This document shows positions 1-64,000 of a stretch of DNA of 64,000 bases, one piece after another. The position numbers were made by a program, and so were the translations under genes. This stretch comes from an uncultured Anaeromyxobacteraceae bacterium (lineage in GTDB: Bacteria > Myxococcota_A > UBA9042 > DTJE01): positions 80,343 through 144,342 of the forward strand of contig CAZFVA010000001.1 of assembly GCA_964522105.1 (NCBI GenBank), given 5' to 3'. The notes below the pieces were generated by a model, which saw nothing but the letters and a program-made list of their open reading frames with translations, was not told the DNA's origin and did not search any database. Each line of letters starts with the position of its first letter. Positions within the stretch are counted from its first letter, which is position 1.

Positions 1-628
1 AGAAAAAGGCCATGAAATCGTGGTCATTGACGACCCCGACAAGATTCCTGATGACACCGATATCGGTCTGGATTTCAGTTTCCCGGGCGGCGGGCAAAAA
101 TTTGCGGCCGCCATGATTAAACGCGGTGCAGCACTTCTGACCGGTACTACAGGACTGGGCTCGACTGATGTCGTGGCGCTTTCAGAAGCGGCTTCCAGTA
201 TCCCGGTTCTTGTTACAACCAATACCAGCCTTGGCGTTTTCTGCCTTACCGAAATCTCGATGATGGCCAGGACCATCCTGGGTGATGAATATGACGTCGA
301 AATTCTGGAGATGCACCACAGGCACAAGGTGGATGCCCCTTCCGGAACAGCCATTTCGCTGGCCAACGCCCTTGGAACAACGGGACTTGATGTGAACCTG
401 AACCGTCAGGCGGCCAGAAAAGACAACGAAATCGGGGTCGCGTCCCTGCGCGGGGGCGAAGTAACCGGGACACATACGGTCTATTTTCTGGGAAAGAACG
501 ACCAGATCGAAATTACCCACAGGGCAACATCCAGACAGGTTCTGGCAGAGGGGGCAATCAGACTGGGCGTGGCTCTTGTGACGAAAGGCCCCGGGCTTTA
601 TGACGTTTCCGATCTTCTTCGTGGCTGA
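1..628 (+). CDS. dapB: 4-hydroxy-tetrahydrodipicolinate reductase (DapB), 5'-truncated by window edge
   Basis: Frame is open from position 2 to the window start (..EKGHEIVVIDD..). The C-terminal domain carries the DapB signature EILEMHHRHKVDAPSGTA. The track ORF 20..628 begins at an internal GTG. Confidence 0.9.
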   Translation, partial: EKGHEIVVIDDPDKIPDDTDIGLDFSFPGGGQKFAAAMIKRGAALLTGTTGLGSTDVVALSEAASSIPVLVTTNTSLGVFCLTEISMMARTILGDEYDVEILEMHHRHKVDAPSGTAISLANALGTTGLDVNLNRQAARKDNEIGVASLRGGEVTGTHTVYFLGKNDQIEITHRATSRQVLAEGAIRLGVALVTKGPGLYDVSDLLRG

Positions 629-1700
629 TCGTGTCCTTCCAGCTTCCCATAATCTCGAAGATGTTCATTCTGTTGACCATGTCCTGAAGAATGGCGGCAG
701 AACCATTGAATCCAAGATACGGTTTCGGATAAATCATGTGGGCTTCCCGGGCCGGAAAAGTTATTTCCAGAAAACCGGTGTCATCTGACAGGCACGCCAT
801 CGTGGCATCTGTGTTTCCGACGACCAGCATCACGTTTTCTGATTGGTCAGGGTCAGCGATTGCCGGCAGCCGCGACACATGGCCACCAAATCCGGTGATT
901 ACCTGCAGACACACATCACAACCGACTTCGCCCAGGAACTCGCGCATGGCGTCCACAAAAACGACATCCCCGAAAAGACCGATCCGCCTGTTCAGAAGGC
1001 TGTGCGGCACGACCCACTCGAATCTGGGGACAATCCTGGATATCTCGCGGCCGATAAATTCGGCAGCCGCCGGACCACGCCCGACAGACCGACCGACAAC
1101 ATGCATGAACTGAACACTTCCATCGAAGCCGAGCGGCAGGCCGACAGCGACGACACGGGCGCCGGTTCTGGCCGCAAATATGTCAGCAGCCTTCCGACCG
1201 TAAGGCATCGCCAGCAAAACACCTGACTGCCCCGCTGCGGCAAGATCTGCCGTCGAACACGGCGCCGGCCAGAAACAGGAAACCGACAGACCTGTTCCAT
1301 CCGAAATCATCCGCGTCAGCTCGTCGATGTCGGCCCGCGCATCCCACTCATTCCTGGTGACAGGAACGCCGAAAACCGCAACCGAATCTGGCGACGTCGC
1401 TGACCTGGGAATATCTATGGTTGCCGCAAGAAAACACAAGGCATCTTCAAAGCCACGAACCCAGTCGGCACCTTCAGAAGGCATCGATATTGCAAACGAA
1501 TCCGCATCAACCAGGCGCAGTCTGGCCACGAGGTCATGCGAAACTTTCAGATCATGACTGACCATCACGGCGACGGCGCTTTCGATCGCAGCATGGGTGA
1601 CGCCCCGCAGCGGAATCACAGCATCCGACACAAGATTGGCAACTACTGCCACGCCTTCAAGCCACGGACGGACAAATTCTTCACGCCTGATTTCCAGCAC
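558..1700 (-). CDS. Nitrogenase component-1-like subunit (NifD/NifE/NifK/BchN family) of a nitrogenase-like reductase
   Basis: 380-aa ORF whose start overlaps the upstream NifH-like gene by 20 nt. The C-terminal segment [21 protein letters not shown] resembles the conserved NifE/NifK C-terminal motif (..GPYHGFDGFAIFARDM..). There is no N-terminal Cys cluster, so the assignment is tentative. It overlaps dapB convergently by 70 nt. Confidence 0.5.
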
Positions 1701-2553
1701 CGAATGTCTCCTTGATGAAGTTTTCGAACTCGCGATCCACCATCGGGGTTGGAATTGGATGGCTGGAAGGACTGTCGTTCATCATAAGGTCCGCAAGATC
1801 CTTGAATATTTTCACAACATCAGATTCCGGGGCGATGGAAATTACCGGAACACCGGCAATTTCTGCCTGGCTTATCAACGGATCCCACGGAATCTTTGCG
1901 ATGATCTTGGTGCCAATCCGTTCTGCGAACAGGCGCATGCCTTCAAAATTCGTCTTCGAGCCGGTCGAATTCAGTATCAGACCACCAAGACCGATGCCGT
2001 TTGAAGCAAATCGTTTCATAGCCTTGGCGATATTGTTGGCCGCATAAAGGGCCATGATTCCATCGCTGACAACGATGTAAACCAGATCCGCCCTGCCCTG
2101 ACGCAGCGGGGCTGCAAATCCGCCACAGACAACGTCGCCCAGCACGTCAAAGATGGCGGCGTCGTAATCGCCTTCATCTATCAGTTCCAGTTCATCCAGA
2201 ACCTCGAACATTCTGGCAACGCCGCGACCGCCACAACCGACACCCGGTTCAGGGCCACCACACTCGATACAATCCAGACCGAAACGCCCCGGAAAAACGA
2301 TTTCGTCGGCGCGCTCGATCTTGCCCGACAGACGATCAATCACTGTTGAAATCTGCAAATCGCTGTCAAGTAACGTCCTGGTGGAGTCGGCCTTCGGGTC
2401 GCATCCAACATGAAGAACTTTCTTGCCACTGCTGGCCAGAACAGCACTCAGATTGGACGAAACGGTCGATTTGCCGATTCCGCCCTTGCCGTACAAAGCT
2501 ATCATTTTGGTCTTACGGGCCACGTGGTACTCCTTCGAACAAACTTTCTTCAC
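1681..2553 (-). CDS. NifH/BchL/CfbC-family ATPase (nitrogenase iron-protein-like)
   Basis: P-loop [10 protein letters not shown] and switch [10 protein letters not shown] are present. Both [4Fe-4S] ligand contexts match NifH closely: [16 protein letters not shown] and [14 protein letters not shown]. The alternative start MIALYGKGG at 2505 is also possible. Confidence 0.85.
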
Positions 2554-2652
2554 GCGTTTTCAATCAAAATCACAGAACTGCTGTAAGACCTGAATTTTGG
2601 CCTTATACTGAATCAAGGTATCTTATTTAGAAGATCCCGGGAGTATTTTATT

Positions 2653-3027
2653 ATGAAACCTTCTGCTTTTCAGATCTTTTGCGGTTATTACCTGGGTCTG
2701 GACAAAGATTTCGGCACCAGATTTTTTAACATTCACTCTCTGGCAGGTCATTACGGCATCAGCGCTGATGAACTGCACACCTTGATGGATGAATACCATA
2801 TCCTGCCTGAAGACATGGTCCACATCGATTTCAACATCGCCAAAGCGCACGGGGCAGCGCAGGAACTGGACTTCAGCGGACAGCACAACGAACTGATTTT
2901 ATTTGCAAAAAAGTCTTTCGACGAATTCACGCAGGCTCTTGGCGGTATCGACAAAACAAAGGTCTTCGAGGACCTGGACTACGACAACGTGTGGGGCGAC
3001 GAGCCTGACGGCAACCAGAAACGGTAG
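2653..3027 (+). CDS. Hypothetical protein (124 aa), no recognisable motif
   Basis: ATG-initiated ORF with balanced amino-acid composition, sitting directly after a divergent AT-richer intergenic region. It looks lower in GC than its neighbours. A competing antisense ORF 2623..2886 exists. Confidence 0.4.
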   Translation: MKPSAFQIFCGYYLGLDKDFGTRFFNIHSLAGHYGISADELHTLMDEYHILPEDMVHIDFNIAKAHGAAQELDFSGQHNELILFAKKSFDEFTQALGGIDKTKVFEDLDYDNVWGDEPDGNQKR

Positions 3028-3080
3028 TCCGGCAAATCTTGACTTCAATCAAAAATCGGCTGATTCTCGCCTTGTTGTTC

Positions 3081-3160
3081 GCGAGAGTGGTGGAACTGGC
3101 AGACACGCTGGATTTAGGTTCCAGTGCTAACGCGTAGGGGTTCGAGTCCCCTCTCTCGCA
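3081..3160 (+). tRNA. tRNA-Leu (anticodon TAG, reads CUA/CUN)
   Basis: Manually folded cloverleaf. Acceptor stem GCGAGAG pairs perfectly with CTCTCGC, followed by discriminator A. Anticodon stem is CTGGA/TCCAG with a 7-nt loop TTTAGGT (U33, anticodon TAG at 3115-3117, G37). T-arm is AGGGG-TTCGAGT-CCCCT. The long (11-nt) variable arm is typical of class II Leu tRNAs. Confidence 0.8.
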
Positions 3161-3248
3161 CTGCAGGTAAACGTGATCCTGATGAAAGTGGCGCGCGCCC
3201 GGTTCATCTGGAAGACGGGATCACTTCAATTTTGCGAGGTTTTTTGCG

Positions 3249-4829
3249 ATGAAAGTTAGATTAACACTGGCTGCCGGACTTGCTGCACTTGCATTTTCGG
3301 GAATCGTGGCGTGTTCAGGTGGAAACGGGACCGACGACCACAGCGGTATTCCTGACTTCATCATTCCAGACCGGGACATCGCCGAAGATAACGGTCAGGA
3401 CACAGGCGCCGATGTAAACCGGCCCGACGTCAACGATACGGTTGTCGGGACAGACGCCGATTCATCAGAACCGGATGCGACTGACAGCGGCGTAGACATC
3501 GGACCGGCCGACGAAGGTCAGCCTGACGAAGGCCAGCCCGACATCGGACACGATGACGGACCGCCGCCCACAAATTTCTGCAATTCGCTTAACGACTGCC
3601 AGCCTTACGAAGTATGCGACCTGTCACTTGGCCGCTGCGAAGAACGCACGTCTTACAAGACAATCGTCGGGACCGAGCAGCTTTTCGAGTTCCGCCCCCC
3701 GGAGGGCAGTGAAGGCGACTTCATCATCCTGGACGGACAGCGTTTGATGACAAGTTCCACGGGGTCAGCGGTCCGGGCCGACATCAATGGAAAACTGGTC
3801 GCAGGAACCAGTGTGCTTCACTCGACGATCGGGGCCCACCGCATCGTCGGCGTCGTTGGAAGTGACAGCGGAAAAGTCGGCGTAGTCTTCCAGAACGCCA
3901 CACCTATCTATCAGAAGTATCCGGATTCATTTGTAAATGGGGTATCAGGCGTCATCGATTGTGACAACTCGACACCCGCAAAAACGGGAACAGCGGGCGC
4001 ACTTGGTGATGTCGGACCTTATGCGGCGGGATATGTTGATTTCGTCGTTGACGACATGAGGGTCTACTATCCGGCAGAATGCGGCTCGATCAGAAGACCT
4101 GGAACCCCCGGGCAATACCCGCTTGTTGTAATCGTCGCGGAAAATCAGAACCCATCGTTCCCATTCATCAATTTTGACTACATGGGTCAGATGCTGGCCA
4201 CATGGGGATTCGTGACCGTATCGATTAAAGCCGAAATGGATGCCGAAACCTCAGCTTCCGCTGCAAAAGTACTTGTGGAGAAAATACCGGCCTGGATCAA
4301 CGCTGATCTTTCCGCCATGCACCCGGCCCTGACCGGCATCAGCACGACACCGAAACTGACGTGGGTGGCTTTCGGCACAGGCTCGACCACAATCAATGAA
4401 ATCGGCGCTAACGATGAAGGTAATGCGCTTAAGGACAAAGCGATCGCAGCCGTGGCCATTGCCCCGAGTCCGGCCTTGACCGATGATTGCAACCCTTCGT
4501 CTTTCCTGGCTTTATATGGCGCCCAGGACAAGATTGCCAACATCAATCTGGCTAATACGTCGTATGGCAACTTCAGTTCCCCGAAATGGCTGGTCAACAT
4601 CAAAGGCGGCAATCACAGCCTGTTCACGGACCATCAGATGTACTACGCCGGTGGCCTTGGATCTGTTGCTGACGGCGATCCGGTCGACATCATGCGCAAA
4701 GACCAGATGTACATGACCATCAGCATGCTGCTACCTTTCCTTCAGAGGGCTTTTGGGCTGAGCGAACCGTTCAGCGGCCAGCTTCAGACTGGAGTCGATA
4801 ACACATTGATCAAGGTTACCAAGGGCTGA
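3249..4829 (+). CDS. Secreted lipoprotein with acidic low-complexity tether; globular domain of unknown (possibly hydrolase) function
   Basis: Signal peptide plus lipobox MKVRLTLAAGLAALAFSGIVAC. About 90 aa of D/E/T/G-rich disordered sequence follows, including a GQPDEGQPD mini-repeat. Then a Cys-rich knot CNSLNDCQPYEVCDLSLGRCEER precedes a large globular C-terminal domain containing GGNHSLF. Confidence 0.7.
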   Translation: MKVRLTLAAGLAALAFSGIVACSGGNGTDDHSGIPDFIIPDRDIAEDNGQDTGADVNRPDVNDTVVGTDADSSEPDATDSGVDIGPADEGQPDEGQPDIGHDDGPPPTNFCNSLNDCQPYEVCDLSLGRCEERTSYKTIVGTEQLFEFRPPEGSEGDFIILDGQRLMTSSTGSAVRADINGKLVAGTSVLHSTIGAHRIVGVVGSDSGKVGVVFQNATPIYQKYPDSFVNGVSGVIDCDNSTPAKTGTAGALGDVGPYAAGYVDFVVDDMRVYYPAECGSIRRPGTPGQYPLVVIVAENQNPSFPFINFDYMGQMLATWGFVTVSIKAEMDAETSASAAKVLVEKIPAWINADLSAMHPALTGISTTPKLTWVAFGTGSTTINEIGANDEGNALKDKAIAAVAIAPSPALTDDCNPSSFLALYGAQDKIANINLANTSYGNFSSPKWLVNIKGGNHSLFTDHQMYYAGGLGSVADGDPVDIMRKDQMYMTISMLLPFLQRAFGLSEPFSGQLQTGVDNTLIKVTKG

Positions 4830-5029
4830 TTTCCCGCACGCCGGACACCTGTCGAATCCAGACAGCCACATTTTTCCAACACAACGTCAATGTATGAACA
4901 TCTTTATGATTTGTGGCCACCCGTCACATCTTGCGCTGGAAGCAAAATTAGACTAGTTGTGCCTGTTAAGGGCTGGCATTGTCCGGCCCGTTCCGGCGCC
5001 ACCCAAATTGTGGTGACCGTTTAGTTATA

Positions 5030-5055
5030 GCCGCCCCGTTTTCGAACGGGGCGGC
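5030..5055 (+). other. Perfect GC-rich stem-loop (11-bp stem GCCGCCCCGTT / AACGGGGCGGC, TTCG loop)
   Basis: Seen directly in the sequence. There is no downstream T-run, so it is either a factor-dependent or GC-type terminator for the upstream lipoprotein gene, or a regulatory hairpin in the leader of the next ORF. Confidence 0.5.
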
Positions 5056-5268
5056 AGCATGACCAGGGAAAAACGCTCGATGGACGACGGACCAAGAATT
5101 ATCCCCACCGACAAAGTCCTTTGCGGGGGAAAGTTTTTTCGTCTGGTCGCCGCATGCTGCCGTAACTGCACCGAACCTCAGTTCTGTCGGGAATTCTGGG
5201 ATTTTTTCCAAAAAAACGGTACTACTCCGCAGGAATACCTGCGAAAATTTGGCCTCGAGGAGGAAGGT

Positions 5269-5694
5269 ATGAAAAGAATCGTTTTCGACTGTGACCGCTG
5301 TGGCAAAAAGGACATCGGCGACCCTTTGACCATCTATTACATGGATGGTGAAAATGAAGGGATGCGCATGACGACTCCGGACTTTGCCAGCGTAGTCGAA
5401 AAAGCGGGCAAGATCCCGGTTTCCAAGGATTACCTTGGTGACATGCTTGAACTGCTGAACCGCCATGAAGGCTGGGAACACTACTGTTCTTCGTGCTTCA
5501 GAAAGGTTGTGCAGTCGGCGGTGGGCATTCTGGGACCGAATGCGAAATCTCGCAGAAAGGCCGGAGCTGACGCCACAATGTCTGCTGCAGGAAAGGCTCT
5601 TGCGGCCAAAAGCCAGCCTAAGCCTTTGACGCTCGAGCAGGAGATCCCCGCACCTTCGCCGGTCGGTCGGAAAAAGACACCGACTGCGACGTAA
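5269..5694 (+). CDS. Small zinc-ribbon-like protein with basic Ala/Lys-rich C-terminal tail
   Basis: Strong Shine-Dalgarno GAGGAGGAAGGT precedes the ATG at 5269. The protein has a CxxC...CxxC pattern (FDCDRCGKKD ... HYCSSCF) and a lysine/alanine-rich tail. The track ORF extends in-frame to 5059, and that longer form also has Cys pairs. The antisense ORF 4966..5832 is Arg-rich junk. Confidence 0.45.
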   Translation: MKRIVFDCDRCGKKDIGDPLTIYYMDGENEGMRMTTPDFASVVEKAGKIPVSKDYLGDMLELLNRHEGWEHYCSSCFRKVVQSAVGILGPNAKSRRKAGADATMSAAGKALAAKSQPKPLTLEQEIPAPSPVGRKKTPTAT

Positions 5695-5805
5695 TGGTGT
5701 CGCTGCATCGCCTTTACGCGGGGCCTGCTTTCGTATGACGGAGTCGGGCTGCTGCCTGTCTTCCCGAAGATTCCGTTTATCCAGGTATTTAGAGGTATCC
5801 ACATC

Positions 5806-7875
5806 ATGACTTGCAGAATTTCCACCAGACAATGCCTTTTCAGCGTTATGGCTGCAGGCCTGCTGCTTATGTCGACCGGCCTTACAACTGCCCGGGCCGA
5901 AGCAATTTTTCCGACTTCAAGCTACGGACAGATGCACGAAAAGCTACAGCGCCACGACCGGGCGTTTTATAGATTCCTTGCACTGCCGTTCGGATGGTCA
6001 CTTGAAGCCAACGTGATCTCGGATGGCGACAAGGCCCTGATTGTTCAATTTCTAGACCAGACAGAAAGCGAAGACGTCAAGGCAGTCACCGGGAAACACC
6101 CTTATGAAATGTTTACAAACTACGAAGAGCACGGTGACCTCGGCATGTTCGGCGGCGTTGCCATTGCTGGAACTGCCTTCAAATACATGACGCTCAAGCG
6201 CGACGGCGGCACGGCAGAACAGCTTGCCGAAGCCAGACACGACGTCGTGCGCGCAATCGAAAATCAACATATTTTCTGGGCCATCACGGGCGAACCTGGC
6301 GTTTTTGCACGCGGCATCCGCAGACTGGTCGATGAAGACCCGGAAGCCCCGCCGATACCTGACACGCCACGCGAACTGATTCCGCTGTTTGACGAGGCTG
6401 GAAAGCCCTACCCGTACGCAAAGGACAACGGCACCTGGCGCGATGACAATTCAAAGGGCGTGCTTCCCGCTGACACATGGATCTGGGTTGATTCCGCATC
6501 CAAGGACCAGCTTGTAGGACAGATTTTCGCGATGGTTCTTCTTTATGATGCGGCAGCGGGCGACCCAGATATCGACCAGTCGCTGATTGCTCAGATGCAG
6601 GCTGACGCCCGTGCCACAGCCGCGATGCTGATGACGATGCGCGACATTTCAACACTGGAAGGTCCCGCAGGTATTGGCGAATATGACCTGATCATCATGG
6701 ACGCGGACGGCCGCCCGACCTACCACCATGACATTAACCCGTACTCGCTTGAAAAGGTTTATCTGCCGACCGACGTCGGCTCTTACAACATGTTCAATCT
6801 GGCCGTGACGATGGGCGTAATGAAAGGTCTTTACCATGTGACAGGCGACGCGGACATTGAAACGTACACGTTTGGCGAACTGATGGGCAACCGCGGATAC
6901 CTCGACATGATGGACGCTCCGGTTGATGATCCGAACGTCATGGATTACATCTACGCCGACCTCAAGACCAACTATTCAAACGTAAACATGATTGCGACTG
7001 CGATCTGGCTGGCCCTTTACACTGAAAACGACCCGCTCGTTGAAGCCCCGCTTCAGAATTTCCTGGAAGATCGGTTCTGGAATCGCGAAGGAACGACCCG
7101 GACGGCCAGCATGTCCAAGATTCCGTTCTTTAACCTGGTGTGGATGGGCATTACTGACCGTGGTTTTACAAGAGACCTGGTTGATGAAACGGCCGCGCTG
7201 CTTTCAGCCTTCCCGCTTGGACCATATTTCAACAGCCGACGGATCATCAATTGCGACGAGACGGAACTGGCCGCCGGGCAGTGTCTGGCCGTGGACGACG
7301 AAACGATCATCACACTTGAAAACGGTCTGAACAGGGGAAACTGGCCGGTTTCAACGGTGGCTCTTGACCCGACAATCAGGCCCCCATCCAATTTTGACGC
7401 AAGGTCCGACCCGTTCGAAGTGAACGGCGGCGGCGGCCCGACCATGAATCCAGGCGGCGACCACATCGCGGCGTACTGGATGGGTCGTTACCTGTCAATA
7501 AATGCGGCCGGCACCTCATCAAGGTCACCGAACGCACGCACACACATGCAGGTGCCAGGCTTGACTGTAGTTGAAAACCCGCCGGAAACTGCCGAAATTA
7601 TTGATGTCGAGATTATTGAAGATGCGATTGCCACTGATCACGGGTCGATCACCGACATTCGGGCCGATTTGAACGCCACAGACCTCGCCGCCAGTGATAT
7701 TTCAACAACTGATGCGACGACAGGCACCGACGACGGCACTGAACAGAAACCTGGTTCCGGCTGCTCGGCAGCGGGGCCGTCTTCAGGCTCTGGCGCACTG
7801 GTGCTTATCATCCTTGGAATGGGCTTGATTTCATTCGTCGCTGTCCGAAAACGCCGCACTTTATCTGCTAACTGA
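5806..7875 (+). CDS. Secreted 689-aa protein of unknown function with MYXO-CTERM-like C-terminal sorting signal
   Basis: N-terminal signal peptide (..LLLMSTGLTTARAEA). The C-terminus GSGCSAAGPSSGSGALVLIILGMGLISFVAVRKRR is a Cys-containing motif followed by a hydrophobic helix and basic residues, the pattern of MYXO-CTERM-type signals. A T/D-rich linker precedes it. Confidence 0.75.
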   Translation: MTCRISTRQCLFSVMAAGLLLMSTGLTTARAEAIFPTSSYGQMHEKLQRHDRAFYRFLALPFGWSLEANVISDGDKALIVQFLDQTESEDVKAVTGKHPYEMFTNYEEHGDLGMFGGVAIAGTAFKYMTLKRDGGTAEQLAEARHDVVRAIENQHIFWAITGEPGVFARGIRRLVDEDPEAPPIPDTPRELIPLFDEAGKPYPYAKDNGTWRDDNSKGVLPADTWIWVDSASKDQLVGQIFAMVLLYDAAAGDPDIDQSLIAQMQADARATAAMLMTMRDISTLEGPAGIGEYDLIIMDADGRPTYHHDINPYSLEKVYLPTDVGSYNMFNLAVTMGVMKGLYHVTGDADIETYTFGELMGNRGYLDMMDAPVDDPNVMDYIYADLKTNYSNVNMIATAIWLALYTENDPLVEAPLQNFLEDRFWNREGTTRTASMSKIPFFNLVWMGITDRGFTRDLVDETAALLSAFPLGPYFNSRRIINCDETELAAGQCLAVDDETIITLENGLNRGNWPVSTVALDPTIRPPSNFDARSDPFEVNGGGGPTMNPGGDHIAAYWMGRYLSINAAGTSSRSPNARTHMQVPGLTVVENPPETAEIIDVEIIEDAIATDHGSITDIRADLNATDLAASDISTTDATTGTDDGTEQKPGSGCSAAGPSSGSGALVLIILGMGLISFVAVRKRRTLSAN

Positions 7876-7972
7876 CACCAAATAAGCTGAAATTCCCCGC
7901 ACACACGTTACATCTCTTGACCGGCCCCATAAATAACCACATCCTAGACATAGTTACCGGACGAATTGACCG

Positions 7973-9499
7973 ATGGGATTTGGATTTCCAGGCCTGAAAA
8001 AACTTAAAGATGCTTTCAATAAAGACCCGGGGGTACGTGCGCCAGCATCAGGCCTTGAAGGCCAGACCATTGACGGTCGATTCAAGGTAATCCGCAAAAT
8101 TGGCGTCGGCGGCATGGGTACAGTATATCTGGCGCGTCAGACCTCAATGGACCGGGATGTCGCGATCAAGGTTCTGAACCCTGACAAACTTGATGACGAC
8201 GACGCCAGAAAAAGGTTCAGGATTGAAGCCGCCGCCGTCAGCAAGCTGAAAAGCCCGCACACAATCAGCGTTTATGATTTCGGTGAAGACAATGAAGGGG
8301 AAATGTACCTGGTAATGGAGCTGCTTGAAGGCCGGCCGCTTGCAGACATAATCAAAACCGAAGGTCCACTGGACATCAATAAAGTCCTGAGAATTACCGA
8401 ACAGATACTGGATTCGCTTGGCGAGGCTCACAATGCCGGTATTTTGCACCGCGATATGAAGCCGGACAACGTGTTTGTCATGGAAACGCCGGGGACCGGC
8501 GTGTTCGTGAAAGTGCTGGATTTCGGGATCGCGAAACTTATGGGCGGCCCCGATGCAACCAGAACGTGGCCCGGGCTGGTGATCGGTACACCGGCATACA
8601 TGAGCCCTGAACAGGTAATGGGCAAGCGCCTGGATAACAGATCCGACCTGTACAGCGTCGCTGTCGTCATGTTTGAAATGCTTTCCGGCGGGCTGCCGGT
8701 GACAGGAAAAACACCGATCGAAATCGGCGTAAAGAAAGTTCGCAGCATGCCGTCAAAGCTTGCTTTCGTTAACGGCACAATCGCATATCCCGAAGGTGCA
8801 GATGCGTTTTTTGCCCGGACACTGAACCCGGATCCTGGAAAACGTCCAGCTAATGCAGCCGAGTTCAAGCAACTTATCCAGGATATGTTCGGGATTGATT
8901 TATCAGCAATCAGCGGTTCTGCTAATACCGCGATACAACTGCAACTTCCCAACATTGCGACCGCAGGCGACAGCATCACGACAACGCCGGCGAAAGTTTT
9001 CCTGACAGATTCAAACGCTATTGAAGCGGCCTTTGAGGCCGAAAGAAAGCGAACAGCGAAAAGCTCGGCGGGCGGCCCGCCGGAAGTCGATCGCAGATGG
9101 GCGATTCGCCTGCCCAAACTGTCATCGGTCAAATGCTATTACAACGGTTCCGAGTTTGATGGTACTGCGGGAAACATGAGTTCCTCGGGCGGGTTCATTC
9201 ATTCAACATGGCTGCCGGTCGTCAGTCACAGGGTAACAATTACGTTCACGTGTCCCGGCACAAAAGACTGGAATATTGGAATCCTGGCCGAGGTTGTCAG
9301 AACTTCCCAGGGTTCGGGCAATCCGGGAGACGTGCGCGGTTTTGGAGTTCGCTGGATAAAAATGAGAGCCCGTGGCGGACTGCCTTGCCTGACTAATTTT
9401 TTCACGTCGTCGCTGGGCAAAGACTTGAAGACATCCCTGCCAGAAGATACCAGCGCAAATCAATGGGAATACCTGTTTGCTGAATCCAAATTTGTTTAA
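7973..9499 (+). CDS. Eukaryotic-like Ser/Thr protein kinase fused to C-terminal PilZ (c-di-GMP-binding) domain
   Basis: Kinase subdomains are present: GVGGMGTVYLARQ, AIKVL, HRDMKPDNVFV, DFGIAK and GTPAYMSPEQ. The C-terminal ~110 aa carry the PilZ signatures RRWAIR (RxxxR) and NMSSSGGFIHS (D/N-x-S-x-x-G). Confidence 0.85.
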   Translation: MGFGFPGLKKLKDAFNKDPGVRAPASGLEGQTIDGRFKVIRKIGVGGMGTVYLARQTSMDRDVAIKVLNPDKLDDDDARKRFRIEAAAVSKLKSPHTISVYDFGEDNEGEMYLVMELLEGRPLADIIKTEGPLDINKVLRITEQILDSLGEAHNAGILHRDMKPDNVFVMETPGTGVFVKVLDFGIAKLMGGPDATRTWPGLVIGTPAYMSPEQVMGKRLDNRSDLYSVAVVMFEMLSGGLPVTGKTPIEIGVKKVRSMPSKLAFVNGTIAYPEGADAFFARTLNPDPGKRPANAAEFKQLIQDMFGIDLSAISGSANTAIQLQLPNIATAGDSITTTPAKVFLTDSNAIEAAFEAERKRTAKSSAGGPPEVDRRWAIRLPKLSSVKCYYNGSEFDGTAGNMSSSGGFIHSTWLPVVSHRVTITFTCPGTKDWNIGILAEVVRTSQGSGNPGDVRGFGVRWIKMRARGGLPCLTNFFTSSLGKDLKTSLPEDTSANQWEYLFAESKFV

Positions 9500-9520
9500 C
9501 GCCCTTCGTGAGGTGCCGTC

Positions 9521-10546
9521 ATGAACAGAAAATGTCTGGTGCTGCTGGCTGCAATGCTGTTTATCCCGACAGGCGCATTGGCCGATGTCGAAGGCAATCT
9601 GGCTGTCGAAGTCATCAAGCGGGCTGCCGGGGGAAGCGACACGCCGGCCGTCATCTTCAAAGCCATGGACACAGTTAGAAACCTGACAGTTGACGTCACA
9701 AAAACAGGCGGCGAGACGCTGACATATTCAAAAAAGGCCATGAGCAGGGGCGAATCATGGAAAGTCGCATGGCCACAGGCGCCGGGCCGCGCCTACTACC
9801 GCGTCGAATACAACTACGACGGCCTTTATGAGCCCCAGTCGATCGCGTTTTCGGCCGCCGTTGCCGAAGACTTTGATATCCAGGTGACGGCGTCGGACAT
9901 CGATCTCGATGCGGGGCATATCGGCTTCACGACGCGCGGCAAAGTCACAAAGGTGCAGGTCTGGCTGTTCGCGGTTGACGGGAAGGAAATTCTGAAGCGC
10001 GAGCTACGCATGGACCTGCCGAGCGGGCCATACAAAGGGCTTGAATACCCGGTGCCGGCGCAGGAAATCGGGCTGGTAAAAGTAGTCGCCGTTGACCCGA
10101 CCGACTTCACGAAAGAGCTGACATTCACGCCGATTTCGATGCCTGTTCCGCATGACGAAGTGAACTTCGAATTTGGAAAGGCCGACGTACGGGCGGCCGA
10201 AGAACCGAAGCTTGAAAAGGTGCTGGCCGAGACGGAAAAGGCCGTTGCCAACCTTGGAAAACAGATTCAATTCAAACTGTTTGTCGCCGGTTACACCGAC
10301 ACGGTCGGTTCGCATGAAGCAAACATCGAACTGTCCCGCAAACGCGCCGAATCGATCGCGGGATGGCTGCGTGGCCACGGCATGAAACTGCCTGTCTGTT
10401 CAAAGGGTTTTGGCGAAACGGTCCTGGCAGTGTCGACACCTGACGAAACCCAGAATGAACAGAACCGCCGCACAATCTTCGTAATCGCCGGTCAGGCCCC
10501 GTACGGTAAAGACTTCCCCGAAAACACCGGCTGGAACTGCAGGTAA
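9521..10546 (+). CDS. OmpA-family protein (periplasmic OmpA-like C-terminal domain, novel N-terminal domain)
   Basis: Signal peptide MNRKCLVLLAAMLFIPTGALA with SD GAGGTG. The C-terminal OmpA-like peptidoglycan-binding motifs are GYTDTVGSHEANIELSRKRAESIAGWL and NRRTIFVIAG. Confidence 0.8.
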   Translation: MNRKCLVLLAAMLFIPTGALADVEGNLAVEVIKRAAGGSDTPAVIFKAMDTVRNLTVDVTKTGGETLTYSKKAMSRGESWKVAWPQAPGRAYYRVEYNYDGLYEPQSIAFSAAVAEDFDIQVTASDIDLDAGHIGFTTRGKVTKVQVWLFAVDGKEILKRELRMDLPSGPYKGLEYPVPAQEIGLVKVVAVDPTDFTKELTFTPISMPVPHDEVNFEFGKADVRAAEEPKLEKVLAETEKAVANLGKQIQFKLFVAGYTDTVGSHEANIELSRKRAESIAGWLRGHGMKLPVCSKGFGETVLAVSTPDETQNEQNRRTIFVIAGQAPYGKDFPENTGWNCR

Positions 10547-10725
10547 CGCGACCGGTTGTCTGCCGTGGCGAGGAGATTTATTTACAAAGGCATCTGCGCC
10601 GCTCTCCAGCCGTTTAATGACAGCAACTGACAAACGCGCATTGACGTGCAGAATTCGGTCGTCAAAGCTTGAAATCGATTTATGAATCTGATAGAAAACT
10701 GCCGGGTAACAAATGGATACGATCA

Positions 10726-11586
10726 ATGAACGAAAAACCAGTCACCAGCATTTTTCCGTTAGCAACCGCATTAATTATCTTCGCGATTTCGGCAGGTTGC
10801 AGCAGCACACAGAACCAGCCTGACACATCGACTACCAATGACGTGTTGATAACAGCAGACCTGGTTCAGACACAGGATTTGGCAGCCTCTGACACAATAT
10901 CGGGACGCGACGAAAGTATAGGAAACGACTCCGGGGACATCGAAGATGACCTGAGCGCGACCGACACAACGCCCGTTGATACCGTAACACAGGATGAAGG
11001 TTCAACCGACGAAGGACAGACTGTCGCGGCCGGCCCTTATGGCCAGTGCGACGTGGACGGCGAATGTAACAGCGACGGATCCGGTCTGGAGTGTTTCAAG
11101 TTCCCCGACAGCAAGTTCGGCTACTGCACAAAAGGCTGCACAGAAAACAGCGACTGCCCGCAATCCCCGACATTGAATCCTGTTGGTTGCCAGAAGGACG
11201 GAGGCCAGACGACAGGCACATGCGTGTCATTATGCGGTGCCGTCGGCAACGAAAACCCGTGTCCGCCGTGGCTTGACTGCGTATCGAGCCAGTTCTGCCT
11301 GCCGCCTTCGACAACGATCGCGTCAAAGGAAGTTGGCGAAGCGTGCACAGGTCCTGCCGAATGTCTTTCCGGTGAATGTATTGAAGGTCAGGCAACCCGC
11401 GCCCACTGCGCCGGAAAGTGCGTCACGAACGACGATTGCAAGGGTCCGGAAGGCAAATGGAGCGGCACCTGCACTGCAGGCGGCGGCCTGTCCTACAACT
11501 TCTGCATTTACATGTGCGGCATGATGGCATCGGGCGCAGTCTGCCCCGGCGACCTCGAATGTGTCGGCATGTCGGTCTGTCAGTAA
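10726..11586 (+). CDS. Cys-rich secreted lipoprotein with D/T-rich acidic tether
   Basis: Lipoprotein signal MNEKPVTSIFPLATALIIFAISAGC. A long D/T/S-rich linker follows, then a domain with about 26 cysteines in repeated CxxxxDC / GxC patterns. The track ORF starts at 10669. Confidence 0.6.
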   Translation: MNEKPVTSIFPLATALIIFAISAGCSSTQNQPDTSTTNDVLITADLVQTQDLAASDTISGRDESIGNDSGDIEDDLSATDTTPVDTVTQDEGSTDEGQTVAAGPYGQCDVDGECNSDGSGLECFKFPDSKFGYCTKGCTENSDCPQSPTLNPVGCQKDGGQTTGTCVSLCGAVGNENPCPPWLDCVSSQFCLPPSTTIASKEVGEACTGPAECLSGECIEGQATRAHCAGKCVTNDDCKGPEGKWSGTCTAGGGLSYNFCIYMCGMMASGAVCPGDLECVGMSVCQ

Positions 11587-11605
11587 CCCTGCGAATTCCG
11601 CAAGA

Positions 11606-13288
11606 CTATCTCGTCAGCGACCGGTACCGGATGCGGTGGGGGGTGTCGGCTTCTTCGCCCATGCGTTCGCGGCGGTCTTTTTCGTAGTCCGAGTAGTTGC
11701 CCGGGTACCAGATGACGCTGCTGTCGCCTTCGAAGGCCAGGATGTGGGTCGCGATTCTGTCCAGGAACCAGCGGTCATGGCTGATGACCATCGCGCAACC
11801 GGCGAAGTTCAACAACGCGTCTTCAAGCGCACGCATCGTGTTGACGTCAAGGTCATTCGTCGGTTCATCCAGAAGCAGGACGTTAGCCTCGGTCTTCAGC
11901 ATCCAGGCCAGATGGACGCGGTTGCGCTCGCCGCCTGACAGTATCCCGACCTTCTTCTGCTGGTCCGGCCCGGTCAGGTTGAACCGCGCGACCCAGGCAC
12001 GCGAGTTCATTTCCACGCCGCCAATCAGAATCCTGTCCAGACCGCCGGTGATAACTTCCCAGGCCGTCTTTTCAGGGTCCAGAACGTCACGCATCTGGTC
12101 TGCACAGGAAACCTTGACGGTCGCGCCCAGAACAATTTCACCGGCGTCAGGCTTTTCCTGACCGGCAATCATCTTGAACAGCGTCGTCTTACCGGCACCG
12201 TTCGGGCCGACGATACCGACAATAGCACCAGGCGGCATCAGGAAATCCAACTTATCTATCAGAAGCCTGTCGTCGAATCCTTTGGACAGACCCTTTGCCT
12301 GGATAACGATGTCACCAAGCCGGGGACCCGGTGGAATATAGATTTCAAGGTCCCTGACCATCTTTTCAGGCTGTTTCGCCAGCAATTCTTCGTATGCCGT
12401 GACACGCGCCTTACCTTTGGCCTGACGACCACGCGGGGACATCTTGATCCATTCAAGTTCACGCGCAAGTGCCCGCTGGCGCTCACTTTCCGTCTTCGAT
12501 TCCTTGGCCAGGCGGTCCTGTTTCTGTTCCAGCCACGACGAATAGTTACCCTTCCACGGGATGCCTTCGCCACGGTCCAGTTCCAGAATCCAGCCGGCCA
12601 CGTTGTCCAGGAAGTAACGGTCATGGGTGACGGCGATTACTGTGCCACGGTAACGCTGCAGGTGCTGTTCAAGCCAGTGGACCGACTCGGCGTCCAGATG
12701 GTTCGTCGGTTCGTCCAGAAGCAGGATGTCGGGATTCTGCAGAAGCAGGCGGCACAGGGCAACGCGCCTGATTTCACCACCTGACAGAACCTTGATCGGC
12801 ATGTCCGGCGGCGGACAGCGCAGCGCTTCCATCGCCAGGTCGAGCTTGCTGTCCAGTTCCCATGCGCCCACGGCGTCCAGACGGTCCTGAACTTCGCCCT
12901 GCCGCTTCAGCAACTGGTCCATTTCTTCGTCGGACATCGGTTCGGCAAAACGCTCGTTGATAGCTTCATATTCTTCAATCAGCTTGACGATCGGGGCGGC
13001 ACCTTCGCGGACGATGTCAATTACGGTCTTATCCAGGTCGAGGTGAGGTTCCTGTTCAAGATAGCCGATCGTGAATCCCGGCGAACATGCCGTGTGGCCG
13101 ATGAATTCCGTGTCAACGCCGGCCATGATCTTCAGCAGCGTGGACTTACCGGAACCGTTGGCACCGATTACGCCAATCTTGGCCCCGTAAAAATACGAAA
13201 GGTACATGTCCTTCAGCACGGTTTTGGTCCCGTGAATCTTGCCGACACCTACCATTGAATAGATTACTTTCTGCGGATCGTCCGCCAT
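11606..13288 (-). CDS. ettA: Energy-dependent translational throttle protein EttA (ABC-F ATPase)
   Basis: 560 aa with two ABC cassettes. The N-terminus MADDPQKVIYSMVGVGKIHGTKTVLKDMYLSYFYGAKIGVIGANGSGKSTLL closely matches E. coli EttA (MAQFVYTMHRVGKVVPP..GAKIGVLGLNGAGKSTLL). Arm and linker lengths fit EttA. Confidence 0.9.
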   Translation of the reverse strand: MADDPQKVIYSMVGVGKIHGTKTVLKDMYLSYFYGAKIGVIGANGSGKSTLLKIMAGVDTEFIGHTACSPGFTIGYLEQEPHLDLDKTVIDIVREGAAPIVKLIEEYEAINERFAEPMSDEEMDQLLKRQGEVQDRLDAVGAWELDSKLDLAMEALRCPPPDMPIKVLSGGEIRRVALCRLLLQNPDILLLDEPTNHLDAESVHWLEQHLQRYRGTVIAVTHDRYFLDNVAGWILELDRGEGIPWKGNYSSWLEQKQDRLAKESKTESERQRALARELEWIKMSPRGRQAKGKARVTAYEELLAKQPEKMVRDLEIYIPPGPRLGDIVIQAKGLSKGFDDRLLIDKLDFLMPPGAIVGIVGPNGAGKTTLFKMIAGQEKPDAGEIVLGATVKVSCADQMRDVLDPEKTAWEVITGGLDRILIGGVEMNSRAWVARFNLTGPDQQKKVGILSGGERNRVHLAWMLKTEANVLLLDEPTNDLDVNTMRALEDALLNFAGCAMVISHDRWFLDRIATHILAFEGDSSVIWYPGNYSDYEKDRRERMGEEADTPHRIRYRSLTR

Positions 13289-13454
13289 ATCAGAACCTCG
13301 TTATAAAAGTGCGCAGATCCAAACGCGAAACCGCCAGATGTTAGGGCAAAAGGCAGTTCTAAACAAGGGACTTCTAACGGAAATAAGGCGTTATGAACGT
13401 TCACACCAAGACGTTTTTGTTAGATAGGGACATTCGGGGTAAAATGGGCGGGCA

Positions 13455-14111
13455 ATGCCGGGAGGTATCATGTTTTTTTCCAGCGTGAAACGTGCGCTTA
13501 TACTGGCGCCACATACTGACGACGGCGAATTCGGCTGCGGCGGGACAATTTCCAGGCTGTGCCGGTCAGGTGTCGAGGTCCATTACCTGGCATTTTCGGA
13601 CTGCCGCGACTCGCTGCCGGAAGGCTGGCCGCCTGATACGCTGTCCAACGAAGTGAAGGCCGCAACGCAGAACCTCGGGATCGCGCCGCAGAACCTGCAC
13701 ATATTCAGTTACAGGGTAAGGAACTTCACAGCCGACCGTCAGGCAATTCTGGAAGACCTGGTCAAATTCCAGCATGACTTGAACCCTGAACTGGTGCTGA
13801 TGCCGTCGCAGAACGACCTGCATCAGGACCACCAGACTGTCGCAAACGAAGGGCTGCGGGCGTTCAAGCAGACGACGATTTTAAGCTACGAAATCCCGTG
13901 GAATAACATAGAGTTCCGCAACCAGTTATTTGTGAAACTTGATGAAGAAGATGTGGTCGCGAAAGTGACCGCGCTTGGCAGATACAAGTCACAGGCCGAC
14001 CGTTACTACGCCAACGAAGAGAGCGTCCGGGCTCAGGCAAGGATGCGCGGCAACCAGATTGGCGCCAGATACGCCGAGGTCTTCGAGGTCGTCAGAGCCG
14101 TTGTAGGGTGA
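13455..14111 (+). CDS. PIG-L/LmbE-family N-acetylglucosaminyl deacetylase
   Basis: The N-terminal metal-binding motif ILAPHTDDGEFGCGGT is the PIG-L family signature (AHPDDE-like). Length is 218 aa and HQDH is found downstream. Confidence 0.75.
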   Translation: MPGGIMFFSSVKRALILAPHTDDGEFGCGGTISRLCRSGVEVHYLAFSDCRDSLPEGWPPDTLSNEVKAATQNLGIAPQNLHIFSYRVRNFTADRQAILEDLVKFQHDLNPELVLMPSQNDLHQDHQTVANEGLRAFKQTTILSYEIPWNNIEFRNQLFVKLDEEDVVAKVTALGRYKSQADRYYANEESVRAQARMRGNQIGARYAEVFEVVRAVVG

Positions 14112-14135
14112 AGTCGCCCCTGCCCGAGGTAGTTC

Positions 14136-15116
14136 ATGTCCACCAAATACACGTTTACACCCCTTGAAGCCGCGTCCTTCCTGGGACTTTCAGTTTCAGG
14201 ATGTCAGGACATTGCGGTCGACCGCGCTGAACAGACTTCAGCCGCCGGACCCGGTTGCGTAACGTGGTTCAAGACGTTTCAGTCAAAACACACCGGCGCA
14301 GTGATGGCCGTCAAAGGTGCCTTGATCGTCACCCCACTGCCGTCCTGCGTGGAAGAACACGCGCTGCTGAACCTGATCAGTGTCGGCAACGCCGTAATTT
14401 CAACCCCCGAACCGCGCCTTGCGTTTGCCCGACTGCTTGGCCACTTTTTCGGCCATCTTGAAGCCAGAATCCCGGCCGGAATTGACCCGCGTGCCTGCGT
14501 CGATCCGACCGCAGTCATTGGTGAAAATGTCACAATCGGGCCGTTCTGCTTTGTTGGCGAAGGCGCGTCAATCGGCGACAACACAATCATGCACCCGGGC
14601 GCGGTCGTCCATTCACGGTCGCTGGTCGGCCGCAACTGCATCCTGAATTCAAACTGCGTCATAGGCGGGCGCGGCTTCGGTTTCATCAAGCGCCACGACG
14701 GCGTGCTGGAACACTTCCCGCAAATTGGCATCGTAGTGCTTGAAGACGACGTGGAAGTCGGTGCCTGCACCGCGATTGACCGACCCGGGCTTGGTGAAAC
14801 AAGACTGAAGAAGGGAACAAAGGTGGACAATGTCGTCCACATAGCTCATAACGCCGTAATCGGGCCTGACGCGGCCATCATAGCCGGTGCCGAGGTCGGT
14901 GCATCTGTTATCATGGAACAGGGCTCGTGGCTTGGCCCGAACGCCTGCAGCATTGAAAACATCAGGATCGGCCGCAACGCCTTTGTCGGTATCGGCGCAA
15001 CTGTGCTGAAGGACGTTGCCGACGACCAGGTCGTCGCGGGCAACCCTGCCGAGCCGATTGAAGTGCTTAGAAGGAACAGAAAGGCCATCAAGAAGCTGGT
15101 TGAACAGGACAAGTGA
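14136..15116 (+). CDS. lpxD: LpxD-like UDP-3-O-acylglucosamine N-acyltransferase (left-handed beta-helix)
   Basis: Matches the LpxD N-terminal UDP-binding domain: ..PLEAASFLGLSVSG.., LAFARLLGHFF, GIDPRACVDPTAVIGENVTIG. Hexapeptide repeats follow, with TAIDRPGLGETRLKKGTKVDNVVHIAHNAVIG matching the LpxD core (IDRG..DT.IG.GTKIDN.V.IAHN..IG). Confidence 0.6.
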   Translation: MSTKYTFTPLEAASFLGLSVSGCQDIAVDRAEQTSAAGPGCVTWFKTFQSKHTGAVMAVKGALIVTPLPSCVEEHALLNLISVGNAVISTPEPRLAFARLLGHFFGHLEARIPAGIDPRACVDPTAVIGENVTIGPFCFVGEGASIGDNTIMHPGAVVHSRSLVGRNCILNSNCVIGGRGFGFIKRHDGVLEHFPQIGIVVLEDDVEVGACTAIDRPGLGETRLKKGTKVDNVVHIAHNAVIGPDAAIIAGAEVGASVIMEQGSWLGPNACSIENIRIGRNAFVGIGATVLKDVADDQVVAGNPAEPIEVLRRNRKAIKKLVEQDK

Positions 15117-15153
15117 TCTGACAGCCCGGGCTGGTTCGGAAGCAAGTATATTG

Positions 15154-16194
15154 ATGAATCAACATCCTGAAATCACAATCATTATCGCGGCCAGAAATGA
15201 AGAACGGCACATCGAAAAATGCCTTCTGTCGATCTACGACGCTGAACCGTTCGCCACCACATTTGAAATACTGGTTGTGGACGGGACCAGCACCGATGGC
15301 ACGAAGCAAATTGTCACGGCCTTCGCCGCCGCGCACCCTGAAGTCAGGCTGCTGGACAACCCGGACCGCATCGCCCCGAAGGCTTTCAACATCGGGGTGC
15401 GGGCTTCACGCGGCGACCTGATATTCATACTTGGCGCACATTCAAGTTACGACCGTTCCTACTTCCGACTGTGCGTTGAAACGGCGGCGCGTACCGGGGC
15501 CGCAAACGTCGGCGGGCGGCCTGTCTGGGGAACCGCAGGCGACCACTTCGAGGCCCGCATCTGCCGCGCACTCGGCCTGAGCCGATTCGCCATGGGCCAG
15601 TCGGACTACCGCCGCGAAGACGTCAAAGAAGGCCCCGCAACTACAGCCGTTTTCGGATGCTTCCCGCGCGAAACATTTGAAAAGTACGGTCTTTATGACG
15701 AGCGTCTTGTGCTGAATCAGGACTGGGAACTTAACCAGCGCATCATCCGTGGCGGCGGGACAATCTGGCTGAACCCGAATATTGTTGTGAACTACTTCGG
15801 TCGCGAAAAGATACGCGAAAACGTGTCACGGTCGCTTGATATCGGCAAGTGGAACGCCAGGATGTGGAAGATCGCGCCGTTCACGTTGACCCCGCGCCAC
15901 GCGATTCCTGCCGTTTTCGCAGCGGCCCTGATTGTTCCGGGCGTGAATCTGGCAGCGCTTGCTGCCCACCAGATTGTTGCGGCATACTTCGCCGCCGTCG
16001 AAGGGCTGCGCTTCAAAGACTTGAGGGTCGCCCTCGTGTTGCCGCCGGTCTTTCTGGCGGTCCACGCGGCGTACGGTTTTGGAACGCTGACCGGCCTGTG
16101 GGAAAACGCGACAGGATGCTGTCGGAACAAGTCCGATGCCGGCGAAGAAAACGACTATAAAATTGAGTACCTGGCCCCACGGACAAACACATGA
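15154..16194 (+). CDS. Family-2 glycosyltransferase with C-terminal membrane helices
   Basis: GT2 N-terminus MNQHPEITIIIAARNEERHIEKCLLSIYDA...ILVVDGTSTDGT. The DxD-containing core is followed by hydrophobic segments. The track ORF 15016 is trimmed to the ATG at 15154. Confidence 0.7.
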   Translation: MNQHPEITIIIAARNEERHIEKCLLSIYDAEPFATTFEILVVDGTSTDGTKQIVTAFAAAHPEVRLLDNPDRIAPKAFNIGVRASRGDLIFILGAHSSYDRSYFRLCVETAARTGAANVGGRPVWGTAGDHFEARICRALGLSRFAMGQSDYRREDVKEGPATTAVFGCFPRETFEKYGLYDERLVLNQDWELNQRIIRGGGTIWLNPNIVVNYFGREKIRENVSRSLDIGKWNARMWKIAPFTLTPRHAIPAVFAAALIVPGVNLAALAAHQIVAAYFAAVEGLRFKDLRVALVLPPVFLAVHAAYGFGTLTGLWENATGCCRNKSDAGEENDYKIEYLAPRTNT

Positions 16195-17474
16195 AAATAT
16201 CGCCCGCAGTTCCCAAATCCGAATTCAACCTTGAAGGCGTCAACTGGATGCTTCATTGCGCCGAGGGGCCGGTGCCAATCCGCGTGGCCGAAATGGCGCA
16301 CAGGCACATCGATGTTGAAACACACCCGTGGCACAAACATTTCCAGACGGAAGTGCTGGATGTCCTGACCGCCGCACGTTATCAGGCTGCTGTCGCGGTG
16401 GCCGATCCGAAAATCGCCAGCGCAACGAAGGGAAACGAAGAAGCTTCTGAAAACATTACGCTTTCACAAAGTACTTCATCGGGACTGACCGTTGTGGCGC
16501 GGGCATTCCCGTTCAAACCGGGCGACGAAGTGCTGGCGCCGCTTGGCGAATTTCCATCAAATATCTGGCCGTGGAAGGCGCTTGCCGACCGTGGTGTCAC
16601 CTTCCGCGAAGTGCCGCTGTGGCCGGGCCACAAATCGGGACGCGACGCCTTCCTGTCAACGCCGCCCCGCGCCGACTCCGCACCTGAACAGGCAATCGCC
16701 GCCGCCATCGGGCCACACACCAGAATAGTGACCGTAAGCTGGGTCAGATTTCAGGACGGCCTGAAGCTGGACCTGAATCTGCTTGGCCGCCTGTGCCGCG
16801 AACGCGACGTTGATCTGGTCGTAGACGGGATTCAGGGCGCTGGGACTCATGTGCCCGATCTTACTTACGTTTCCGCGTTTGCAACCGGCGGCCACAAAGG
16901 GCTGCTTGCCCTGCCCGGCCAGGGGTTTCTGTGGACATCGCCTGACTTCAGAAGACGGCTTTCACCGATCGGGTCGTGGCTTTCAGTTGAAAGCGGTGGC
17001 GACTTTTCGCGACCTGTCACCGACCTCAATCGTTCATGGCTTGATAACGGCCAGAGACTTGAACAGGGTGGCCCGAACGTGATTGGCTCGCTGGTGCTTG
17101 GCGAATCGCTGCGGGTCCTGAACACTGCGGGCATCGCCAATATAAGTGCGAACATCAAACTGCTTCAGTTGGCATTTCTGGATGCACTTGCAGCGCCGGG
17201 CCTGCGGAAACCGACCCAACCGGCTACAATCCTGCGCGAAGCCACAAGACTGGCAGACCTGGTCCGGGCCGACATGATCGGCCCGATTGTCAGCCTGCAC
17301 CATGACGGCAACGGTCCGGCATACCTTGACGAACTGGCCCTTATCGCGCGTGAACACAACACTTACGTTTCAACCAGGGAAGGCTATCTGCGGGTCGCGT
17401 TCCACTGCTGGCATGATGAAGACGATGCGAATCTGGCGGCCGACGTCATCGCGTCCGGGGGCCGCAACAATTGA
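16191..17474 (+). CDS. Class-V (fold-type I) PLP-dependent aminotransferase / cysteine-desulfurase-like enzyme
   Basis: The PLP-lysine context GGHKGLLALPGQGFLW resembles the SufS/NifS SGHK..GP.G.G.L motif. Size (427 aa) and overall pattern fit. Start overlaps the GT2 stop and the stop overlaps the next gene's TTG start (TTGA), suggesting one operon. Confidence 0.6.
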   Translation: MKISPAVPKSEFNLEGVNWMLHCAEGPVPIRVAEMAHRHIDVETHPWHKHFQTEVLDVLTAARYQAAVAVADPKIASATKGNEEASENITLSQSTSSGLTVVARAFPFKPGDEVLAPLGEFPSNIWPWKALADRGVTFREVPLWPGHKSGRDAFLSTPPRADSAPEQAIAAAIGPHTRIVTVSWVRFQDGLKLDLNLLGRLCRERDVDLVVDGIQGAGTHVPDLTYVSAFATGGHKGLLALPGQGFLWTSPDFRRRLSPIGSWLSVESGGDFSRPVTDLNRSWLDNGQRLEQGGPNVIGSLVLGESLRVLNTAGIANISANIKLLQLAFLDALAAPGLRKPTQPATILREATRLADLVRADMIGPIVSLHHDGNGPAYLDELALIAREHNTYVSTREGYLRVAFHCWHDEDDANLAADVIASGGRNN

Positions 17475-19297
17475 TTTCCAGAACCGGGATACCTCTTGCT
17501 GTCTGCAAAAGCCTGTGTAAGGCGTTTGGATCACAGGAACTGTTCGAAAACATTGACCTTACAATCTTTGAAGGCGACCGCCTGTGTATCATCGGGCCGA
17601 ACGGGTCCGGCAAGTCCACGCTGTTGAAGATGCTGATCGGCATTGAAAACATAGATGCCGGCACGATTTCCCTGAAAAAAGACGTACGAATCGGTTACGT
17701 CGAACAAAGCCACAAATTCGACCCTGAAAGCAGCGTCGAGCAGGTCGTACTTGATTCGCTTGGCGGCGTCATGCCGTGCGACGGCGAAAACTTCGGTGAA
17801 CGGGAAGCACTGGTCGCAGCAACGCTTGGCCGTGTTGGATTTACCGACCGCCTGCAGAAGGCCGGAACGCTGTCCGGCGGCTGGATGAAACGCCTTGCAA
17901 TTGCACGGGAAATCGTCCGAAATCCCGACCTGCTGCTGCTGGATGAACCGACGAACCACCTGGATATTGAAGGACTTATCTGGCTTGAAGACATGCTGAC
18001 ACGCGCGTCATTTTCTGTCGTCGCGGTCAGCCATGACAGACGCTTCCTTGATTCGTTTTCCAACAGAATTGTCGAGCTCAGCAGGCGTTACCCGGAAGGC
18101 AGCTTCCAGATAGACGGCAACTACTCGGACTTTCTGGATAAACAGGCCGAATTTTTTGAAAACGAAGCCAAAAGCAGGCTGTCCCTGGAAACAAGGGTCA
18201 AGCGCGAATCAGAGTGGCTGCGCCGAGGCCCGAAAGCCCGCGCAACCAAGGCACATTACCGTGTCGAAGAAGCCCACCGGCTGATAGCCGAACTGAACAC
18301 GGCGAAGTCGCGCGGACGCGTGGCTGAAACCGACTTCGAATTCAGTTCAACGGGCCGGAAAACTAAGCGCCTTCTGGTAATTCGCGGGCTGGAAAAATCG
18401 CTTGGTGGAAAGTTGCTGTTTTCCGGGCTGGATCTGGTGCTTTCGCCCGGTATGCGCATCGGGCTGGTCGGCCCCAATGGCAGCGGAAAGACAACATTCC
18501 TGCGCCTTCTGGCCGAAGACCTGCAACCTGACGATGGCGTGATACGCGCGGCCCCCGGCCTGAAGATCATCTACTTTGACCAGAAGCGCGAAAAGCTTGA
18601 CCCGGCAAAGACGTTGCGACGGACGCTGGCCCCCGATGGCGATTCCGTGTTTTACCGTGATGAACCTGTCCACATCCAGGCGTGGGCCGGCAAATTCAGG
18701 TTCAGACGTGACCAGCTTGATACACCGGTCGGGTCCCTGTCGGGCGGCGAACAGGCCCGCGTCGTAATCGCAGGTCTGATTGTCAGGCAGTGTGACGTTC
18801 TGCTGCTTGATGAACCTACAAATGACCTTGATATCCCGACGCTGGAAGTGCTTGAAGAGACTGTCGCGACGTTCCCGGGCGCGGTAATTCTGGTCACTCA
18901 CGACCGGTATATGCTGGACCGCGTGACGACCGTTACGCTTGGTCTTGACGGCAAAGGCGGCGTTTCCGCATTTGCTGATTTTGACCAGTGGCTGGCGGCG
19001 ATGAAGGAAGCGGCGCGGCCCATCCCCGAAGCGGCCGCCGCGAAAAAGGAACGCCCGAAGCAGAAGAAGAAACTGACGTACACCGAAGAAAAGGAACTGG
19101 CCACCATCGAGCAGCATATTCTGGAGGCCGAAACGAAGCTTGAAGCGGCTCAGACGCGCCTTGGCAGCCCTTTGATCGCGTCAAACCCGGCCGAGCTTCA
19201 GAAGGCATGCGACGCCGAAGCAAAGGCATCAAAGCGGGTCAGCGACCTTTATCACCGGTGGACTGAGCTGGAAGAAAAGCAGAATTCTGAAGAGTGA
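17471..19297 (+). CDS. ABC-F family ATPase (Uup-like, two ABC cassettes, no transmembrane domain)
   Basis: Two Walker A sites (GPNGSGKSTLL, GPNGSGKTTFL) and two signature motifs (LSGGWMKRL, LSGGEQARV). A C-terminal coiled-coil/basic extension is present. It appears to use a TTG start. Confidence 0.85.
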   Translation: MISRTGIPLAVCKSLCKAFGSQELFENIDLTIFEGDRLCIIGPNGSGKSTLLKMLIGIENIDAGTISLKKDVRIGYVEQSHKFDPESSVEQVVLDSLGGVMPCDGENFGEREALVAATLGRVGFTDRLQKAGTLSGGWMKRLAIAREIVRNPDLLLLDEPTNHLDIEGLIWLEDMLTRASFSVVAVSHDRRFLDSFSNRIVELSRRYPEGSFQIDGNYSDFLDKQAEFFENEAKSRLSLETRVKRESEWLRRGPKARATKAHYRVEEAHRLIAELNTAKSRGRVAETDFEFSSTGRKTKRLLVIRGLEKSLGGKLLFSGLDLVLSPGMRIGLVGPNGSGKTTFLRLLAEDLQPDDGVIRAAPGLKIIYFDQKREKLDPAKTLRRTLAPDGDSVFYRDEPVHIQAWAGKFRFRRDQLDTPVGSLSGGEQARVVIAGLIVRQCDVLLLDEPTNDLDIPTLEVLEETVATFPGAVILVTHDRYMLDRVTTVTLGLDGKGGVSAFADFDQWLAAMKEAARPIPEAAAAKKERPKQKKKLTYTEEKELATIEQHILEAETKLEAAQTRLGSPLIASNPAELQKACDAEAKASKRVSDLYHRWTELEEKQNSEE

Positions 19298-19310
19298 CCG
19301 CCGCACCAAT

Positions 19311-20402
19311 TCACTGAAGCATACCGAGCGCGGCGACCATCGCCTCGAATTCAGACGGATCAAGCTGCTGGGCACTGTCGGATCGCGCGACTGCAGGCAT
19401 CGGATGAACTTCGACCATGACGCCTGACGCCCCGGCCGCCAGTGCAGCTTTTGCAAGCGGGACGACCAGATCGCGCCGCCCTGCCGCATGACTTACATCA
19501 ACAATAACGGGCAGTCTGCACATCTGGCGCAACAGCGGCACCGCGCTGATATCAAGCGTGAACCGCGTTTCACGGGCAAACGTACGGATACCGCGTTCAC
19601 ACAGGATAATCTGCGTGTTGCCTTCGCGGGCAACGTACTCGGCGGCCATCAGGAATTCATCAAGGGTCGCCGCAAAACCACGCTTGATAAGGATCGGCCG
19701 ACCGGTCGCCCCGGCCGCCTTCAGCAATTCATAGTTGGCCATGTTGCGCGAACCGATCTGCAGAATGTCGGCACTTGCCGCAACCGCTTCAACCGACCTT
19801 GTGTCAGTCACTTCAGTAACTATTGTCAGGCCATATTCACGCTTGATTTCATCAATAATCGCGAGGGCTTCCAGCCCGAGACCCTGGAAAGAATACGGGG
19901 ATGTACGCGGTTTGAACGCCCCGCCACGCATGAATCCGACACCAAGCCGACACAGCAGCGCGGCGACTTCCCCGGCCTGCCTGACACTTTCGATCGCACA
20001 CGGACCGGCGATAATGACGGGCTTGCCGCCAATTTCACGACCACCGGCCGAAACGATGATGTCAGGCTGCCCGTGGGTGCGCGAAATCTGAAGACTGTCG
20101 GCCCCGGTTGACTCCATGCTTTCTAAAGACGCCCGAAAGATTTCCTTGAAAAGCGCGGTCACGGTGGCGTCGCTGAACGGCCCGGAATTCCTGGCTAAAA
20201 CGGCATCCAGCATTTCCTTTTCGCGGCCGGGACTGAACAAACTGATGTCGTGCTGTTCCTTGACGCTCTGTATCTGAAGAACAAGCCTGGCGCGTTCGTT
20301 CAACAGGTCAAGGATCTGCCCGTTGACATCATCTATCTGCCGCCGAAGCTCGGACAGCTCGCTGCAATCCTTGTCAGACATTGGCCCCTCCGAAACAGAC
20401 AA
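19311..20402 (-). CDS. Bifunctional chorismate mutase / 3-deoxy-7-phosphoheptulonate (DAHP) synthase, Bacillus AroA(Q)/KDO8PS-like type
   Basis: N-terminal AroQ chorismate mutase helix (LSELRRQIDDVNGQILDLLNERARLVLQI) is fused to the DAHPS I-beta core (KPVIIAGPCAIES ... AFKPRTSPYSFQGLG ... GSRNM ... ILCERGIRTF ... VDVSHAAGRRDL). Confidence 0.85.
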   Translation of the reverse strand: MSVSEGPMSDKDCSELSELRRQIDDVNGQILDLLNERARLVLQIQSVKEQHDISLFSPGREKEMLDAVLARNSGPFSDATVTALFKEIFRASLESMESTGADSLQISRTHGQPDIIVSAGGREIGGKPVIIAGPCAIESVRQAGEVAALLCRLGVGFMRGGAFKPRTSPYSFQGLGLEALAIIDEIKREYGLTIVTEVTDTRSVEAVAASADILQIGSRNMANYELLKAAGATGRPILIKRGFAATLDEFLMAAEYVAREGNTQIILCERGIRTFARETRFTLDISAVPLLRQMCRLPVIVDVSHAAGRRDLVVPLAKAALAAGASGVMVEVHPMPAVARSDSAQQLDPSEFEAMVAALGMLQ

Positions 20403-20417
20403 TCAGGACAACGGCAC

Positions 20418-20651
20418 CTACGGCAGAAGGCTCTGGCACTGCTCGTGACAACGTCTTTCGCAATCTGACCGCACGTCATGTGTGTTGAACGATCTCTCAG
20501 TTTCCGGCTGGTCCGACGGCGATGCCGGGCAGCCTTTCAGACACTCGTTAGCACGGGCACGACATTCAGGCGCCACATTAATCGGATAGCAGGCGCAGGC
20601 AAAAGCCGTCGCCACCGCACCAATCAATATACAAACCTTTGTTTTCATCAT
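20418..20651 (-). CDS. Small (77 aa) secreted cysteine-rich peptide
   Basis: Signal peptide MMKTKVCILIGAVATAFACA. The mature ~55 aa carry 10 Cys (CYPINVAPECRARANECLKGCPASP...SDCERRCHEQCQS). It is on the same strand as, and between, two minus-strand genes. A weak GGGG SD is present. Confidence 0.5.
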   Translation of the reverse strand: MMKTKVCILIGAVATAFACACYPINVAPECRARANECLKGCPASPSDQPETERSFNTHDVRSDCERRCHEQCQSLLP

Positions 20652-20697
20652 GAAACCCCGGCGTCAAAACGTTGAAAACGACCAGAAGCCACTAAAA

Positions 20698-22047
20698 CTA
20701 CTCAACAACCAGCGGATCGGTCACCGCATCCGGGTTAATGCCGAACAGCTCGTCCAGAATGTAACCACGGTAAGGGTTAGTCGGAATTGGAATATCGCCG
20801 GACGCCAACCAGAACATCCCGTCCCCGGGCTTGAAAACTATTGAATAGATTGCGCCATTTACCGCGATTGCGCCGCCCTTGTCGTTATTGTCAAAGTCGT
20901 CAGCAGCGTATTCCTCGTCCTTGATCGGGTTGTATCTGTCGCGCAGAACCGATACTGCGACCGGCACGTCAAGCTGCCCGTAAATCGTGTCTTTACCTTC
21001 AGGCGTCAGAAGCTGTTCCAGCCGCATGTACCTTGCATACGTGGACGCATCCTCTTTCTTGGTGTCTTCCCACGGGGTCATTTCAGGAACCGTGAAGTGG
21101 TTGGTAATATAGACCAGTCCGTCGTCACCAAGCTCTTCATAGTACAGGTGCGTTGCAGTCATCTCGAAGATGGCGGCGCGACCTTCCTTTCCGGAAGTAA
21201 CCATCATGTTTTCCGAGCTCATGTGGTTTGCGGTCGTGATGTACGTGATAATTTCATCCATCGTCGTAAAACTGGAAAGGATGTGATTGACCATCTGAGC
21301 ATGGGGCTGCCCTTCCCGATCAAGGTCATTAGTTGAACCATTTTCGTTAGTTGCAACTGTAATGCCTGCAGCATTGATGCCGTTATACGCTGCCACATTA
21401 CCTGGGAACCCCACTACGACGTACGGAATCTTTCCTTCAGAATGACGCACGATAACTGTCGGATATTTCAGCAGATATTCAATATTATCCCAGTCAAGGT
21501 TGCGTCCGTGAAGCAGTTCACCATCTTTAGTCGCAGGCCCGGCAACAGCAAACTGCGAGCAGGCCAGCATGCCGGAATCAACCCAGTCCAGAACGACTTC
21601 GCCATAGGCAAGGGCCATACACCGGTTCATCGTCCAGCCATCTTCACCCGCAACATCGGCCATCCCCTGACACTCATCTTTTGAAGCCGGGTAGCTGTAA
21701 GTCATGGCTTCAGCAATAAATCCAAGACCCTCAGCCAGAGGTTCAAGCAGGCCGAGCTCCGAATTTTCCAGAAAATACACACCGTCGAGCAGTTCATCCT
21801 TCATGAACGTCGCGTGCTGACGACCCATTTCGTATGGCGTTCCTTTCAAATGAAGAATGCGGACATCGCCACGCATCGTCAGTCCGGGCTCGTAATTGGT
21901 AGTCCACCCGATGTCTTCTGTCACATCGCCGGCAACGTCACCAACGGCAACGTCTTCAACTGAATCGAGCGGAGTTTCCACAGACTCGCCACAGGCATTT
22001 ATCAGAAGGGCAGCGGTCAAAGCAGCAATAATTCCCAAAACGCGCAT
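20698..22047 (-). CDS. Secreted lipoprotein, Ntn-hydrolase-like (peptidase C45 / acyltransferase-like) candidate
   Basis: Lipoprotein signal MRVLGIIAALTAALLINAC. Size (449 aa) and the internal GMLACSQFAV context are reminiscent of Ntn-hydrolase precursors. The functional call is weak. Confidence 0.55.
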   Translation of the reverse strand: MRVLGIIAALTAALLINACGESVETPLDSVEDVAVGDVAGDVTEDIGWTTNYEPGLTMRGDVRILHLKGTPYEMGRQHATFMKDELLDGVYFLENSELGLLEPLAEGLGFIAEAMTYSYPASKDECQGMADVAGEDGWTMNRCMALAYGEVVLDWVDSGMLACSQFAVAGPATKDGELLHGRNLDWDNIEYLLKYPTVIVRHSEGKIPYVVVGFPGNVAAYNGINAAGITVATNENGSTNDLDREGQPHAQMVNHILSSFTTMDEIITYITTANHMSSENMMVTSGKEGRAAIFEMTATHLYYEELGDDGLVYITNHFTVPEMTPWEDTKKEDASTYARYMRLEQLLTPEGKDTIYGQLDVPVAVSVLRDRYNPIKDEEYAADDFDNNDKGGAIAVNGAIYSIVFKPGDGMFWLASGDIPIPTNPYRGYILDELFGINPDAVTDPLVVE

Positions 22048-22148
22048 GGCGATTCCCCGCAATGATTGGACATAAATAGCGGACACCTGCCCGCCTCACA
22101 CAAGATGATAGCTGAAAAGTGAAGGCGGCGTCAGCGGACAGATGAATT

Positions 22149-25100
22149 TTACTGAACGACTTCCAACTGAACGGGGCCAAGCAGGCCGGTGGCAATAATC
22201 GTATCGGCCTTCTTCGAAAACTGCACGGCGGTCGGATCTTTCGCCATGCCAAGCCCGACCAGACGGTTACGAAGTGCAGGAACTACGGTGACTTCAATTG
22301 TATTGGTCCCGGATTCCAGCAGGCCAGTCACGTCCATTTTGAAAGGCTCGGCGATGACTTCGGTCGGATTTGAACCGTTGACCGATACCAGCGCGGCACC
22401 ATGGACGCGGCCAAGGTTCAGCCACATCTTATGCTGCATCGGGGATTCAGCGTCAGGGTCATAAGCCGGGTTCAGAGCATCCATTTCAATTGAAACAACC
22501 GCTGTGTACACGCCCTGCGATGACGAATACTTCAGCGCTTCGACATCGCGCCAGTCAACAAGATTAGCGTTAACGGCTTCGTACGTACCGCCCGAGACAT
22601 CATCGCCTGTGACCTTCAATGTCCACAACGGGATCGACTGGACAGGCGTAACCTGCCCTGCCAGCGGCACCATGCCGCCATAATCTTCGCCTTCAGGCGG
22701 TTCGTTGATGCCGCACGCAATTATCCGCGATCCATAAGCCGGAAATGCGATCGTGACGGTACCCGCATCACCCGAGCGCTCAAACTCAAGCTGCCGGGAA
22801 GCGCCGGTGGCAGGATCAAGCAACAGCGCATGCGTGCAGTCCAATCGCGTCGTAATAGTGACTTCCTGTTCCAAATCGATCGGATTGCGCAGGAACACAA
22901 GATGGCCATTGTCCGAAAGGGCGCGATGAATCATGCGGGTCGAGGAAATCTGATTAAACTGAAAAATCGGCATCAACCCGACATCAACCAGCGCAGGTTG
23001 CAGACCTGCACAGGTGAACAGGAACGGATTACCATTTTCTTGCGTTGACGGGGTCTCGATGATTGGAACCTCCGCGCCCGCAGCAGACGCCGCAATTCCT
23101 TCAAACGCAGCCTTAACCGCCGCATCGCCGTTTTCATAATCATTGAACCCGGGCTGAACGGCAGGGGCATCACCGACAACGACAACCGGCAGACCGGCAT
23201 CGGCCATGGCCTTCAGATTGGCCGCAGCGGCAGGCTGCATCCACGGGGCACGCATCACAACGACGCCACTGTAGGTCGCTCCGGCTATCGACAACTTGCC
23301 GTCCTTGACGACCGCACGCGACAACACATCGTCATTGGTCCATTCCCAGGTGTAGCCCATTATTTCCAGCGAATTCAGCATGGGCCACACGGCCCCAAGC
23401 CACCACGCCGACTGTTCAGGTTTGAACCCGCCGAACAGGCCCTGAACAATCCCGAGCATCTCATCCTGGCCGGCCGCAACTTCGTCGCCAAACGCGCCTT
23501 TGTAGAAGTCTTCATAATGTTCGCGCAGCGCCATGATCGACGCGGGCATCCCGACATACGGATAATAGACCAGCAGATCGGCCTGCGGGGCCCCCTGCCG
23601 CAGCGCATACTGAACCCGCGACACGTACTTGTTGATGGTGTACATGAACTGCCAGAAAGGGTTGGCCTCCGACACGTTTTCGGAATACGTGCCGCCTGAA
23701 AAAGGCGACGAAAACGCATGCCAGTCGGTAATGCCATAAACAGCGTCACCAGTCTTGTACGGGAAACCGTGGTAAGTGACTGAATTCACTCCGGAAGTAA
23801 ACAACTTATCAAGCCACGCCTTCATCTTTGTCGGGGTCGTCATGTAATCGCGACCTGACGAAACAAGCGACTCGGCCGAAATGACATTCTTCCCGTACTG
23901 GTGCCCGCCCGATGTGACGGCCTTGATCGCCAGTTCCGAGCCACCGGCATAAAGCTGTTCAGTTTCCGGTGTATCCGCCGCCCCGGCCGCCTTGATAACA
24001 TCAATCTTCAAGCCGTAAGGCTGGATCCTGAACTTCAAACCATTTTCACCGGCCCATGCTGTACTGGTACCGATGAAACGTTCAATAAACAGATCGGACA
24101 CCGTCTGCTGATAGTCGCGGGCAACACGTTCGTCCATTTCAGAAAACTTGAACGGACATCTGGTGGCGATACCTGCGCCATCAAAGATGTGATTATCCGC
24201 ACCGGGGGAAACGACTGCAGGCAGCAGCGGCCGCACGTCATATCCCCTTAACTCCTTGAACTTATCAAAGAAATCCGCCGTAAAGTGCCGTTCAGTCTTC
24301 AATTCAAAGCTGTCAACAAAGACGCCGCGCACAGCGGTCCCGAACAGGTCAGCCAGACCGTTCTGACTGCCCGAAAGGTAATCAACACTGGTCCTGACAA
24401 GGTCAGCGTCAAAATGGTCAACGGCGAACGCATCCCGGGGTGCAGGCAACGCATTCAGGTTCACATACTCGCCGTCGGGACATGAATAAAAGCCAATTAC
24501 GCGCCAGTCACCGGCAGGTGCCGCCCATTCAAGCTTGCCGTCAGCCGACACCTTGTCTGTCAGCATCACAACCGACGCCGGATCCAATTCAAGCTGATCT
24601 GTCAGGTCATACACGTCGGCCGCATTGCGAACGCCACCGGTCTTTTTCGCGGCCATGACCTCGACGACCTTACATTCATCAGGCAGGTAGCGGGCCATCG
24701 GTTCACCGATACTTTCAGCCAGCACCGCAACTTCATAAAACGGCTCGGGACCCGGTTTTTCGAACTTCAGATTGACCGTTGCGGGGCCGGCAACCGTTTC
24801 TTCAGACCACAGAAGGGTCTGCATCGAATCGCCGACCGCCACATGAGCACCGCCGACAGGCCATCCCGAACCAAGCGTGACGTCCAACTGAATGCCGTTC
24901 TGAACAGCAGAATTGGCCGCCTTCCTGACGTGGGCCCAATATGAATCCGAACCCCACGCCAGTCTGCGCGCCATCTCTTCATCTGATGCGTCGTTGTTCA
25001 GCGCGGCGTTGAAAGACTGAAGCTCGGCGCCGCCAAAGAATGACGACGACAGGATGGCCGTTTCGCGAAGGATTTCTTCGTCTTCAACGTCATCCCCCGG

Positions 25101-25247
25101 CCACCACCACCTGACCCAGGGGCGATATTCGGCGGACGGACTGTCCCACTCGGACCAGTTAACAGAGAGTCGGGACAAGACGGGATCGGCACAGCCGGAA
25201 CCGACTGTCAGCATCGCAACCAGAACAAAAGCCAGCCTGAATTTCAT
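22149..25247 (-). CDS. Large (~1030 aa) secreted lipoprotein, putative glycoside hydrolase-like multi-domain enzyme
   Basis: Signal/lipobox MKFRLAFVLVAMLTVGSGC. The N-terminal PWVRWWWPGDD block and the size resemble large Bacteroidetes-type glycosidases. No catalytic motif was confirmed by eye. Confidence 0.65.
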   Translation of the reverse strand: MKFRLAFVLVAMLTVGSGCADPVLSRLSVNWSEWDSPSAEYRPWVRWWWPGDDVEDEEILRETAILSSSFFGGAELQSFNAALNNDASDEEMARRLAWGSDSYWAHVRKAANSAVQNGIQLDVTLGSGWPVGGAHVAVGDSMQTLLWSEETVAGPATVNLKFEKPGPEPFYEVAVLAESIGEPMARYLPDECKVVEVMAAKKTGGVRNAADVYDLTDQLELDPASVVMLTDKVSADGKLEWAAPAGDWRVIGFYSCPDGEYVNLNALPAPRDAFAVDHFDADLVRTSVDYLSGSQNGLADLFGTAVRGVFVDSFELKTERHFTADFFDKFKELRGYDVRPLLPAVVSPGADNHIFDGAGIATRCPFKFSEMDERVARDYQQTVSDLFIERFIGTSTAWAGENGLKFRIQPYGLKIDVIKAAGAADTPETEQLYAGGSELAIKAVTSGGHQYGKNVISAESLVSSGRDYMTTPTKMKAWLDKLFTSGVNSVTYHGFPYKTGDAVYGITDWHAFSSPFSGGTYSENVSEANPFWQFMYTINKYVSRVQYALRQGAPQADLLVYYPYVGMPASIMALREHYEDFYKGAFGDEVAAGQDEMLGIVQGLFGGFKPEQSAWWLGAVWPMLNSLEIMGYTWEWTNDDVLSRAVVKDGKLSIAGATYSGVVVMRAPWMQPAAAANLKAMADAGLPVVVVGDAPAVQPGFNDYENGDAAVKAAFEGIAASAAGAEVPIIETPSTQENGNPFLFTCAGLQPALVDVGLMPIFQFNQISSTRMIHRALSDNGHLVFLRNPIDLEQEVTITTRLDCTHALLLDPATGASRQLEFERSGDAGTVTIAFPAYGSRIIACGINEPPEGEDYGGMVPLAGQVTPVQSIPLWTLKVTGDDVSGGTYEAVNANLVDWRDVEALKYSSSQGVYTAVVSIEMDALNPAYDPDAESPMQHKMWLNLGRVHGAALVSVNGSNPTEVIAEPFKMDVTGLLESGTNTIEVTVVPALRNRLVGLGMAKDPTAVQFSKKADTIIATGLLGPVQLEVVQ

Positions 25248-25474
25248 ATAATCACCACGGGATTTGATTGAGCGACTCATCAAATGACCTTTTATCAGGG
25301 TGTACCGGGTCGTAACGACGCCCACAGTATAGATGAATCTGACAGGATTTCAGCGCAGGAACTTAGTCCTGAAAAATTTGCTGAACTTGTGCCGCAAACG
25401 TTCAGATTTTGCTAAGCTTCCGGGATTGTAATTCCGACCGGCAAAAGTCGGTTGGTCAGGACTGAAAAAACAGG

Positions 25475-26923
25475 ATGAAAGACATGAAGAACCTGCGATT
25501 TGCGATGTTACCGGCAGTCCTTATGGCCTTAAGTTTCGGCACAGGCTGCAGTTCATCGAATGTACCTGCTGATACGACTGTCCATCAGGATATTGTGGCT
25601 GACACAGGGACAGATACCGTTGCCGATGCGACCGACACAAATGTCCCGGACACAACTGACACAGCTTCGCCGGATGTTGTCACACCTGATGACAGCACCA
25701 TTGCTGATGATACCGAACCGGGCGATACCGCGGTTGACGCTTCCGACACCACGGACACAACACCTGAATTTGTCTGGGCTTCCGGCTGCGAAGGCAGCGG
25801 CACCGGCGCAGCGTGGACAATGATCGAAGACCATACTTTCCTGCGCGGCCCGCTGATTCAGATGTCCGACAGAAACACTGTCACCGTCGTGTGGCGCACC
25901 GCAGTCCGAAGTGACAACGAAGGCTGCGTTGACTACGAAGTCGACAGCGAAACGCTGACGGCATGTGGCATGGCCGACAAAAACGGCCAGTATGAAATCA
26001 CGCTGAATGACCTGCCGGTGGAAACTGAAATCACATACTCGGCGCGGGTTGGCGACGTGAAAACCGGTGATCTGACGTTCAGGACAATGCCGAACACCCC
26101 GAAGCCTATGAAATTTGCTGTATTTGCCGACGCCCACAACAACTTCGAAAACCTGCAGAAGATGACGGCCGTCGCGCTTGCCGAAGGCGTTGACTTCGCG
26201 TTCGGCGTCGGCGATTTCGTTCATCAGGCTGAAACCATTCAATATGACGAGTTATTTCAGGGATTCCAGGATCTTGGAAGCCGCGTAAACATCTGGAGCG
26301 TCATCGGCAATCATGACTCGGGCAGCGAAGAATACTTCGGTTCCTTCGTCGTCCCGGCAGGCAGCCAGGACCCGTATGACATCGAGCACGGATACGCGGA
26401 AGGCTGGTGGGATCGGCGCATCGGAAACGTCTGGCTTGGCGGCGGCTGGGTCCGCGACTTTTACATCTCGGGTCCCGATTCGGACTTCGGCGAAGTCGGC
26501 TGGTTCAGGCAGCAGTTCCAGAAAAACCATTTCAAGACGGCTCAGTGGAAGCTGTTCTTCATCCATGAACCGCCGTACTGCCAGGGCTGGGGCGGATGCA
26601 ATTATGACGGCGAATCGTGCCTGCGCCCGTCGCTGGTTCCGATGGCGGCACAGAACGGCATTCAGGCCACCTTCCACGGTCACATGCACGGTTATGAATA
26701 TGGCGAATCGGAAGGCGTCAAAATATTCATACCGGGCGGTCTGGGCGGCGAACTGGACTACTTCTGCGAAAACAGCACGCCCCCGCAGCCATGGGCATAC
26801 AATTACGTCCATAACTTCGCCATCGTAGAGACGAATTGCGACAAGATGATCGTCCGCTTCATGGGCCTTGACGGTGTTGAACTTGACCGCGTTGAAGTAC
26901 CGTATGTCGCCCCGACCGAATAG
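25475..26923 (+). CDS. Secreted metallophosphoesterase (calcineurin-like) lipoprotein, paralog 1
   Basis: Lipoprotein signal ..LSFGTGC and a D/T-rich tether. The metallophosphoesterase motifs appear in order: FAVFADAHNN (DxH), GVGDFVHQ (GDxx), VIGNHDSG (GNHD/E), FHGHMHGYEYG (GHxH). Confidence 0.8.
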   Translation: MKDMKNLRFAMLPAVLMALSFGTGCSSSNVPADTTVHQDIVADTGTDTVADATDTNVPDTTDTASPDVVTPDDSTIADDTEPGDTAVDASDTTDTTPEFVWASGCEGSGTGAAWTMIEDHTFLRGPLIQMSDRNTVTVVWRTAVRSDNEGCVDYEVDSETLTACGMADKNGQYEITLNDLPVETEITYSARVGDVKTGDLTFRTMPNTPKPMKFAVFADAHNNFENLQKMTAVALAEGVDFAFGVGDFVHQAETIQYDELFQGFQDLGSRVNIWSVIGNHDSGSEEYFGSFVVPAGSQDPYDIEHGYAEGWWDRRIGNVWLGGGWVRDFYISGPDSDFGEVGWFRQQFQKNHFKTAQWKLFFIHEPPYCQGWGGCNYDGESCLRPSLVPMAAQNGIQATFHGHMHGYEYGESEGVKIFIPGGLGGELDYFCENSTPPQPWAYNYVHNFAIVETNCDKMIVRFMGLDGVELDRVEVPYVAPTE

Positions 26924-26942
26924 CCCGCTTAGAGGTAACACA

Positions 26943-28322
26943 ATGAAAGACCTGCTGAATTTGCGACCGGTCGTGTTGATGGTGTTATTGGTATCAGTTT
27001 CCATGGTTTCAGGCTGTGCTTCGTCAGTGACTCCGACAGACACAGGCCGGGATATCATTGCCGACACTGCCGTTGCCGACACTGCCGTTGCAGATACCGC
27101 CGTTGCCGACACTGCCGTTGCAGATACTGCCATTGCCGATACTGCCATTACCGATACAACCCATGAATTTCAATGGGCTTCCGGCTGTGAAGGAACCGGC
27201 ACCGGCGCGACGTGGACATTAATCGAAGACCACACGTTCCTGCGCGGCCCCATGATACAGATGTCTGACTGGAACACGGCTACCATCCTGTGGCGAACCG
27301 CCGTCAAGTCCGACGAAGAAGGCTGCGTGGATTACGAAGTCGGCGCAGAAACCTTTACGAAGTGCGGGACTTCAGACAAACGTGGTCAGTATGAAATAAC
27401 GCTGGATGACCTGCCGGCCGCGACGGAAATCACCTATTCGGCCAGAGTTGGCGACATCAAGACGACCGATCTGACCTTTCGGACAATGCCTGACCGCCCG
27501 GCCCCGATGAAATTCGCTGTGTTTGCGGATGCGCACTGCAACATTGAAAATCTGAAGAAAATGACCGCGGTGGCACTGGCCGAAGGAGTCGATTTTGCGT
27601 TCGGCATTGGCGATTTCATCAATACCCCGGAAGACGTCCAGTTCGACCAGGTGTTTGAAGGACTCCAGGACCTTGGAAGCCGCGTAAATATCTGGGCCGT
27701 GCTTGGTAATCATGACACCGGCGGCATGTATTTCTACAACGCTTTTGCACTGCCGAAGGGCAACACGATCGAACCCGACTACAGCAATGGCTATGGCGAG
27801 GCCTGGTGGGACAAGCGGATCGGCAACGTCTGGCTTGGCGGCGGGTGGGTCATTCCATTCCTTTTCGGGGAGCCTGAAGGGGTTGAAAGCGAACAGAGCT
27901 GGTTCAGGCAACGCTTCCAGGAAGATCACTTCAAAACGGCTCAGTGGAAACTGTTTTTCATACACGAACCGCCTTACTGTCAGGGCTGGGGCGGATGCAA
28001 CTATGACGGCGAAGAGTGCCTGCGCGAATCCCTGATGCCGATGGCAGCCGAAAACGGTATCCAGGCCACCTTCCACGGGCACATGCACGGCATAGAGTAC
28101 GGCGAAACGAACGGCGTCAAGGTGTTCATCCCGGGTGGAGTCGGCGGAGATCTGGACTACTTCTGCGAAAACAGCTCACCACCGCAGCCATGGGCATACA
28201 ACTACGTCCACAACGTCGCAATCGTCGAAACGAACTGCGACAAGATGGTCGTCCGCTTTCTGGGCCTCGATGGCGTTGAACTTGACCGCGTCGAAGTCCC
28301 ATGGGTCGAACCGACGCAATAA
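26943..28322 (+). CDS. Secreted metallophosphoesterase (calcineurin-like) lipoprotein, paralog 2 with tandem-repeat tether
   Basis: It has the same motif set as paralog 1: FAVFADAHCN, GIGDFINT, VLGNHDTG, FHGHMHGIEYG. After the tether the two proteins are largely collinear and appear roughly two-thirds identical by eye. The signal is MKDLLNLRPVVLMVLLVSVSMVSGC. The tether is a perfect (ADTAV)n repeat. The track ORF starts at 26868 and the likelier start is the ATG at 26943. Confidence 0.8.
   Translation: MKDLLNLRPVVLMVLLVSVSMVSGCASSVTPTDTGRDIIADTAVADTAVADTAVADTAVADTAIADTAITDTTHEFQWASGCEGTGTGATWTLIEDHTFLRGPMIQMSDWNTATILWRTAVKSDEEGCVDYEVGAETFTKCGTSDKRGQYEITLDDLPAATEITYSARVGDIKTTDLTFRTMPDRPAPMKFAVFADAHCNIENLKKMTAVALAEGVDFAFGIGDFINTPEDVQFDQVFEGLQDLGSRVNIWAVLGNHDTGGMYFYNAFALPKGNTIEPDYSNGYGEAWWDKRIGNVWLGGGWVIPFLFGEPEGVESEQSWFRQRFQEDHFKTAQWKLFFIHEPPYCQGWGGCNYDGEECLRESLMPMAAENGIQATFHGHMHGIEYGETNGVKVFIPGGVGGDLDYFCENSSPPQPWAYNYVHNVAIVETNCDKMVVRFLGLDGVELDRVEVPWVEPTQ
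27058..27156 (+). repeat. In-frame tandem repeat, 15-bp unit (gccgacactgccgtt and variants), about 6.5 copies, encoding (ADTAV/ADTAI)n
   Basis: Seen directly in the sequence: ccgacactgccgttg x2, cagataccgccgttg, ccgacactgccgttg, cagatactgccattg, ccgatactgccatta. It sits in the lipoprotein tether of paralog 2. The opposite strand yields the artefactual ORF MAVSATAVSAT.... Confidence 0.9.
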
Positions 28323-28400
28323 TCGCCATCCAGAATCACAACCATGTGTCCACGTTCACCGCACAGACAGGGCGCATGCCGCCTGATGCTGTGCTACACT

Positions 28401-29270
28401 ATGCGCGGCATTTGCCGAGGTAACTTCTTGAACAGCACATTTACCCAGGCGCTCAAAATCGCGATGTTCGATCTTGGCACCGCAATAAGAACCAAAAAGG
28501 CTTTCGTAGCAATCATTCTTTACGCCGGACTGGCCCTGCTGGTTGCCGCAGTAGTCGTATTTCTGCAGGACAAACTGCTTGCCGACCCGACGGCTTCAAA
28601 CGCCCTGGCGCAACTGAACGGCCTGAAAGACAACCTGCAGGATCCGATGGTCGCCAAACTTGGTATGAACGCGGAACAGGCCAAATATCTGCTGGGAATC
28701 CCGGTTGTTGTCATGGTCTTTTTCTGGATGACTCAGTCATTTCTACCACTTCTGATTACCGTCATCAGTTCTGACATCTTAAACAGCGAAATCAAAACAG
28801 GTTCGGCCAGATTCACGCTGCTGCGAAGCTCCAGGACTTCACTGGTTCTTGGCAAGGTGATTTCCCACGGACTGCTGTTTTTGACCGCAACAATCCTGTC
28901 GTACATAACGTTTCTGGTATATGTAACGGTCAAAATGCCCACCTTCGACCTGCTGGCTTCGGCGCCGATATTGCTGAAGTTCCTTGGCAGTACAATCGTT
29001 TTCGGCTTCTGTTATCTGGGGCTTGTTGCCGCCGTGTCGGCCACAATCGATTCAACGGCGCTGGCGACGCTGGCCACAATCATCATCCTGATGGTCTTAA
29101 GCGGAGTGGCACAGTCAGATTACTTCGCCGTGCTGTCCCCGGCCCACTACAGGTATGACCTGTGGTCACCGAACGCGCTTGAGGTATTAAAAGGTCTCGC
29201 AGCCTACCTCGGCTTTGGAACGGCATTCTTCGCCTTCGCCTGGTTTCGCTTCGCCGGGAGGGACTTATGA
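28401..29270 (+). CDS. ABC-2 family transporter permease
   Basis: Six predicted hydrophobic helices with ABC-2-like topology. The stop overlaps the ATG of the downstream ABC ATPase (ATGA). The exact start is uncertain (track ORF 28344, alternatives 28386 and 28401). Confidence 0.6.
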   Translation: MRGICRGNFLNSTFTQALKIAMFDLGTAIRTKKAFVAIILYAGLALLVAAVVVFLQDKLLADPTASNALAQLNGLKDNLQDPMVAKLGMNAEQAKYLLGIPVVVMVFFWMTQSFLPLLITVISSDILNSEIKTGSARFTLLRSSRTSLVLGKVISHGLLFLTATILSYITFLVYVTVKMPTFDLLASAPILLKFLGSTIVFGFCYLGLVAAVSATIDSTALATLATIIILMVLSGVAQSDYFAVLSPAHYRYDLWSPNALEVLKGLAAYLGFGTAFFAFAWFRFAGRDL

Positions 29271-30196
29271 GCAGCCAATACGCAATTGAAACGACCGGCC
29301 TGACCAAGATTTTCGGTACCCTGACGGCGGTAGACAAGCTTTCACTGAAGGTGCCGACAGGATCAATATTTGGACTGCTGGGCCCGAATGGCGCAGGTAA
29401 AACAACAACATTTTCAATGATCTGCGGCTTTGTAAAGCCTTCCGCCGGTGAAGCATCTGTGCTTGGCTTCCCGCTGAAGCAGTTCCCGCATGCATCAGGA
29501 AAGCTGGCCGCGCTGCCACAAGACGCCCGTTTCCACCCCGAGCGCACAGTCATAGACTGCATGGTTTATCTTGGAACGCTGGCCGGCCTGACCGACATGG
29601 AAGCCCGCGCTCAGGCAAAGCAACTGCTTATAGATGTTGATCTTTTAGACGCCATGAACATGAAGGGCGGTCACCTTTCCCACGGTATGGCCAAAAGGTT
29701 CGGCATCGCGCAGGCGTTCCTGGGCCACCCGAAACTGGTGCTTCTTGACGAGCCGACGGCAGGCCTTGACCCCAAAAATGCACACACCGTACGTCAGATG
29801 ATCAGAGTACTTTCCGGTTCTGCGACCGTAGTCGTTTCCAGCCACAATCTGGCTGAAGTCCAGGACCTGTGCACTTATGCCGGGATTATCAACGCCGGCA
29901 AACTGGTATCGTCAGGGTCGATGGACGAACTGACCGCCAGAAACCAGCAGGTCGTCGTCACAGTGACGAAGGCGGACGCAGCCCTGATCAGCAAAATCGA
30001 AGCTATGAACCGGGTCATCGGAGTCGTGGTCGCCGGTTCAGGAAACGACCTGAAGATCATGTTCAAGGCGAACGCCGACGAATCAATTGATCAGGCAGTT
30101 TCACAGATAATCGCGGGCATCATAGCGGCAGGCGGGGCAGTCGGCGGCGTCAGACGCGGCCAGGATCTTGAAGAACGCTACCTTGAAGTGACCTGA
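29267..30196 (+). CDS. ABC transporter ATP-binding protein (ABC-2 / exporter type)
   Basis: Walker A GLLGPNGAGKTTTFSMI, signature LSHGMAKRFGIAQAF, Walker B LVLLDEPTAGLD. It is translationally coupled to the upstream permease. Confidence 0.85.
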   Translation: MSSQYAIETTGLTKIFGTLTAVDKLSLKVPTGSIFGLLGPNGAGKTTTFSMICGFVKPSAGEASVLGFPLKQFPHASGKLAALPQDARFHPERTVIDCMVYLGTLAGLTDMEARAQAKQLLIDVDLLDAMNMKGGHLSHGMAKRFGIAQAFLGHPKLVLLDEPTAGLDPKNAHTVRQMIRVLSGSATVVVSSHNLAEVQDLCTYAGIINAGKLVSSGSMDELTARNQQVVVTVTKADAALISKIEAMNRVIGVVVAGSGNDLKIMFKANADESIDQAVSQIIAGIIAAGGAVGGVRRGQDLEERYLEVT

Positions 30197-30356
30197 CAAT
30201 ATCAAGGGCACGCCCCGGGGCGCTGGAACAATCACATCGCTTCCCACAAACACAAAACCGCCATAAACACATCTACCCGATACGCAAATGCAGTGTTATC
30301 ATTTCGAAGTTCTTCCGTGTCGCCCCCAGCACCCTGACAGAATCCCGGAGGCTACG

Positions 30357-32705
30357 ATGCGTTCATCATTGCGAACTCTGTCGGTCTGTAAAGTAATTAT
30401 TCTGGCAGTAACTGCCGGTTTCGCCATCGGCGGCTGCAGTAACTGGCAGCAGGCCGAAGATACCGGATTCGACGCTGAAGATTCCGCTGACACAATGAAT
30501 GAACTGGTAATTCCTTCGGATGATGGCCGCGATTCTACCGGCGAAGAAATCGATTCGACTGACCTGTTTGACGACACCATACAATTGGACACCGATGACA
30601 GCGCGGACGCCGACGACGATGTTGAAGCACGCGACACGTTGGACACCACCAGCAATCCTGACATTCCAGATACTTACGACACTGCCGACGTCGATTCCGA
30701 CCACGGTCTTCCTGACTGTCCGGGCGCCCCGGGCTGCGAGTGCACCACCGGGGATGACTGTGAAAATGGCCTGTGCGTGCCGACAAACGACAAATCATTC
30801 TGCGGTCAATTGTGCTGGCTCGATTCAGGGTGTCCCGAGGGCTGGATCTGCGAAGAGATCAACCTCGGCGACAAGACGCTGCGGGCCTGTATCTACAAGT
30901 TCCCGACGCTTTGCCAGCCGTGCCGTGAGGATTCGGAATGCCTGCCGCAATATGGGGCCAGGGACCGCCGTTTTGTCTGCGTCGATACAGGCGCAAACGG
31001 CAAATTCTGCGGGACGGGATGCGCTGCGGAACCGGATTGCCCCGAAGGATACAAGTGCGCGGATGCCCCGACGAACGCCGGCCATTTTCTGCAATGCCAG
31101 CCCGATAACGGCGAATGTGCATGTACTGAAAAATTCATCGAAGGCGGTTACGAAACAGACTGCTTCCGCACAAACGACATCGGGACATGCCCCGGAACCA
31201 GAACGTGCGACATGGAATGCTCGGCAAAATCTGCCGAAGCCGAGATATGCAACCTGCAGGACGACGACTGCGACGGCGCGACCGATGGCGAGAACACTTC
31301 AGATTGCCAGACATTCTTCTATGATTTTGACAACGACGAATACGGAACCGACGACTCGAAGTGCCTGTGCGAAACGACGGGCGAATATCGGGCAACTGTT
31401 GAAGGCGACTGCAATGACAACGACCCGGAAGTGAAGCCGGGAAACTTTGAAATCTGCAACGACGGCAAAGACGACAACTGCGACGGACTGACTGACGTGG
31501 AAAACTCGCAGGAATGTAAGAATTATTTCCTGGACGTTGACGGCGACGGATACGGCCTTTCGGAATACAAGTGCCTTTGCGCTGCATCAGGAAACTACAG
31601 AGCCACCCGCGCTTGTTTCGACAGTGGCTCGTGTGACTGCCTGGATACCGACCTGGAAGTTAACCCCGGACGCATTGAAATCTGTAACAGCGGCAAAGAC
31701 GACAACTGCGATGCTCTGGCAGACGGTGAAAACTCACAAGGTTGCACAAAGTTCTACCGCGACGCAGATAACGACGGATATGGGACCGGCGAGTACAAGT
31801 GTCTGTGCGCGGCAGTCGGCCAGTACAAGATTACGTCTGCCTGCGTCGTTGGCGTCTCGTGCGACTGCAACGACTTCGACCCCGACATGAACCCGGGATT
31901 GCAGGAAGTCTGTGGCAACGGCAAGGACGACAACTGTGACGGGTCCCAGGACACCGAAAACGCGACTTACTGCATCGACTATTTCCTGGATGCTGACGAC
32001 GACGGATTCGGCGTAACAGGAATGAAAAGATGCCTGTGCTACGAGGAAGGATTGTATCGAGTCCTGGGCGGAGGCGACTGCAACGATAACAACGCGGCCA
32101 TGAATCCCAATAACCCTGAAATCTGCAACAATTCTATCGATGACGATTGCGACGGGTATGCCGACAACACGTCGGGACAACCGAACCAGAAGTGCAACGT
32201 GTGCGGCGACGGCCTGATAGACAACGGGGAGGTCTGCGACCACGGAAACTCGAATCCCGGACTGGCGTGCGCTTCTGACTGCAAATCTATCCCGTGCTCC
32301 AACGAAGCTGATGCGTCCATAACTCAGATAAACGGCAGGAACTGCTACTGGCGATCGACGTTGGTCGTGGGGCGATCGGATGCAGCCTCAAGATGCGAAT
32401 CCCGACTTGGATACCTTGTCCGAATGGAAACATCAAACGAGCGGGACTGGGTCTTTGGAAACATGATCTTTCCACCGGGAAGCGGAAGCAAAGTGTGGGT
32501 CGGCGCTCAGAAGTGCGGCGGCAACTGGTGCTGGGATAACGGCCAGATCGTTGGTTCTGAATGGGATTGGAGCCCCGGAGAGCCCAGCGGAAACGGGGAC
32601 TGCGCACAATCATCTGGCAACGGCGCACGCTACGACGACGTCGGCTGCAACAGCGCCAACCGCGACTACGTGTGCGAAAGACCGACCGTCGGAACCTCGC
32701 GCTGA
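30357..32705 (+). CDS. Giant Cys-rich secreted lipoprotein with ~5 MopE-like putative metal-binding repeats and a C-terminal C-type-lectin-like domain
   Basis: Lipoprotein signal MRSSLRTLSVCKVIILAVTAGFAIGGC, then an acidic D/T/S tether. About five ~65-aa repeats follow, of the form C(N/D)D(N/F)DP..PG..E(I/V)CN(D/S)GKDDNCDG..D.EN...C..Y(F/Y).D.D(G/N)DGYG....KCLC. This matches the CNGxDDDCDG 'putative metal-binding motif' abundant in Myxococcota. The C-terminus has ..CYWRSTLVVGRSDAASRCESRLGYLVRMETSNERDWV..W.. ARYDDVGCNSANRDYVCE, the pattern of a C-type lectin fold. Confidence 0.8.
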   Translation: MRSSLRTLSVCKVIILAVTAGFAIGGCSNWQQAEDTGFDAEDSADTMNELVIPSDDGRDSTGEEIDSTDLFDDTIQLDTDDSADADDDVEARDTLDTTSNPDIPDTYDTADVDSDHGLPDCPGAPGCECTTGDDCENGLCVPTNDKSFCGQLCWLDSGCPEGWICEEINLGDKTLRACIYKFPTLCQPCREDSECLPQYGARDRRFVCVDTGANGKFCGTGCAAEPDCPEGYKCADAPTNAGHFLQCQPDNGECACTEKFIEGGYETDCFRTNDIGTCPGTRTCDMECSAKSAEAEICNLQDDDCDGATDGENTSDCQTFFYDFDNDEYGTDDSKCLCETTGEYRATVEGDCNDNDPEVKPGNFEICNDGKDDNCDGLTDVENSQECKNYFLDVDGDGYGLSEYKCLCAASGNYRATRACFDSGSCDCLDTDLEVNPGRIEICNSGKDDNCDALADGENSQGCTKFYRDADNDGYGTGEYKCLCAAVGQYKITSACVVGVSCDCNDFDPDMNPGLQEVCGNGKDDNCDGSQDTENATYCIDYFLDADDDGFGVTGMKRCLCYEEGLYRVLGGGDCNDNNAAMNPNNPEICNNSIDDDCDGYADNTSGQPNQKCNVCGDGLIDNGEVCDHGNSNPGLACASDCKSIPCSNEADASITQINGRNCYWRSTLVVGRSDAASRCESRLGYLVRMETSNERDWVFGNMIFPPGSGSKVWVGAQKCGGNWCWDNGQIVGSEWDWSPGEPSGNGDCAQSSGNGARYDDVGCNSANRDYVCERPTVGTSR

Positions 32706-32769
32706 CCAGTCACAAAATCATAATCATCATATGAAGGAAACAGGAAGCATTACCAGCCATGGCGGCTCT

Positions 32770-34560
32770 TCAAACAAACCGACGTCTAGTGACCAGAATG
32801 GCGAAAAGAATCGTACAGAGGATGACTTCGGCCACAGGCAGCGAGCGGCCCGTAGAATTCGCCTGACAGCCGCTTGACGACTTGCCGGCACATTCTGCCG
32901 ATGCGGAACATTTGTCGTTCGATGTTTTCGCATTACCGTCATCGCACAATTGACCTTCTTCCAACATGCCATCTTCCGGACATGTCAATCCTGTTCCATT
33001 GCAGTATTCCGGTTTGTCGCATGGAAAAGCAGGCTCCCGGCATACATGGCTGCTGGGAAAAATGTTGTCGTTCGGGCAATTTATCGATGTTCCGGTGCAG
33101 TATTCCGGGGCGTCACACAAATCGGTCGCAGGACGGCACTCAGCGGTTTTTGATCTTATAAGATCGATCGGGCATCCCGTATCTGAGCCTGTACAAAATT
33201 CCGCAACATCACAGACCCCGACGGCGGAACGACATTCAAAGGTGGAACTGCGCACTGCATCTGACGGACATACCGGTGATGAGCCCGAACAATATTCGGC
33301 CTCATCGCAGGCCCCGACAGACTTTCGACATTCATACGAAGTCGCTTGAAACGCGTCGGGCGGACAACTGTCACTTGAGCCTGAGCAGAATTCAACAATG
33401 TCACACTTCCCGCCCGAACCGCGACACGGTTCAACGTCAGTCAGATAATAGTATCCGTCACAACAATCACCAGACACGCAGTCGGCATCAGCCTGAATAG
33501 CCTGCAGCCAGTCATACACATTGCCGGACAATCTGGTTACGCGAGACGCGGGGTAACACCCACCGCCATATCCTGAAACTACACCAACAACGTAGTTCAC
33601 CTTATCCTGATTCACCCAGACACCCGACCCGCTTTGACCGGAACAGACGTCGATCGTGCTGCAGATGAGATTCGCAGTGATACTCGCGGAACTACCCGAA
33701 GTAGTTATCATTTTGTTGGCATCCCAGTCGAATGGATATCCGGCAGTTGTGTGATCGAGCGATGTCAGTTCAGTTGAATCGAGTGCCGAATAACCAACCG
33801 TACCGGTCGTCTTTCCTATCGGTACGGCCAGAGCCAGAAGACCAATGTCATAATCCCAGTTATGGTTGACAGTCCAACCCTCCGGGGAAAAATACCACCT
33901 GGCATAAGTCTCGCCATAAGGCTTCAACATGTAATTTAATCCGGGAGTAACGACGATTAAATCAGGCCAGCGCTCCAAATCGGCGTCGAAAACGCAATGG
34001 CCGGCCGTAAGAACAAGACTTTCTGCAATAAGAATTCCAGTGCAGACATACCAGTCAGAACCGTACCGCATCGAAAGGCTGACAACAGCCGAAAAAGGAA
34101 ACACCTGCGTATCTTTGACCCTGACCCGCTCATCATCACTACCGACTATGTTGCAGGTACCGTCGCTTCTTTTTTGAAGGACCCTGTCAACATTGAGATC
34201 TTCTACGGTCGGCACTGTTGATTGCCGAAGATCAAACTTCTTCGATGCCGGTGCCCACGGATTCCTGGAAAAACCAGGATCATCAGGACGTAAAGCCGGT
34301 TTCCCAGATGGAAACGGCATTGGTTTGATATCCCACGGCGGTTTTTCCATCCAGTCGGGCAATTCATAAACCACGGTCGCCGCTTCGGGATCAGGCAGTT
34401 TTCCTTCAACTAACCTGCGTTCCGTACTTGCTTCCGGCAAAGCGGATGAACCTTGTGACAACACCGAATGCTGCATGGCCATCGAGCCGTCTTCAAAACA
34501 CACAATCATCAGGATGGACGCCGTGACAGTCGCCGCTGTCAGGCGGCAAAGCTTCTTCAT
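32770..34560 (-). CDS. Secreted trypsin-like (S1) serine protease with five tandem ADAM-disintegrin-like Cys-rich repeats and a MYXO-CTERM-like tail
   Basis: Signal MKKLCRLTAATVTASILMIVC. S1 catalytic contexts are LTAGHCV (His), DYDIGLLAL (Asp) and DVCSGQSGSGVWV (Ser). Five 32-aa repeats such as CRPATDLCDAPEYCTGTSINCPNDNIFPSSHV and CREPAFPCDKPEYCNGTGLTCPEDGMLEEGQL follow. They match the ADAM disintegrin C-terminal consensus CRx5CDxPEYC(N/T)GxSxxCPxD. Next is a CDDGN..C Myxo-type Cys repeat. The C-terminus SGCQANSTGRSLPVAEVILCTILFAILVTRRRFV is a Cys motif, then a TM helix, then RRR. Confidence 0.8.
   Translation of the reverse strand: MKKLCRLTAATVTASILMIVCFEDGSMAMQHSVLSQGSSALPEASTERRLVEGKLPDPEAATVVYELPDWMEKPPWDIKPMPFPSGKPALRPDDPGFSRNPWAPASKKFDLRQSTVPTVEDLNVDRVLQKRSDGTCNIVGSDDERVRVKDTQVFPFSAVVSLSMRYGSDWYVCTGILIAESLVLTAGHCVFDADLERWPDLIVVTPGLNYMLKPYGETYARWYFSPEGWTVNHNWDYDIGLLALAVPIGKTTGTVGYSALDSTELTSLDHTTAGYPFDWDANKMITTSGSSASITANLICSTIDVCSGQSGSGVWVNQDKVNYVVGVVSGYGGGCYPASRVTRLSGNVYDWLQAIQADADCVSGDCCDGYYYLTDVEPCRGSGGKCDIVEFCSGSSDSCPPDAFQATSYECRKSVGACDEAEYCSGSSPVCPSDAVRSSTFECRSAVGVCDVAEFCTGSDTGCPIDLIRSKTAECRPATDLCDAPEYCTGTSINCPNDNIFPSSHVCREPAFPCDKPEYCNGTGLTCPEDGMLEEGQLCDDGNAKTSNDKCSASAECAGKSSSGCQANSTGRSLPVAEVILCTILFAILVTRRRFV
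32947..33426 (-). repeat. Five tandem ~96-bp coding repeats (disintegrin-like modules)
   Basis: The protein-level 32-aa periodicity maps to this interval. Repetitive opposite-strand ORFs (..PVQYSG.. patterns at 32966..33349) reflect the nucleotide-level repetition. Confidence 0.7.
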
Positions 34561-34635
34561 GTCAAAATCCTTTTTCAGAGTGCCCTGGCAAAGGACAATC
34601 ATCTGGTAGTGTAAGTGCCGGTAACCTGGCACCAA

Positions 34636-35565
34636 TTACACAATCCCGGTAAACAACGTCCTGTCAACGACTACGCCGCCCTTGATTCCAACGACACGCG
34701 ATGCAACCTGACAAGCGCGCGACAGCGCGGCAGTGGCGTCAAATGACCCGGCGGCGGCAGACCTGACGACCGAATCCAGATATGCGGCGGCAAAGGCGTC
34801 ACCGGCACCTGTCGGGTCAACTACGCCACCGGCGGGCAGCAAAGGCGCATCGGCCCGCACAATCTGACCACCGATCGACCCGCAGGCACCCCGGGCGCCA
34901 TCTGTGACAATCACGTCAACAGCCACCCTGCCCGGCAGATACGAAAGCGCCGCGTCAACGCTGCCACAAAGGTATTCAGCCTCGTCGCGGTTCATGAAGA
35001 GCACGTCCAGCAGACACCGCGTTTCGTCCTTCAGACGGTCCAGACCTGGCGGATCCCATCCGGCACACGTACTGATCCGGCTGCCACCGGCGCGCGCCGC
35101 CACAATCTGTCGTTCCAGTAAAAAGTACTCATGAATTCCGCCCACATGAATCCAGCCGATGTGCGGAAAATCGGGACACGCTTTAAACGGCTGCCAGTCA
35201 CATGAACTGACAAAAGCCCGATCTACTTCGTTTGACCACACAAGCGTCACAAAAGGCTGCCCGCCCGCGCCCCACGGCATCCCGACCAGGCCGGTCATGG
35301 CGTTACAGGCCGTCACCGCCTGATCCACAATCCATGACGTTGCCGGATACATGAACCCGGTCCGGCTGCCAAGTGCCGCAGCCACAGTCGCAGAATTCAA
35401 GGCCCCGCCAAGACCAAGGCCAATCGATTCAACAAACAGCTCGGCCCCCGGGACCGGCGTCACGCCGACCGGCACGAAAGCCTCGAAAAATGCCGGTCCG
35501 ACAACCAGAATATCCAGATCAGCACCAGTTCCGACGCAATCCATAAACACACCAACCAGATTCAC
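34636..35565 (-). CDS. PfkB-family carbohydrate/nucleoside kinase (ribokinase-like)
   Basis: The C-terminal ATP-binding signature DPTGAGDAFAAAYL is the PfkB 'GAGD' motif. Size is 309 aa and the N-terminus has a Gly-rich ILVVGP context. Confidence 0.75.
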   Translation of the reverse strand: MNLVGVFMDCVGTGADLDILVVGPAFFEAFVPVGVTPVPGAELFVESIGLGLGGALNSATVAAALGSRTGFMYPATSWIVDQAVTACNAMTGLVGMPWGAGGQPFVTLVWSNEVDRAFVSSCDWQPFKACPDFPHIGWIHVGGIHEYFLLERQIVAARAGGSRISTCAGWDPPGLDRLKDETRCLLDVLFMNRDEAEYLCGSVDAALSYLPGRVAVDVIVTDGARGACGSIGGQIVRADAPLLPAGGVVDPTGAGDAFAAAYLDSVVRSAAAGSFDATAALSRACQVASRVVGIKGGVVVDRTLFTGIV

Positions 35566-35752
35566 GCCTATGTTGATTCACAATTCAAAGACAGGCAAGA
35601 CGCATGAATCGAAAGCGCAACGAACACACTGACACGAAAAATTTGCACAAATGACACTTTTTGATTGTCACTTTGCATTTTCAGGCCTACTATCCATCCT
35701 GATGGCCGCATCAATTTGTCTTGATGCAAATTCTTTACTGACGGAGCCACAA

Positions 35753-37096
35753 ATGACATCTTCAATGAACAGACTGGGAAAAGAAGACCTTCTTGAACTT
35801 TGCAAGGCAGAAAAGATTCGTTTCCTGCGCCTTCAGTTCACTGACATTGACGGTTGCAACAAGAACGTTGAAGTTCCGGAACGCCAGTTTGAAAGGGCTT
35901 TTGACGGCAAGATCATGTTTGACGGGTCATCGATTGCCGGATTCGTCCGCATTGAAGAATCCGACATGCTGCTGAAGCCAGACCTGGAAACATTCCTTAT
36001 ATTTCCCTGGGAAGACCACCGTGGCCGCGTTGCCCGCGTCATCTGCGACGTCGCCAACCCCGATGGCACCCCGTTCCCGGGATGTCCAAGGTCAGCCCTG
36101 AAACGCGTCAAAAATGAAATTCTGGACATGGGTTACAACCCGATGCTCGGCCCTGAAGCCGAGTTCTACCTTTTCCAGCGCAACCCTGACGGCACACCGA
36201 CTACGATTACGCATGATCGCGGGTCATACTTTGATCTGGCACCAATTGACCAGGGCGAAGACTGCCGCAGATCAATCGTCAACGCGCTTGAACAGATGGG
36301 CTTTGAAGTAGAAGCGGCGCATCACGAGTGCGGTGCCGGCCAGCACGAAATCGACTTCAAATATGATGAAGCCGTTTCAACTGCCGACAAAATCGCCACC
36401 TTCAAGTTTGTTGTCCGCAAAATAGCCATCGACTACAACCTTCACGCCACGTTCATGCCTAAGCCGATCCAGGGAATCGCCGGGTCAGGCATGCACACGC
36501 ACATCTCGCTGTTTGAACATGGCAAGAACATCTTTGATGACCCGAAGGGGGCGGACGGCCTTTCGCAGATGGCTCTGTGGTTCATTGGCGGCCTGCTGGA
36601 ACACGCAAGGGGCATGTGCGCCATCACGAACCCGACAATCAATTCCTACAAGCGACTGGTGCCTGAATTCGAGGCTCCGACAAACATAGTGTGGTCGCTG
36701 CGCAACAGGTCGCCCCTGCTTCGCATCCCCGACCAGCGCGGCAACGGTGCCCGCGTCGAAGTCCGTAATCCCGATCCTTCATGCAATCCTTATCTGGCGT
36801 TTACAGCGATGCTTTCGGCAGGCATCGACGGTATCAAGAACAAGCGCGACCCGGGACCGGCCGTTAACAAGAACATCTTCGCCATGTCACAGCGCGAAAA
36901 GCGCCGCCTGAAGATCGACGAACTGCCGGCTGACCTTGGCGAAGCCATCGAATGTCTGCAAAAGGACAACGTAATCAGGGAAGCGATTGGAAACCACCTG
37001 TTTGAAAGCCTGATAGAAGCCAAATCACGCGAATGGGCAGAATTCAGGGCGTGCGTTCATCAGTGGGAACTGGACCGTTATCTGGCAAGGCATTAG
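35753..37096 (+). CDS. glnA: Glutamine synthetase, type I
   Basis: 447 aa from the ATG at 35753. GS-I signatures are present: FDGSSIAGF, DVANPDGTPFPG, KPIQGIAGSGMHTHISLF, NPYLAFTAMLSAGIDG, and the adenylylation-region motif NIFAMSQREK. Confidence 0.9.
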   Translation: MTSSMNRLGKEDLLELCKAEKIRFLRLQFTDIDGCNKNVEVPERQFERAFDGKIMFDGSSIAGFVRIEESDMLLKPDLETFLIFPWEDHRGRVARVICDVANPDGTPFPGCPRSALKRVKNEILDMGYNPMLGPEAEFYLFQRNPDGTPTTITHDRGSYFDLAPIDQGEDCRRSIVNALEQMGFEVEAAHHECGAGQHEIDFKYDEAVSTADKIATFKFVVRKIAIDYNLHATFMPKPIQGIAGSGMHTHISLFEHGKNIFDDPKGADGLSQMALWFIGGLLEHARGMCAITNPTINSYKRLVPEFEAPTNIVWSLRNRSPLLRIPDQRGNGARVEVRNPDPSCNPYLAFTAMLSAGIDGIKNKRDPGPAVNKNIFAMSQREKRRLKIDELPADLGEAIECLQKDNVIREAIGNHLFESLIEAKSREWAEFRACVHQWELDRYLARH

Positions 37097-37266
37097 CACC
37101 ATCCAGACCCCGGGCAGGCACCTGGCAAGCCGCCGACGACGCACCGCACGAACCGCAATTATTCAACCGCGGCATAATATTTTCCAAATAACGCAAACTT
37201 AGGCTTCAAACTGTCAACGTCATGACTTAACATCAGAACAAGAGGACTGCACATACCGAGGACGCG

Positions 37267-37956
37267 ATGATTGAGCCGGACTCACCAGCAGGTACTCTTG
37301 CGACCGCCATCAAAGTGTTCGTCATCGACGACCACGAAATATTCAGACAAGGATTACAGCAACTTATATCAAGCCAGACAGACATGGTCTTTTCAGGCGG
37401 TGCCGCGACAGCCGTCGAAGCAATCACCAAAATCAAGATCGCGATACCGGACATAATTATTCTGGACCTTTCACTGAAAGGCCATTCCGGCATCGAGACG
37501 TTAAAAGACATTCGCGCATACACGTCAGAACCGGAATTCCTTATTCTGACTGTCCATGATGAAGTCCTGTTTGCCGAACGCGCTCTGCGCGCCGGGGCAA
37601 GGGGATTCATCATGAAAGAAGAAGGGGCCGCGCGTGTTCTTGCCGGAATACGCGAGGTTGCCGCCGGGCGCTTCTTTTTCAGTGCCACAGTGGCGCAAAA
37701 GCTGATGTCAGGCCTTATCGGCAGGGGCAACGGCGACAACCGCCTGCCTATGGACCGCCTGACAGACCGCGAACTGGAAGTTTTTGAACTGATCGGGCGC
37801 GGCATGTCAACCAGACAGGTTGCAGCGGAACTGAATGTCAGCTTCAAAACCATCGAAGCGCACCGGGAAAACATCAAAAAGAAGCTTGGCATCACAGACG
37901 CTCAGGAACTGATGCGACTGGCTGTGCTGTGGGTCCAGGAACTGAACGTAAGCTAG
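37267..37956 (+). CDS. Orphan NarL/FixJ-family response regulator (REC + LuxR-type HTH)
   Basis: Receiver domain VFVIDDHEIFRQGL ... IIILDLSLKG ... ILTVHDE. The C-terminal LuxR HTH is LTDRELEVFELIGRGMSTRQVAAELNVSFKTIEAHRENIKKKLG. No histidine kinase is adjacent. Confidence 0.85.
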   Translation: MIEPDSPAGTLATAIKVFVIDDHEIFRQGLQQLISSQTDMVFSGGAATAVEAITKIKIAIPDIIILDLSLKGHSGIETLKDIRAYTSEPEFLILTVHDEVLFAERALRAGARGFIMKEEGAARVLAGIREVAAGRFFFSATVAQKLMSGLIGRGNGDNRLPMDRLTDRELEVFELIGRGMSTRQVAAELNVSFKTIEAHRENIKKKLGITDAQELMRLAVLWVQELNVS

Positions 37957-38083
37957 GAATCCCCCCTAGTAAATCCGGGGCATGCAACCTACCTGCAATT
38001 CAGACAAATATCCAATATCGCCAGGTACTTTAAGACGGCATTCTTATCCATGACGAAACACCAAAACATTTAAGGGGGCCGTC

Positions 38084-38302
38084 ATGAAGTGCAGTTGTCA
38101 GAAGGTCGAAAATATGAGTCTTTTCGATGCCTTTGAATGCCGCAGCCGTCGAATCACCGTGTCCCTGGACAAGTGCCTGAGCGACTATGTTGACGCCGAT
38201 GTTTTTAACCGGCGCAGAAGAGCCTGCTTCCGCTGTCCCGATGGACGCAAAAACCGCGAGTCCTTCGCCGGAAAGTACAATTCGGAACAACTGCTTTCTT
38301 AA
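38084..38302 (+). CDS. Small (72 aa) cytoplasmic Cys-rich protein, hypothetical
   Basis: Strong SD AAGGGGGCC sits 6 nt before the ATG. The protein has seven Cys (MKCSCQKV...FECRSRR...DKCLSDY...ACFRCPDG) and no signal peptide. It lies in the convergent gap between the response regulator and the lipoprotein gene, and competes with antisense ORF 38030..38419. Confidence 0.4.
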   Translation: MKCSCQKVENMSLFDAFECRSRRITVSLDKCLSDYVDADVFNRRRRACFRCPDGRKNRESFAGKYNSEQLLS

Positions 38303-38315
38303 CCTGCTGAAGCAC

Positions 38316-39590
38316 TTAAAATCTTGTGTCGCAGACACGCGTAACGATAGTGGTGAAGCATCCTGCATCAACAAAACTGGAACCGTTTGCATACTGTATC
38401 TTCGCCACTTCCCATCCACGAATCAGAAGCTGGTCCCAGACTTTGATTTCACGTATCAAACCTTCGATTTCACTGTCAAAAGGAACTACGTGGATGTTGG
38501 CTGCCAGGTCATCGGGCCCCCACTGCCTGCTGCATTCAATCATGGCGCGGTGGCCGTTCTGCGAGACCGAGCAATCGGTAGAAGCAATGACACCGGAAGC
38601 CACAAAAACATCAGATATCAAGGGGTCTTCGCCTTCGTAATAGCGCCTGGCGCGTACGACCCCGTCGAAGTCGGTCGGCACATCCTTTTCCAGTTCAATC
38701 GTCCATTCCGGAGTAATCAACAGCGGGGCCGGATCCTGCCCGAAAGTGCCTGAACAAGGTGGATACCGGTACACAGGACGAGCGGCGATTTCTGTCGTAG
38801 CCTTCAAATAGTCTTCACCTGACGAATAGTACACTTCAAGGGTATCGTTGAAGTCAATCTGGTCATCAGGACTGAGTCCAAGACCGATTTTTACGTATTC
38901 TAAAGACCCGATCTGGAAAGGGGCCTCTGGTTCAACAGACTTCAGCGTCAGACCATTAATCTTGTTTTTCAGACGGACAGCGGTTACCTCGTGAGATATA
39001 TCTGAATAGTTCACACAGGTTACAGATTGGCTGGCTGTTTCATCAACGCGCGCACCGGGAAAAGTAACAATCCTGGGGCTGCACAAAATATCCTGATCAC
39101 ACTGACCACGAACGACCAGCGGAATCTGCAACGAATACGGCTCGCAGTCCAGCTCCACGTCCAGCAGGGCGTATGAGGAGCAATCGCAACCGTTAAGATC
39201 TGCCGACCTGGGGCGGAAAGACACCGGGATCTCAAACGTCTGGCCGGCTTCAATATTGGCGGCTGAATCATCAGTACCAAGCTTGAAAGTCCCGCAGGTT
39301 GAATCAATCACAGTCAGCACAAAGTGATCAATCCGACCGCGTGCACCACCGATATTTGTAAATTCAATGGTGAAATCCAGCGGTTTGGTGCGATCTTGCG
39401 GCACACCGAAGTCAACCCTGTCGACCGAAGGCTCTATGCTGGCGACCCCGGTCGGCCCGCCCCCGGAATCGCAACCGGTTGCGGAAACAAGCACCGTACT
39501 GACCAGCAGAACCATCCAGCAGGCACCTGACAATTTTGTCGAAACGGATCCTTTCACAGCCACCCCGCATAAGTACAACTGCCACGACAA
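38316..39590 (-). CDS. Secreted lipoprotein of unknown function (beta-rich, 424 aa)
   Basis: Lipoprotein signal ..WMVLLVSTVLVSATGC. The remainder is long and beta-strand-like with several Cys pairs. No catalytic motif was recognised. It is immediately upstream of pilT on the same strand. Confidence 0.65.
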   Translation of the reverse strand: MSWQLYLCGVAVKGSVSTKLSGACWMVLLVSTVLVSATGCDSGGGPTGVASIEPSVDRVDFGVPQDRTKPLDFTIEFTNIGGARGRIDHFVLTVIDSTCGTFKLGTDDSAANIEAGQTFEIPVSFRPRSADLNGCDCSSYALLDVELDCEPYSLQIPLVVRGQCDQDILCSPRIVTFPGARVDETASQSVTCVNYSDISHEVTAVRLKNKINGLTLKSVEPEAPFQIGSLEYVKIGLGLSPDDQIDFNDTLEVYYSSGEDYLKATTEIAARPVYRYPPCSGTFGQDPAPLLITPEWTIELEKDVPTDFDGVVRARRYYEGEDPLISDVFVASGVIASTDCSVSQNGHRAMIECSRQWGPDDLAANIHVVPFDSEIEGLIREIKVWDQLLIRGWEVAKIQYANGSSFVDAGCFTTIVTRVCDTRF

Positions 39591-39602
39591 TCATATTCAA
39601 TT

Positions 39603-40691
39603 TCAGACAGACACGCCGAATTCAGATGACATCAAACGCCTGAAGGCCTCTTTATCAAGAGCTTTTTCAAAGGCGGCTACCGGCTCGACCAGACCTGTCC
39701 TGACAAGGTTCAGAATACATTCGTCCATCCCGATCATACCCTGTGCGCCACCGGTCCTGATCTGGTTATCAATCAAATGAGCCTTGTTTTCCCTGATCAT
39801 GTTCGGCAGGCCCATCGTCCAGAACAGCAGTTCATAAGCCGGAACACGCCCGCCCGTCTTCCTTGGCAGAAGTTGCTGGGCCAGAATGCCGCGCAGCACC
39901 CCGCCGAACATGCTGCGTACTGCGTCCTGTTCATGAACGGGAAACACGTTAATCAGGCGATCCATGGTCCTGGACGCGCTGTTCGTGTGCATCGTTGAAA
40001 GGACCAGAATCCCGGTCTCGGCAGCCTGCAAAGCCATTGAAATGGTTTCAAGATCGCGCATTTCGCCGACCAGAATGATGTCAGGATCTTCACGCACGGC
40101 AACACGAAGCGCGTCGGCAAAAGACACCGCCGAATGACCGATTTCGCGCTGACTGATGCGACACTTTTTGTTTTCATAAACAAATTCGACAGGGTCTTCA
40201 ATCGTCAGGATGTGCAGCCTGCGCGTGTCGTTCAAGTGCTTAATCAGAGCGGCCAGCGTAGTCGACTTGCCGGACCCGGTCGGCCCTGTGACCAGCACAA
40301 GCCCGCTCGGATATTCAACCAGCTTCTTCAGGCGCTCGGGCATGCCGAGATCGGCCAGCGTCACTGTGGCATTCGGAATATGTCGAAAGACCGCAGCCGG
40401 ACCGTTTTCCTGCCTGAAAAGATTGACGCGGAAGCGCCCTACCCCTTCGCACTGGTAAGCCATGTCAAGGTCACCAGTTTCTTCCCAGTGCTTCCACTTC
40501 TCAGTCGGCACTATCGGCTTCATGCCAGCCATGAAGTCATCGGTAGATAAAGGCCTGATCCGAAGGGGCGAAAGGTCGCCTGATATCCTGTAAGTCGGCG
40601 GATTTCCAACAACATAATGCAAGTCGGATGCGCCCATTTCAAGGCCAAGCTCAAGCAGGGACGAAACGTCAGAAAGTACTGGATGAGCCAT
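39603..40691 (-). CDS. pilT: Type IV pilus retraction (twitching motility) ATPase PilT
   Basis: The ORF is near-collinear with canonical PilT: ASDLHYVVGNPPTYRISGD, GVGRFRVNLFRQENGPAAVFRHIP, GLVLVTGPTGSGKSTTLAALI, ILTIEDPVEFVYENKKCRISQREIG, REDPDIILVGEMRDLETISMALQAAETGILVLSTMHT, and the C-terminal AHLIDNQIRTGGAQGM. Confidence 0.9.
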   Translation of the reverse strand: MAHPVLSDVSSLLELGLEMGASDLHYVVGNPPTYRISGDLSPLRIRPLSTDDFMAGMKPIVPTEKWKHWEETGDLDMAYQCEGVGRFRVNLFRQENGPAAVFRHIPNATVTLADLGMPERLKKLVEYPSGLVLVTGPTGSGKSTTLAALIKHLNDTRRLHILTIEDPVEFVYENKKCRISQREIGHSAVSFADALRVAVREDPDIILVGEMRDLETISMALQAAETGILVLSTMHTNSASRTMDRLINVFPVHEQDAVRSMFGGVLRGILAQQLLPRKTGGRVPAYELLFWTMGLPNMIRENKAHLIDNQIRTGGAQGMIGMDECILNLVRTGLVEPVAAFEKALDKEAFRRLMSSEFGVSV

Positions 40692-42553
40692 TACGTCTTC
40701 TCCCTTTCTGTCCATGCGCGGAAGGCGTCCTTGTCGATAGCGCGCGATATTGCATCTTCAACACGGATTTTTCCGGACTCCAGAAGCTTGATAAGGGCAT
40801 TGTCCATCGTCTGCATTCCGTCCACCCGGCCAAGCTGCACAGACGCCTTGATCTGATTGACCTTGTTTTCCCTGATCAATGTTGAAATGGCCGAATTGAC
40901 GACCATCAACTCAACGGCAGCAATGCGGCCCTTGCCGTCGGCCCGTGGAACCAGCGTCTGCGCCAGAATCATGCGCAGCGAATCGGCCATGGAAATGCGA
41001 ATCTGGGGCTGCTCCTGCCCGGGGAATGATTCAATCAGGCGCATGATTGCACCGACGGCGTCAGGCGTGTGCATCGTTGCAATAACGAGATGGCCTGTTT
41101 CCGATGCCTCCAGGACGCGACGCATCGTTTCAGTGTCGCGCATCTCGCCTATTACAATGACATCAGGGTCTTCACGCAGACCGGAACGCAAACCGGCGGC
41201 AAAAGACTGTGTATGTTTACCGACTTCGCGCTGATTGACGATGCCCATCGCGCTTGGAAAGACGTACTCAACCGGGTCTTCAAGCGTCAAAACGTGCCGG
41301 GGAGTGCGCTCGGATATCTCGCGGACAAAAGCGGCCATCGTCGAACTTTTGCCAGATCCGGACCTGCCGGTCACAAGCACCAGGCCCTGCTGCAGGTGGA
41401 TAATGTCTTTGACTCTTCCTGGAAGTCCAAGGGAATCAAGACGGGGGCTTTTAGAAGCAATCAACCGGATGACCGACGCCATTCCGCGCCTTTCGCAGAA
41501 CACATTCACACGGTGCCGACCAACGCCTTCAACCACGTGCGAGAAGTCAGCATCCTGCATATGTTCGTAGCGGCTGGCCAGGTGCAGCGGCATTATTTCG
41601 CGAATCGCTGCTTCAGCCGCTTCCGGCGACAGTGGCAACCCGACATCGACCAGAGCCCCGTGAATCCTGAATGCAACTGGAAGACCCGGAATAATATGTA
41701 CGTCCGAGGCACCTTCAAGTCTGGCCCGGGTCAAAAGTTCATCAAGAAAGCCACGGGTCTTTACCGCACCTGCTGCCTGCGCGTTCAGTGCCGTTTCATC
41801 GACAGGTTTACCAATAAGCTGCCCGACGCTGACCATCGACGCGACAGCCGCATTTCTGACGTCGGCATCCGGGTCAGAACCAGCAATCCGCTCAAGATAC
41901 GGCATGACCTTCTGATTTTTCATCAGGCCAAGGGCCGCGACAGCCTCTTTTCTGATGACTGAATCACTGTCCTGAATAAACCGCCCGGTTGCGCCGATGG
42001 CGGCCTGGTCCCCGGACTGTCTGATAAGTGAAATGGCATCCCATCGTAAATCTTCCAGGGCCAGAGCTTCGACCAGAATCTCAATCGCTTTCGGGCCGCC
42101 GGTCATGAAAGCAGCATCAAGGGCCAGGACCGCAAGAAGGCGGTCTTTTGAATTCAAGCAGAACCTCAAAGCCGGAAGAACATCCTTGTGAAGGATAGTC
42201 CTGGCACAGCTCATCAACAGCCGCCCATCTACACCTTCAGCTTTTGCAAGTTCAATAATGACTACCGGAGCCAGATCGTTCGCCAGTCGGCGAAGCATCC
42301 TGTCCAGCCTTTCGCGTGAAGAAACGAGCAGGTTACGGCGAATCCGCAGCGCAGCCAGCAGGGGCGATTCCCCGGGCAACGCCGGGGATTGAATCAGGAC
42401 CTTGGCGGCCTTGTTACGCTCACGATCGTCAGGACTGAACAGTGCCCGTACAAGGTCTTCTGCATCTTTGAAGCCGCCAATGCCAGCAGCAGATTTGCCG
42501 TCACCCGGTCCGTCAGCTTTGCCAGGCATAATCCCCCTTTCAGACCTGAACAC
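40691..42553 (-). CDS. PilT-family ATPase paralog with ~270-aa N-terminal HEAT/ARM-like repeat extension
   Basis: The C-terminal 350 aa form a PilT core: GVGRHRVNVF, GLVLVTGRSGSGKSSTMAAFV, LTLEDPVEYVF, REDPDVIVIGEMRDTETMRRVLEASETGHLVIATMHT. The N-terminal half shows repeated helical-pair units (..DSDSVIRKEAVAALGLM.., ..DPDADVRNAAVASMVS..), typical of HEAT repeats. Its stop overlaps the pilT start (TAATG). Confidence 0.8.
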   Translation of the reverse strand: MFRSERGIMPGKADGPGDGKSAAGIGGFKDAEDLVRALFSPDDRERNKAAKVLIQSPALPGESPLLAALRIRRNLLVSSRERLDRMLRRLANDLAPVVIIELAKAEGVDGRLLMSCARTILHKDVLPALRFCLNSKDRLLAVLALDAAFMTGGPKAIEILVEALALEDLRWDAISLIRQSGDQAAIGATGRFIQDSDSVIRKEAVAALGLMKNQKVMPYLERIAGSDPDADVRNAAVASMVSVGQLIGKPVDETALNAQAAGAVKTRGFLDELLTRARLEGASDVHIIPGLPVAFRIHGALVDVGLPLSPEAAEAAIREIMPLHLASRYEHMQDADFSHVVEGVGRHRVNVFCERRGMASVIRLIASKSPRLDSLGLPGRVKDIIHLQQGLVLVTGRSGSGKSSTMAAFVREISERTPRHVLTLEDPVEYVFPSAMGIVNQREVGKHTQSFAAGLRSGLREDPDVIVIGEMRDTETMRRVLEASETGHLVIATMHTPDAVGAIMRLIESFPGQEQPQIRISMADSLRMILAQTLVPRADGKGRIAAVELMVVNSAISTLIRENKVNQIKASVQLGRVDGMQTMDNALIKLLESGKIRVEDAISRAIDKDAFRAWTEREKT

Positions 42554-42636
42554 ACCGAATCACGATGCGTCCGAATCCACATCAGCCATTCCCCCCGGAC
42601 CGACCGACATGTCTGGATTATAAGATCAAAATGACA

Positions 42637-45258
42637 TTACTTGCAGGAAACACGGCCCCGGAGTTTCAAAATGTCGAACCACAGGACACAGACAATGCCT
42701 GCCGTCATGCAACAGACGGCGTCAAACATGTGTGGTCTGGCAAAATGAAACAGATTCTGCGTGAATGGAACGCAAAGGATGACGGGAAGCAACACAGCCG
42801 TACCCAGGAAAACCCATTTCAGGGCCTTGTTCGGAACACGCAGCATCGACCACAAAGTCCTGGTCCACGACCTGTTGACCATGATAATTGTCAGAAAAGA
42901 AACGACCAGAGTCGCGAACGTCAGCGCCCGGGCCGCGTCAACGCTGTGATCCCTGCGGGAAAGCACAAACACGGTCAGACACACCGCAAGCACACTGAGG
43001 CCCTGAAAAAGGGCAAGCCTCATGGTACGCCACGAAAACAGATGCTCATCAGGACTTCTTGGCAGACGCTTCATTACATCGGACTCCGGATCTTCAGCTT
43101 CGAAAATCAGGGAGCATGACGGATCAATTATCAATTCCAGAAATACGATATGGATCGGCATCAGCAACAGCGGCCATCCGCCGAAGAAGACCGGAATCAT
43201 CGACAGCCCGATGATCGGGATGTGGACAGCAACTATGAACATGACCGCCTTTTTGATGTTGTCAAACACCCGGCGGCCAAGGCGAACGGCATCAACTATC
43301 GACGAAAAATCATCGTTCAGAAGCACCAGCGAAGCCGACTCACGGGCAACGTCTGTACCACGTCCGCCCATAGCAATCCCAATATGCGCAGCCTTCAAGG
43401 CCGGAGCATCATTGACGCCATCCCCGGTCATGGCGACAACTTCACCGTTCGCCTTCAGCGCTGTAACTATCCGCAGCTTCTGTTCTGGAACGACGCGGGC
43501 AAAAACCCTGATATGGCCTATCTTTCCGGCCAGTTCACTGTCACTCATCATATCAAGTTCAGGGCCGGTAATGACGTCGTCGCCATCTGCAATACCGGCC
43601 TGACGCGCAATGCTGAGCGCCGTGGCAGGGTAATCACCAGTGATCATTATGACTTTGATACCTGCGGCCCGACATTCAGCAACTGCGGCAGGTACGGTGT
43701 CCCGCAACGGATCTTCAAAACCAAGCAAGCCGGCGTATTTCAATTCAAGATCATGATGTTTTTCGGGTAGTTCCACGATTCCGGAAACCACCCGCGCCAC
43801 CGCCAGAACCCGCAGGCCCTGTGACGCAAGCACACGGACCTCGGCCGACACCTTCTGACGATCCGTTTCCGACAGATGACACAGGTCGGCAATGGCCTCG
43901 GGGGCACCTTTAGACGCAACAACAATCTGATTATCTTCAGTCTGCCACGCTTGACTGACCGCAAGCATTTCAGGTGACAGCGGATATTCCTTTACCAGTG
44001 ACCAACCGGGATGCAGATGTTCGGTACCGGCAAGAAAGCGGACGCCGATTTCATGCAGGGCGCGCTCCATCGGGTCAAACGGGTCTTTCTTACTGGCAAG
44101 AATCGCGTTTTCAAGAAGACCATGCATATCTTCGGGAAGTGCCGTCAGGGATGGATTTATCTGAAGCGCCTGATCCGCAATTGCCAGTTGCCGGACCGAC
44201 ATCTGATTCAACGTTAAAGTACCTGTCTTATCAACGCACAATACCGTAGCTGCGCCAAGCGTCTCGACCGCAGGCATGCGCCTGGTCAACACGTTGCTGC
44301 GCGAAATTCGCCACGCTCCAAGCGCCAGAAACACAGTCAGAACTACCGGGAATTCTTCTGGAATCGTGGCCATCGCCATCGCTATACCGGCCAGCAGCCC
44401 TTCTTTCCACGCCTGCGCGTCCCCACCGCGTGTCAACCCGTAAACAACCACGACAACTGCACACGCCGAAAGCCCTATTATCGCGAACAATTTGACCAGA
44501 CGGCCGGTTTCACGCTGCAGAAGCGTCGGTTCTTCCTTAACGGTCGAAAGAGCCTTTCCAATTTTGCCCAGTTCAGACGCGTTGCCGGTCGCATAGACTT
44601 CGGCAATACCCTGCCCGGCCGTAATAAGCGTCCCTGAAAATACGGACGGCAGATCGTCACCACCAGGATTGTCGCCCGACTTACCGGGCACAATCGGCGC
44701 GTCGGAAGGAAGCTTTCTGACCGGGACCGACTCACCCGTAAGAAGTGACTCGTCCGCGCAAAGATTGATACCACGGCGCAAGATCGCGTCGGCCGGGACC
44801 CGATCACCTTCTGAAAGAACAATAAAATCGCCGGGTACGACTTCCCGACCTGCAATACGCCGATGCACCCCGTCACGGATAACAAGTGCGCGCGGGCTTG
44901 AAAGGTCACGAAGGGCGTCAAGCGCATGTTCGGTTCGCCGTTCCTGAACGATCGTTATGCCCATGACAACAAAGACAAAGCCAAGCAGCATCAGTGCATC
45001 AACCGGCTCGCCCATGAAAAGATAAAGAAGGCCCGCTGCAACAAGCATCAGAAACATCGGCTCTTTGAAGACTTCAAAGACGATTGCCAGCAGTCCATGG
45101 TTTTTCTGCGCAGGAAGTTCGTTATATCCGTCACGCTCAAGTCGCGCCCTGGCTTCGGCTTCAGAAATACCGCCAATGTTATCCAGATCCATCACAGAAA
45201 GGCGGCTACCACCTGACTCCACCGATGACCTGTTTGATCCTGATGCTGCACCGTTCAT
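42637..45258 (-). CDS. P2-type cation-transporting ATPase (Ca2+/Mg2+ pump family)
   Basis: 873 aa. P-type motifs include the phosphorylation site CVDKTGTLT, the hinge region MTGDGVNDAPALKAAHIGIAMG, and a TGES-equivalent LTGESVP. The layout is 10-TM. The N-terminus ..DGYNELP.. is typical of type IIA/B pumps. Confidence 0.9.
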   Translation of the reverse strand: MNGAASGSNRSSVESGGSRLSVMDLDNIGGISEAEARARLERDGYNELPAQKNHGLLAIVFEVFKEPMFLMLVAAGLLYLFMGEPVDALMLLGFVFVVMGITIVQERRTEHALDALRDLSSPRALVIRDGVHRRIAGREVVPGDFIVLSEGDRVPADAILRRGINLCADESLLTGESVPVRKLPSDAPIVPGKSGDNPGGDDLPSVFSGTLITAGQGIAEVYATGNASELGKIGKALSTVKEEPTLLQRETGRLVKLFAIIGLSACAVVVVVYGLTRGGDAQAWKEGLLAGIAMAMATIPEEFPVVLTVFLALGAWRISRSNVLTRRMPAVETLGAATVLCVDKTGTLTLNQMSVRQLAIADQALQINPSLTALPEDMHGLLENAILASKKDPFDPMERALHEIGVRFLAGTEHLHPGWSLVKEYPLSPEMLAVSQAWQTEDNQIVVASKGAPEAIADLCHLSETDRQKVSAEVRVLASQGLRVLAVARVVSGIVELPEKHHDLELKYAGLLGFEDPLRDTVPAAVAECRAAGIKVIMITGDYPATALSIARQAGIADGDDVITGPELDMMSDSELAGKIGHIRVFARVVPEQKLRIVTALKANGEVVAMTGDGVNDAPALKAAHIGIAMGGRGTDVARESASLVLLNDDFSSIVDAVRLGRRVFDNIKKAVMFIVAVHIPIIGLSMIPVFFGGWPLLLMPIHIVFLELIIDPSCSLIFEAEDPESDVMKRLPRSPDEHLFSWRTMRLALFQGLSVLAVCLTVFVLSRRDHSVDAARALTFATLVVSFLTIIMVNRSWTRTLWSMLRVPNKALKWVFLGTAVLLPVILCVPFTQNLFHFARPHMFDAVCCMTAGIVCVLWFDILKLRGRVSCK

Positions 45259-45352
45259 AAGTATCTCCTGCGAACCTTTCGGACAGATTGACTTCGACCA
45301 ATATTCTGAGCAATTATTCAGGTCTGGTCTACTCGCATTATCGGAAGGCTAT

Positions 45353-46009
45353 ATGGCACCAGCAAAAAACAGACTTGAGCCAAGAAAACCGCCAGTTCAG
45401 GGACGTTCACGAGACACGGTGGAGCTGATTCTGTCGGCGGCTGCTCAGATTTTTGAATTACACGGCTACGCCGCCGGAACTACGAACAGAATCGCCGAAC
45501 GTGCCGGCGTTTCGATAGGGACGCTTTACCAGTACTACCCAAGTAAAGAAGCTATAGCGGTCGCGCTGGTCGAAAGGCACATTGATGAAACATCACGGCG
45601 ACTTGACGAGTGGGTGGCTCACATGATTGCCGAACGGCATGACCTTCGCGCAGCGCTGCACGACTATGTAAACGCCATGCTGGACATGCACTTCGGGCGA
45701 CCGCGACTTCAACACATACTGCTGGAAGAAACGCCGTTGCCCGACAGGGTACATCTGGCGCTGGTGGAATCGGAACGCCTTGCTGCATCGACCGTTGGAC
45801 GTTTTCTTCGCATGTTTTCGCAGGTCCACCACGGCGACCCCGAGCGGGCCGCCTTCATCATGGTGCAGACTGTTGAAAGTCTGACGCACAGATTTGCGGC
45901 CCATCCCGACGAACAACAGATAATCGGACGGATCGAATTTGTGGCAGAACTTGTTAATATGCTTGACTATTATCTGACGGCAGAAGACGCCGGCCCGAAG
46001 ACCGATTGA
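45353..46009 (+). CDS. TetR-family transcriptional regulator
   Basis: N-terminal TetR HTH is RSRDTVELILSAAAQIFELHGYAAGTTNRIAERAGVSIGTLYQYYPSKEAI. It is divergent from the P-type ATPase gene. The track ORF 45065 is trimmed to the ATG at 45353 because upstream sequence overlaps the ATPase on the opposite strand. Confidence 0.8.
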   Translation: MAPAKNRLEPRKPPVQGRSRDTVELILSAAAQIFELHGYAAGTTNRIAERAGVSIGTLYQYYPSKEAIAVALVERHIDETSRRLDEWVAHMIAERHDLRAALHDYVNAMLDMHFGRPRLQHILLEETPLPDRVHLALVESERLAASTVGRFLRMFSQVHHGDPERAAFIMVQTVESLTHRFAAHPDEQQIIGRIEFVAELVNMLDYYLTAEDAGPKTD

Positions 46010-46013
46010 AGGA

Positions 46014-46955
46014 CTATTCAGCGGGCTTTTCGCCGGAAGATTTTTCAGGAATCAGCATCGACAACGCTATTGATCCGCCGACCAGCAACGCAATCATTCC
46101 AAGGGAAACGACGACCGGCACCTTGAACAGGTCAACTATCAGCATCTTGACGCCTACGAACGCCAGAACAAGGCCGAGACCGTACTTCAACAGCCTGAAT
46201 TTATCCATGATTCCGGCCAGCAGGAAATAGAGCGCCCGCAGACCGAGGATTGCGAAAATGTTGGACGTGAAAACAATGAAAGGGTCGGTGGTAATTGCGA
46301 AAACCGCCGGAATCGAATCAACTGCGAACAACACGTCAGTGCCTTCAATAACGACCAGAACAAGCATCAACGGAGTTGCATACCAGCGCCCGTTTTCACG
46401 GACCAGGAATTTAGCCCCGCGATAGTCTGGAACTGTCGGCACAAACCGCTTGAAAATGCGAAGCGCGAAATTCTTTTCAGGGTGAACTTCGCCACCCCGG
46501 TTCAGCAACAGTTTGATACCGGTAAAAACCAGGAAGGCCCCGAAAATATACATGACCCAGGCGAACTTATGAATCAGCGCAACGCCGGCAACTATGAACA
46601 ACGCGCGCATTATCAGGGCGCCAAGTATGCCGTAAAACAGGACCCGGTGTTGAAATTGCTTCGGAACCCCGAAGTACGCAAAAAGCACCAGAAATACAAA
46701 CAGGTTGTCCATCGACAACGCTTTTTCCATCAGATACCCGGTCAGAAACTCAAGCGCATGCGTCGTGCCGAACCAGTGATAAACCCCGATGTTGAATATC
46801 AGCGAGAGTGCAATCCAGACAAGCGTCCAGAGAAGCGATTCACGAATGCTGACCGTGTGCGCCTTTCTTTGAAAGACGCCTAAATCAAGCCACAGCATGG
46901 CCACAACAAAAACCAGAAATCCAATCCAGAGAGCCGGAGTTCCGATACTTTCCAT
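46014..46955 (-). CDS. terC: TerC/Alx-family integral membrane protein
   Basis: 313 aa with a typical TerC N-terminus (..LWIGFLVFVVAMLWLDLGVFQRKAHTVSIRESLLWTLVWIALSL..). About 7-8 hydrophobic helices and repeated DNLFVF / DSIPAVFAIT blocks are present. Confidence 0.8.
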   Translation of the reverse strand: MESIGTPALWIGFLVFVVAMLWLDLGVFQRKAHTVSIRESLLWTLVWIALSLIFNIGVYHWFGTTHALEFLTGYLMEKALSMDNLFVFLVLFAYFGVPKQFQHRVLFYGILGALIMRALFIVAGVALIHKFAWVMYIFGAFLVFTGIKLLLNRGGEVHPEKNFALRIFKRFVPTVPDYRGAKFLVRENGRWYATPLMLVLVVIEGTDVLFAVDSIPAVFAITTDPFIVFTSNIFAILGLRALYFLLAGIMDKFRLLKYGLGLVLAFVGVKMLIVDLFKVPVVVSLGMIALLVGGSIALSMLIPEKSSGEKPAE

Positions 46956-47190
46956 ACTTTTCCCATACTCCAGTCAGATTAACCGGGACAACATCAAGCG
47001 GCATTCTAACTTGAAAGCCCGGTTTCAGGAAAGAACCGGGGCCGTGAAAGAATATTCCCGCCCGCCACAGCGGCCTCTGACGACTTGTCTCCATTGACAC
47101 ATATCTAATTCGGACTTAAATTACCTTAGATTGAAAGACGGCAGGTCTAAAGGCCGTCAGAACTGAAAGTGAACCTTCCTTTTTGACTAT

Positions 47191-48150
47191 ATGGCGGTGG
47201 TTACCATGGCATGGGATTATTCAGACAAGGTCTTGAAGTTGTTTCGCGACGCGATGGCTTCAAAGGCCGGCACACATATGGGTCGCATTCAGGACCCGGA
47301 CGGCACGGGGACTCACGGTTCGCTGTCATGCGGCGACGCACTTGAATTTTCGTTCAAGGTCGAAAAAGACGAAACCGACCCCAGAAATGACAAGATCGTT
47401 GAAGCCAGATACCAGACGTTCGGCTGTACTTCAGCCATCGCAGCTTCCGAGGCCCTTTGCGTACTGATTGAAGAAAAGAATCTGACCCCGATTCAGGCGC
47501 TTAAGATCACGAACGCCGACATCGTGGAATATCTTGACGGACTGCCGGCGCAGAAGCTGCACTGTTCTGTCATGGGTGCGGAAGCACTTGCCACCGCAGT
47601 TGCTGACTGGGCGCGGAAGCGTGGCGTCCCGGCGTCCGAGCTTGGCTTTGATCTCGGTCAGTTGAAAGAAGACGAAGGCCGTATAGTCTGCCGCTGCTTC
47701 AACCTGACCGAGCCTTTCATCCGCAGGAAAGTCAAGGAACTGAACCTGAAGACAATTACGGAGATTACGAACGCGATCAAGGCTGGCGGCGCGTGTACGG
47801 CGTGCCACCATGAACCGGGCGGACTTCAGGACATTCTGGATGATATCTGGGGCAAAAAGGAAAACGCGCCTGTCGAAAAGCCTTTACCCACAGAAACGCC
47901 TGTTTTTATGAGCAGAACGCCGTTCCAGCTTGCTCGCGAAATTGACCGGGTCGTTGAAAACGATGTGCGGCCCAGGCTGAAGTCACAGGGCGGCGACATA
48001 GAAATAGTCGAAATCCGTGACAAAAAGATATTCTGCCGGTTGCTTGGCGGGTGTCAGGGCTGCAGCGGGGCGCCGCAGACGCTTCGACTGGTCGTAGAAG
48101 ATGCACTTCGGGCCAAGGTTGATGCCGAACTTGAAGTCGTCTCGATCTGA
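47191..48150 (+). CDS. nifU: Three-domain NifU-type Fe-S cluster scaffold protein
   Basis: N-terminal IscU-like domain with three Cys (SLSCGDALEF, FGCTSAIAASEA, KLHCSVMGAEAL). Central BFD-like [2Fe-2S] domain (CRCFN ... ACTACHH). C-terminal NifU domain with CQGCSGA. Confidence 0.85.
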   Translation: MAVVTMAWDYSDKVLKLFRDAMASKAGTHMGRIQDPDGTGTHGSLSCGDALEFSFKVEKDETDPRNDKIVEARYQTFGCTSAIAASEALCVLIEEKNLTPIQALKITNADIVEYLDGLPAQKLHCSVMGAEALATAVADWARKRGVPASELGFDLGQLKEDEGRIVCRCFNLTEPFIRRKVKELNLKTITEITNAIKAGGACTACHHEPGGLQDILDDIWGKKENAPVEKPLPTETPVFMSRTPFQLAREIDRVVENDVRPRLKSQGGDIEIVEIRDKKIFCRLLGGCQGCSGAPQTLRLVVEDALRAKVDAELEVVSI

Positions 48151-48167
48151 CGGCGGGGGTTAACGCG

Positions 48168-49394
48168 ATGAGCGAAAAAGTCATATATCTGGACAACAAC
48201 GCGACTACCCCGATTGCGCCCGAGGTTCTGGAGGCGATGCTTCCGTTCCTGCGCGATCAATATTTCAACCCGAGCTCGACGTACCCGCAGGCAAAGATTC
48301 CGGCCGAGGCGATTGAATCTGCGCGTGAAAGCGTGGCAAGACTTGTCGGCGCGGGAAGCAAGTCGGAAATCATCTTTAACGGCGGCGCAACCGAAGGTAA
48401 CAACTCGGCTTTGTGGGGTGCGTTGCGGGCCAATCCTGACCGCAGACATATCGTTACGACAGCCGTCGAACATCCGGCCGTGCTTGAAGTCGTGCGCGAA
48501 ATGGAACGCCAGGGTTACCGCGTCACGTTCCTGCCAGTTAACAGTGATGGCAAGCTTGATGCCGCCGACCTTGTCAGGTCAATTCAGGACGACACAGCGG
48601 TCGTTTCAATCATGCACGCCAACAATGAAACCGGCGTAATTTTCCCGATTGCTGAACTTGCCGCGCTTGCGAAGAAAGTAAACAGTCAGATCGTATTTCA
48701 CACAGACGCGACCCAGACGGTCGGCAAGATGCGCATCGATGTACAGCACGACCTGAAGGACATTGACATACTGACGATGTCCGGCCACAAGGTCTATGCG
48801 GCCAAAGGCGTCGGGGCCATGTTTGTAAGGCGCGGCGCACGGTGGCGCCCATGGCAGCTTGGCGGACATCAGGAACGCGGGCGCAGGGCTGGAACTGAAA
48901 ACGTGGCGTCGATCGTCGGACTTGGCGCGGCCGCCAGGATGCTGATGCACCATGACGACAGTGCGAAGCTTCAGAAGATGCGCGACAAGCTGGAAACGGC
49001 CATCCGTGGACAGATTCCGAACCTGTTTATCAACGGTGCAAAGGCCCCCAGGCTTCCAAATACAACGAATTTCGCCTTTGAATATGTGGAAGGCGAATCG
49101 ATGCTGCTGGCCCTTAACGACTATGGAATCTGCGTTTCGTCCGGTTCGGCCTGCACCAGCGGCTCGCTTGACCCGTCGCACGTCCTGAAGGCGATGAACG
49201 TGCCGTTTTCGGCGGCCCACGGAAGTCTGCGTATCAGCACTTCAAGATTTACTGCCGAATCTGACATGGACGCGCTGATTGAGGCGCTGCCAATTGTGAT
49301 TGGACAGCTCCGCACGATTTCACCTTACTGGGATTCGGTAACGAACGCACCACGCACAGACGTCGACATGTTCGTTCAGGAAAAGTACCGATAG
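48168..49394 (+). CDS. nifS: NifS/IscS-type cysteine desulfurase (class V aminotransferase)
   Basis: N-terminal IYLDNNATTPIAPEVLEAM, the PLP-lysine region SGHKVYAAKGVGAMFVRRG, and the active-site loop SSGSACTSGS. It lies 18 nt downstream of nifU. Confidence 0.85.
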   Translation: MSEKVIYLDNNATTPIAPEVLEAMLPFLRDQYFNPSSTYPQAKIPAEAIESARESVARLVGAGSKSEIIFNGGATEGNNSALWGALRANPDRRHIVTTAVEHPAVLEVVREMERQGYRVTFLPVNSDGKLDAADLVRSIQDDTAVVSIMHANNETGVIFPIAELAALAKKVNSQIVFHTDATQTVGKMRIDVQHDLKDIDILTMSGHKVYAAKGVGAMFVRRGARWRPWQLGGHQERGRRAGTENVASIVGLGAAARMLMHHDDSAKLQKMRDKLETAIRGQIPNLFINGAKAPRLPNTTNFAFEYVEGESMLLALNDYGICVSSGSACTSGSLDPSHVLKAMNVPFSAAHGSLRISTSRFTAESDMDALIEALPIVIGQLRTISPYWDSVTNAPRTDVDMFVQEKYR

Positions 49395-49520
49395 GCCCAG
49401 GACCAGTACCGGCTGCGAAAACTGTGTCCTTTTCTTGAATTTTTCACCGTTTAATCAGGATAATGTCGGTGGCACGAATTTCGGTTACCGGCCAATACAG
49501 GTTAAACAAGGGGAATGGTT

Positions 49521-50285
49521 ATGAATAAATACAGAATGGCATTGCTGGTCGTTTCACTTATGGGACTTTCAGCTTGCGGCGACGTGGTCATCAATGAAGG
49601 CCAGATGGGCAATCTGTATTACGCGCTGCACACCGACTACATGGTCGATGAAATGTCACTTGAAAATGTGTGGCTTATCGCCGGTGTTCAACATCGCATC
49701 ACGGCCGGCCTGACCTCAAAGGGCGCGTCCAACATAAACAGCCCGTGGACAATCGAACACAGAATGTTCCCGGAAGCCAACACAACTATCGAAACGACTG
49801 AAGCTTCATCGGACTCGGCGATGGTCGGCGATGCACTCGTGACGGTCGATGTGCCGGGGGAATACACGCTGCAGTCATGGAAAGGCCGCGAACTTGTTGA
49901 CTATACGCTGCTGAATTTTGCCACACCTGATCGTCTGGACATCATCAGCTACGTCAAGCAGCCGGAAGAAGACATCTTTGTGAAACAGACGACGCAGACT
50001 ATGCAGGTCGGCATTTACGGACAGGCGACGTTTATCGCGAAGCCTGTGGATGCAGATGACCGCGAGCTGGTCGGCGATATCAGCATCCAGGTTACTTCAG
50101 ACCCGGAATGGGCGGCCGTTCAGGTATACAATCTTGACGGCGTCTATGAAAACGGGATTTATGCCCGGGCGATGCCGCTGAATCTGGTGTTCGTGGAATA
50201 TGGAAACATCAAGATAACATTGACCGAGCCCCTTACCGGACTTGTATCAGAACTTAACTTCGAAGTACCTTACCCGCCGGACTGA
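49521..50285 (+). CDS. Secreted lipoprotein of unknown function
   Basis: SD AAGGGG sits before the ATG. Signal/lipobox MNKYRMALLVVSLMGLSACG. No recognisable motif. Confidence 0.6.
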   Translation: MNKYRMALLVVSLMGLSACGDVVINEGQMGNLYYALHTDYMVDEMSLENVWLIAGVQHRITAGLTSKGASNINSPWTIEHRMFPEANTTIETTEASSDSAMVGDALVTVDVPGEYTLQSWKGRELVDYTLLNFATPDRLDIISYVKQPEEDIFVKQTTQTMQVGIYGQATFIAKPVDADDRELVGDISIQVTSDPEWAAVQVYNLDGVYENGIYARAMPLNLVFVEYGNIKITLTEPLTGLVSELNFEVPYPPD

Positions 50286-50317
50286 TCGCCAGGATCACTT
50301 CAATAAAGGAACCGGAC

Positions 50318-51568
50318 ATGAGTAATCAAGCCACAAGAATTTTCGACCTTCACACACACCCCAGCCTGAAAATTTACTATCTTCCCTGGCTGACCAGGAC
50401 TTTTCATACGGCTCCGTACTATTCAGGCAATCATTTCAATCCATTTGAATTCCGAACTCACTATGACAACCTGGACAAAAGCCCGATCAAAGTGTTGTTT
50501 AACGCCCACTATGTCATCGAACAGCGGTTCCTGAAAAACGGATTTTCCAACGTTGCCAAAAGTGCTTTCTGGGCCATGTTTCCAGCATATTACGCGCTGC
50601 TGCGGTTTGCAGATCCGTGGAAGACCCTGCTGAAGATGATCAAAACGCTGAATGTTTCGGCCCAACAGACCAATCGGATGGTCAGCAAAGATTCCGGCCA
50701 CAAGATGCGTATATGTACAAGCTGGCAGCAGATTGAAGCGCTGGCAGACAACGAAATCGGGCTTGTTCACGCCATCGAAGGGTCCCACGCAATCGGGTCC
50801 GGTCTGGAAAAGCTGCCGCGCGAACAACTGATGGCCGAGACCAGAAAACGGCTGCAGATATTGAAGAAACTTGGTGTTGCGTGCATAGGCCCGTCGCACT
50901 TTGATGACAATCCATATTCACCACAGGCTGAAGCTACTGAAATTATAGGCAAAATGGTTGATGGGAAACTGATGTCCGTGCGGGACACCAGCATAGTCCA
51001 GATGCGTCGGGCTGAATGGGAATGGGATGACAAAGACCACGCCGCCGATGATTTTTACAATGAACTGTTCAGACAGGGATTCGTCGTCGATCTGTCGCAC
51101 TCGCAGGATACTGCCAGATTTAAAGTCTATGATATTGCAGAAAAATGGCAGCGCCCCCTGATCGTGTCGCACGCCGGGCTGAAGCACTTTTTCAACCATG
51201 AATACAACATTTCTGACGAAGAGCTGCGACGGATTCACAGGCTTGGCGGTGTCGTCGGCCTGATTCTGTCCAAAAGATGGCTGGTAGACCCGGAAACCAG
51301 GTACTACAGCGGTAATGACGGCCTTAAAGATCTGATGAACTGCATGCTGCACATGCGGGATGTGACCGGGGACATCAGCGTAATTGCCATCGGAACCGAT
51401 TTTGACGGCATGACCCACCCGTTTTCAGACTGCTTCAAGCCAAGTCAACTGGACAGGGTTGCACACGCGATGAAGGCACACTTTACCGCCGATGAAGTCG
51501 ACCAGATACTGTTCAGGAATGCCATGAGAGTCGTCAAGGCTGCATGGATAACTGATGAATCCAATTAG
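50318..51568 (+). CDS. Peptidase M19 (renal/membrane dipeptidase)-like amidohydrolase
   Basis: Blocks collinear with M19 dipeptidases: HAIEGSHAIGSGLEKL.. (IEGGHSI..), VVDLSHSQDTARF ... PLIVSHAGLKHF ... DEELRRIHRLGGVVGLIL (VDLSH.S ... PVIFSHS ... DD.L..L...GGV.GV), and IAIGTDFDG (IGGDFDG). The N-terminal metal motif is DLHTH rather than DGHND. SD AAGGA is present. Confidence 0.6.
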   Translation: MSNQATRIFDLHTHPSLKIYYLPWLTRTFHTAPYYSGNHFNPFEFRTHYDNLDKSPIKVLFNAHYVIEQRFLKNGFSNVAKSAFWAMFPAYYALLRFADPWKTLLKMIKTLNVSAQQTNRMVSKDSGHKMRICTSWQQIEALADNEIGLVHAIEGSHAIGSGLEKLPREQLMAETRKRLQILKKLGVACIGPSHFDDNPYSPQAEATEIIGKMVDGKLMSVRDTSIVQMRRAEWEWDDKDHAADDFYNELFRQGFVVDLSHSQDTARFKVYDIAEKWQRPLIVSHAGLKHFFNHEYNISDEELRRIHRLGGVVGLILSKRWLVDPETRYYSGNDGLKDLMNCMLHMRDVTGDISVIAIGTDFDGMTHPFSDCFKPSQLDRVAHAMKAHFTADEVDQILFRNAMRVVKAAWITDESN

Positions 51569-51739
51569 ATATTAGATAACTGACCGGGCCACGGTTGTTT
51601 GAAAGTTTTCATTGATCTGCCGACAGACGACATGGGCGGCCGTCGCCGGCACAGGGGGTCAGGAACTTCGGAAACCGTGGCACAAAACGCAGCAACCGTT
51701 CAACGCATCAGGTCAACACGAACTGGTCAGCACCGCGAA

Positions 51740-53020
51740 TCAGCGACCGTCAATCTTCGACGATCCACCGTTATAACCGCTTGTTCTGAAAGAATTTTCA
51801 GGCGTACACTTTGAATACGACTGACTTTCAAATTCACTGCCGCCGACAGAACTGAAGATCATGCTGCCATTGTCGTTGGTGTTCATTTCATTCGGATTGG
51901 CCCTGGCGCCAAAGCCGAGATTTTCCATGACACTGCCAAAACGACGCGTGCGTACGTTGAACTGACTGACCGGGGCCGAATCTGCAAACGGCATCGGACG
52001 TGAACCTGACATGAAGTCTTCGTCCTGGCTGACTATTGGCAGGGGCTCGCGGATCGATTCAATGTCGTCCATTCCGGACGCAATAATCGTGACTTTAACT
52101 TTCTCGCCAAGGCGGTCATCTTCGGCGAGGCCGAAGCTGATGTTGCCATTTTCATCAAGGCATTCGCGGACGCGTTCCATGATGATTCCGGCTTCTTCAA
52201 GGGTGCCGCTCGGACCCTGAATGATGTTGATCAGGATGCTTCTGGCACCTTCGACCGGGGTGTCTTCCATAAGCGGGTTGCACAGGGCCATGTGGACCGC
52301 GTTTTCAGCCCTGTTGGAGCCTTCGCCGATACCTGTGCCGATGACGCACTGACCGCAGTTCTCCAGAACCGACTTCACGTCTTCAAAGTCGCGGTTGATA
52401 TAACCGGGACGGGTAACCAGCTCGACGACTCCGGCGACCGCGTCGCACAGAATCTGGTCAAAACGCTGGAAGGCGTTACGGGAAGGGACGCCCTTTGACA
52501 TCTTCAGCATCTTGTCATTCGGGATCGTAACAAACGCATCGACATGGGATTTCAGTTCTTCAAGGCCCGCCCATGCACGGTCGTTTTTGACACGGCCATC
52601 CCACGAAAATGGCATCGTCGCGACAGCAACGGTCAGAATGCCCATTGAACGCGCGATTTCGCCGATGACTGGCGTTGCGCCGGTACCTGTTCCACCGCCC
52701 AGACCGGTCGGAAGAACGACCATGTGCGCGCCACGCAGAATCTCTTCAATGGCCTTACGTTCCTGCATCGCAGCGTCACGGCCCTTGACGGGGTCGCCGC
52801 CGGTTCCATGGCCCTGTGTCGGTCCTGACAGCGCAAGCCTGATGTCTGCGCGTGACTGGCTCAGATGCTGAGCGTCAGTGTTCACCGCGATGTACTGCAC
52901 GCCGGTGATTTCATTTTCAATCATCGTATTGACGGCATTAACGCCGCCGCTGCCTACGCCAACGACCTTGATGACTGCTCCGATTGCGTTTTCGACGCTG
53001 TCCACGATTTCAAAACCCAT
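51740..53020 (-). CDS. ftsZ: Cell division GTPase FtsZ
   Basis: MGFEIVDSVENAIGAVIKVVGVGSGGVNAVNTMI, the tubulin signature GGGTGTGATPVIGEIAR, and NTDAQHL. It has a long variable C-terminal linker. The track ORF is trimmed to the ATG at 53020. Confidence 0.95.
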   Translation of the reverse strand: MGFEIVDSVENAIGAVIKVVGVGSGGVNAVNTMIENEITGVQYIAVNTDAQHLSQSRADIRLALSGPTQGHGTGGDPVKGRDAAMQERKAIEEILRGAHMVVLPTGLGGGTGTGATPVIGEIARSMGILTVAVATMPFSWDGRVKNDRAWAGLEELKSHVDAFVTIPNDKMLKMSKGVPSRNAFQRFDQILCDAVAGVVELVTRPGYINRDFEDVKSVLENCGQCVIGTGIGEGSNRAENAVHMALCNPLMEDTPVEGARSILINIIQGPSGTLEEAGIIMERVRECLDENGNISFGLAEDDRLGEKVKVTIIASGMDDIESIREPLPIVSQDEDFMSGSRPMPFADSAPVSQFNVRTRRFGSVMENLGFGARANPNEMNTNDNGSMIFSSVGGSEFESQSYSKCTPENSFRTSGYNGGSSKIDGR

Positions 53021-53086
53021 CTCGTACCCCCTGTTGATGCCGGTAACACATTTCAAAAGTCCCCGAAGGGACTGCCCATAACGTAA

Positions 53087-54337
53087 CTAGAACAAATAGT
53101 TCACGACCCTTTTTAATAGACCGCTCAGCCCGCTGCCTGGCTGGGCCCCTGCCGACCTGGGACACATCGGCGACGCACCTTCGTCCTGAATTGTCATTGC
53201 CCCGTACAGTGCTGTTCCCCACGCGGCGGAAAGGCCGGGATTGCTGTCCATTATTGACTTCAAGCCCTTGATATTGCAGGGGTTGCCGATACGGACCGGG
53301 ATTCCAAGGATTTCATCTGCAATCTCGGTGATGCCGGACAGACGGGCCGACCCGCCAGAGATAACCATGCCGGCCGCCAGCTTCTGCAGGTCAACGGTCC
53401 GGCTCAGCTTTTCACCGATATGTGTAAACATCTCGACGACTGTCGGCTGAATGATGTCTTCAACCAGTGTTCTGCGGCTGATTTCACAGGCGCCCCGACC
53501 ACCGACCGTGACTACCTTCAGGTTTTCAGAAGCGTCGTATGTGCTCTGCCATGCTGATCCGAACCGAATCTTGGTGTCTTCGGCACACGCCACCGGGGTC
53601 CGCAGGCTGCGACTGATGGCTGTCGTAATCAGGTCGCCGCCGACATCGATTACGCCGGTCCATTCGGGACGACCGTCAATCCAGATCTGAACGTCAGTTG
53701 TGCCGCCGCCCATGTCGAGCATGACGACTCCCATTTCCTTTTCTTCATCTTCCAGAACCGCAAGAGCTGTGGCCAGCGGGGCCGCCACAAAATCACGGAC
53801 GCGCAGCGATGCGCCTTCAACGCAGCGGCGAATGTTGTCAACGGCGGCTTTCGAAGCAATGATCATGTGAACGTCGGCTTCAAGCTGAATGCCTGACATT
53901 CCGATCGGATCCCTGATTCCTTCGTGCTTATCCAGAATGTACTGTCTTGGTACGACACTGACGATCATGCAATCGTCGGGAATCCTTACGGCCATCGCGT
54001 TCTGAAGGACGCTGGCGACATCGCCGCGCGTTACTTCAGTGCACTTCTGGTGGTAATACGAGCCGCGATTGTTCATACTGTAAATGTGCGTACCACTTAC
54101 GCACACCAGCACGTCACCAAGCTCGCATCCAGACATCTGTTCGGCGTCAGCCTTGGCACGCGCAATCGCCTTGACGGTTTCATTGATTGAAACCACACGT
54201 CCGGCGTCAAGGCCCTCGCAGGGGGCTGTTCCGACGCCCAGAACGGTCACTCCCTCGGAAGTGACCTCAGCGATGACAATCACAATCTCGGAGCTTCCAA
54301 GATCCAATGCTCCAAGAATTTCGCGTTTACCCTTCAT
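53087..54337 (-). CDS. ftsA: Cell division protein FtsA (actin-like ATPase)
   Basis: N-terminus ILGALDLGSSEIVIVIAE. Actin-fold phosphate-binding motifs are VVMLDMGGGTTDVQIW and VISGGSARLSGI. It is immediately upstream of ftsZ. Confidence 0.9.
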   Translation of the reverse strand: MKGKREILGALDLGSSEIVIVIAEVTSEGVTVLGVGTAPCEGLDAGRVVSINETVKAIARAKADAEQMSGCELGDVLVCVSGTHIYSMNNRGSYYHQKCTEVTRGDVASVLQNAMAVRIPDDCMIVSVVPRQYILDKHEGIRDPIGMSGIQLEADVHMIIASKAAVDNIRRCVEGASLRVRDFVAAPLATALAVLEDEEKEMGVVMLDMGGGTTDVQIWIDGRPEWTGVIDVGGDLITTAISRSLRTPVACAEDTKIRFGSAWQSTYDASENLKVVTVGGRGACEISRRTLVEDIIQPTVVEMFTHIGEKLSRTVDLQKLAAGMVISGGSARLSGITEIADEILGIPVRIGNPCNIKGLKSIMDSNPGLSAAWGTALYGAMTIQDEGASPMCPRSAGAQPGSGLSGLLKRVVNYLF

Positions 54338-54360
54338 ATCGGCCTCCCGAAAAGTGCCTG

Positions 54361-55314
54361 TTAAAACGAATCCATGCGGGTAAGTGGCCGCATCTCTTCG
54401 TCATTTTCACTACCTTTATGACACCGCAACGTAACTGAACCGGGACTGGACTCGTTATCCAGAAACATTTCCTCGATCTCAAGACCACGATCGGCAGCTA
54501 TCTCGACTGCTTTGGCCATGCGACTGACTTTGTCCTCGAAGGGGGCAAAACCGAACACGACCGTCGGTCTGGCCGGCATCTTCAGCGCAAATCCCATGGC
54601 CGGCTGCCACGACACTGTCACGCCGCCTGCAACCCATTCAGGCTGCGAAGCTTCCATTGATGCAACCAGCCTGATGGCGCTTAAAACCACGCCTTCGACA
54701 GATTCAATTCTCTGTGAATTCAGAAGCTTTTCGTGTTCAATCCTTGCCTTCACCTGCCACACGGTTTCTTCTGCGGCGACCGGTACAACGATCGGTTCCA
54801 GCTTTTCTTCCAGGCCCTCAAGCAGAGGCAGTCCGGCCGCCCAGTCAGGCTCGACGCCGGGAATCTGACGGCCCTGCGCGTTGAACGATGTAAGACCCTT
54901 GCGATCAGATACCAGGATTACAGGACGCGCTTCGCGGACCCTGATTGTGAGCGTGTCCGGCAGAACCTTTTCCACGGCGACCCATTCGATCCGCGCATCC
55001 TCTAAACATGTTCTTTCAACACTGCCGGTAAGCAGTGAAAATATCTCGGTTTTTCCGGGCTGAAGGCCGCATGCACTTTCAATCTCGGAAGGATCAAGTC
55101 TGTCAGTTCCACACACTTCAACCGTCTTAAGGACAAAATGATCTGTTGAGCCGAGCACATTAACAGCCTCAAAAATCCCGTATCCGACGACACCGATGGC
55201 GGAACATATCAGGATGGCGGGGCCGGTCTTTTTCAGACCTTTAAGGACGGAAGAACACACACCCCTGCATCTCTGGGAAAAGGTGAGAATTCTGCGATTT
55301 CCTGCCATCGTCAT
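54361..55314 (-). CDS. ftsQ: Cell division protein FtsQ/DivIB (POTRA domain)
   Basis: Single N-terminal TM (PAILICSAIGVVGYGIF), followed by a POTRA-like block HFVLKTVEVCGTDRLDPSEIE. Its position between murB and ftsA is diagnostic of the dcw cluster. Confidence 0.65.
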   Translation of the reverse strand: MTMAGNRRILTFSQRCRGVCSSVLKGLKKTGPAILICSAIGVVGYGIFEAVNVLGSTDHFVLKTVEVCGTDRLDPSEIESACGLQPGKTEIFSLLTGSVERTCLEDARIEWVAVEKVLPDTLTIRVREARPVILVSDRKGLTSFNAQGRQIPGVEPDWAAGLPLLEGLEEKLEPIVVPVAAEETVWQVKARIEHEKLLNSQRIESVEGVVLSAIRLVASMEASQPEWVAGGVTVSWQPAMGFALKMPARPTVVFGFAPFEDKVSRMAKAVEIAADRGLEIEEMFLDNESSPGSVTLRCHKGSENDEEMRPLTRMDSF

Positions 55315-55322
55315 ACCCCTGT

Positions 55323-56276
55323 CTAAGGCAATTCCTTGATCCAGCGATCTGCACCGCGACCAACGATCTTTACTTCCCGTGTCAACTGGACGCCCTTCGA
55401 AACTGCGACCGTGTTTCTTACCTGCATGGCCAGATTCAGAAGGTCATCAGCCGTAGCGCCGCCACCGTTCATCAGGAAATTTGCATGCTTTTGCGAAACG
55501 ACCGCGCCACCAACCTGTGTACCTTTAAGTCCGCATTCTTCAATCAACTGACCGGCAAAAAGCCCGGCTTCCGGATCGGGGTTTCTGAAGAACGAGCCGG
55601 CTGTTCCCGACGCCGGGGGATGATTGTTCCGACGCAGTTCAGACAGACAACGGGCAATTTCTTCGCAGTCCTGCGAACGGCCCGGATTCAGGGTGAACGT
55701 CGCCGAAGTCAGGACCTCATCATCATTCAGGGAAGAAGTCCGGTACCCCAGATTCAGTTCTGACGCCTTAACGACGCGGCGACCACGTTTCGAAATGGTC
55801 TCGACTTCCACCAGCGAGCAGTCCACGTATCCGTACCTGGTCCCGGCATTCATGGCCACCGCGCCGCCGATCGTTCCCGGAATTCCGGTCAAGTATTCAA
55901 GTCCAGAAAATCCAGCGCGACAGACGGCGGCAAGCAGAACAGCAATGTTCAGGCCGGCGCCCGCCGTAACGATTGGCTGACCGTCAGGGGCGAAATTGAT
56001 TCCGCTCAATCCGGATCCCGGGACCACGACAGCGCCGTCGATTCCTTCGTCCATTACAAGCAGATTTGAACCGGCACCAGATACGATCCAGGGGCAGTTG
56101 GCCGCAGCCAGTTCACAAAGCACCGCCTCGATTGCCGATGCAGATTCGCATGTGACATAAAGGTCCGCCGGGCCGCCGATCTGAAGCGTCGTGTGACGGC
56201 TCATCGGTTCCATTTCGCGGACTTCGACGCCGTCGATTCCACGAAGTGCCACAGCGATTTGACCCGATGCCTTCAT
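55323..56276 (-). CDS. murB: UDP-N-acetylenolpyruvoylglucosamine reductase MurB
   Basis: FAD-binding domain motifs TLQIGGPADLYV and GAGSNLLVMDEGIDGAVVV. C-terminal substrate domain has RNPDPEAGLFAGQLIEECGLKGTQVGGAVVSQKHANFL. Confidence 0.85.
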   Translation of the reverse strand: MKASGQIAVALRGIDGVEVREMEPMSRHTTLQIGGPADLYVTCESASAIEAVLCELAAANCPWIVSGAGSNLLVMDEGIDGAVVVPGSGLSGINFAPDGQPIVTAGAGLNIAVLLAAVCRAGFSGLEYLTGIPGTIGGAVAMNAGTRYGYVDCSLVEVETISKRGRRVVKASELNLGYRTSSLNDDEVLTSATFTLNPGRSQDCEEIARCLSELRRNNHPPASGTAGSFFRNPDPEAGLFAGQLIEECGLKGTQVGGAVVSQKHANFLMNGGGATADDLLNLAMQVRNTVAVSKGVQLTREVKIVGRGADRWIKELP

Positions 56277-57382
56277 CGTTTCACCAATCCCGCAATCCCT
56301 TCTGCTATCTGCGCAGCGGCGTCCCTGCGTCCCGCTGAAACGGCGGCCGCAGACATCAAATTCAAACTGTCCGGGCTGCCAAGAATCGATGCCACCGTGG
56401 CAGCCACAGCTTCCACATCAAAATTTTCTTCCCGGGTCATGATTGCGGCGCCGGCCGTTGCCAGGTCCATTGCGTTATGGGCCTGATGATCGTCAGCCGC
56501 CGCGGCGAAAGGTACGAACAGCGCCGGAAGTCCAACGACTGCGACCTCGGAAACGGTACCGGCACCCGACCTGCAGATAATGAAATCAGCCCAGGCGTAT
56601 GCCTCGGCCATGTTCTGAATGTATTCACTTACGACAGCTTCAACGCCAAGCTCGCGATAGCGCGCTGCCACCGAACCTGCATTACCAAGTCCACACTGAT
56701 GACGCACTTCCAGCGATGCCGAACCGGGCTGCAGCTTTGACAGCAAAGCCGCCGCAACTTCCGGGACCGTTTGATTCAGGAACCGTGAACCCTGGGAACC
56801 ACCGATTACCAGAATCCTGTGACCGGGGGCTGTCCACGCCGATTTTTTAACTTCAAGTATTGATGGCCTGACCGGAGTCCCCGTCATGATTGCGTCCTTG
56901 CGTCCGAGCCTGGCTGCTGCACCCGCAAACGACACAAAAACCTTTCGCGCCCGGCGGGCAAGAATCCGATTCGTTATCCCGGGAATTGAGTTGGCCTCAA
57001 AAACCGTTGTCGGGATTCCCATCAGCGACGCCGCCATCACAAAAGGACCGGAAGTAAAGCCACCAAAACCAGCGACAACATCCGGCTGCAGTTCATGCAC
57101 CAGACGGCCTGCCCTGAGAAGCGAACCGGGGATTGAAAGCGCGCCCTTTACACGTCCGACAAGCCCCATCGTCTTGATTCTGCCGACCTTCAGGGAACGG
57201 ACCGGAATGCCCGCGTTGACCAGTATCTGCTTCTCGACCGCCTCACCGCTTGTGACAAGGACCACGTCAAATCCCATCTGACGAAGGACAGCCCCTGTTT
57301 CCACGGCAGGAAGAAGATGCCCGCCGGTCTGGGCGCCGGCAAGGGCGACTTTGACTGGCTTTGCTGGACAACCGGTCTTCAT
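56273..57382 (-). CDS. murG: Undecaprenyldiphospho-muramoylpentapeptide beta-N-acetylglucosaminyltransferase MurG
   Basis: N-terminal GT-B motif ALAGAQTGGHLLPAVETGAVL, then VVAGFGGFTSGPFVMAA and the C-terminal AGAGTVSEVAVVGLPALFVPF...HQAHNA. Confidence 0.9.
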   Translation of the reverse strand: MKTGCPAKPVKVALAGAQTGGHLLPAVETGAVLRQMGFDVVLVTSGEAVEKQILVNAGIPVRSLKVGRIKTMGLVGRVKGALSIPGSLLRAGRLVHELQPDVVAGFGGFTSGPFVMAASLMGIPTTVFEANSIPGITNRILARRARKVFVSFAGAAARLGRKDAIMTGTPVRPSILEVKKSAWTAPGHRILVIGGSQGSRFLNQTVPEVAAALLSKLQPGSASLEVRHQCGLGNAGSVAARYRELGVEAVVSEYIQNMAEAYAWADFIICRSGAGTVSEVAVVGLPALFVPFAAAADDHQAHNAMDLATAGAAIMTREENFDVEAVAATVASILGSPDSLNLMSAAAVSAGRRDAAAQIAEGIAGLVKR

Positions 57383-58623
57383 CAGGCATTTCCTCCTGTC
57401 TCGGACCCGGACTGTTCAGTTTTTTCAAAGGACTTCAGGAATTCCTCGGCCACCACTTTTTCACCAGTTGCATCTATATGAATACGTTGAAGAATTCCCA
57501 CGCACGCAATCGACACGATCATCGCCGTACCACCGTAACTCATGAACGGGCAGACAAGGCCCTTGGTCGGCATCAGCCCGACATTTACACAAAGGTGCAG
57601 TACTGCGGGCATGACAAGAAGGATTGTGATCGAAAAAGCCAGATTTCTTCTGAATATGTCTTCACTGCGTCTGGCAATCATGTAACCACGGACGGCGATA
57701 ACGGCGTACAGCACACATATGCAAATAATGCCTACAAATCCAAGCTCTTCTGCGCCGACAGCGAAAATGAAATCGGTGTTCGATTCAGGCAGGTTTTTCA
57801 AAATATGGAACGAGCCGTGGCCAATTCCTTTACCGAACAGGCCGCCGGCACCGATCGTCGTGACTGCCTGGTCCAGATGGAAGCCGATACCCCTTCTTGT
57901 TTCATCCGGGAACAGCCATCCGACAATACGGAACACTTTGACGCGGTCGATGAAGAAAATCACCACGCCGGCAACAGTGAACGTACCGAAAAACATCAGT
58001 GCATTCTTCGCGTTAAGTCCGGTGACAAACAGCATCACAAGCATGATTGTGCCGATGATAACTGCCGTTCCGACGTCGGGCAGAATGGCGATGGGACCCG
58101 CAACAGCGCCGCAGAGGAATAGAAGAAATCCAAGAGCTCTCTTCCAGTCATTGAGGTCTGTTGCGTTCTTGTGCAGGAACATCGCCAGATAGATTGCCCA
58201 GCACGCCTTAATGACTTCGGTCGGCTGGAAAGACATGCCCAGCAGTTCCAGCCAGCGTTTCGAACCGCCTTTGTCGGACGCGAAGCCGGGGATGAACTTC
58301 ATGGCAAGAATCAGTGGAATTCCAATCAGAATCGTGACTGTCGCCAGCTTCGAGAGCATCTCGGGGCTGATGTAACGTACGAACATGAATGCAATCGCGC
58401 CAAGTCCGATCGACACCAGGTGATGACGCAGGAACGAAGTTCTTTCAGCGTCGCTGATATCAAGACCGGGGTTGATTGTCGTCGAGAACACCAGCAACGA
58501 ACCTATCGAGGCCAGGGCAAGGACCGCCACCAGAAGGGCCATATCATAGCGACCCACCATCATCGTCACTTCACGCGCCGACGTAGTTCTGGTTTTTGTC
58601 CGTTCCACTTTTCCACCTTCCAT
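57382..58623 (-). CDS. ftsW: Peptidoglycan glycosyltransferase FtsW (SEDS family)
   Basis: 10-TM SEDS protein. Conserved blocks are GGSKRWLELLGMSFQPTE, LPDVGTAVII, and EPHTDFIFAV-like TDFIFAVGAEELGFVG. It sits between mraY and murG. Confidence 0.85.
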   Translation of the reverse strand: MEGGKVERTKTRTTSAREVTMMVGRYDMALLVAVLALASIGSLLVFSTTINPGLDISDAERTSFLRHHLVSIGLGAIAFMFVRYISPEMLSKLATVTILIGIPLILAMKFIPGFASDKGGSKRWLELLGMSFQPTEVIKACWAIYLAMFLHKNATDLNDWKRALGFLLFLCGAVAGPIAILPDVGTAVIIGTIMLVMLFVTGLNAKNALMFFGTFTVAGVVIFFIDRVKVFRIVGWLFPDETRRGIGFHLDQAVTTIGAGGLFGKGIGHGSFHILKNLPESNTDFIFAVGAEELGFVGIICICVLYAVIAVRGYMIARRSEDIFRRNLAFSITILLVMPAVLHLCVNVGLMPTKGLVCPFMSYGGTAMIVSIACVGILQRIHIDATGEKVVAEEFLKSFEKTEQSGSETGGNA

Positions 58624-58668
58624 CCGACCCGGGGTCGGACGTTCTTGCGCAAAGCGCGGTGACCCTGT

Positions 58669-59778
58669 CTATCTGACCTTGATCGAGCCAAGCGCAACCA
58701 GCGCCAGCAGCAGGCTGACTATCCAGAAACGCACAACAATCTTGGGTTCTGCCCACCCCATCTTCTCGAACGAGTGATGGACCGGACTCATTGGAAAAAT
58801 TCGTTTACCGGTAAGTTTGAACGACGTCGTCTGAAGGATGACGCTCAGCGCTTCGAACAGGAAGACACCGAAAATCACGATTGAAATCAGTTCATTCTTG
58901 GTAAGCAGGGCAACGGTGCCAAGCATCGAGCCAAGGCCGAGTGCCCCGGTGTCGCCCATGAATATTTCAGCAGGATAAGTATTATAGTAAAGGAATCCGA
59001 TAGTTGCGCCCATGATGGCCGCGCACAGAATCGACAGTTCAGTTGCCCCGACGACCTTCGGAATCAACAGATATCTGGACACATCGAACGAGCCAAGTTT
59101 TGCGCCTGTCAGGTACGCCATGATAAGCAGCGCGGCCGATGCGGTCAGTATCGGACCGGCAGCCAGGCCATCAAGCCCGTCAGTCAGGTTGGTTGCGTTG
59201 GCAGTTCCGACCACCAGCATTCCTGCCAGCGCCAGATAGATAACCATCGGCAGTTCGATCCAGTACTTTTCCGCGCTCAGGAACGGAATGTACAGTTTCA
59301 GATCGTAGCCGGTGTCGGCCGTCATATAGGTCAGGAACCAGCCCATCGTGCCCAGTACGACTACAAACTCGACAGCAAGGCGAACCTTGCCCGACAGCCC
59401 GGCTGAATGCCTTTTCAGAAGCTTGCTGATGTCATCAAGGAATCCAACAAGTGAAAACGCGAAGCCGACCGCCATCGTGATGATGACCAACGGGTTCGTC
59501 AGACGACACCACAGCAACCCGGAAACAAGGATCGAAATCATTATCAGAACGCCGCCCATTGTTGGCGTGCCGGCCTTTGACATATGGGACTTGGGGCCGT
59601 CTTCACGAATGACCTGACCGACCTTGTTTTTCTGCAGCAGCTTTATGAAAGCCGGGTACAGCAGAATGCAAATCAACAGCGAAGTTATGAACGCGGCCAT
59701 GGCGCGGAACGAGACGTACCTGACCAGATTCAACGAGCTGAAGTAGTGACGAAGGTATTCGGCCAGATAAAATATCAT
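58669..59778 (-). CDS. mraY: Phospho-N-acetylmuramoyl-pentapeptide transferase MraY
   Basis: KAGTPTMGGVLIMISIL, NATNLTDGLDGLAAGP, and the C-terminal PMSPVHHSFEKMGWAEPKIVVRFWI. Confidence 0.9.
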   Translation of the reverse strand: MIFYLAEYLRHYFSSLNLVRYVSFRAMAAFITSLLICILLYPAFIKLLQKNKVGQVIREDGPKSHMSKAGTPTMGGVLIMISILVSGLLWCRLTNPLVIITMAVGFAFSLVGFLDDISKLLKRHSAGLSGKVRLAVEFVVVLGTMGWFLTYMTADTGYDLKLYIPFLSAEKYWIELPMVIYLALAGMLVVGTANATNLTDGLDGLAAGPILTASAALLIMAYLTGAKLGSFDVSRYLLIPKVVGATELSILCAAIMGATIGFLYYNTYPAEIFMGDTGALGLGSMLGTVALLTKNELISIVIFGVFLFEALSVILQTTSFKLTGKRIFPMSPVHHSFEKMGWAEPKIVVRFWIVSLLLALVALGSIKVR

Positions 59779-61227
59779 CTAATTATTCGCCTCCGCTTCC
59801 CCGGTACCAAATCTGGCCCTGATCGCTTCAACGACCAGTTCCAGCCCGACTCCACGCGAACCCTTCACCAGTACAACATCACGGGATCTAAGCATTTCCC
59901 GCGCCAGCGAAGCAGCAGCGATCGCGTCAGGAGCTTCGTAAACATCATAGTTTGACATTCCGGCTTCAACGGCTGCCGATGCCATGACGGTTGAATTCCT
60001 TCCCACAGCGATCAGACAATTAACTTCATGCAGGGCCACCGAGATTCCGGCGTCACGGTGAACCGATTCGGTGGCTGTTCCCATCTCGAGCATGTCGCCC
60101 AGGATGGCTACGCGTCTGCGCTGTGCCGAGACCGCCTTCAACGTGTCCAGAGCCACCTCGACCGACCTGGGCGAAGCGTTGTAGCAGTCGTCGATGACGC
60201 GCACAGTTCCGATGTCAGCAAGGGCCAGGCGGTGGCGGCCTGGTTCGACAGAAGAGATTGCGGCACACGCCATGGCCGGGTCGACACCGACGGCCATTGC
60301 CGCTGCGACGGCGCACGCGGCGTTAAGCGCGTTATGGATGCCGGCCAGTTTCAGCGCCACATGATGTTCGCGACCCTTGATTTCAAACGTGGCAACCGTA
60401 TGACCTTCATGATCAATTGAAGCGTCTGCAAGCCTGACATCTGCATTCGCGGACCGGCCAAACCAGACAACCGACGCCGATGTTTTTCCGACCATCGCAG
60501 CGACAAGCGGGTCATCCGCGTTAAGGACCGCCACACCGTCACTGCGAAGCGCCTGAACCAGTTCGGCCTTTGCCGCAGCCACATTCTGAATTGTTCCAAG
60601 ACCTTCAAGATGCACCGGCGCAACCGTCGTCACGACACCGACATCGGGACGCGCAATCGTGCACAATTCAGCGATTTCACCGGCCGCATTCATCCCCATC
60701 TCGACGACCAGAACTTCGTGGGACGGCCGAAGTCCAAGACACGTCAGGGCCAGGCCCAGGCGATTGTTGAAATTACCGGCAGTTGAATGAGTTGCAAGCG
60801 TTGACGACACAGCCGCGCTAATCAAATCCTTGGTTGTTGTCTTGCCAACGGAGCCGGTGATCGCGCAGACGCGCGGCGCCAGGATGGCCACCCAGGAACG
60901 GGCCGCGTTGATCAAGGCCTCTGTCGTATCTTTGACCGCGACTACAAAGCACTTGCCACCGGTTACGCACTTTTCCACTGACGGGTGCGACAGGGACGAT
61001 TCGGCAACCACGATCCCGGCAGCGCCGGCCTCGATTGCTGCTTCCACAAAGTCATGACCGTCAAAGCGCGGGCCGATAATGGCAAAAAAGACCTGGCCGG
61101 TCGTTATTGTTCTGGAATTTATAGAGGCGCCCGAACCGACATACAGGCCGGCCCCGGAAATCAGGCGTCCACCGGTGAACTCAGCCAGACTTTCGCCCGA
61201 CAGTTCGTATTTTGACGTTCTGGTCAT
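59779..61227 (-). CDS. murF: UDP-N-acetylmuramoyl-tripeptide--D-alanyl-D-alanine ligase MurF
   Basis: Mur ligase P-loop ITGSVGKTTTKDL, central domain ..VVEMGMNAAGEI.., and C-terminal ..ILGDMLEMG.. VILVKGSRGVGLE. Confidence 0.85.
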   Translation of the reverse strand: MTRTSKYELSGESLAEFTGGRLISGAGLYVGSGASINSRTITTGQVFFAIIGPRFDGHDFVEAAIEAGAAGIVVAESSLSHPSVEKCVTGGKCFVVAVKDTTEALINAARSWVAILAPRVCAITGSVGKTTTKDLISAAVSSTLATHSTAGNFNNRLGLALTCLGLRPSHEVLVVEMGMNAAGEIAELCTIARPDVGVVTTVAPVHLEGLGTIQNVAAAKAELVQALRSDGVAVLNADDPLVAAMVGKTSASVVWFGRSANADVRLADASIDHEGHTVATFEIKGREHHVALKLAGIHNALNAACAVAAAMAVGVDPAMACAAISSVEPGRHRLALADIGTVRVIDDCYNASPRSVEVALDTLKAVSAQRRRVAILGDMLEMGTATESVHRDAGISVALHEVNCLIAVGRNSTVMASAAVEAGMSNYDVYEAPDAIAAASLAREMLRSRDVVLVKGSRGVGLELVVEAIRARFGTGEAEANN

Positions 61228-62741
61228 TTTCCCAGAACCTCCTGCGCAACCTCGACGTCGCTGAAATGGATCGTCTGGTTTTTCAGAATCTGGTAATCCT
61301 CGTGGCCCTTCCCTGCGATCACAATCACATCATCCGGTCCGGCCGACGTGATAGCCTTTTCGATTGCCAGACGCCTGTCCGGTTCGACCGACCAGACTGC
61401 CCGACACGTACCATCAGCCTCGGACTCACGGATTCCGCCGACAATTTCATCAATAATGGCAAGGGGTTCTTCACTTCTGGGATTGTCGGACGTGATCCAC
61501 GCAACATCGGCAGACATCACGGCGGCGCGTCCCATCAAAGGTCTCTTGCCCCTGTCACGGTCGCCACCGGCACCACAAATTACACAAAGCCGACCATTAC
61601 CGACGAGCGGCCGCAAAATTCCGAGGATGGCTTCGATCGCTTTCGGGGTATGCGCGTAGTCCACGAAGACGCGGCGACTGTTTTGCGACGCAACGCGTTC
61701 AAGACGGCCCGGGATAACGCGAAGGCTGCAGACTCCTGCCAGGAAAGCGTCCAGGGGCAGCCCGAGCAATCCGGCGGCGCCTGTTGCGGCCATTATGTTC
61801 GCCACGTTGTGACGACCTGCCAGATGTGAATCAACGTGTTTTGTTCCCCACGGGGTTACAAATTCAAATGACGTACCGTCAAGTGAATATTTGACTGCGG
61901 TCAGCCGGATTTCACTGACAGGGTTATCACACAAGGTCCAGCCGATGACTTTCAACGGGGATCTGCGCCTGATCTCTGCTGAAACCGGGTCATCGTCGTT
62001 TACTACAACGCCGGCAGCGTTCGGATTGCGCGGAATAACCTCGACGAAAAAGCGCATCTTGGCTTCTTTGTATGCTTGCGGCGTGCCGTGATAATCAAGG
62101 TGGTCCCTGGTCAGGTTCGTGAATATTCCGCAGTCAAACAGGCACGGCTCAACGCGGCGCTGGTCAATCGCGTGCGACGACACTTCCATCGCCACCGCGT
62201 CAACGCCCGCTGCCTTCATTTCGCCGAAGTATTTCTGCAGGGTTACCGGGTCCGGAGTCGTAAGATTCGATTTGTGTTCGATGCCGGCATAGCGGTAAGT
62301 CACGGTGCCAAGAAGGCCGGGAGTCAGTCCGCATCCCTTGTACCCGGCTTCCATGACCATCGCGGTCGAAGTCTTGCCATCGGTTCCCGTGATGCCGGTC
62401 AGCTTCATCGTGGCAGTCGGATTTCCTTCGACTGCGGCCGCCAGTACAGCTATTGCCAGCCTTGAATCCCGGACAGTTACGATGACCGGCCAGTCACTTC
62501 CGCCAGCGCGCGTCGGTGCCACTTCACAGACGATGACAGCCGCACCGGCGTCAATGGCAGCCTGAATATACAGATGGCCGTTAACAGTGTTTCCGGAGAT
62601 TGCAACAAAGACCGAACCGGGACGGACCTGCCTTGAATCGCCGGTGACTGCGTCAAAGCTGACGTGGTCAACCGCATCAATACCTGCGCAATCGACAGCG
62701 CCGATTGCATCAAGCAGTTTTTGATTCAGTTCAGTCTTCAT
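61224..62741 (-). CDS. murE: UDP-N-acetylmuramoyl-L-alanyl-D-glutamate--2,6-diaminopimelate ligase MurE
   Basis: P-loop ITGTDGKTSTAMV, FTNLTRDHLDYHG, and the DAP-recognition-region DNPRSEEP plus the C-terminal VIVIAGKGHEDYQIL. The track ORF is trimmed to the ATG at 62741. The upstream 62 codons are Arg/Ser-rich and overlap ftsI. Confidence 0.85.
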   Translation of the reverse strand: MKTELNQKLLDAIGAVDCAGIDAVDHVSFDAVTGDSRQVRPGSVFVAISGNTVNGHLYIQAAIDAGAAVIVCEVAPTRAGGSDWPVIVTVRDSRLAIAVLAAAVEGNPTATMKLTGITGTDGKTSTAMVMEAGYKGCGLTPGLLGTVTYRYAGIEHKSNLTTPDPVTLQKYFGEMKAAGVDAVAMEVSSHAIDQRRVEPCLFDCGIFTNLTRDHLDYHGTPQAYKEAKMRFFVEVIPRNPNAAGVVVNDDDPVSAEIRRRSPLKVIGWTLCDNPVSEIRLTAVKYSLDGTSFEFVTPWGTKHVDSHLAGRHNVANIMAATGAAGLLGLPLDAFLAGVCSLRVIPGRLERVASQNSRRVFVDYAHTPKAIEAILGILRPLVGNGRLCVICGAGGDRDRGKRPLMGRAAVMSADVAWITSDNPRSEEPLAIIDEIVGGIRESEADGTCRAVWSVEPDRRLAIEKAITSAGPDDVIVIAGKGHEDYQILKNQTIHFSDVEVAQEVLGK

Positions 62742-64000
62742 AAGGCACCCCGTCCTCCGACTCGACTGGCGGCTCTTCTGTCTGGGCCACGAACGGGACC
62801 GATACTTCGGGCTTTTTGACGATCGGCATGTCCGGCTGAACACCAAGAACAGGCAGGGCCCGTTCAATAACGTCGCGGAAAACAAGACCGGCCGTGACAC
62901 CACCAAACTTGTGAACTTTCGGCTCAATGATTGTTACGGCCACGACCACACGCGGCTTATCTGCCGGCGCATACCCGATGAACGAGCAGTTATAACGGCC
63001 GTCGCCTTTGGCGGTGCCCCAGACTCTGGCCGTACCGGTTTTACCACCAGCCGAAAATCCGCGTGGCCTGGCAGCCTTGCCGGTGCCATCGTCTTCCATG
63101 ACGACCGCGCGCGTCGCCAGCCTGACGCTGGTTGCCGTCTCTGATGAAATTACCCTGGTGGACTTTGACGAGACGATCGGCTCGACGCGGCCGTTGGCAT
63201 AGTGAATCTCGCGGCCGATCCGCGGTTCAAGCCTGATGCCATCATTGACGACCGTCGCAAAAGCTGTCGCAAGATTGATCTGCGTCGTCGTGAATCCATA
63301 GCCATAGGCAGCCGTCTGGGCGTCGACATAGCTCCAGTTTTTCCGAAGAACGCCCCTGGCTTCGCCCGGCAGATCAATACCTGATCCAACGCCGACTCCG
63401 AACCTTGCATACACGTCAGCGATCGCACCGGGACCGACCCTGCGGGCCATATCTGCCATTGCGCAGTTTGACGAGTACTTGACGGCCTCGGTCATCGTGA
63501 CGCGGCCGACCTTCTTAATGTCAGAAACCGGTCTGCCGCCAATCATGCAATGACCGAAGCCACCATCAACGACTGTCTGCGGGCCTACCGAACCAGATTC
63601 ATAACCTGCCGAAACGCCAAGAACCTTGGCAATTGAACCAGGCTCAAACGGATACGAAACGACCTTGTTGCGGCAGGGGTTCGAGCCATCATCAACGGCG
63701 CCCTTTTTGCCACAGACCATGTTGTAGTCGTTCGGGTTCAAAGACGGGAAACTGGACATCGCCAGAACTTTGAATGTTGCGGGATCAAGCATGACGGCCA
63801 TGCCGCCAGTCGCGTTTTCGTCCTTGATTACGCCGGACAGCGCGGAGTCCAGAATGAACTGCAACCTTGCGTCAATATTCAGATAAAGGTCCGCACCATC
63901 GATGTCCCAGCCTTCCCCGGTGCCGCCCTCGTAATAACCGTTGTTACGACGATCCTTTGATATGGCAAATTTTCTGGATTTGGGCGACAGGTCCTTGTCA
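62731..64000 (-). CDS. ftsI: Peptidoglycan D,D-transpeptidase FtsI (PBP3), 5'-truncated by window edge
   Basis: Transpeptidase-domain motifs: SIAKV (SxxK-like context), SSNCAMAD (SxN), KTGTARV (KTG), GYAPADKPRVVVAVTI. I translated by hand upstream of 63864 and the frame stays open to position 64000 (..GYYEGGTGEGWDIDGADLYLNIDARLQFILDS..). The stop overlaps the murE start. Confidence 0.8.
   Translation of the reverse strand, partial: DKDLSPKSRKFAISKDRRNNGYYEGGTGEGWDIDGADLYLNIDARLQFILDSALSGVIKDENATGGMAVMLDPATFKVLAMSSFPSLNPNDYNMVCGKKGAVDDGSNPCRNKVVSYPFEPGSIAKVLGVSAGYESGSVGPQTVVDGGFGHCMIGGRPVSDIKKVGRVTMTEAVKYSSNCAMADMARRVGPGAIADVYARFGVGVGSGIDLPGEARGVLRKNWSYVDAQTAAYGYGFTTTQINLATAFATVVNDGIRLEPRIGREIHYANGRVEPIVSSKSTRVISSETATSVRLATRAVVMEDDGTGKAARPRGFSAGGKTGTARVWGTAKGDGRYNCSFIGYAPADKPRVVVAVTIIEPKVHKFGGVTAGLVFRDVIERALPVLGVQPDMPIVKKPEVSVPFVAQTEEPPVESEDGVPYED

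What the first reader, a model, noticed from the sequence alone, without database searches (positions are those of the whole stretch)
25475..28322. Tandem duplicated secreted metallophosphoesterase lipoproteins with divergent tethers
The two adjacent 480-aa paralogs share all four calcineurin-like metallophosphoesterase motifs. After the tether they are largely collinear (roughly two-thirds identical by eye). They differ completely in their N-terminal tethers, one irregular D/T-rich and one a perfect pentapeptide repeat. Lipid-anchored extracellular phosphoesterases next to a glycosidase-like and an Ntn-hydrolase-like lipoprotein suggest a surface-displayed macromolecule-degrading battery, for example nucleic acid or phospholipid head-group hydrolysis during predation. 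It is unusual to see recent duplication with the catalytic core conserved and the stalk diversified.
Basis: partly seen in the sequence, partly recalled or inferred. Interest (0 to 1): 0.5.

Follow-up and report, generated by a model that had tools for sequence, protein, structure and literature searches.

The report
Paired tethered phosphoesterase lipoproteins
Two neighbouring genes of an uncultured Myxococcota bacterium encode sister membrane-anchored phosphate-ester-cleaving enzymes on floppy acidic stalks; they come from an old gene duplication and probably work with sugar- and amide-cleaving enzymes, which makes them a solid but fairly ordinary find.

Summary
Gene A (25475-26923, 482 aa) and gene B (26943-28322, 459 aa from the ATG behind a ribosome-binding site, not about 480) are tandem paralogs. 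They are 67% identical overall and 74% in the 386-aa core. Each has a signal peptide, a lipobox Cys25, an acidic disordered tether and all five metallophosphoesterase motifs.

The duplication is old (dS about 1.2) and both copies are under purifying selection (dN/dS 0.15). The pair is shared with one related metagenomic lineage. B evolved about twice as fast and rebuilt one otherwise invariant loop.

The tethers are not completely different. Their first ~18 residues align, B's repeat is imperfect, and acidic tethers occur throughout the family and the genome.

New evidence on function: relatives fuse this core in single lipoprotein ORFs to a C45 Ntn-hydrolase, a GH84-like glycosidase and a BT3783-like glycan phosphatase domain. 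The C45/GH106-like neighbours are conserved down to 40% identity. My best reading is that these are envelope-anchored phosphoesterases acting on phosphorylated glycoconjugates. The substrate is unproven, and predation, nuclease or phospholipase roles have no specific support.

The parts
25475..26923 (+). Gene A: 482-aa lipoprotein metallophosphoesterase. Metal and phosphate ligands: D219, H221, D247, N279, H280, H364, H403, H405.
   Evidence: ORF. Pfam PF00149 E 8e-14. Identical to database protein P0001. Motif residues invariant in the family (core numbering + 96).
25475..25549 (+). A: signal peptide and lipobox SFGTG|C, with Cys25 at 25547-25549.
   Evidence: PS51257-type pattern match. This Cys is invariant in alignment A3.
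25550..25762 (+). A: irregular D/T-rich acidic tether (residues 26-96; about 20 acidic residues, no K/R).
   Evidence: Composition. Against the L014 orthologue it evolves at dN 0.08, versus 0.012 in the core, with 4- and 7-aa indels.
25763..26923 (+). A: folded core. A Cys-containing N-terminal extension plus FN3-like beta-sandwich (to about 26107) is followed by the metallophosphoesterase domain (26108-26920).
26924..26942 (+). 19-nt A-B spacer with a ribosome-binding site, AGAGGT (26931-26936).
   Evidence: Read directly from the sequence. No terminator-like site lies in the spacer.
26943..28322 (+). Gene B: 459-aa paralogous lipoprotein metallophosphoesterase. Ligands: D196, H198, D224, N256, H257, H341, H380, H382.
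   Evidence: ORF. Identical to P0002 (459 aa). Pfam PF00149 E 3e-14. Invariant columns in A3.
26943..27017 (+). B: signal peptide and lipobox MVSG|C, with Cys25 at 27015-27017.
   Evidence: The AlphaFold2 model has a helix at residues 4-20.
27018..27161 (+). B: acidic tether (residues 26-73), predicted disordered.
   Evidence: pLDDT below 50 for residues 24-70, with no secondary structure.
27058..27157 (+). 15-nt tandem repeat, 6.7 copies, 87% match, encoding (A[VI]ADT)n inside B's tether.
   Evidence: Tandem Repeats Finder score 137. The L014 orthologue keeps the 15-nt period as a 30-nt higher-order unit with different residues.
27852..27896 (+). B-specific remodelled loop IPFLFGEPEGVESEQ (B residues 304-318). 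A and the family have RDFY.S.P..D.GEV here (A residues 327-341, nt 26453-26497).
   Evidence: Six positions conserved in 17-18 of 18 other members are changed in B and its orthologue B'. B's model confidence is lower here. The profile alignment places this loop opposite the Arg258 substrate loop of kidney bean purple acid phosphatase.
22149..25247 (-). Context: divergently transcribed GH106-like predicted lipoprotein (1032 aa from M27).
   Evidence: Pfam PF17132 E 1e-57. PDB sequence hits are the GH106 rhamnosidases 6q2f and 5mqm. Conserved near the phosphoesterase gene in L001, L002, L005, L015, L017, L019, L020 and L031.
20698..22047 (-). Context: C45-family Ntn-hydrolase-like secreted protein with a short acidic tether.
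   Evidence: NCBIfam C45_proenzyme E 3e-48. Homologous over its full length to the N-terminal half of the C45-phosphoesterase fusion protein P0050/L029 (33% identity, E 3e-69).
28401..30196 (+). Context: ABC-2 permease (28401-29270) and ABC ATPase (29267-30196), immediately downstream on the same strand.
   Evidence: Pfam PF12679. ATPase has DrrA/GldA-like NCBIfam hits. The phosphoesterase-ABC2-ABC order is kept in all close relatives with enough flanking sequence. No terminator-like site lies before these genes.

Best explanation
A and B are old tandem paralogs. Each encodes an exported, lipid-anchored binuclear metallophosphoesterase.

Architecture (shown or predicted from sequence): a signal peptide is followed by the lipobox Cys25, which would be acylated. 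Next comes a 48-71-residue acidic, disordered tether. The 386-residue core has an FN3-like sandwich and a calcineurin-type phosphoesterase domain, and carries 6-8 conserved cysteines.

Catalysis (inferred from the family): the core arrangement is that of plant purple acid phosphatases, but the metal site is the canonical superfamily one: D, H (DxH), bridging D (GD), N and H (GNH), H, and HxH. A metal-bridged hydroxide would attack a phosphate ester, and no purple Fe(III)-tyrosinate centre is expected.

Function (inferred): they act outside the cytoplasm together with the neighbouring GH106-like glycosidase and the C45 Ntn-hydrolase. They remove phosphomonoester or phosphodiester groups from phosphorylated glycoconjugates, for example teichoic-acid-like or phosphoglycan polymers or glycolipid/LPS-type material. 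This lets the glycan be degraded and releases phosphate.

The two copies (inferred): both have been kept by selection and probably differ in substrate. B has rebuilt a loop that corresponds to a substrate-contact loop of purple acid phosphatases.

The tether (inferred): it is a flexible, negatively charged spacer that holds the enzyme away from the membrane.
For: Shown or predicted here:
- Paralogy.
- All ligand motifs invariant in 46 relatives.
- Lipobox Cys invariant in 41 full-length relatives.
- Six family-specific conserved cysteines, which fit an oxidising compartment.
- Tether predicted disordered.

Selection and history:
- dN/dS is 0.15 between A and B, and 0.06-0.09 between orthologues.
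- The pair is present in a second lineage, L014.
- A+B form one clade in 200 of 200 bootstraps, and B's branch is about twice as long as A's.
- B-specific changes at otherwise invariant loop positions map to the Arg258 loop of the plant enzyme.

Functional partners:
- The order C45(-), GH106-like(-), phosphoesterase(+) is kept in relatives at 65-70% identity and in one at 40% identity.
- Single-ORF lipoprotein fusions exist: tether-C45-phosphoesterase (L029/P0050), GH84-phosphoesterase-EEP (L021/P0049) and tether-phosphoesterase-EEP (L025). An EEP gene sits directly upstream in L026/L027, and an overlapping GH27 gene follows in L010.
- The fused EEP domain is closest to BT3783 (4c1r, E 1e-25). 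BT3783 is a phosphatase acting on phosphorylated high-mannose glycan (PMC4978465).

Precedent: PhoD, a structural relative, is an endo-acting teichoicase (PMC7086022).
Against: - No substrate has been tested.
- Roughly half of the distinct family contexts show no glycosidase, C45 or EEP neighbour: L003, L004, L007, L009, L022, L023, L028, L030, L038.
- Part of the conserved neighbourhood may be plain synteny among related genomes. The CM/DAHP-synthase gene is conserved there too.
- The closest solved relatives are broad-specificity phosphomonoesterases.
- The C45 partner has no obvious role in phosphoglycan breakdown.
- Two contexts hint at lipids instead: an overlapping PlsB gene in L009 and a PAF-AH-like esterase in L005.
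- The A/B division of labour rests on one remodelled loop in a model that I could not inspect at atomic level.
Confidence: 0.42

Rival explanations
1. They are general phosphate-scavenging phosphatases: broad-specificity extracytoplasmic phosphomonoesterases/diesterases that release inorganic phosphate from any organic phosphate, with no dedicated link to the neighbouring hydrolases.
For: - The nearest solved structures are broad-specificity purple acid phosphatases and PhoD.
- Characterised bacterial proteins of similar architecture show generic activity. Rv2577 hydrolyses pNPP and bis-pNPP (PMC7642983). The Riemerella metallophosphoesterase is described as an acid phosphatase (PMC12398890).
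- Many family members have unrelated neighbours.
Against: - Three independent single-ORF fusion architectures and repeated adjacency link this core to C45, glycosidase and glycan-phosphatase-like domains.
- I recognised no pst/pho genes among the neighbours I annotated.
- Two diverged copies kept under strong constraint suggest specialisation.
Confidence: 0.25
2. They are lipid head-group phosphodiesterases (phospholipase C/D-like or sphingomyelinase-like). They would work with an Ntn amidase (ceramidase-like) and an esterase to dismantle membrane lipids or lipid A, of prey or of the cell itself.
For: - A PlsB gene overlaps the phosphoesterase gene in L009.
- A PAF-AH/PETase-like esterase lies between the GH106-like and phosphoesterase genes in L005/L006.
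- The C45/CBAH-type Ntn hydrolases cleave linear amides.
- Acid sphingomyelinases belong to the same superfamily.
Against: - The lipid hints come from single loci.
- The fused EEP domain resembles a sugar phosphatase, not a sphingomyelinase.
Confidence: 0.12
3. They are extracellular nucleases or nucleotide phosphodiesterases used to digest nucleic acids, for example during predation.
For: - The superfamily includes Mre11/SbcD, 5'-nucleotidases and cyclic-nucleotide phosphodiesterases.
- The lupin enzyme PPD1, a diphosphonucleotide phosphatase, is among the top structural hits.
Against: - No nuclease capping domain or DNA-binding domain is present.
- No nucleic-acid-related gene is linked or fused in 43 loci.
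- A predatory lifestyle for this uncultured Myxococcota bacterium is not established.
Confidence: 0.08
4. They mature or remodel the cell's own envelope polymer. The phosphoesterases would process a self-made polymer or lipid-linked intermediate that the adjacent ABC-2 exporter moves across the inner membrane.
For: - The phosphoesterase-ABC2 permease-ABC ATPase order is conserved in all close relatives.
- An ABC-2 system with a GldG-like auxiliary protein lies next to a 41%-identical member in L008.
- No terminator-like site separates these genes in the window.
Against: - The permease matches only the generic PF12679 family and the ATPase is DrrA/GldA-like, so neither is diagnostic of a polysaccharide or teichoic-acid exporter.
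- The ABC link is absent from most of the more distant members.
- The fusions are to degradative domains.
Confidence: 0.08

Closest known systems
Plant high-molecular-weight purple acid phosphatases (kidney bean 6ofd/4dhl, wheat phytase 6git, lupin PPD1 3zk4)
   Different: Only 13-18% identity. Motif I is DxH instead of GDxG, and the GDxxY tyrosine ligand is missing: that position is H in A, N in B, and variable in the family. No purple Fe(III)-tyrosinate centre is therefore expected. The Pfam N-domain model PF16656 does not detect the N-domain. These proteins are lipoproteins with an acidic tether and a family-specific set of cysteines.
Bacterial purple-acid-phosphatase-like enzymes: M. tuberculosis Rv2577 and the Riemerella anatipestifer T9SS metallophosphoesterase
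   Same: Exported bacterial enzymes. Rv2577 has a purple-acid-phosphatase N-domain plus a Metallophos domain and hydrolyses both pNPP and bis-pNPP (PMC7642983). The Riemerella metallophosphoesterase is described only as a secreted acid phosphatase (PMC12398890); its domain make-up was not checked here.
   Different: Rv2577 uses a Tat signal and the Riemerella enzyme uses type IX secretion, not a lipobox. I made no direct sequence comparison with either. In the exhaustive search, the nearest relatives outside the family mostly carry D-x-R/Q/G rather than D-x-H in motif I.
PhoD (B. subtilis alkaline phosphatase D / endo-teichoicase, 2yeq)
   Different: 10% identity, no hit to a PhoD Pfam model, and a weaker structural match than purple acid phosphatases.
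BT3783-type EEP glycan phosphatase of the Bacteroides yeast-mannan locus (4c1r)
   Same: It is not a homologue of A or B. It is the closest solved relative (E 1e-25) of the domain fused to this family's core in L021, L025 and P0049. It illustrates the proposed logic: a phosphatase clears phosphate from a glycan so that glycosidases can proceed (PMC4978465).
   Different: Different fold and different phylum. It is encoded in a Bacteroides mannan-utilisation locus (PUL-Man2; PMC4978465) rather than in a fused lipoprotein. The window itself has no EEP gene.

Membership tests
Calcineurin-like metallophosphoesterase superfamily (PF00149) | Five motifs carrying the metal and phosphate ligands: DxH, GD, GNH[DE], H, GHxH | tested here: met
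   A: D219, H221, G246-D247, G278-N279-H280, H364, G402-H403, H405. B: D196, H198, G223-D224, G255-N256-H257, H341, G379-H380, H382. All are invariant in 46 relatives. Pfam E-values are 8e-14 and 3e-14, above the gathering score.
Calcineurin-like metallophosphoesterase superfamily (PF00149) | Beta-alpha-beta-alpha-beta sandwich fold | tested here: met
Calcineurin-like metallophosphoesterase superfamily (PF00149) | Two bound metal ions and phosphoester hydrolysis | not testable with these tools
   Needs metal analysis and enzyme assays.
Purple acid phosphatases (EC 3.1.3.2) | Seven invariant ligands in GDxG / GDxxY / GNH[DE] / VxxH / GHxH, including the tyrosine that gives the Fe(III)-tyrosinate chromophore | tested here: not met
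   Motif I is FADAH (DxH). In the profile alignment the His lies opposite the Gly of the plant enzyme. The GDxxY position is H in A and N in B, and is S/N/G/I in the family.
Purple acid phosphatases (EC 3.1.3.2) | N-terminal FN3-like domain packed on the catalytic domain (plant high-molecular-weight type) | tested here: met
Bacterial lipoproteins (PROSITE PS51257 type) | N-terminal basic region, hydrophobic core, and a lipobox ending in Cys at position 15-35 | tested here: met
   A: MKDMKNLRF...SFGTG|C25. B: MKDLLNLRP...MVSG|C25. The Cys is invariant in 41 full-length relatives. Lipidation itself, and inner- versus outer-membrane or surface location, cannot be tested here.
PhoD-like phosphatases (PF09423) | Match to the PhoD catalytic-domain model | tested here: not met
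Acid sphingomyelinase / SMPDL3 phosphodiesterases | A closest-fold relationship to this subfamily | tested here: not met
Mre11/SbcD nucleases | A closest-fold relationship to this subfamily | tested here: not met

The most novel reading that the evidence does not exclude
The family marks an undescribed, modular, membrane-tethered enzyme set of uncultured Myxococcota. It would combine a C45 amidase, a glycosidase (GH106-like, GH84-like or GH27) and a phosphoesterase, with or without an EEP phosphatase. In some lineages the parts are fused into one lipoprotein and in others they are split into separately tethered ones. The set would take apart phosphodiester-bridged glycoconjugates of other organisms' envelopes. 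In the window's lineage, which has no EEP gene, the duplicated copy B would have taken over a second step, such as phosphomonoester removal after diester cleavage, or a second substrate. A further unexcluded twist is that the D-T-[A/V/T]-rich tethers are O-glycosylated stalks, because they match the Bacteroidota sequon.
Probability: 0.18. Interest if true: 0.55.

Novelty: new member of a known kind. Interest (0 to 1): 0.3.

Why it matters
If the proposed role is right, the locus would give uncultured Myxococcota a concrete, testable enzyme set for degrading phosphorylated envelope glycopolymers and recovering phosphate. It would also offer a clean natural example of the same catalytic parts being either fused or separately tethered.

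As it stands, this is an uncharacterised subfamily of a very large and well-known enzyme class: 786 cluster representatives (one per cluster at 50% identity) at E < 1e-30 and about 20,000 at E < 1e-3. The duplication pattern is textbook, so the value is mainly in annotation and hypothesis generation.

Tried and rejected
- The AlphaFold-database fold search (afdb50) was unavailable, so no annotated predicted-structure neighbours were obtained.
- Pfam Pur_ac_phosph_N was not detected in the N-domains even at E = 10. I rely on fold evidence instead.
- NCBIfam gave only sub-threshold YfcE/YaeI/PdeM hits, which are uninformative.
- The 1079-aa protein upstream of the family member in L007 is not GH106-like, so that locus counts as unlinked.
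- The window's C45 protein has no sequence relative in the PDB.
- A Biopython bootstrap run timed out and was replaced by a faster neighbour-joining bootstrap.
- I considered that B might be a decaying or inactive copy. I rejected this because all ligands are intact, dN/dS is 0.15, and a 97%-identical orthologue exists in a second lineage.
- I considered that duplication predated the split from the single-copy relatives, with later loss in them. I rejected this because A+B form one clade in 200 of 200 bootstraps.
- I considered the TTG start for B (484 aa). I rejected it because of the ribosome-binding site and ATG, because a signal peptide must be N-terminal, and because public gene calls use 459 aa.
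- The simple promoter/terminator scan found nothing above the shuffle expectation.
- I could not inspect model coordinates. Disulfide pairing and the position of the B-specific loop relative to the metals are therefore inferred from alignments only.
Full report
**What is there.** Between 25475 and 28322 lie two same-strand ORFs. Gene A is 25475-26923 (482 aa). Gene B's mechanical ORF begins at a TTG inside A's 3' end. The biologically sensible start is ATG 26943, 19 nt after A's TAG and 6 nt downstream of AGAGGT, which gives 459 aa. Public gene calls for the identical protein P0002 use that start.

BLASTP of A against B gives 67% identity, E = 0.0. The 386-aa cores are 74.4% identical. Both proteins pass Pfam Metallophos.

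Both begin with a basic/hydrophobic signal peptide and a PS51257-type lipobox ending in Cys25.

B's tether contains a 15-nt repeat (27058-27157; 6.7 copies, 87% match) that encodes IIADT-(AVADT)4-AIADT-AITDT. A's tether is irregular and D/T-rich.

- B is 459 aa, not about 480.
- B's repeat is imperfect.
- The tethers are not wholly unrelated. The signal peptides and the first ~18 tether residues align, so the whole gene including the tether was duplicated, and a short (I/V)ADT(A/G) unit was later amplified in B.

**The protein family.** A word-indexed search found only 46 close clusters (E <= 1e-72), all from metagenomes or MAGs. Where they are named, the labels are 'metallophosphoesterase [Myxococcota bacterium]', 'predicted phosphodiesterase' or 'hypothetical protein [Deltaproteobacteria bacterium]'.

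In the family alignment, these core positions are invariant: D123, H125, G150-D151, G182-N183-H184, H268, G306-H307 and H309. Six cysteines are conserved.

Nearly every full-length member has a lipobox Cys followed by a 30-120-residue linker. The linker carries many D/E and almost no K/R. The Cys is invariant in 41 aligned full-length sequences.

An exhaustive profile search shows that the family is a sub-branch of a very large group: 786 representatives at E < 1e-30, 8,695 at E < 1e-10 and 20,254 at E < 1e-3. The next relatives are secreted proteins with Pur_ac_phosph_N + Metallophos domains. They often carry type IX secretion tails, Ig-like domains or lectin-like modules.

Two features set this family apart from those neighbours. 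It has His in motif I, where the neighbours mostly have D-x-R/Q/G, and it has the cysteine set.

**Structure.** The AlphaFold2 model of A's core is confident (pLDDT 93.9, pTM 0.93).

|---|---|---|

The architecture is therefore that of plant-type purple acid phosphatases. Membership of that family fails on its defining chemistry, however. Motif I is DxH, and the profile alignment places the His opposite the plant enzyme's Gly. The GDxxY tyrosine position is H in A, N in B, and variable elsewhere. The predicted metal site is the generic one of the superfamily.

A full-length model of B has a signal helix at residues 4-20, no structure and pLDDT below 50 for residues 24-70 (the tether), and a confident core.

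**Age and fate of the duplication.** Nei-Gojobori estimates between A and B are dS = 1.17 (core) to 1.39 (all codons), dN = 0.18-0.21 and dN/dS = 0.15.

A second lineage (Logan SRR26784072, L014) carries the same tandem pair followed by the same ABC genes. Between the two lineages:
- Orthologous cores are 97% identical, with dS 0.17-0.20 and dN 0.012-0.016.
- Tethers evolve 7-13 times faster at non-synonymous sites (dN 0.08 for A, 0.22 for B) and carry indels.
- Each tether keeps its type: irregular in A, and a 15/30-nt periodic repeat in B.

All other close relatives have a single copy. In a neighbour-joining tree, (A,A') and (B,B') form one clade in 200 of 200 bootstraps. That clade is sister to the single-copy relatives, and B's branch is about twice as long as A's.

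So the duplication is lineage-specific but old. Both copies are maintained by selection, and B is the faster-evolving copy.

B-specific replacements at positions otherwise conserved in 17-18 of 18 members cluster in one segment. A and the family have RDFY.S.P..D.GEV, and B has IPFLFGEPEGVESEQ. The profile alignment to plant enzymes puts this segment opposite the loop that carries Arg258 in the kidney bean enzyme. Arg258 is a substrate-contacting residue implicated in specificity (bioRxiv 10.1101/749564). This mapping rests on an alignment in a loop region, so it is suggestive only.

**Genomic context.** The window is chromosomal; it includes a cell-division and cell-wall gene cluster at 51.7-63 kb.

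- Upstream and divergent from A are a GH106-like predicted lipoprotein (Pfam E 1e-57; PDB relatives are GH106 rhamnosidases) and a C45-family Ntn-hydrolase-like protein (NCBIfam E 3e-48).
- Downstream on the same strand are an ABC-2 permease and an ABC ATPase.
- No terminator-like site lies in the A-B or B-ABC spacers.

I searched the window's neighbour proteins by tblastn against 43 related loci. The order CM/DAHP synthase(-), C45(-), GH106-like(-), phosphoesterase(+), ABC2(+), ABC(+) is kept throughout the clade at 65% identity or more. A member at 40% identity (L005/L006) keeps C45, GH106-like and phosphoesterase, with a PAF-AH-like esterase inserted.

**Gene fusions.** These are more telling, because they are independent of synteny.

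| Locus | ORF | Composition |
|---|---|---|
| L029 | 8465-11146, 893 aa | lipobox, acidic tether, C45 domain, phosphoesterase core |
| L021 | 3846-7802, 1318 aa | lipobox, GH84-like domain, phosphoesterase core, EEP domain |
| L025 | 9647-11971, 774 aa | lipobox, tether, phosphoesterase core, EEP domain |

- The C45 half of the L029 protein aligns over its full length with the window's C45 protein (33% identity, E 3e-69).
- In L026/L027 an EEP gene sits directly upstream of the phosphoesterase gene.
- In L010 a GH27+NPCBM gene overlaps the phosphoesterase gene's stop codon.
- The fused EEP domain is most similar (E 1e-25) to 4c1r, BT3783. BT3783 is the phosphatase of the Bacteroides yeast-mannan system and was assayed on phosphorylated high-mannose glycan (PMC4978465).
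- The phosphoesterase parts of the fusions carry no internal signal peptide, so they are real fusions rather than read-through artefacts.

About half of the distinct contexts show none of these partners. The window itself has no EEP or GH84 gene.

**Interpretation.** These points are shown or strongly predicted:
- There are two intact, exported, lipobox-bearing binuclear phosphoesterases.
- Each has a disordered acidic tether.
- They arose from an old duplication, and both copies are under constraint.

These points are inferred:
- (a) The enzymes act in the cell envelope or at the cell surface. The even number of conserved cysteines fits an oxidising compartment. The residues after the Cys (S/A/G) are not the inner-membrane retention signals known from E. 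coli or Myxococcus (my own knowledge), so an outer-membrane anchor is plausible. Orientation is unknown.
- (b) They cooperate with a glycosidase and a C45 amidase, based on conserved adjacency and fusions.
- (c) Their substrates are phosphate esters on glycoconjugates, based on the partner domains and on the precedents of PhoD as an endo-teichoicase (PMC7086022) and BT3783.
- (d) A and B differ in specificity.

I put about 0.4 on (b)-(c) taken together. The main rival is non-specific phosphate scavenging (0.25). Lipid head-group hydrolysis (0.12), nuclease or nucleotidase activity (0.08) and self-polymer maturation with the ABC-2 exporter (0.08) are less likely.

These are supported:
- paralogy;
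- intact motifs;
- lipoprotein signals;
- hydrolase neighbours;
- the general idea of a hydrolytic set.

These are not supported:
- 'Recent' duplication. It is old.
- 'Unusual'. A conserved core with a fast-changing low-complexity linker is the normal pattern. Acidic tethers are family-wide and occur on other lipoproteins in this window (3249-4829, 10669-11586, 30288-32705).
- A specific nucleic-acid, phospholipid or predation role.

**Novelty and score.** This is an uncharacterised sub-branch of a very large, well-understood enzyme class. It has a neat but conventional duplication history. The most useful new element is the fusion and neighbourhood evidence linking it to C45 Ntn-hydrolases, glycosidases and BT3783-like phosphatases. 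I classify it as a new member of a known kind, with interest 0.3.

Noticed in passing
window 25550-25762 and 27018-27161; also 30288-32705; L014 1328-4169: The tripeptide D-[S/T]-[A/I/L/M/T/V] is over-represented in these tethers relative to shuffles of the same residues. Counts are 8 against 2.8 expected in A (p 0.0015), 7 against 1.8 in B, and 9 against 1.8 in the MopE-repeat lipoprotein. The tripeptide matches the Bacteroidota general O-glycosylation motif (PMC8550257). Other family members have DPG- or DV-type tethers without it, the organism is a Myxococcota bacterium, and B's enrichment follows trivially from its repeat.
   Followed up: partly
window 32770-34635 (-): A 620-aa protein with a trypsin domain followed by four disintegrin-domain repeats (PF00200, E 1e-29) and a hydrophobic C-terminus. 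Disintegrin repeats are unusual in bacteria.
   Followed up: no
window 558-2553 (-): A NifH/frxC-family Fe-S ATPase (E 8.5e-85) lies next to a nitrogenase component-1-type oxidoreductase (E 4e-23). This is a nitrogenase-like pair of unknown role in this Myxococcota genome.
   Followed up: no
window 30288-32705 (+): An 805-aa lipoprotein with a long acidic tether and at least four MopE-type putative metal-binding repeats (PF11617, E 2e-34). The end of its sequence looked lectin-like by eye, which was not tested. A MopE/Dicty_CTDC protein also lies near the family member in L010.
   Followed up: no
L021 3846-7802; L025 9647-11971; L029 8465-11146: These are single-ORF lipoproteins that fuse the phosphoesterase core to other domains: GH84-like and EEP domains in L021, an EEP domain alone in L025, and a C45 domain in L029. 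Each begins with its own lipobox; L025 and L029 also carry a long acidic tether.
   Followed up: yes
L009 5278-9365; L005 6670-7887: One distant family member overlaps the stop codon of a PlsB-type glycerol-3-phosphate acyltransferase gene. Another is preceded by a PAF-AH/PETase-like esterase. Both are isolated hints towards lipid substrates.
   Followed up: partly
representatives P0062-P0197: In the 136 next-nearest purple-acid-phosphatase-like bacterial representatives, motif I is mostly D-x-R (64), D-x-Q (36) or D-x-G (19) rather than D-x-H (12). The plant tyrosine position is not Tyr either. The coordination of their first metal site is unclear.
   Followed up: no
window 25248-25474: A 227-nt divergent intergenic region lies between the GH106-like gene and gene A. 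It could hold shared regulatory sites. The simple sigma-70 scan found nothing above chance.
   Followed up: partly

Follow-up and report, generated by a model that had tools for sequence, protein, structure and literature searches.

A putative lipid-anchored lectin with a MopE-motif array and a C-terminal C-type lectin-like domain in an uncultured Myxococcota bacterium

What would a bacterium do with a lipoprotein that ends in a domain resembling an animal C-type lectin and carries along its middle a series of motifs named for metal binding? The question is raised by a single gene in the 64-kb window (the whole stretch of DNA analysed, from an uncultured Anaeromyxobacteraceae bacterium), where positions 30357–32705 of the + strand hold an open reading frame for a 782-aa protein; gene callers in three independent assemblies give the same product. 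The ATG at 30357 is preceded 7 nt upstream by a GGAGG ribosome-binding site, and the GC content of the gene is 0.561 against 0.549 for the window, with GC3 likewise similar, matching the neighbouring genes. By scripted count the protein contains 70 Cys and 156 Asp plus Glu residues, and its domains run from a lipobox through an acidic linker, a 26-Cys domain, five MopE motifs and one myxo-type Cys repeat to a C-terminal C-type lectin-like domain (CTLD). Promoter and terminator scans at the locus returned nothing beyond shuffled expectation.

The C-terminal domain and its putative Ca2+ site

The initial annotation proposed, from consensus strings that are indeed found in the sequence, that the protein ends in a CTLD, and this is borne out by profile, alignment and predicted fold. 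When the last 141 aa were scanned in isolation, PF00059 (Lectin_C) matched with E 5.4e-11 and 43.6 bits, well above its gathering cutoff of 22.6, and the conserved Cys and WIGL positions aligned. Scans of the full-length protein against Pfam (E<=1) and NCBIfam did not list Lectin_C, a filter artefact that was resolved by the C-terminus-only scan; since the domain was invisible in the full-length HMM scan and seen only with the C-terminus alone, CTLDs in Cys/Asp-rich repeat proteins are probably under-annotated. The domain spans residues 647–777 (32295–32687, + strand) and matches 43 CTLD chains in the PDB when searched as a single sequence, a number that rises to 195 with the family profile. 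An AF2 model built with a 32-sequence alignment (pLDDT 87.1, pTM 0.83; a 4-sequence alignment gave an unusable pLDDT of 40.5) agrees with the canonical fold of two helices, two antiparallel sheets and a long loop region, and its best Foldseek matches are CD23, langerin, codakine and DC-SIGNR, with E of about 1e-9 and target TM of about 0.8.

The cysteine pattern agrees with this assignment. Predicted pairs are 647/663, 680/773 and 749/764, with an extra pair 720/725; C680, C749, C764 and C773 align with C1–C4 of DC-SIGNR, codakine and the tunicate lectin TC14, and C663 with C0', and all of these together with C647 are invariant in the bacterial family. The equivalent of the WIGL motif is VWVGA at residues 713–717, where the family consensus is VWIGL. 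Cys1–4, the long-form pair and WIGL can all be aligned with animal carbohydrate-recognition domains, and the canonical fold and long loop region are those of DCIR/CLEC4A, DC-SIGNR, langerin, CD23 and codakine, although these animal receptors differ from the window protein in membrane topology and oligomerisation domains. By sequence and predicted structure, the C-terminal domain is a real, canonical long-form CTLD.

Homolog alignment places a putative principal Ca2+/sugar site at E742-P743-S744 ... Y759-D760-D761 (32580–32639, + strand). These EPS ... YDD residues are invariant in four close homologs, and EPS...(N/D)D is near-invariant across a wider bacterial family whose members are otherwise only 35–45% identical, which argues for selection on the putative site. 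It aligns with EPS...LDD of TC14 and EPN...WND of DC-SIGNR. In canonical CTLDs the third Ca2+ ligand is a Glu two residues before Cys2 (E193 in MBP-A, E201 in DCIR). Animal receptors have all five ligands at this site (E, N/S, E, N, D), whereas the window protein has Gly747 for the middle Glu and YDD for WND; TC14 likewise lacks that Glu, and in the window protein the nearby N746 or D748 could act as a substitute. In TC14 the EPS motif functions in Ca2+ and sugar binding (PMC8235521), and DCIR chelates Ca2+ through its own EPS motif (bioRxiv 10.1101/2024.05.20.594848). It is plausible, judging from these residues, that the CTLD has a Ca2+/sugar site, and the head would most likely bind sugar via a Ca2+ ion coordinating two vicinal hydroxyls. 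The EPS...YDD motif, which resembles that of TC14 and in part that of DCIR, does not distinguish Gal-type from Man-type specificity. Should the domain bind sugars in this way, it would provide a bacterial case of canonical metazoan carbohydrate recognition, unlike the Ca-free CLec domains of intimin, Mtd and Bd2740.

Anchor, cysteine-rich domains and MopE array

The protein begins with a type-II (lipoprotein) signal peptide (30357–30437, + strand), recognised by sequence inspection and motif script and having the same start in three assemblies, with a basic n-region, a hydrophobic h-region and a lipobox A-I-G-G-C ending at Cys27 (MRSSLRTLSVCKVIILAVTAGFAIGG-C27). The lipobox was judged by the PROSITE PS51257 rule, which calls for [LVI..][ASTG..][GAS]-C among the first ~35 residues. 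The earlier description of the protein as a lipoprotein is upheld in that the signal is present, lipidation being predicted from it, and relatives likewise start with lipobox-type signals. After Sec export Cys27 would be lipidated and the protein thereby tethered to a membrane, with the outer membrane the most likely one. Residues 28–119 (30438–30713, + strand) form an acidic low-complexity linker, which by composition script contains 32 Asp/Glu, 2 Lys/Arg and no Cys and is presumed to be a flexible tether; D/E/T-rich linkers of a similar kind occur in the ortholog cluster P0028 and in small family members.

The linker leads into a Cys-rich domain (residues 120–297; 30714–31247, + strand), all 26 Cys of which are invariant across paralogs, with 29 invariant columns in the alignment (A5). 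It has no match in Pfam, NCBIfam or the PDB, whether searched with the sequence or with a profile.

Residues 298–607 (31248–32177, + strand) are occupied by the MopE-motif array, as defined by Pfam PF11617 and a motif script. The initial annotation had described about five repeats of ~65 aa, and the five PF11617 motifs are present (111.3 bits over five stretches of the full-length protein against a cutoff of 27, and 115.6 bits for the array alone), but the units are really 69, 76, 76 and 71 aa long, and the fifth is a bare core. The cores begin at residues 298, 367, 443, 519 and 590, and each of the four full units has both C-x-x-x-D-D-[DN]-C-D-[GA] and a DxDxD[GE][YF]G loop, the four loops lying at residues 323, 393, 469 and 545. 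At the DNA level a repeat with a period of 228 bp and about 68–70% identity can be discerned; TRF detected no tandem repeat in the array DNA. The suggested resemblance of the loops to thrombospondin type-3 motifs did not hold up, with no match to PF02412 (TSP_3) at E<=1 for the whole protein or at E<=10 for the array or a two-unit fragment, the generic DxDxDG loop alone being in common. The only PDB match of the motif is to residues 15–44 of MopE* (E 0.003), and 'metal-binding' for this motif is a database name, unsupported as a function. The Asp-rich DxDxDG loops probably hold Ca2+ as a structural ion, to go by their sequence, and the acidic 92-residue linker, the 13-disulfide N-terminal domain and the four and a quarter MopE units may together form a rigid, protease-resistant stalk.

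Between the array and the CTLD lies a single myxo-type Cys-rich acidic repeat, CNVCGDGLIDNGEVCDHGN...DC...C (residues 608–647; 32178–32297, + strand), identified from TIGR02232/PF13948 and by alignment. In the window protein it scores just under the TIGR02232 cutoff (20.2 bits against 20.8) and further below that of PF13948 (DUF4215; 17.8 bits against 27). Its Cys columns are conserved in alignment A3, and because the aligned repeats of the relatives P0131 and P0127 pass with 41–42 bits, homology to the TIGR02232 myxo_disulf_rpt repeat is very likely.

Bacterial relatives and an expanded scaffold

A word-indexed search for homologs of the CTLD gave 2 proteins only, and exhaustive HMMER was used instead, yielding 686 representative hits. 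The module of a Cys repeat followed by an EPS-type CTLD was found in about 40 protein clusters, mostly small Myxococcota/Polyangia lipoproteins, some of which NCBI already names lectin-like or 'C-type lectin domain-containing protein'; the rarity of bacterial CTLDs stressed in the initial annotation is therefore relative only. Such relatives include HEY0713218.1, HNU68889.1 and HOC99657.1 and, in JGI, a 'cysteine-rich repeat protein', and they share with the window protein a lipoprotein-type signal, one myxo-type Cys repeat running directly into a long-form CTLD, the pattern EPSG(D/N)G ... (N/D)D ... RD(F/Y)VCER and a short G-x-x-R tail. Two of them, HNU68889.1 and HOC99657.1, fall within the 90%-identity cluster of P0028, a 60%-identical ortholog of the window protein. 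Unlike the 782-aa window protein, most relatives are small, at about 210–300 aa, and consist of signal, linker, repeat and CTLD. Literature searches found no paper on this family. As annotation pipelines already recognise such CTLDs in related bacteria, the window protein is an uncommon combination of domains and not a new kind of protein.

The N-terminal domain and MopE array have a different distribution. Together they form a scaffold that is heavily expanded in freshwater Myxococcota MAGs, with many paralogs per genome and varying C-terminal heads, among them a dominant unnamed domain, DUF5648, PQQ and RCC1 propellers and DUF3604. A genome scan with the whole protein retrieved scaffold paralogs only, the N-terminal domain being present in 71 of the 79 loci; none of the loci carried the CTLD and none was syntenic. 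A CTLD head on the N-terminal domain and a multi-unit MopE array was seen in no proteins other than the window protein and members of the P0028 cluster, and the CTLD is one rare head on this scaffold, borrowed from the small Myxococcota lectin lipoproteins. The gene neighbourhood is not kept between these two CTLD-bearing orthologs, the trypsin-disintegrin and ABC neighbours of the window gene being missing at the P0028 locus, so genomic context gives no clue to function. The scaffold is arguably more interesting than the CTLD itself, comprising a 26-Cys domain without known relative and a MopE repeat unit without a structure, and knowing what its heads bind would bear on how predatory or social Myxococcota sense surfaces.

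What the head might bind

From its sequence features, the most likely role of the protein is that of a tethered, Ca2+-dependent glycan-binding surface receptor, and we lean, with moderate confidence, towards a lectin of 'stalk-and-head' build that is extracytoplasmic and lipid-anchored and belongs to an uncultured freshwater-type Myxococcota bacterium. It may be part of a set of tethered proteins that bind polysaccharides of the environment, of prey or of the cell itself; surface exposure and the prey recognition suggested in the initial annotation are speculation. Among characterised proteins, TC14 of Polyandrocarpa misakiensis (PDB 1byf/1tlg), a galactose-binding C-type lectin with the EPS...xDD pattern of the window CTLD, is a soluble single-domain animal protein that has neither a lipid anchor nor a stalk nor a Cys repeat. 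The MAT fibre Bd2740 of Bdellovibrio bacteriovorus, a chimeric fibre tipped with a C-type-lectin fold, comes from a family of long modular proteins in a predatory bacterium; in this family the N-terminal part is conserved and the C-terminal binding tips are exchangeable, a CTL fold being one of them (PMC10769870). Its stalk, however, is a trimeric beta-helix fibre, in contrast to a disulfide-rich MopE array, and no stalk homology was detected; in Bd2740, moreover, the Ca motif has been lost and helix B mediates trimerisation. A bolder reading, to which we would attach only a low probability, is that animal-type EPS CTLDs are a native, anciently diversified Myxococcota family serving as interchangeable heads on the expanded lipoprotein scaffold and acting as germline-encoded pattern-recognition receptors whose glycan targets would come from prey, kin or the environment. 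If true, this repertoire would be a bacterial counterpart of the metazoan C-type lectin receptors and would bear on the origin of metazoan CTLDs.

Many CTLDs bind ligands other than carbohydrates, as is the case for NK receptors, snaclecs, Bd2740 and Mtd. The head could thus bind a protein, a lipid or a mineral or ice surface, with EPS/YDD structural or vestigial, yet we consider this unlikely given the near-invariance of EPS and (N/D)D in a family so diverged elsewhere, and given that the top match by sequence, a Ca2+-dependent galactose lectin, shows the same EPS...xDD pattern. Far less probable is a protein for acquisition or sequestration of copper or another metal, in the manner of MopE and with the CTLD as an accessory, in spite of five matches to a Pfam family named Cu-binding_MopE and a very high Asp/Glu and Cys content. 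Methylococcus capsulatus MopE (PDB 2vov) has in common with the window protein the 30-residue PF11617 motif, DC-N-D-x-x-P-x-x-x-P-G-x-x-E-x-x-x-G-x-D-x-N-C-D-G, and the likeness is limited to those residues, which in MopE belong to a disordered N-terminal segment invisible in the crystal density; MopE* binds Cu(I) with high affinity elsewhere, through two His and a kynurenine in its non-homologous body (PMC3423442), whose fold is unrelated to the window protein. His-rich or Met-rich motifs are not evident in the window protein, and the invariant number and spacing of its Cys are as expected for disulfides. We set aside a copper function of the MopE kind as unsupported, the likeness lying outside the Cu(I) site.

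We give scarcely any credence to two further proposals, that the CTLD is a DGR variable protein or that the gene stems from eukaryotic contamination or a very recent transfer. CLec folds are usual DGR targets, Mtd being mentioned in this connection (PMC10769870), and the domain does look 'animal-like'. A comparison of 32178–32705 with the 64-kb window by blastn gave nothing but chance matches no longer than 24 nt, so that neither a template repeat of the CTLD-coding DNA nor a paralog is present in the window, and a Pfam scan of 19 window ORFs (of 65 large ORFs) turned up no reverse transcriptase. On these grounds, within the window and the ORFs covered, the DGR reading was rejected. Contamination or recent transfer is opposed by the occurrence of the identical gene amid bacterial genes on three independent assemblies, by the ribosome-binding site and lipobox, by GC and GC3 values like those of neighbouring genes and by the existence of diverged bacterial relatives.

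A receptor for self-recognition, cohesion or matrix binding, directed at the organism's own exopolysaccharide or O-antigen or at a kin molecule instead of sensing prey, is suggested by analogy with TraA of Myxococcus xanthus, and seems to us quite improbable. In TraA a variable recognition domain is combined with cysteine-rich repeats and a lipid sorting tag (PMC13184517), an arrangement with the same design principle of recognition head, cysteine-rich repeat stalk and envelope lipid anchor, and the variable-headed scaffold family is expanded in social/predatory Myxococcota. However, the anchor of TraA is a MYXO-CTERM tag at its C-terminus, the opposite end from the lipobox of the window protein, and its N-terminal variable domain has a different fold from the CTLD; its homotypic binding needs TraB, and no TraB-like or other conserved partner gene accompanies the window gene. 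Self-recognition is a proposal about the target and not the mechanism, and is as such compatible with a stalk-and-head lectin.

A C-type lectin-like domain in the lipoprotein

The initial annotation of the 782-aa Cys-rich lipoprotein encoded at 30357–32705 (+) described MopE-type repeats and a C-terminal C-type lectin-like domain (CTLD) on a lipid anchor, and this combination proved correct. Lectin_C (PF00059) is not listed at E≤1 when the full-length protein is scanned, but it is recovered when the last 141 residues are scanned alone, with an E-value of 5.4e-11 and a score of 43.6 bits (cutoff 22.6) over profile positions 7–107 of 107. We infer that the composition and bias filters of HMMER hide the domain in the Cys/Asp-rich full-length protein, and annotation may systematically be missing CTLDs within such repeat proteins. 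The precomputed Pfam list for P0001, an identical database copy, likewise contains only PF11617.

Using phmmer, the C-terminal domain was matched to 43 CTLD chains among PDB sequences, of which the best was the tunicate lectin TC14 (1byf; 3.5e-7), followed by codakine, DC-SIGNR/L-SIGN, E-selectin, langerin and DCIR, and a profile from 18 bacterial relatives reached 195 PDB CTLD chains at E<1e-4. An AlphaFold2 model made with four sequences was useless (pLDDT 40.5); with 32 family sequences, a CTLD fold is predicted (pLDDT 87.1, pTM 0.83), for which Foldseek returned CD23, langerin, codakine and DC-SIGNR (E ~1e-9, target TM 0.75–0.83). The cysteines also bear out the original reading, as C663, C680, C749, C764 and C773 align to C0′, C1, C2, C3 and C4 of DC-SIGNR in the HMMER alignment. 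C647 likely pairs with C663, which would make this a long-form CTLD, while the extra C720/C725, present in three close homologs, are missing together from P0028, an ortholog that also carries a CTLD, as would be expected of a disulfide. The β2 ‘WIGL’ motif reads VWVGA, the family consensus being VWIGL. The Lectin_C score, the PDB matches, the predicted fold and the conserved Cys and WIGL positions together establish membership of the CTLD family, within the limits of what sequence and a predicted structure can show.

The EPN/QPD position holds E742-P-S744 and the counterpart of ‘WND’ is Y759-D-D761; both are invariant in four close homologs, and EPSG(D/N)G ... (N/D)D is near-invariant across a family otherwise 35–45% identical. 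TC14 has an EPS motif and binds galactose (PMC8235521), and the Ca2+ ligands of DCIR are E195 and S197 of EPS, E201, and N218/D219 of WND (bioRxiv 10.1101/2024.05.20.594848). The middle-Glu position, two residues before Cys2, is Gly747 in our protein, flanked by N746 and D748, and TC14 likewise lacks this Glu in the PDB alignment with the CTLD. A putative Ca2+/sugar site is therefore plausible, if unproven, since EPS works in known lectins, yet the middle Glu is replaced. This TC14-like putative site, kept in a bacterial CTLD, and the uncharacterised scaffold beneath it are the parts of the protein worth experiment.

A word-indexed homolog search with the whole protein gave 1991 proteins, nearly all of them MopE-repeat proteins of Myxococcota or ‘Deltaproteobacteria’ MAGs, among which PF00059 was otherwise found only in P0028 (660 aa; 60% identical where the two align). 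An exhaustive HMMER search with the CTLD gave 686 representative clusters at E<1e-3, of which 58 also passed E<1e-10; many of the 686 are eukaryotic-looking multi-CTLD proteins. In 16 of the top 150 matches the domain belongs to a fixed bacterial module, with a single Cys-rich repeat (CGDG-x-I-D...E-x-CDDGN...GDGC-x-x-DC...C) followed directly by a CTLD ending ...RD(F/Y)VCER-x-x-x-G-x-x-R, and profile searching extended this to ~40 clusters. Most module proteins are of 210–300 aa with lipoprotein-type signal peptides, labelled ‘cysteine-rich repeat protein’ by JGI and, in one case, ‘lectin-like protein [Polyangia bacterium]’ by NCBI. The Cys repeat is very probably TIGR02232 (myxo_disulf_rpt): relatives score well above its 20.8-bit cutoff (41–42 bits), whereas the protein studied here, at 20.2 bits, is borderline. 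Two NCBI nr entries grouped with P0028 at 90% identity bear the name ‘C-type lectin domain-containing protein [Myxococcota bacterium]’, and thus the bacterial CTLD is already known to annotation pipelines. Literature searches found no paper on the Cys-repeat plus CTLD family; the module is a Myxococcota family already annotated, if unstudied. Almost all members terminate a few residues past the last Cys in a conserved tail, ER-P-x-x-G-[TRIV]-x-R, at the extreme C-terminus (window 32688–32702, +; columns 201–210 of the family alignment A3); the tail may belong to the fold or serve in sorting or processing.

The N-terminus and the MopE stalk

The ORF spans 30288–32705 (+), and the start chosen in the initial annotation, ATG 30357, is preceded by GGAGG 7 nt upstream; gene calls on three metagenome contigs, one from JGI and two from Logan, arrived independently at the same 782-aa product (P0001). 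Its N-terminus, MRSSLRTLSVCKVIILAVTAGFAIGG-C27, has a basic n-region, a hydrophobic core and a lipobox, the pattern at C27 being one that we take to satisfy the PROSITE lipoprotein rule. The protein contains 70 Cys and is strongly acidic (Asp+Glu 156 vs Lys+Arg 52). Residues 120–297 (window 30714–31247, +) form an N-terminal Cys-rich domain whose 26 Cys are each invariant across 19 aligned sequences; for this domain no Pfam, NCBIfam or PDB match was obtained by sequence or profile. This domain of ~180 aa resembles two tandem half-domains (C-x-C...DC...G-x-C...FCG-x-x-C...CP-x-G[WY]-x-C).

In the Pfam scan of the full-length protein, PF11617 (‘Cu-binding_MopE’) matched five motifs (111.3 bits), with cores at residues 298, 367, 443, 519 and 590. 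The count of about five MopE repeats originally given thus stands, but only four are full units (69, 76, 76 and 71 residues) with a DxDxD[GE][YF]G loop, at residues 323, 393, 469 and 545, the fifth being a bare core. At the DNA level the array repeats with a 228-bp offset at 68–70% identity, TRF found no tandem repeat in it, and the repeat is judged from sequence to be old.

The metal binding and thrombospondin type-3 relationship proposed for these repeats fared less well. The sole PDB sequence matched by the array is MopE* (2vov; residues 15–44, E 0.003), in whose crystal the first 46 residues are invisible; the high-affinity Cu(I) site, of two His and kynurenine, lies elsewhere in the protein, and Ca2+ only stabilises it against proteolysis (PMC3423442). 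Because the matching segment is unseen and the Cu(I) site is elsewhere, ‘metal-binding’ is the name of the MopE motif and not a finding. A TSP_3 match was absent even at E≤10, leaving the thrombospondin relationship unsupported. DxDxDG loops are a generic Ca2+-binding pattern, from which structural Ca2+ in the stalk can reasonably be inferred, but no more. Two metagenome fragments, P0121 and P0122, both close CTLD relatives ending at a contig edge, have DPDDDNDGDPD-x-TDC upstream of the last MopE core, a TSP3-like, Asp-rich run in place of the DxDxDGYG unit, which suggests another stalk type joined to the same head.

A scaffold family with exchangeable heads

In one genome per GTDB species, scanning turned up no copy of the gene, but 76 loci with relatives (≤49% identity), in MAGs labelled Myxococcales, Myxococcota, Anaeromyxobacteraceae or Deltaproteobacteria, many of them, going by isolate names, from lakes and groundwater, and several with four or more scaffold paralogs. 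None of the 76 encodes the CTLD module; with the three contigs carrying the gene itself, 71 of 79 loci encode the N-terminal Cys-rich domain. That domain heads a scaffold family represented in freshwater Myxococcota MAGs by many paralogs per genome.

Among the 120 nearest homologs, 110 extend at least 120 residues past the last MopE core, and these tails form 11 similarity clusters. The dominant type (87 proteins) has no Pfam name; others include DUF5648, a PQQ-type propeller, DUF3604/PHP, a weak Reelin-subrepeat-like domain and an RCC1 propeller with Dictyostelium-type Cys repeats. Only our protein, with five MopE cores, and P0028, with three, make up the CTLD cluster. These comparisons suggest a conserved lipoprotein scaffold whose stalk varies in length and whose C-terminal heads are exchangeable; the small lectin lipoproteins are the family from which the CTLD head was taken. 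The CTLD–MopE fusion is rare, but it is ordinary domain shuffling in a highly modular family.

With its lipobox, Cys-rich modular architecture, variable-head scaffold and canonical C-terminal CTLD bearing the conserved EPS...(N/D)D, the protein would be exported and then lipid-anchored, probably at the outer membrane, where an acidic linker and a disulfide- and Ca2+-stabilised stalk would keep the CTLD off the membrane, able to bind glycan via Ca2+. Prey envelope, the producer’s own matrix polysaccharide, and algal or detrital glycans are all candidate targets, and the prey recognition initially suggested is unsupported. The closest functional analogies, with homology claimed for neither, are the MAT fibres of Bdellovibrio, with exchangeable tips including a Ca-free CTL fold (PMC10769870), and TraA of M. 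xanthus, with its design of head, Cys-rich repeats and lipid anchor (PMC13184517).

Genomic setting

An ABC-2 permease and its ATPase lie 5′ of the CTLD gene, and downstream is a convergent trypsin-like protease (32770–34635, −; 621 aa; trypsin 57 bits) with a C-terminal hydrophobic membrane anchor and five significant Disintegrin repeats (PF00200, 103 bits vs a cutoff of 35.1). The ABC-2 pair and protease also flank the identical gene on three contigs, but are missing at the P0028 locus and at all genome loci, and therefore no functional link is indicated. Diversification by a diversity-generating retroelement is not supported, as the CTLD-coding DNA occurs only once in the 64-kb window, which contains no paralog either; no reverse transcriptase was found among the 19 window ORFs scanned. 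Promoter and terminator scans gave background level only, and the GC content of the CTLD gene (0.561 vs 0.549) and its GC3 agree with neighbouring genes.

The Disintegrin repeats are a second ‘metazoan-type’ extracellular domain adjoining the CTLD gene. Elsewhere the window has the look of ordinary chromosome, encoding Mur ligases, a fusion of a Ser/Thr protein kinase with a PilZ domain (7973–9499, +), a neighbouring pair of T2SSE/PilT-like ATPases of which one has HEAT repeats at its N-terminus (39603–42553, −), and a P-type ATPase; such kinase–PilZ fusions and T2SSE/PilT-like ATPases are considered typical of Myxococcota-like genomes. Upstream of the ABC-2 transporter genes is a pair of calcineurin-like phosphoesterases (Metallophos; 25475–26923 and 26868–28322, +), tandem paralogs of ~482–484 aa whose ORFs overlap as listed. 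Near the lectin gene a single carbohydrate-active enzyme was seen, a 1058-aa GH106 α-L-rhamnosidase-domain protein (22149–25325, −; domain 196 bits), ~5 kb upstream.

What the first reader, a model, noticed from the sequence alone, without database searches (positions are those of the whole stretch)
39603..45258. pilT translationally coupled to a HEAT-repeat-extended PilT paralog, downstream of a P2-type cation pump with its own TetR
The stop of the 620-aa paralog overlaps the pilT start (TAATG). The paralog carries about 270 aa of HEAT/ARM-like repeats in front of a complete PilT ATPase core. Such N-terminal extensions are not part of canonical retraction ATPases and could tether the motor to a partner (another motility or secretion system). 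The pump gene lies only 83 nt upstream on the same strand and is divergently paired with a TetR regulator.
Basis: partly seen in the sequence, partly recalled or inferred. Interest (0 to 1): 0.5.

Follow-up and report, generated by a model that had tools for sequence, protein, structure and literature searches.

The report
HEAT-domain PilT paired with partner PilT
Two overlapping genes encode a pilus-retraction-type ATPase carrying a folded HEAT-repeat domain at its front and a dedicated second ATPase of the same family; the pair is conserved in many uncultured Myxococcota-like bacteria and has not been described, while the neighbouring ion pump is only a chance neighbour.

Summary
On the minus strand, a 612-aa protein (40691-42529) has about 260 aa of HEAT-type alpha-solenoid followed by a complete PilT ATPase core. 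Its TAA overlaps the ATG of a 362-aa PilT-family gene (39603-40691).

The extension is not an annotation artefact. It matches Pfam HEAT_2, is conserved in 27 aligned homologues, and folds with pLDDT above 90.

HEAT-PilT is a real family, with at least 36 clusters of a ~610-aa class and 133 of a ~830-aa class. All that carry a name come from MAGs or metagenomes, mostly named Myxococcota or "Deltaproteobacteria".

In all 11 loci that extend downstream, a partner PilT follows within -14 to +19 nt. Partner and HEAT-PilT divergences track each other (r = 0.89). Both keep the catalytic motifs. Neither has the C-terminal extension of PilU, and the partner has a changed AIRNLIRE motif.

The P-type pump and TetR are correctly identified, but they are absent from every related locus.

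Best reading: a co-inherited two-motor module that works like PilT/PilU, with the HEAT array as an adaptor. The mechanism is inferred. It may correspond to M. xanthus MXAN_6705/6706, but this was not tested. I class it as a new variant of a known kind, of moderate interest.

The parts
40691..42529 (-). HEAT-PilT gene, 612 aa from the ATG at 42529 (the mechanical ORF starts at the GTG at 42553). PilT-family hexameric-ATPase core with an N-terminal HEAT-repeat domain.
41743..42529 (-). N-terminal domain, residues 1-262. Residues 1-22 are low-confidence; 23-254 form 15 helices in a HEAT/PBS-lyase-type alpha-solenoid.
40691..41742 (-). PilT ATPase core of HEAT-PilT. Walker A is GRSGSGKSS (Arg replaces the usual Pro). 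Asp box LEDPVEY, Walker B DPDVIVIGEMRD, His box ETGHLVIATMHT, and AISTLIRE (6 of 8 positions of AIRNLIRE).
   Evidence: sequence; invariant columns; alignment to A. aeolicus PilT; motif census.
40689..40704 (-). Gene junction. GGGAG (40704-40700) lies inside the last codons of HEAT-PilT. TAA (40693-40691) overlaps the ATG (40691-40689) by one base.
   Evidence: Junctions of -14 to +19 nt in 11 loci.
39603..40691 (-). Partner PilT (PilT2), 362 aa. Canonical Walker A GPTGSGKST and Walker B. The His box lacks the first His (ETGILVLSTMHT), and GLPNMIRE stands in place of AIRNLIRE.
   Evidence: (a distinct clade at 57-69% identity, then a drop). (342 bits to P. aeruginosa PilT 3jvu)..
38316..39515 (-). 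Cys-rich lipoprotein (399 aa), 87 nt downstream of PilT2. It may be a third gene of the operon, but only in the closest subclade.
   Evidence: Lipobox Cys and 12 invariant Cys in 4 homologues. Homologues follow the pair in L004, L005 and L084, with a 4-nt overlap in L084. Only weak DUF1573/ASH/choice-of-anchor-D/CFAP74 similarity. Absent in L085-L090.
42530..42636 (-). Spacer between the pump stop and the HEAT-PilT start. It holds the SD-like AAAGGGGGA (42540-42532) and a TATAAT hexamer (42622-42617). No terminator-like site was called.
   Evidence: Whether the pair has its own promoter or is read through from the pump was not determined.
42637..45258 (-). P-type (type II-like) cation ATPase. 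It is a neighbour, not part of the conserved module.
   Evidence: (best match PMR1-type Ca ATPase, 487 bits, below the 798 cut-off; the generic P-type model is passed). Absent at all related loci.
45353..46009 (+). TetR-family regulator, divergent from the pump. A neighbour, not part of the module.
   Evidence: TetR_N, TetR_C_15. (gene calls of 218 or 277 aa). No homologue at related loci.

Best explanation
The two overlapping genes form a conserved, co-inherited module that encodes two different, catalytically competent PilT-family ATPases made together and working together. It would act as an accessory retraction-type motor for a type IV pilus (or closely related) machine encoded elsewhere in the genome.

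By analogy with the stacked PilT-PilU double ring, the canonical-length partner (PilT2) would engage the platform protein. HEAT-PilT would form a second ring, with its six N-terminal HEAT solenoids acting as docking surfaces. These could hold the partner ring or recruit a regulator or localisation factor.

Shown: domain architecture, intact motifs, obligate adjacency, tight junctions, and co-divergence of the two genes.
Inferred: physical interaction, ring order, the pilus as substrate, and the adaptor role of the HEAT domain.

The P-type pump and TetR are unrelated neighbours.
For: 1. Both proteins pass the PilT/PilU family model. They match solved PilT structures best.
2. Walker A Lys, the Asp box, the Walker B Glu and the second His-box His are invariant in both families.
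3. The HEAT domain is conserved and confidently folded.
4. In 11 of 11 loci that extend downstream, HEAT-PilT is followed at -14 to +19 nt by a PilT. This spans about 37-100% identity and both length classes.
5. The partners form their own clade. Partners of the 830-aa class fall in a sister group, mirroring the HEAT-PilT tree. Pairwise divergences correlate at r = 0.89 (0.96 within the 610 class), Mantel p about 2e-4.
6. The two families carry complementary signatures. HEAT-PilT keeps ETGH and A[IV]xxLIRE but has GR[SAT]GSGK. The partner keeps GPTGSGKST but has ETG[ILV] and GLPNMIRE.
7. Fused or tandem PilT-PilT proteins of about 720 aa, with a divergent first module and a canonical second one, are widespread. 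This shows that two PilT modules in one complex is a recurring design, in the same order as here.
8. Precedent: PilT and PilU form stacked hexamers, with PilT bridging PilU to PilC (preprint 10.1101/2025.10.30.685630). M. xanthus has an adjacent paralogue pair, MXAN_6705/6706, conserved across Myxococcales, and deleting MXAN_6706 gives a partial S-motility defect (PMC13584747).
Against:
- Neither protein has the C-terminal extension that mediates PilU-PilT contact, so the PilT/PilU interface cannot simply be transferred.
- In the NJ tree the fused PilT-PilT modules are not specifically related to either member of the pair, so they are an analogy only.
- No pilin, PilC, PilB or PilMNOPQ gene lies in the 64-kb window or in the flanks of ten related loci. 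The substrate machine is therefore unidentified.
- Co-divergence can also arise simply because two adjacent genes are inherited vertically together.
- Orthology with MXAN_6705/6706 was not established.
- The tree is neighbour-joining without support values.
Confidence: 0.55

Rival explanations
1. The two paralogues co-assemble into a single mixed hexamer (for example alternating subunits) rather than two stacked rings. The complementary motif changes would make asymmetric active sites, and only some subunits would carry HEAT arms.
For: Stoichiometric co-production is implied by the overlapping stop/start. The signature changes are complementary: Walker A Arg in one protein, loss of the first His-box His in the other. 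The two genes co-diverge strongly.
Against: Solved PilT-family rings in the PDB hits are homomeric, and the documented two-motor case is stacked rings. The cores are only about 43% identical. Nothing in the data distinguishes a mixed ring from stacked rings.
Confidence: 0.15
2. The genes are merely tandem paralogues that are co-regulated. Each forms its own hexamer and acts independently, at different times or on different pilus systems. The HEAT domain would only regulate or localise its own ATPase.
For: Multiple independent PilT paralogues are common. M. xanthus and G. sulfurreducens each have several (PMC13584747, PMC5065972). Adjacency and co-divergence follow from vertical co-inheritance alone.
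Against: Adjacency is strict in 11 of 11 loci, across two deeply split classes at about 40% core identity, and junctions are mostly overlapping. This is more than is usually kept for independent paralogues. The partner clade is specific to these loci.
Confidence: 0.17
3. The pair powers something other than a type IVa pilus, for example another type IV filament-like or envelope machine. In the closest subclade this could involve the downstream Cys-rich lipoprotein. Other lineages have a ClpA/B-like AAA+ protein upstream, which could point to a protein-remodelling role.
For: No T4P genes lie nearby in any locus. The lipoprotein gene overlaps PilT2 by 4 nt in L084 and is conserved in 4 loci. A ClpA/B-like gene sits 16-90 nt upstream in L085 and L087. 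Both AIRNLIRE-like motifs deviate from the PilT consensus.
Against: Both proteins score above the PilT/PilU family cut-off and far below the DotB, GspE, PilB and TraJ cut-offs. In well-studied species, pilT and pilU often lie away from other pil genes (my own knowledge). The lipoprotein and the Clp-like gene are each limited to a few loci.
Confidence: 0.1
4. The ATPase pair is functionally tied to the upstream P-type cation pump and its TetR regulator, for example calcium-dependent control of pilus retraction through co-transcription.
For: Same strand, a 107-nt spacer with no terminator-like site called. Calcium modulates T4P-dependent motility in M. xanthus (PMC13584747).
Against: Pump, TetR and TerC are absent from all ten related loci, including the syntenic L084. 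The spacer has its own SD and a TATAAT hexamer. The pump's substrate is unassigned; it falls below every equivalog cut-off.
Confidence: 0.03

Closest known systems
Canonical PilT retraction ATPase (e.g. P. aeruginosa PilT 3JVU, A. aeolicus PilT 2EWV)
   Different: HEAT-PilT adds about 260 aa of HEAT solenoid and has Arg in Walker A (GRSGSGK). PilT2 has GLPNMIRE in place of AIRNLIRE and lacks the first His-box His. The genes do not lie in a pil cluster.
PilT-PilU dual retraction motors (V. cholerae, P. aeruginosa, A. baylyi, M. xanthus PilU = MXAN_1995)
   Same: Two paralogous PilT-family ATPases, often encoded side by side, that cooperate on one machine. Stacked hexamers are documented.
   Different: PilU is defined by a C-terminal extension that wraps PilT, and neither protein here has one. 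Here the extra domain is N-terminal and is a folded HEAT array. Both proteins keep an xxxxLIRE-type motif.
M. xanthus PilT paralogue pair MXAN_6705/MXAN_6706
   Same: Adjacent PilT paralogues described as highly conserved across Myxococcales, one with a longer N-terminus. Deleting MXAN_6706 gives a partial S-motility defect (PMC13584747). In L090 the partner of an 815-aa HEAT-PilT has a roughly 225-aa low-complexity N-terminus, which fits the description of MXAN_6705.
   Different: The paper calls the MXAN_6705 extension intrinsically disordered and mentions no HEAT domain. I could not obtain the M. xanthus sequences, and no hit carried a Myxococcus name. Orthology remains an untested lead.
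Extension ATPases with N-terminal adaptor domains (PilB/MshE N-domains, GspE N1 domain)
   Same: Same ATPase superfamily, with an N-terminal domain added to the N2-CTD core. In those proteins the added domain binds a machine component or a signal (my own knowledge).
   Different: Those are PilB/GspE-clade enzymes. Both proteins here score far below the PilB and GspE cut-offs, and the added domain is a HEAT solenoid unrelated to N1 or MshEN.
PBS-lyase-type HEAT-like repeat proteins (alphaRep designs, CpcE/F, deoxyhypusine hydroxylase, YibA)
   Different: No fusion to a secretion-type ATPase is known among them. The first ~115 residues of the domain are family-specific; generic HEAT proteins match mainly positions 115-245.
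Fused tandem PilT-PilT proteins (~720 aa; MAGs named Planctomycetota, Verrucomicrobia, Thermodesulfobacteriota, Nitrospirae)
   Same: A divergent first PilT module followed by a canonical second one, the same order as the gene pair.
   Different: One polypeptide with no HEAT domain. Neither module groups specifically with HEAT-PilT or its partner in the NJ tree.

Membership tests
PilT/PilU family type IVa pilus ATPase (TIGR01420) | Score above the curated family cut-off over the full model | tested here: met
   HEAT-PilT 391.7 bits and PilT2 407.1 bits against a cut-off of 319.1, covering model positions 2-341 and 3-341 of 343.
PilT/PilU family type IVa pilus ATPase (TIGR01420) | Walker A Lys, Asp box Glu, Walker B Glu, His box | tested here: met
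   All are present and invariant in 27 HEAT-PilT and 32 partner or related sequences. Exceptions: the partner's first His-box His is replaced by I/V/L/T/C, and the Walker A Pro is Arg in the 610 class.
Canonical PilT (primary retraction motor) | AIRNLIRE motif (defining role recalled from the literature, Aukema et al. 2005, my own knowledge; the motif itself is visible in the PDB alignments) | tested here: not met
   PilT2 has GLPNMIRE where P. aeruginosa has AIRNLIRE. HEAT-PilT has AISTLIRE where A. aeolicus has AIRNLIRE, matching 6 of 8 positions. The variants are family-wide.
Canonical PilT (primary retraction motor) | Retracts pili and is required for twitching or S-motility | not testable with these tools
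   Needs genetics in an organism that carries the pair.
PilU (PilT-dependent accessory motor) | Extended C-terminal region that contacts PilT (preprint 10.1101/2025.10.30.685630) | tested here: not met
   PilT2 aligns 8-350 to residues 2-344 of P. aeruginosa PilT, leaving 12 residues. HEAT-PilT aligns to within about 10 residues of its C-terminus. Both score lower to the PilU structure 9n32 (227 and 211 bits) than to PilT structures.
PilB / GspE / DotB / TraJ-type ATPases | Score above the respective equivalog cut-offs | tested here: not met
   PilB 124 and 144 bits against 676. GspE 154 and 153 against 630. DotB 167 and 130 against 463. TraJ 136 and 137 against 368.
HEAT / PBS-lyase-type helical repeat domain | Pfam HEAT_2 above the gathering score, and a paired-helix solenoid fold | tested here: met
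M. xanthus MXAN_6705/6706 pair | Orthology by sequence and synteny | not tested
The only support is the resemblance of the IDR-bearing partner in L090.
P-type ATPase, type II (neighbouring pump) | E1-E2 ATPase, DKTGT phosphorylation site, and cation ATPase N and C domains | tested here: met
   Pfam domains. CVDKTGTLT and TGES are in the translation. The generic P-type model is passed at 279 bits against 62. No ion-specific equivalog is passed; the best is PMR1-type Ca at 487 against 798.

The most novel reading that the evidence does not exclude
HEAT-PilT and its partner form a new kind of double-ring retraction motor. In it, an N-terminal HEAT solenoid replaces the PilU C-terminal clamp as the ring-to-ring or ring-to-machine coupling device. 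Alternatively, the HEAT solenoid couples a PilT-type motor to a non-pilus partner. If the M. xanthus MXAN_6705/6706 pair is a member, this module would explain the PilT-independent retraction seen there.
Probability: 0.25. Interest if true: 0.7.

Novelty: new variant of a known kind. Interest (0 to 1): 0.5.

Why it matters
How several retraction ATPases are coordinated on one pilus machine is an active question. PilT/PilU stacking was only recently modelled, and the roles of the extra M. xanthus paralogues are still open.

This module is a second, independent way of pairing two PilT motors. It is common in uncultured Myxococcota-like bacteria and carries a ready-made protein-binding domain, which gives a direct handle for finding what recruits or regulates the motor.

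There is also an annotation point. Databases label both genes simply "PilT" or "PilT/PilU family", which hides the distinct architecture and the obligate pairing.

Tried and rejected
1. Counting the family with an N-domain profile against 1.84 billion representatives. The list was swamped by giant multi-repeat HEAT proteins. Only P0001, P0074, P0293 and P0387 matched end to end, so it is useless for a count. The figures given (at least 36 and 133 clusters) are lower bounds.

2. The afdb50 fold search, to find named organisms with this architecture, was unavailable.

3. Linking to M. xanthus. Clausen 2009 (PMC2704717) is not held. No supplements are held for the 2026 paper. The third homologue search, with the 815-aa protein, returned only MAG or metagenome names.

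4. Literature searches for HEAT with PilT, for an N-terminal extension, and for tandem ATPase domains found nothing relevant.

5. Structure of the downstream lipoprotein. The single-sequence model has pLDDT 32 and is unusable. The PDB profile search gave only weak CFAP74/ASH hits.

6. PADLOC gave no defence-system match beyond generic P-loop or HEAT noise.

7. Pump/TetR linkage was rejected on synteny.

8. An upstream GTG (42553) for HEAT-PilT and an upstream ATG (40715) for PilT2 were rejected as starts. The favoured starts have SD-like sites, agree with the homologue alignments and match the public gene calls.

9. The promoter/terminator scan gave counts near those of shuffled sequence and nothing decisive in the spacers.


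Full report
**1. What is in the sequence**

Three large ORFs lie head to tail on the minus strand between 39603 and 45258. They are an 873-aa protein (42637-45258), a 620-aa ORF from a GTG (40691-42553) and a 370-aa ORF (39603-40715).

The stop TAA of the middle gene (40693-40691) shares one base with an ATG at 40691-40689. A GGGAG lies 8 nt upstream, inside the last codons of the middle gene.

The middle gene most likely starts at the ATG at 42529, which is preceded by AAAGGGGGA. That gives 612 aa, the length public gene callers use (P0001, 100% identity). The downstream gene is then 362 aa (P0127).

- HEAT_2 plus T2SSE in the 612-aa protein, and T2SSE in the 362-aa protein. Both exceed the PilT/PilU family cut-off and fall far below the PilB, GspE, DotB and TraJ cut-offs.
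- A P-type cation ATPase upstream. It passes the generic P-type model only, so the ion is unassigned.
- A divergent TetR regulator.

Identical contigs occur in two JGI metagenomes and one SRA assembly. GC content is about 55%.

**2. The N-terminal extension is real**

In an alignment of 27 homologues of the ~610-aa class, the N-terminal 260 residues align throughout. They are 27-38% identical to the window protein across four representative homologues and include invariant residues such as W163, R193, E195, D219 and R225.

AlphaFold2 with this alignment gives mean pLDDT 85. Residues 23-254 form 15 helices at pLDDT about 90.

The ATPase core keeps all the expected motifs:
- the Walker A lysine;
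- the Asp box (LEDPVEY);
- Walker B (DPDVIVIGEMRD);
- both His-box histidines (ETGHLVIATMHT).

**3. It is a family, and it always comes as a pair**

The first homologue search found two length classes that combine HEAT_2 with T2SSE, one of ~610 aa and one of ~830 aa with more repeats. A search with an 815-aa member listed 120 more.

That makes at least 36 and 133 clusters at 90% identity, both lower bounds. Every name attached to a hit is a MAG or metagenome label: Myxococcota, Myxococcales, Polyangiales, Deltaproteobacteria, Oligoflexia, Thermoanaerobaculia and a few "Alphaproteobacteria". A scan of one genome per species gave four full-length hits, all MAGs named Myxococcales, Anaeromyxobacteraceae or Deltaproteobacteria.

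The 610 class has an invariant Arg in Walker A (GR[SAT]GSGK). The 830 class has GP[AS]....

In every locus that extends downstream, a PilT-family gene follows directly. These loci are the window/L001, L004, L005, L007 and L084-L090. The junction ranges from a 14-nt overlap to a 19-nt gap, and 7 of 11 junctions overlap.

The partners of the 610 class form a tight clade at 57-69% identity to the window protein. After them the score drops sharply.

In a neighbour-joining tree without support values:
- the two HEAT-PilT classes are sisters;
- the 610-class partners form one clade;
- the 830-class partners fall in the adjacent group.

Pairwise divergences of HEAT-PilT cores and partner cores correlate at r = 0.89 over 11 pairs and 0.96 within the 610 class, with Mantel p about 2e-4.

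The partners keep the canonical GPTGSGKST and Walker B. They have ETG[I/V/L] in place of ETGH, and GLPNMIRE where P. aeruginosa PilT has AIRNLIRE. HEAT-PilT keeps A[IV]xxLIRE. The downstream gene is therefore a dedicated paralogue, not demonstrably the housekeeping pilT.

**4. What is not part of it**

The pump, TetR and TerC have no counterparts at any related locus. The closest syntenic locus, L084, has NifS/NifU on one side and PfkB on the other, as the window does, but lacks these three genes. The pump is a lineage-specific neighbour.

The 107-nt spacer contains a TATAAT hexamer and no terminator-like site. Co-transcription is therefore neither shown nor excluded.

No pilin, PilB, PilC or PilMNOPQ gene lies in the 64-kb window, which is otherwise housekeeping and includes the dcw cluster. 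None lies in the flanks of the related loci either.

A 399-aa protein follows the pair in the window and its three closest relatives, overlapping the partner by 4 nt in L084. It has a lipobox cysteine, 12 invariant cysteines and weak ASH/DUF1573-type similarity. It is absent elsewhere, so it is at most a subclade-specific third gene.

**5. How it most likely works**

The following is shown:
- two different PilT-family ATPases with intact catalytic motifs;
- stoichiometric co-production, which the junction makes likely;
- obligate adjacency and co-divergence over a deep split.

The following is inferred. The two proteins act together on a type IV pilus-type platform encoded elsewhere, in the manner of PilT and PilU. 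PilT and PilU form stacked hexamers, with PilT bridging PilU to PilC (preprint 10.1101/2025.10.30.685630).

Neither protein here has the C-terminal extension that defines PilU and mediates that contact. The coupling device must therefore differ, and the HEAT array is the obvious candidate. It could hold the partner ring or dock a regulator or localisation factor.

Fused or tandem PilT-PilT proteins of ~720 aa also exist, with a divergent first module and a canonical second one, in MAGs named Planctomycetota, Verrucomicrobia and others. They show that two PilT modules in one complex, in this order, is a recurrent design. They are not specifically related to this pair.

I put 0.55 on the cooperative two-motor reading. 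The alternatives are a mixed hexamer (0.15), independent co-regulated paralogues (0.17), a non-pilus machine (0.10) and linkage to the pump (0.03).

**6. Comparison with what is known**

Four literature searches found no description of a HEAT-PilT.

The nearest experimental system is M. xanthus. Its adjacent PilT paralogues MXAN_6705/6706 are reported as highly conserved across Myxococcales. MXAN_6705 has a longer N-terminus called intrinsically disordered, and deleting MXAN_6706 gives a partial S-motility defect (PMC13584747).

In L090, the partner of an 815-aa HEAT-PilT has a low-complexity N-terminus of about 225 aa with VREERLGG-like repeats. This fits the description of MXAN_6705. I could not obtain the M. 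xanthus sequences, so orthology is a lead, not a result.

**7. Verdict**

The finding is best described as a conserved HEAT-PilT/partner-PilT module, a new variant of the known PilT-family retraction motors. Interest is moderate (0.5). It would rise if the HEAT array proves to be the inter-ring coupler, or if the module turns out to be the M. xanthus 6705/6706 system.

Noticed in passing
P0020, P0026, P0036, P0039, P0043, P0060 and others; loci L009, L011-L013, L015, L017, L018, L020-L027, L029-L031 and others: Proteins of about 700-770 aa made of two complete PilT modules in tandem are widespread in MAGs named Planctomycetota, Verrucomicrobia, Thermodesulfobacteriota, Nitrospirae, Eisenbacteria and others. 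The first module has G[AS]TGSGKST and MTGH; the second has the canonical GPTG[SA]GK and ETGH. I found no description of them.
   Followed up: partly
L090 7001-8749 (P0224); also P0198, P0234, P0189: Partner PilTs of the 830-aa HEAT-PilT class can carry a 170-290-aa Pro/Ala/Arg/Glu-rich low-complexity N-terminus with VREERLGG-like repeats. This resembles the published description of M. xanthus MXAN_6705.
   Followed up: partly
L085 4471-6984; L087 202-2553: A ClpA/B-like double-AAA+ protein (Clp_N, AAA, AAA_lid_9, AAA_2) lies 16-90 nt upstream of HEAT-PilT, on the same strand, in two divergent members of the 610 class. It is absent at the other loci and in the window.
   Followed up: partly
L072, L076, L077, L080, L082, L083 (Actinomycetota): In six actinobacterial loci, a homologue of the window's P-type ATPase (27-30% identity) lies about 2-3 kb downstream of a PilT gene. 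This may be lineage synteny rather than a functional link.
   Followed up: no
window 38316-39515 (-): A Cys-rich lipoprotein with a lipobox, 12 invariant Cys and weak ASH/DUF1573/CFAP74-like similarity. It is conserved directly after the pair in the four closest loci. Its function is unknown, and the single-sequence AF2 model failed (pLDDT 32).
   Followed up: partly
window 7973-9499 (+): A Ser/Thr protein kinase with a C-terminal PilZ (c-di-GMP-binding type) domain.
   Followed up: no
window 25475-26923 and 26868-28322 (+): Two adjacent, similar-sized (482 and 484 aa) calcineurin-like metallophosphoesterase genes whose ORFs overlap as listed. This looks like a tandem duplication.
   Followed up: no
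P0086, P0092, P0107, P0436 and about 20 others (830-aa class): In some members the Walker A reads GPA[AS]SGKST. The fourth-position Gly of the usual GxxGxGK is lost, but GxxxxGK[ST] is kept.
   Followed up: no
L088 9445-11591: The partner gene of this Polyangiales MAG is called as a 526-aa protein plus a following 188-aa T2SSE fragment. This could be a frameshift or assembly error, or a split gene.
   Followed up: no
window 30288-34635: A MopE-type metal-binding repeat protein sits next to a trypsin-disintegrin protein. Similar secreted proteins (MopE/lectin, antistasin) flank the pair in L084 and L086, so this neighbourhood is syntenic among relatives.
   Followed up: no
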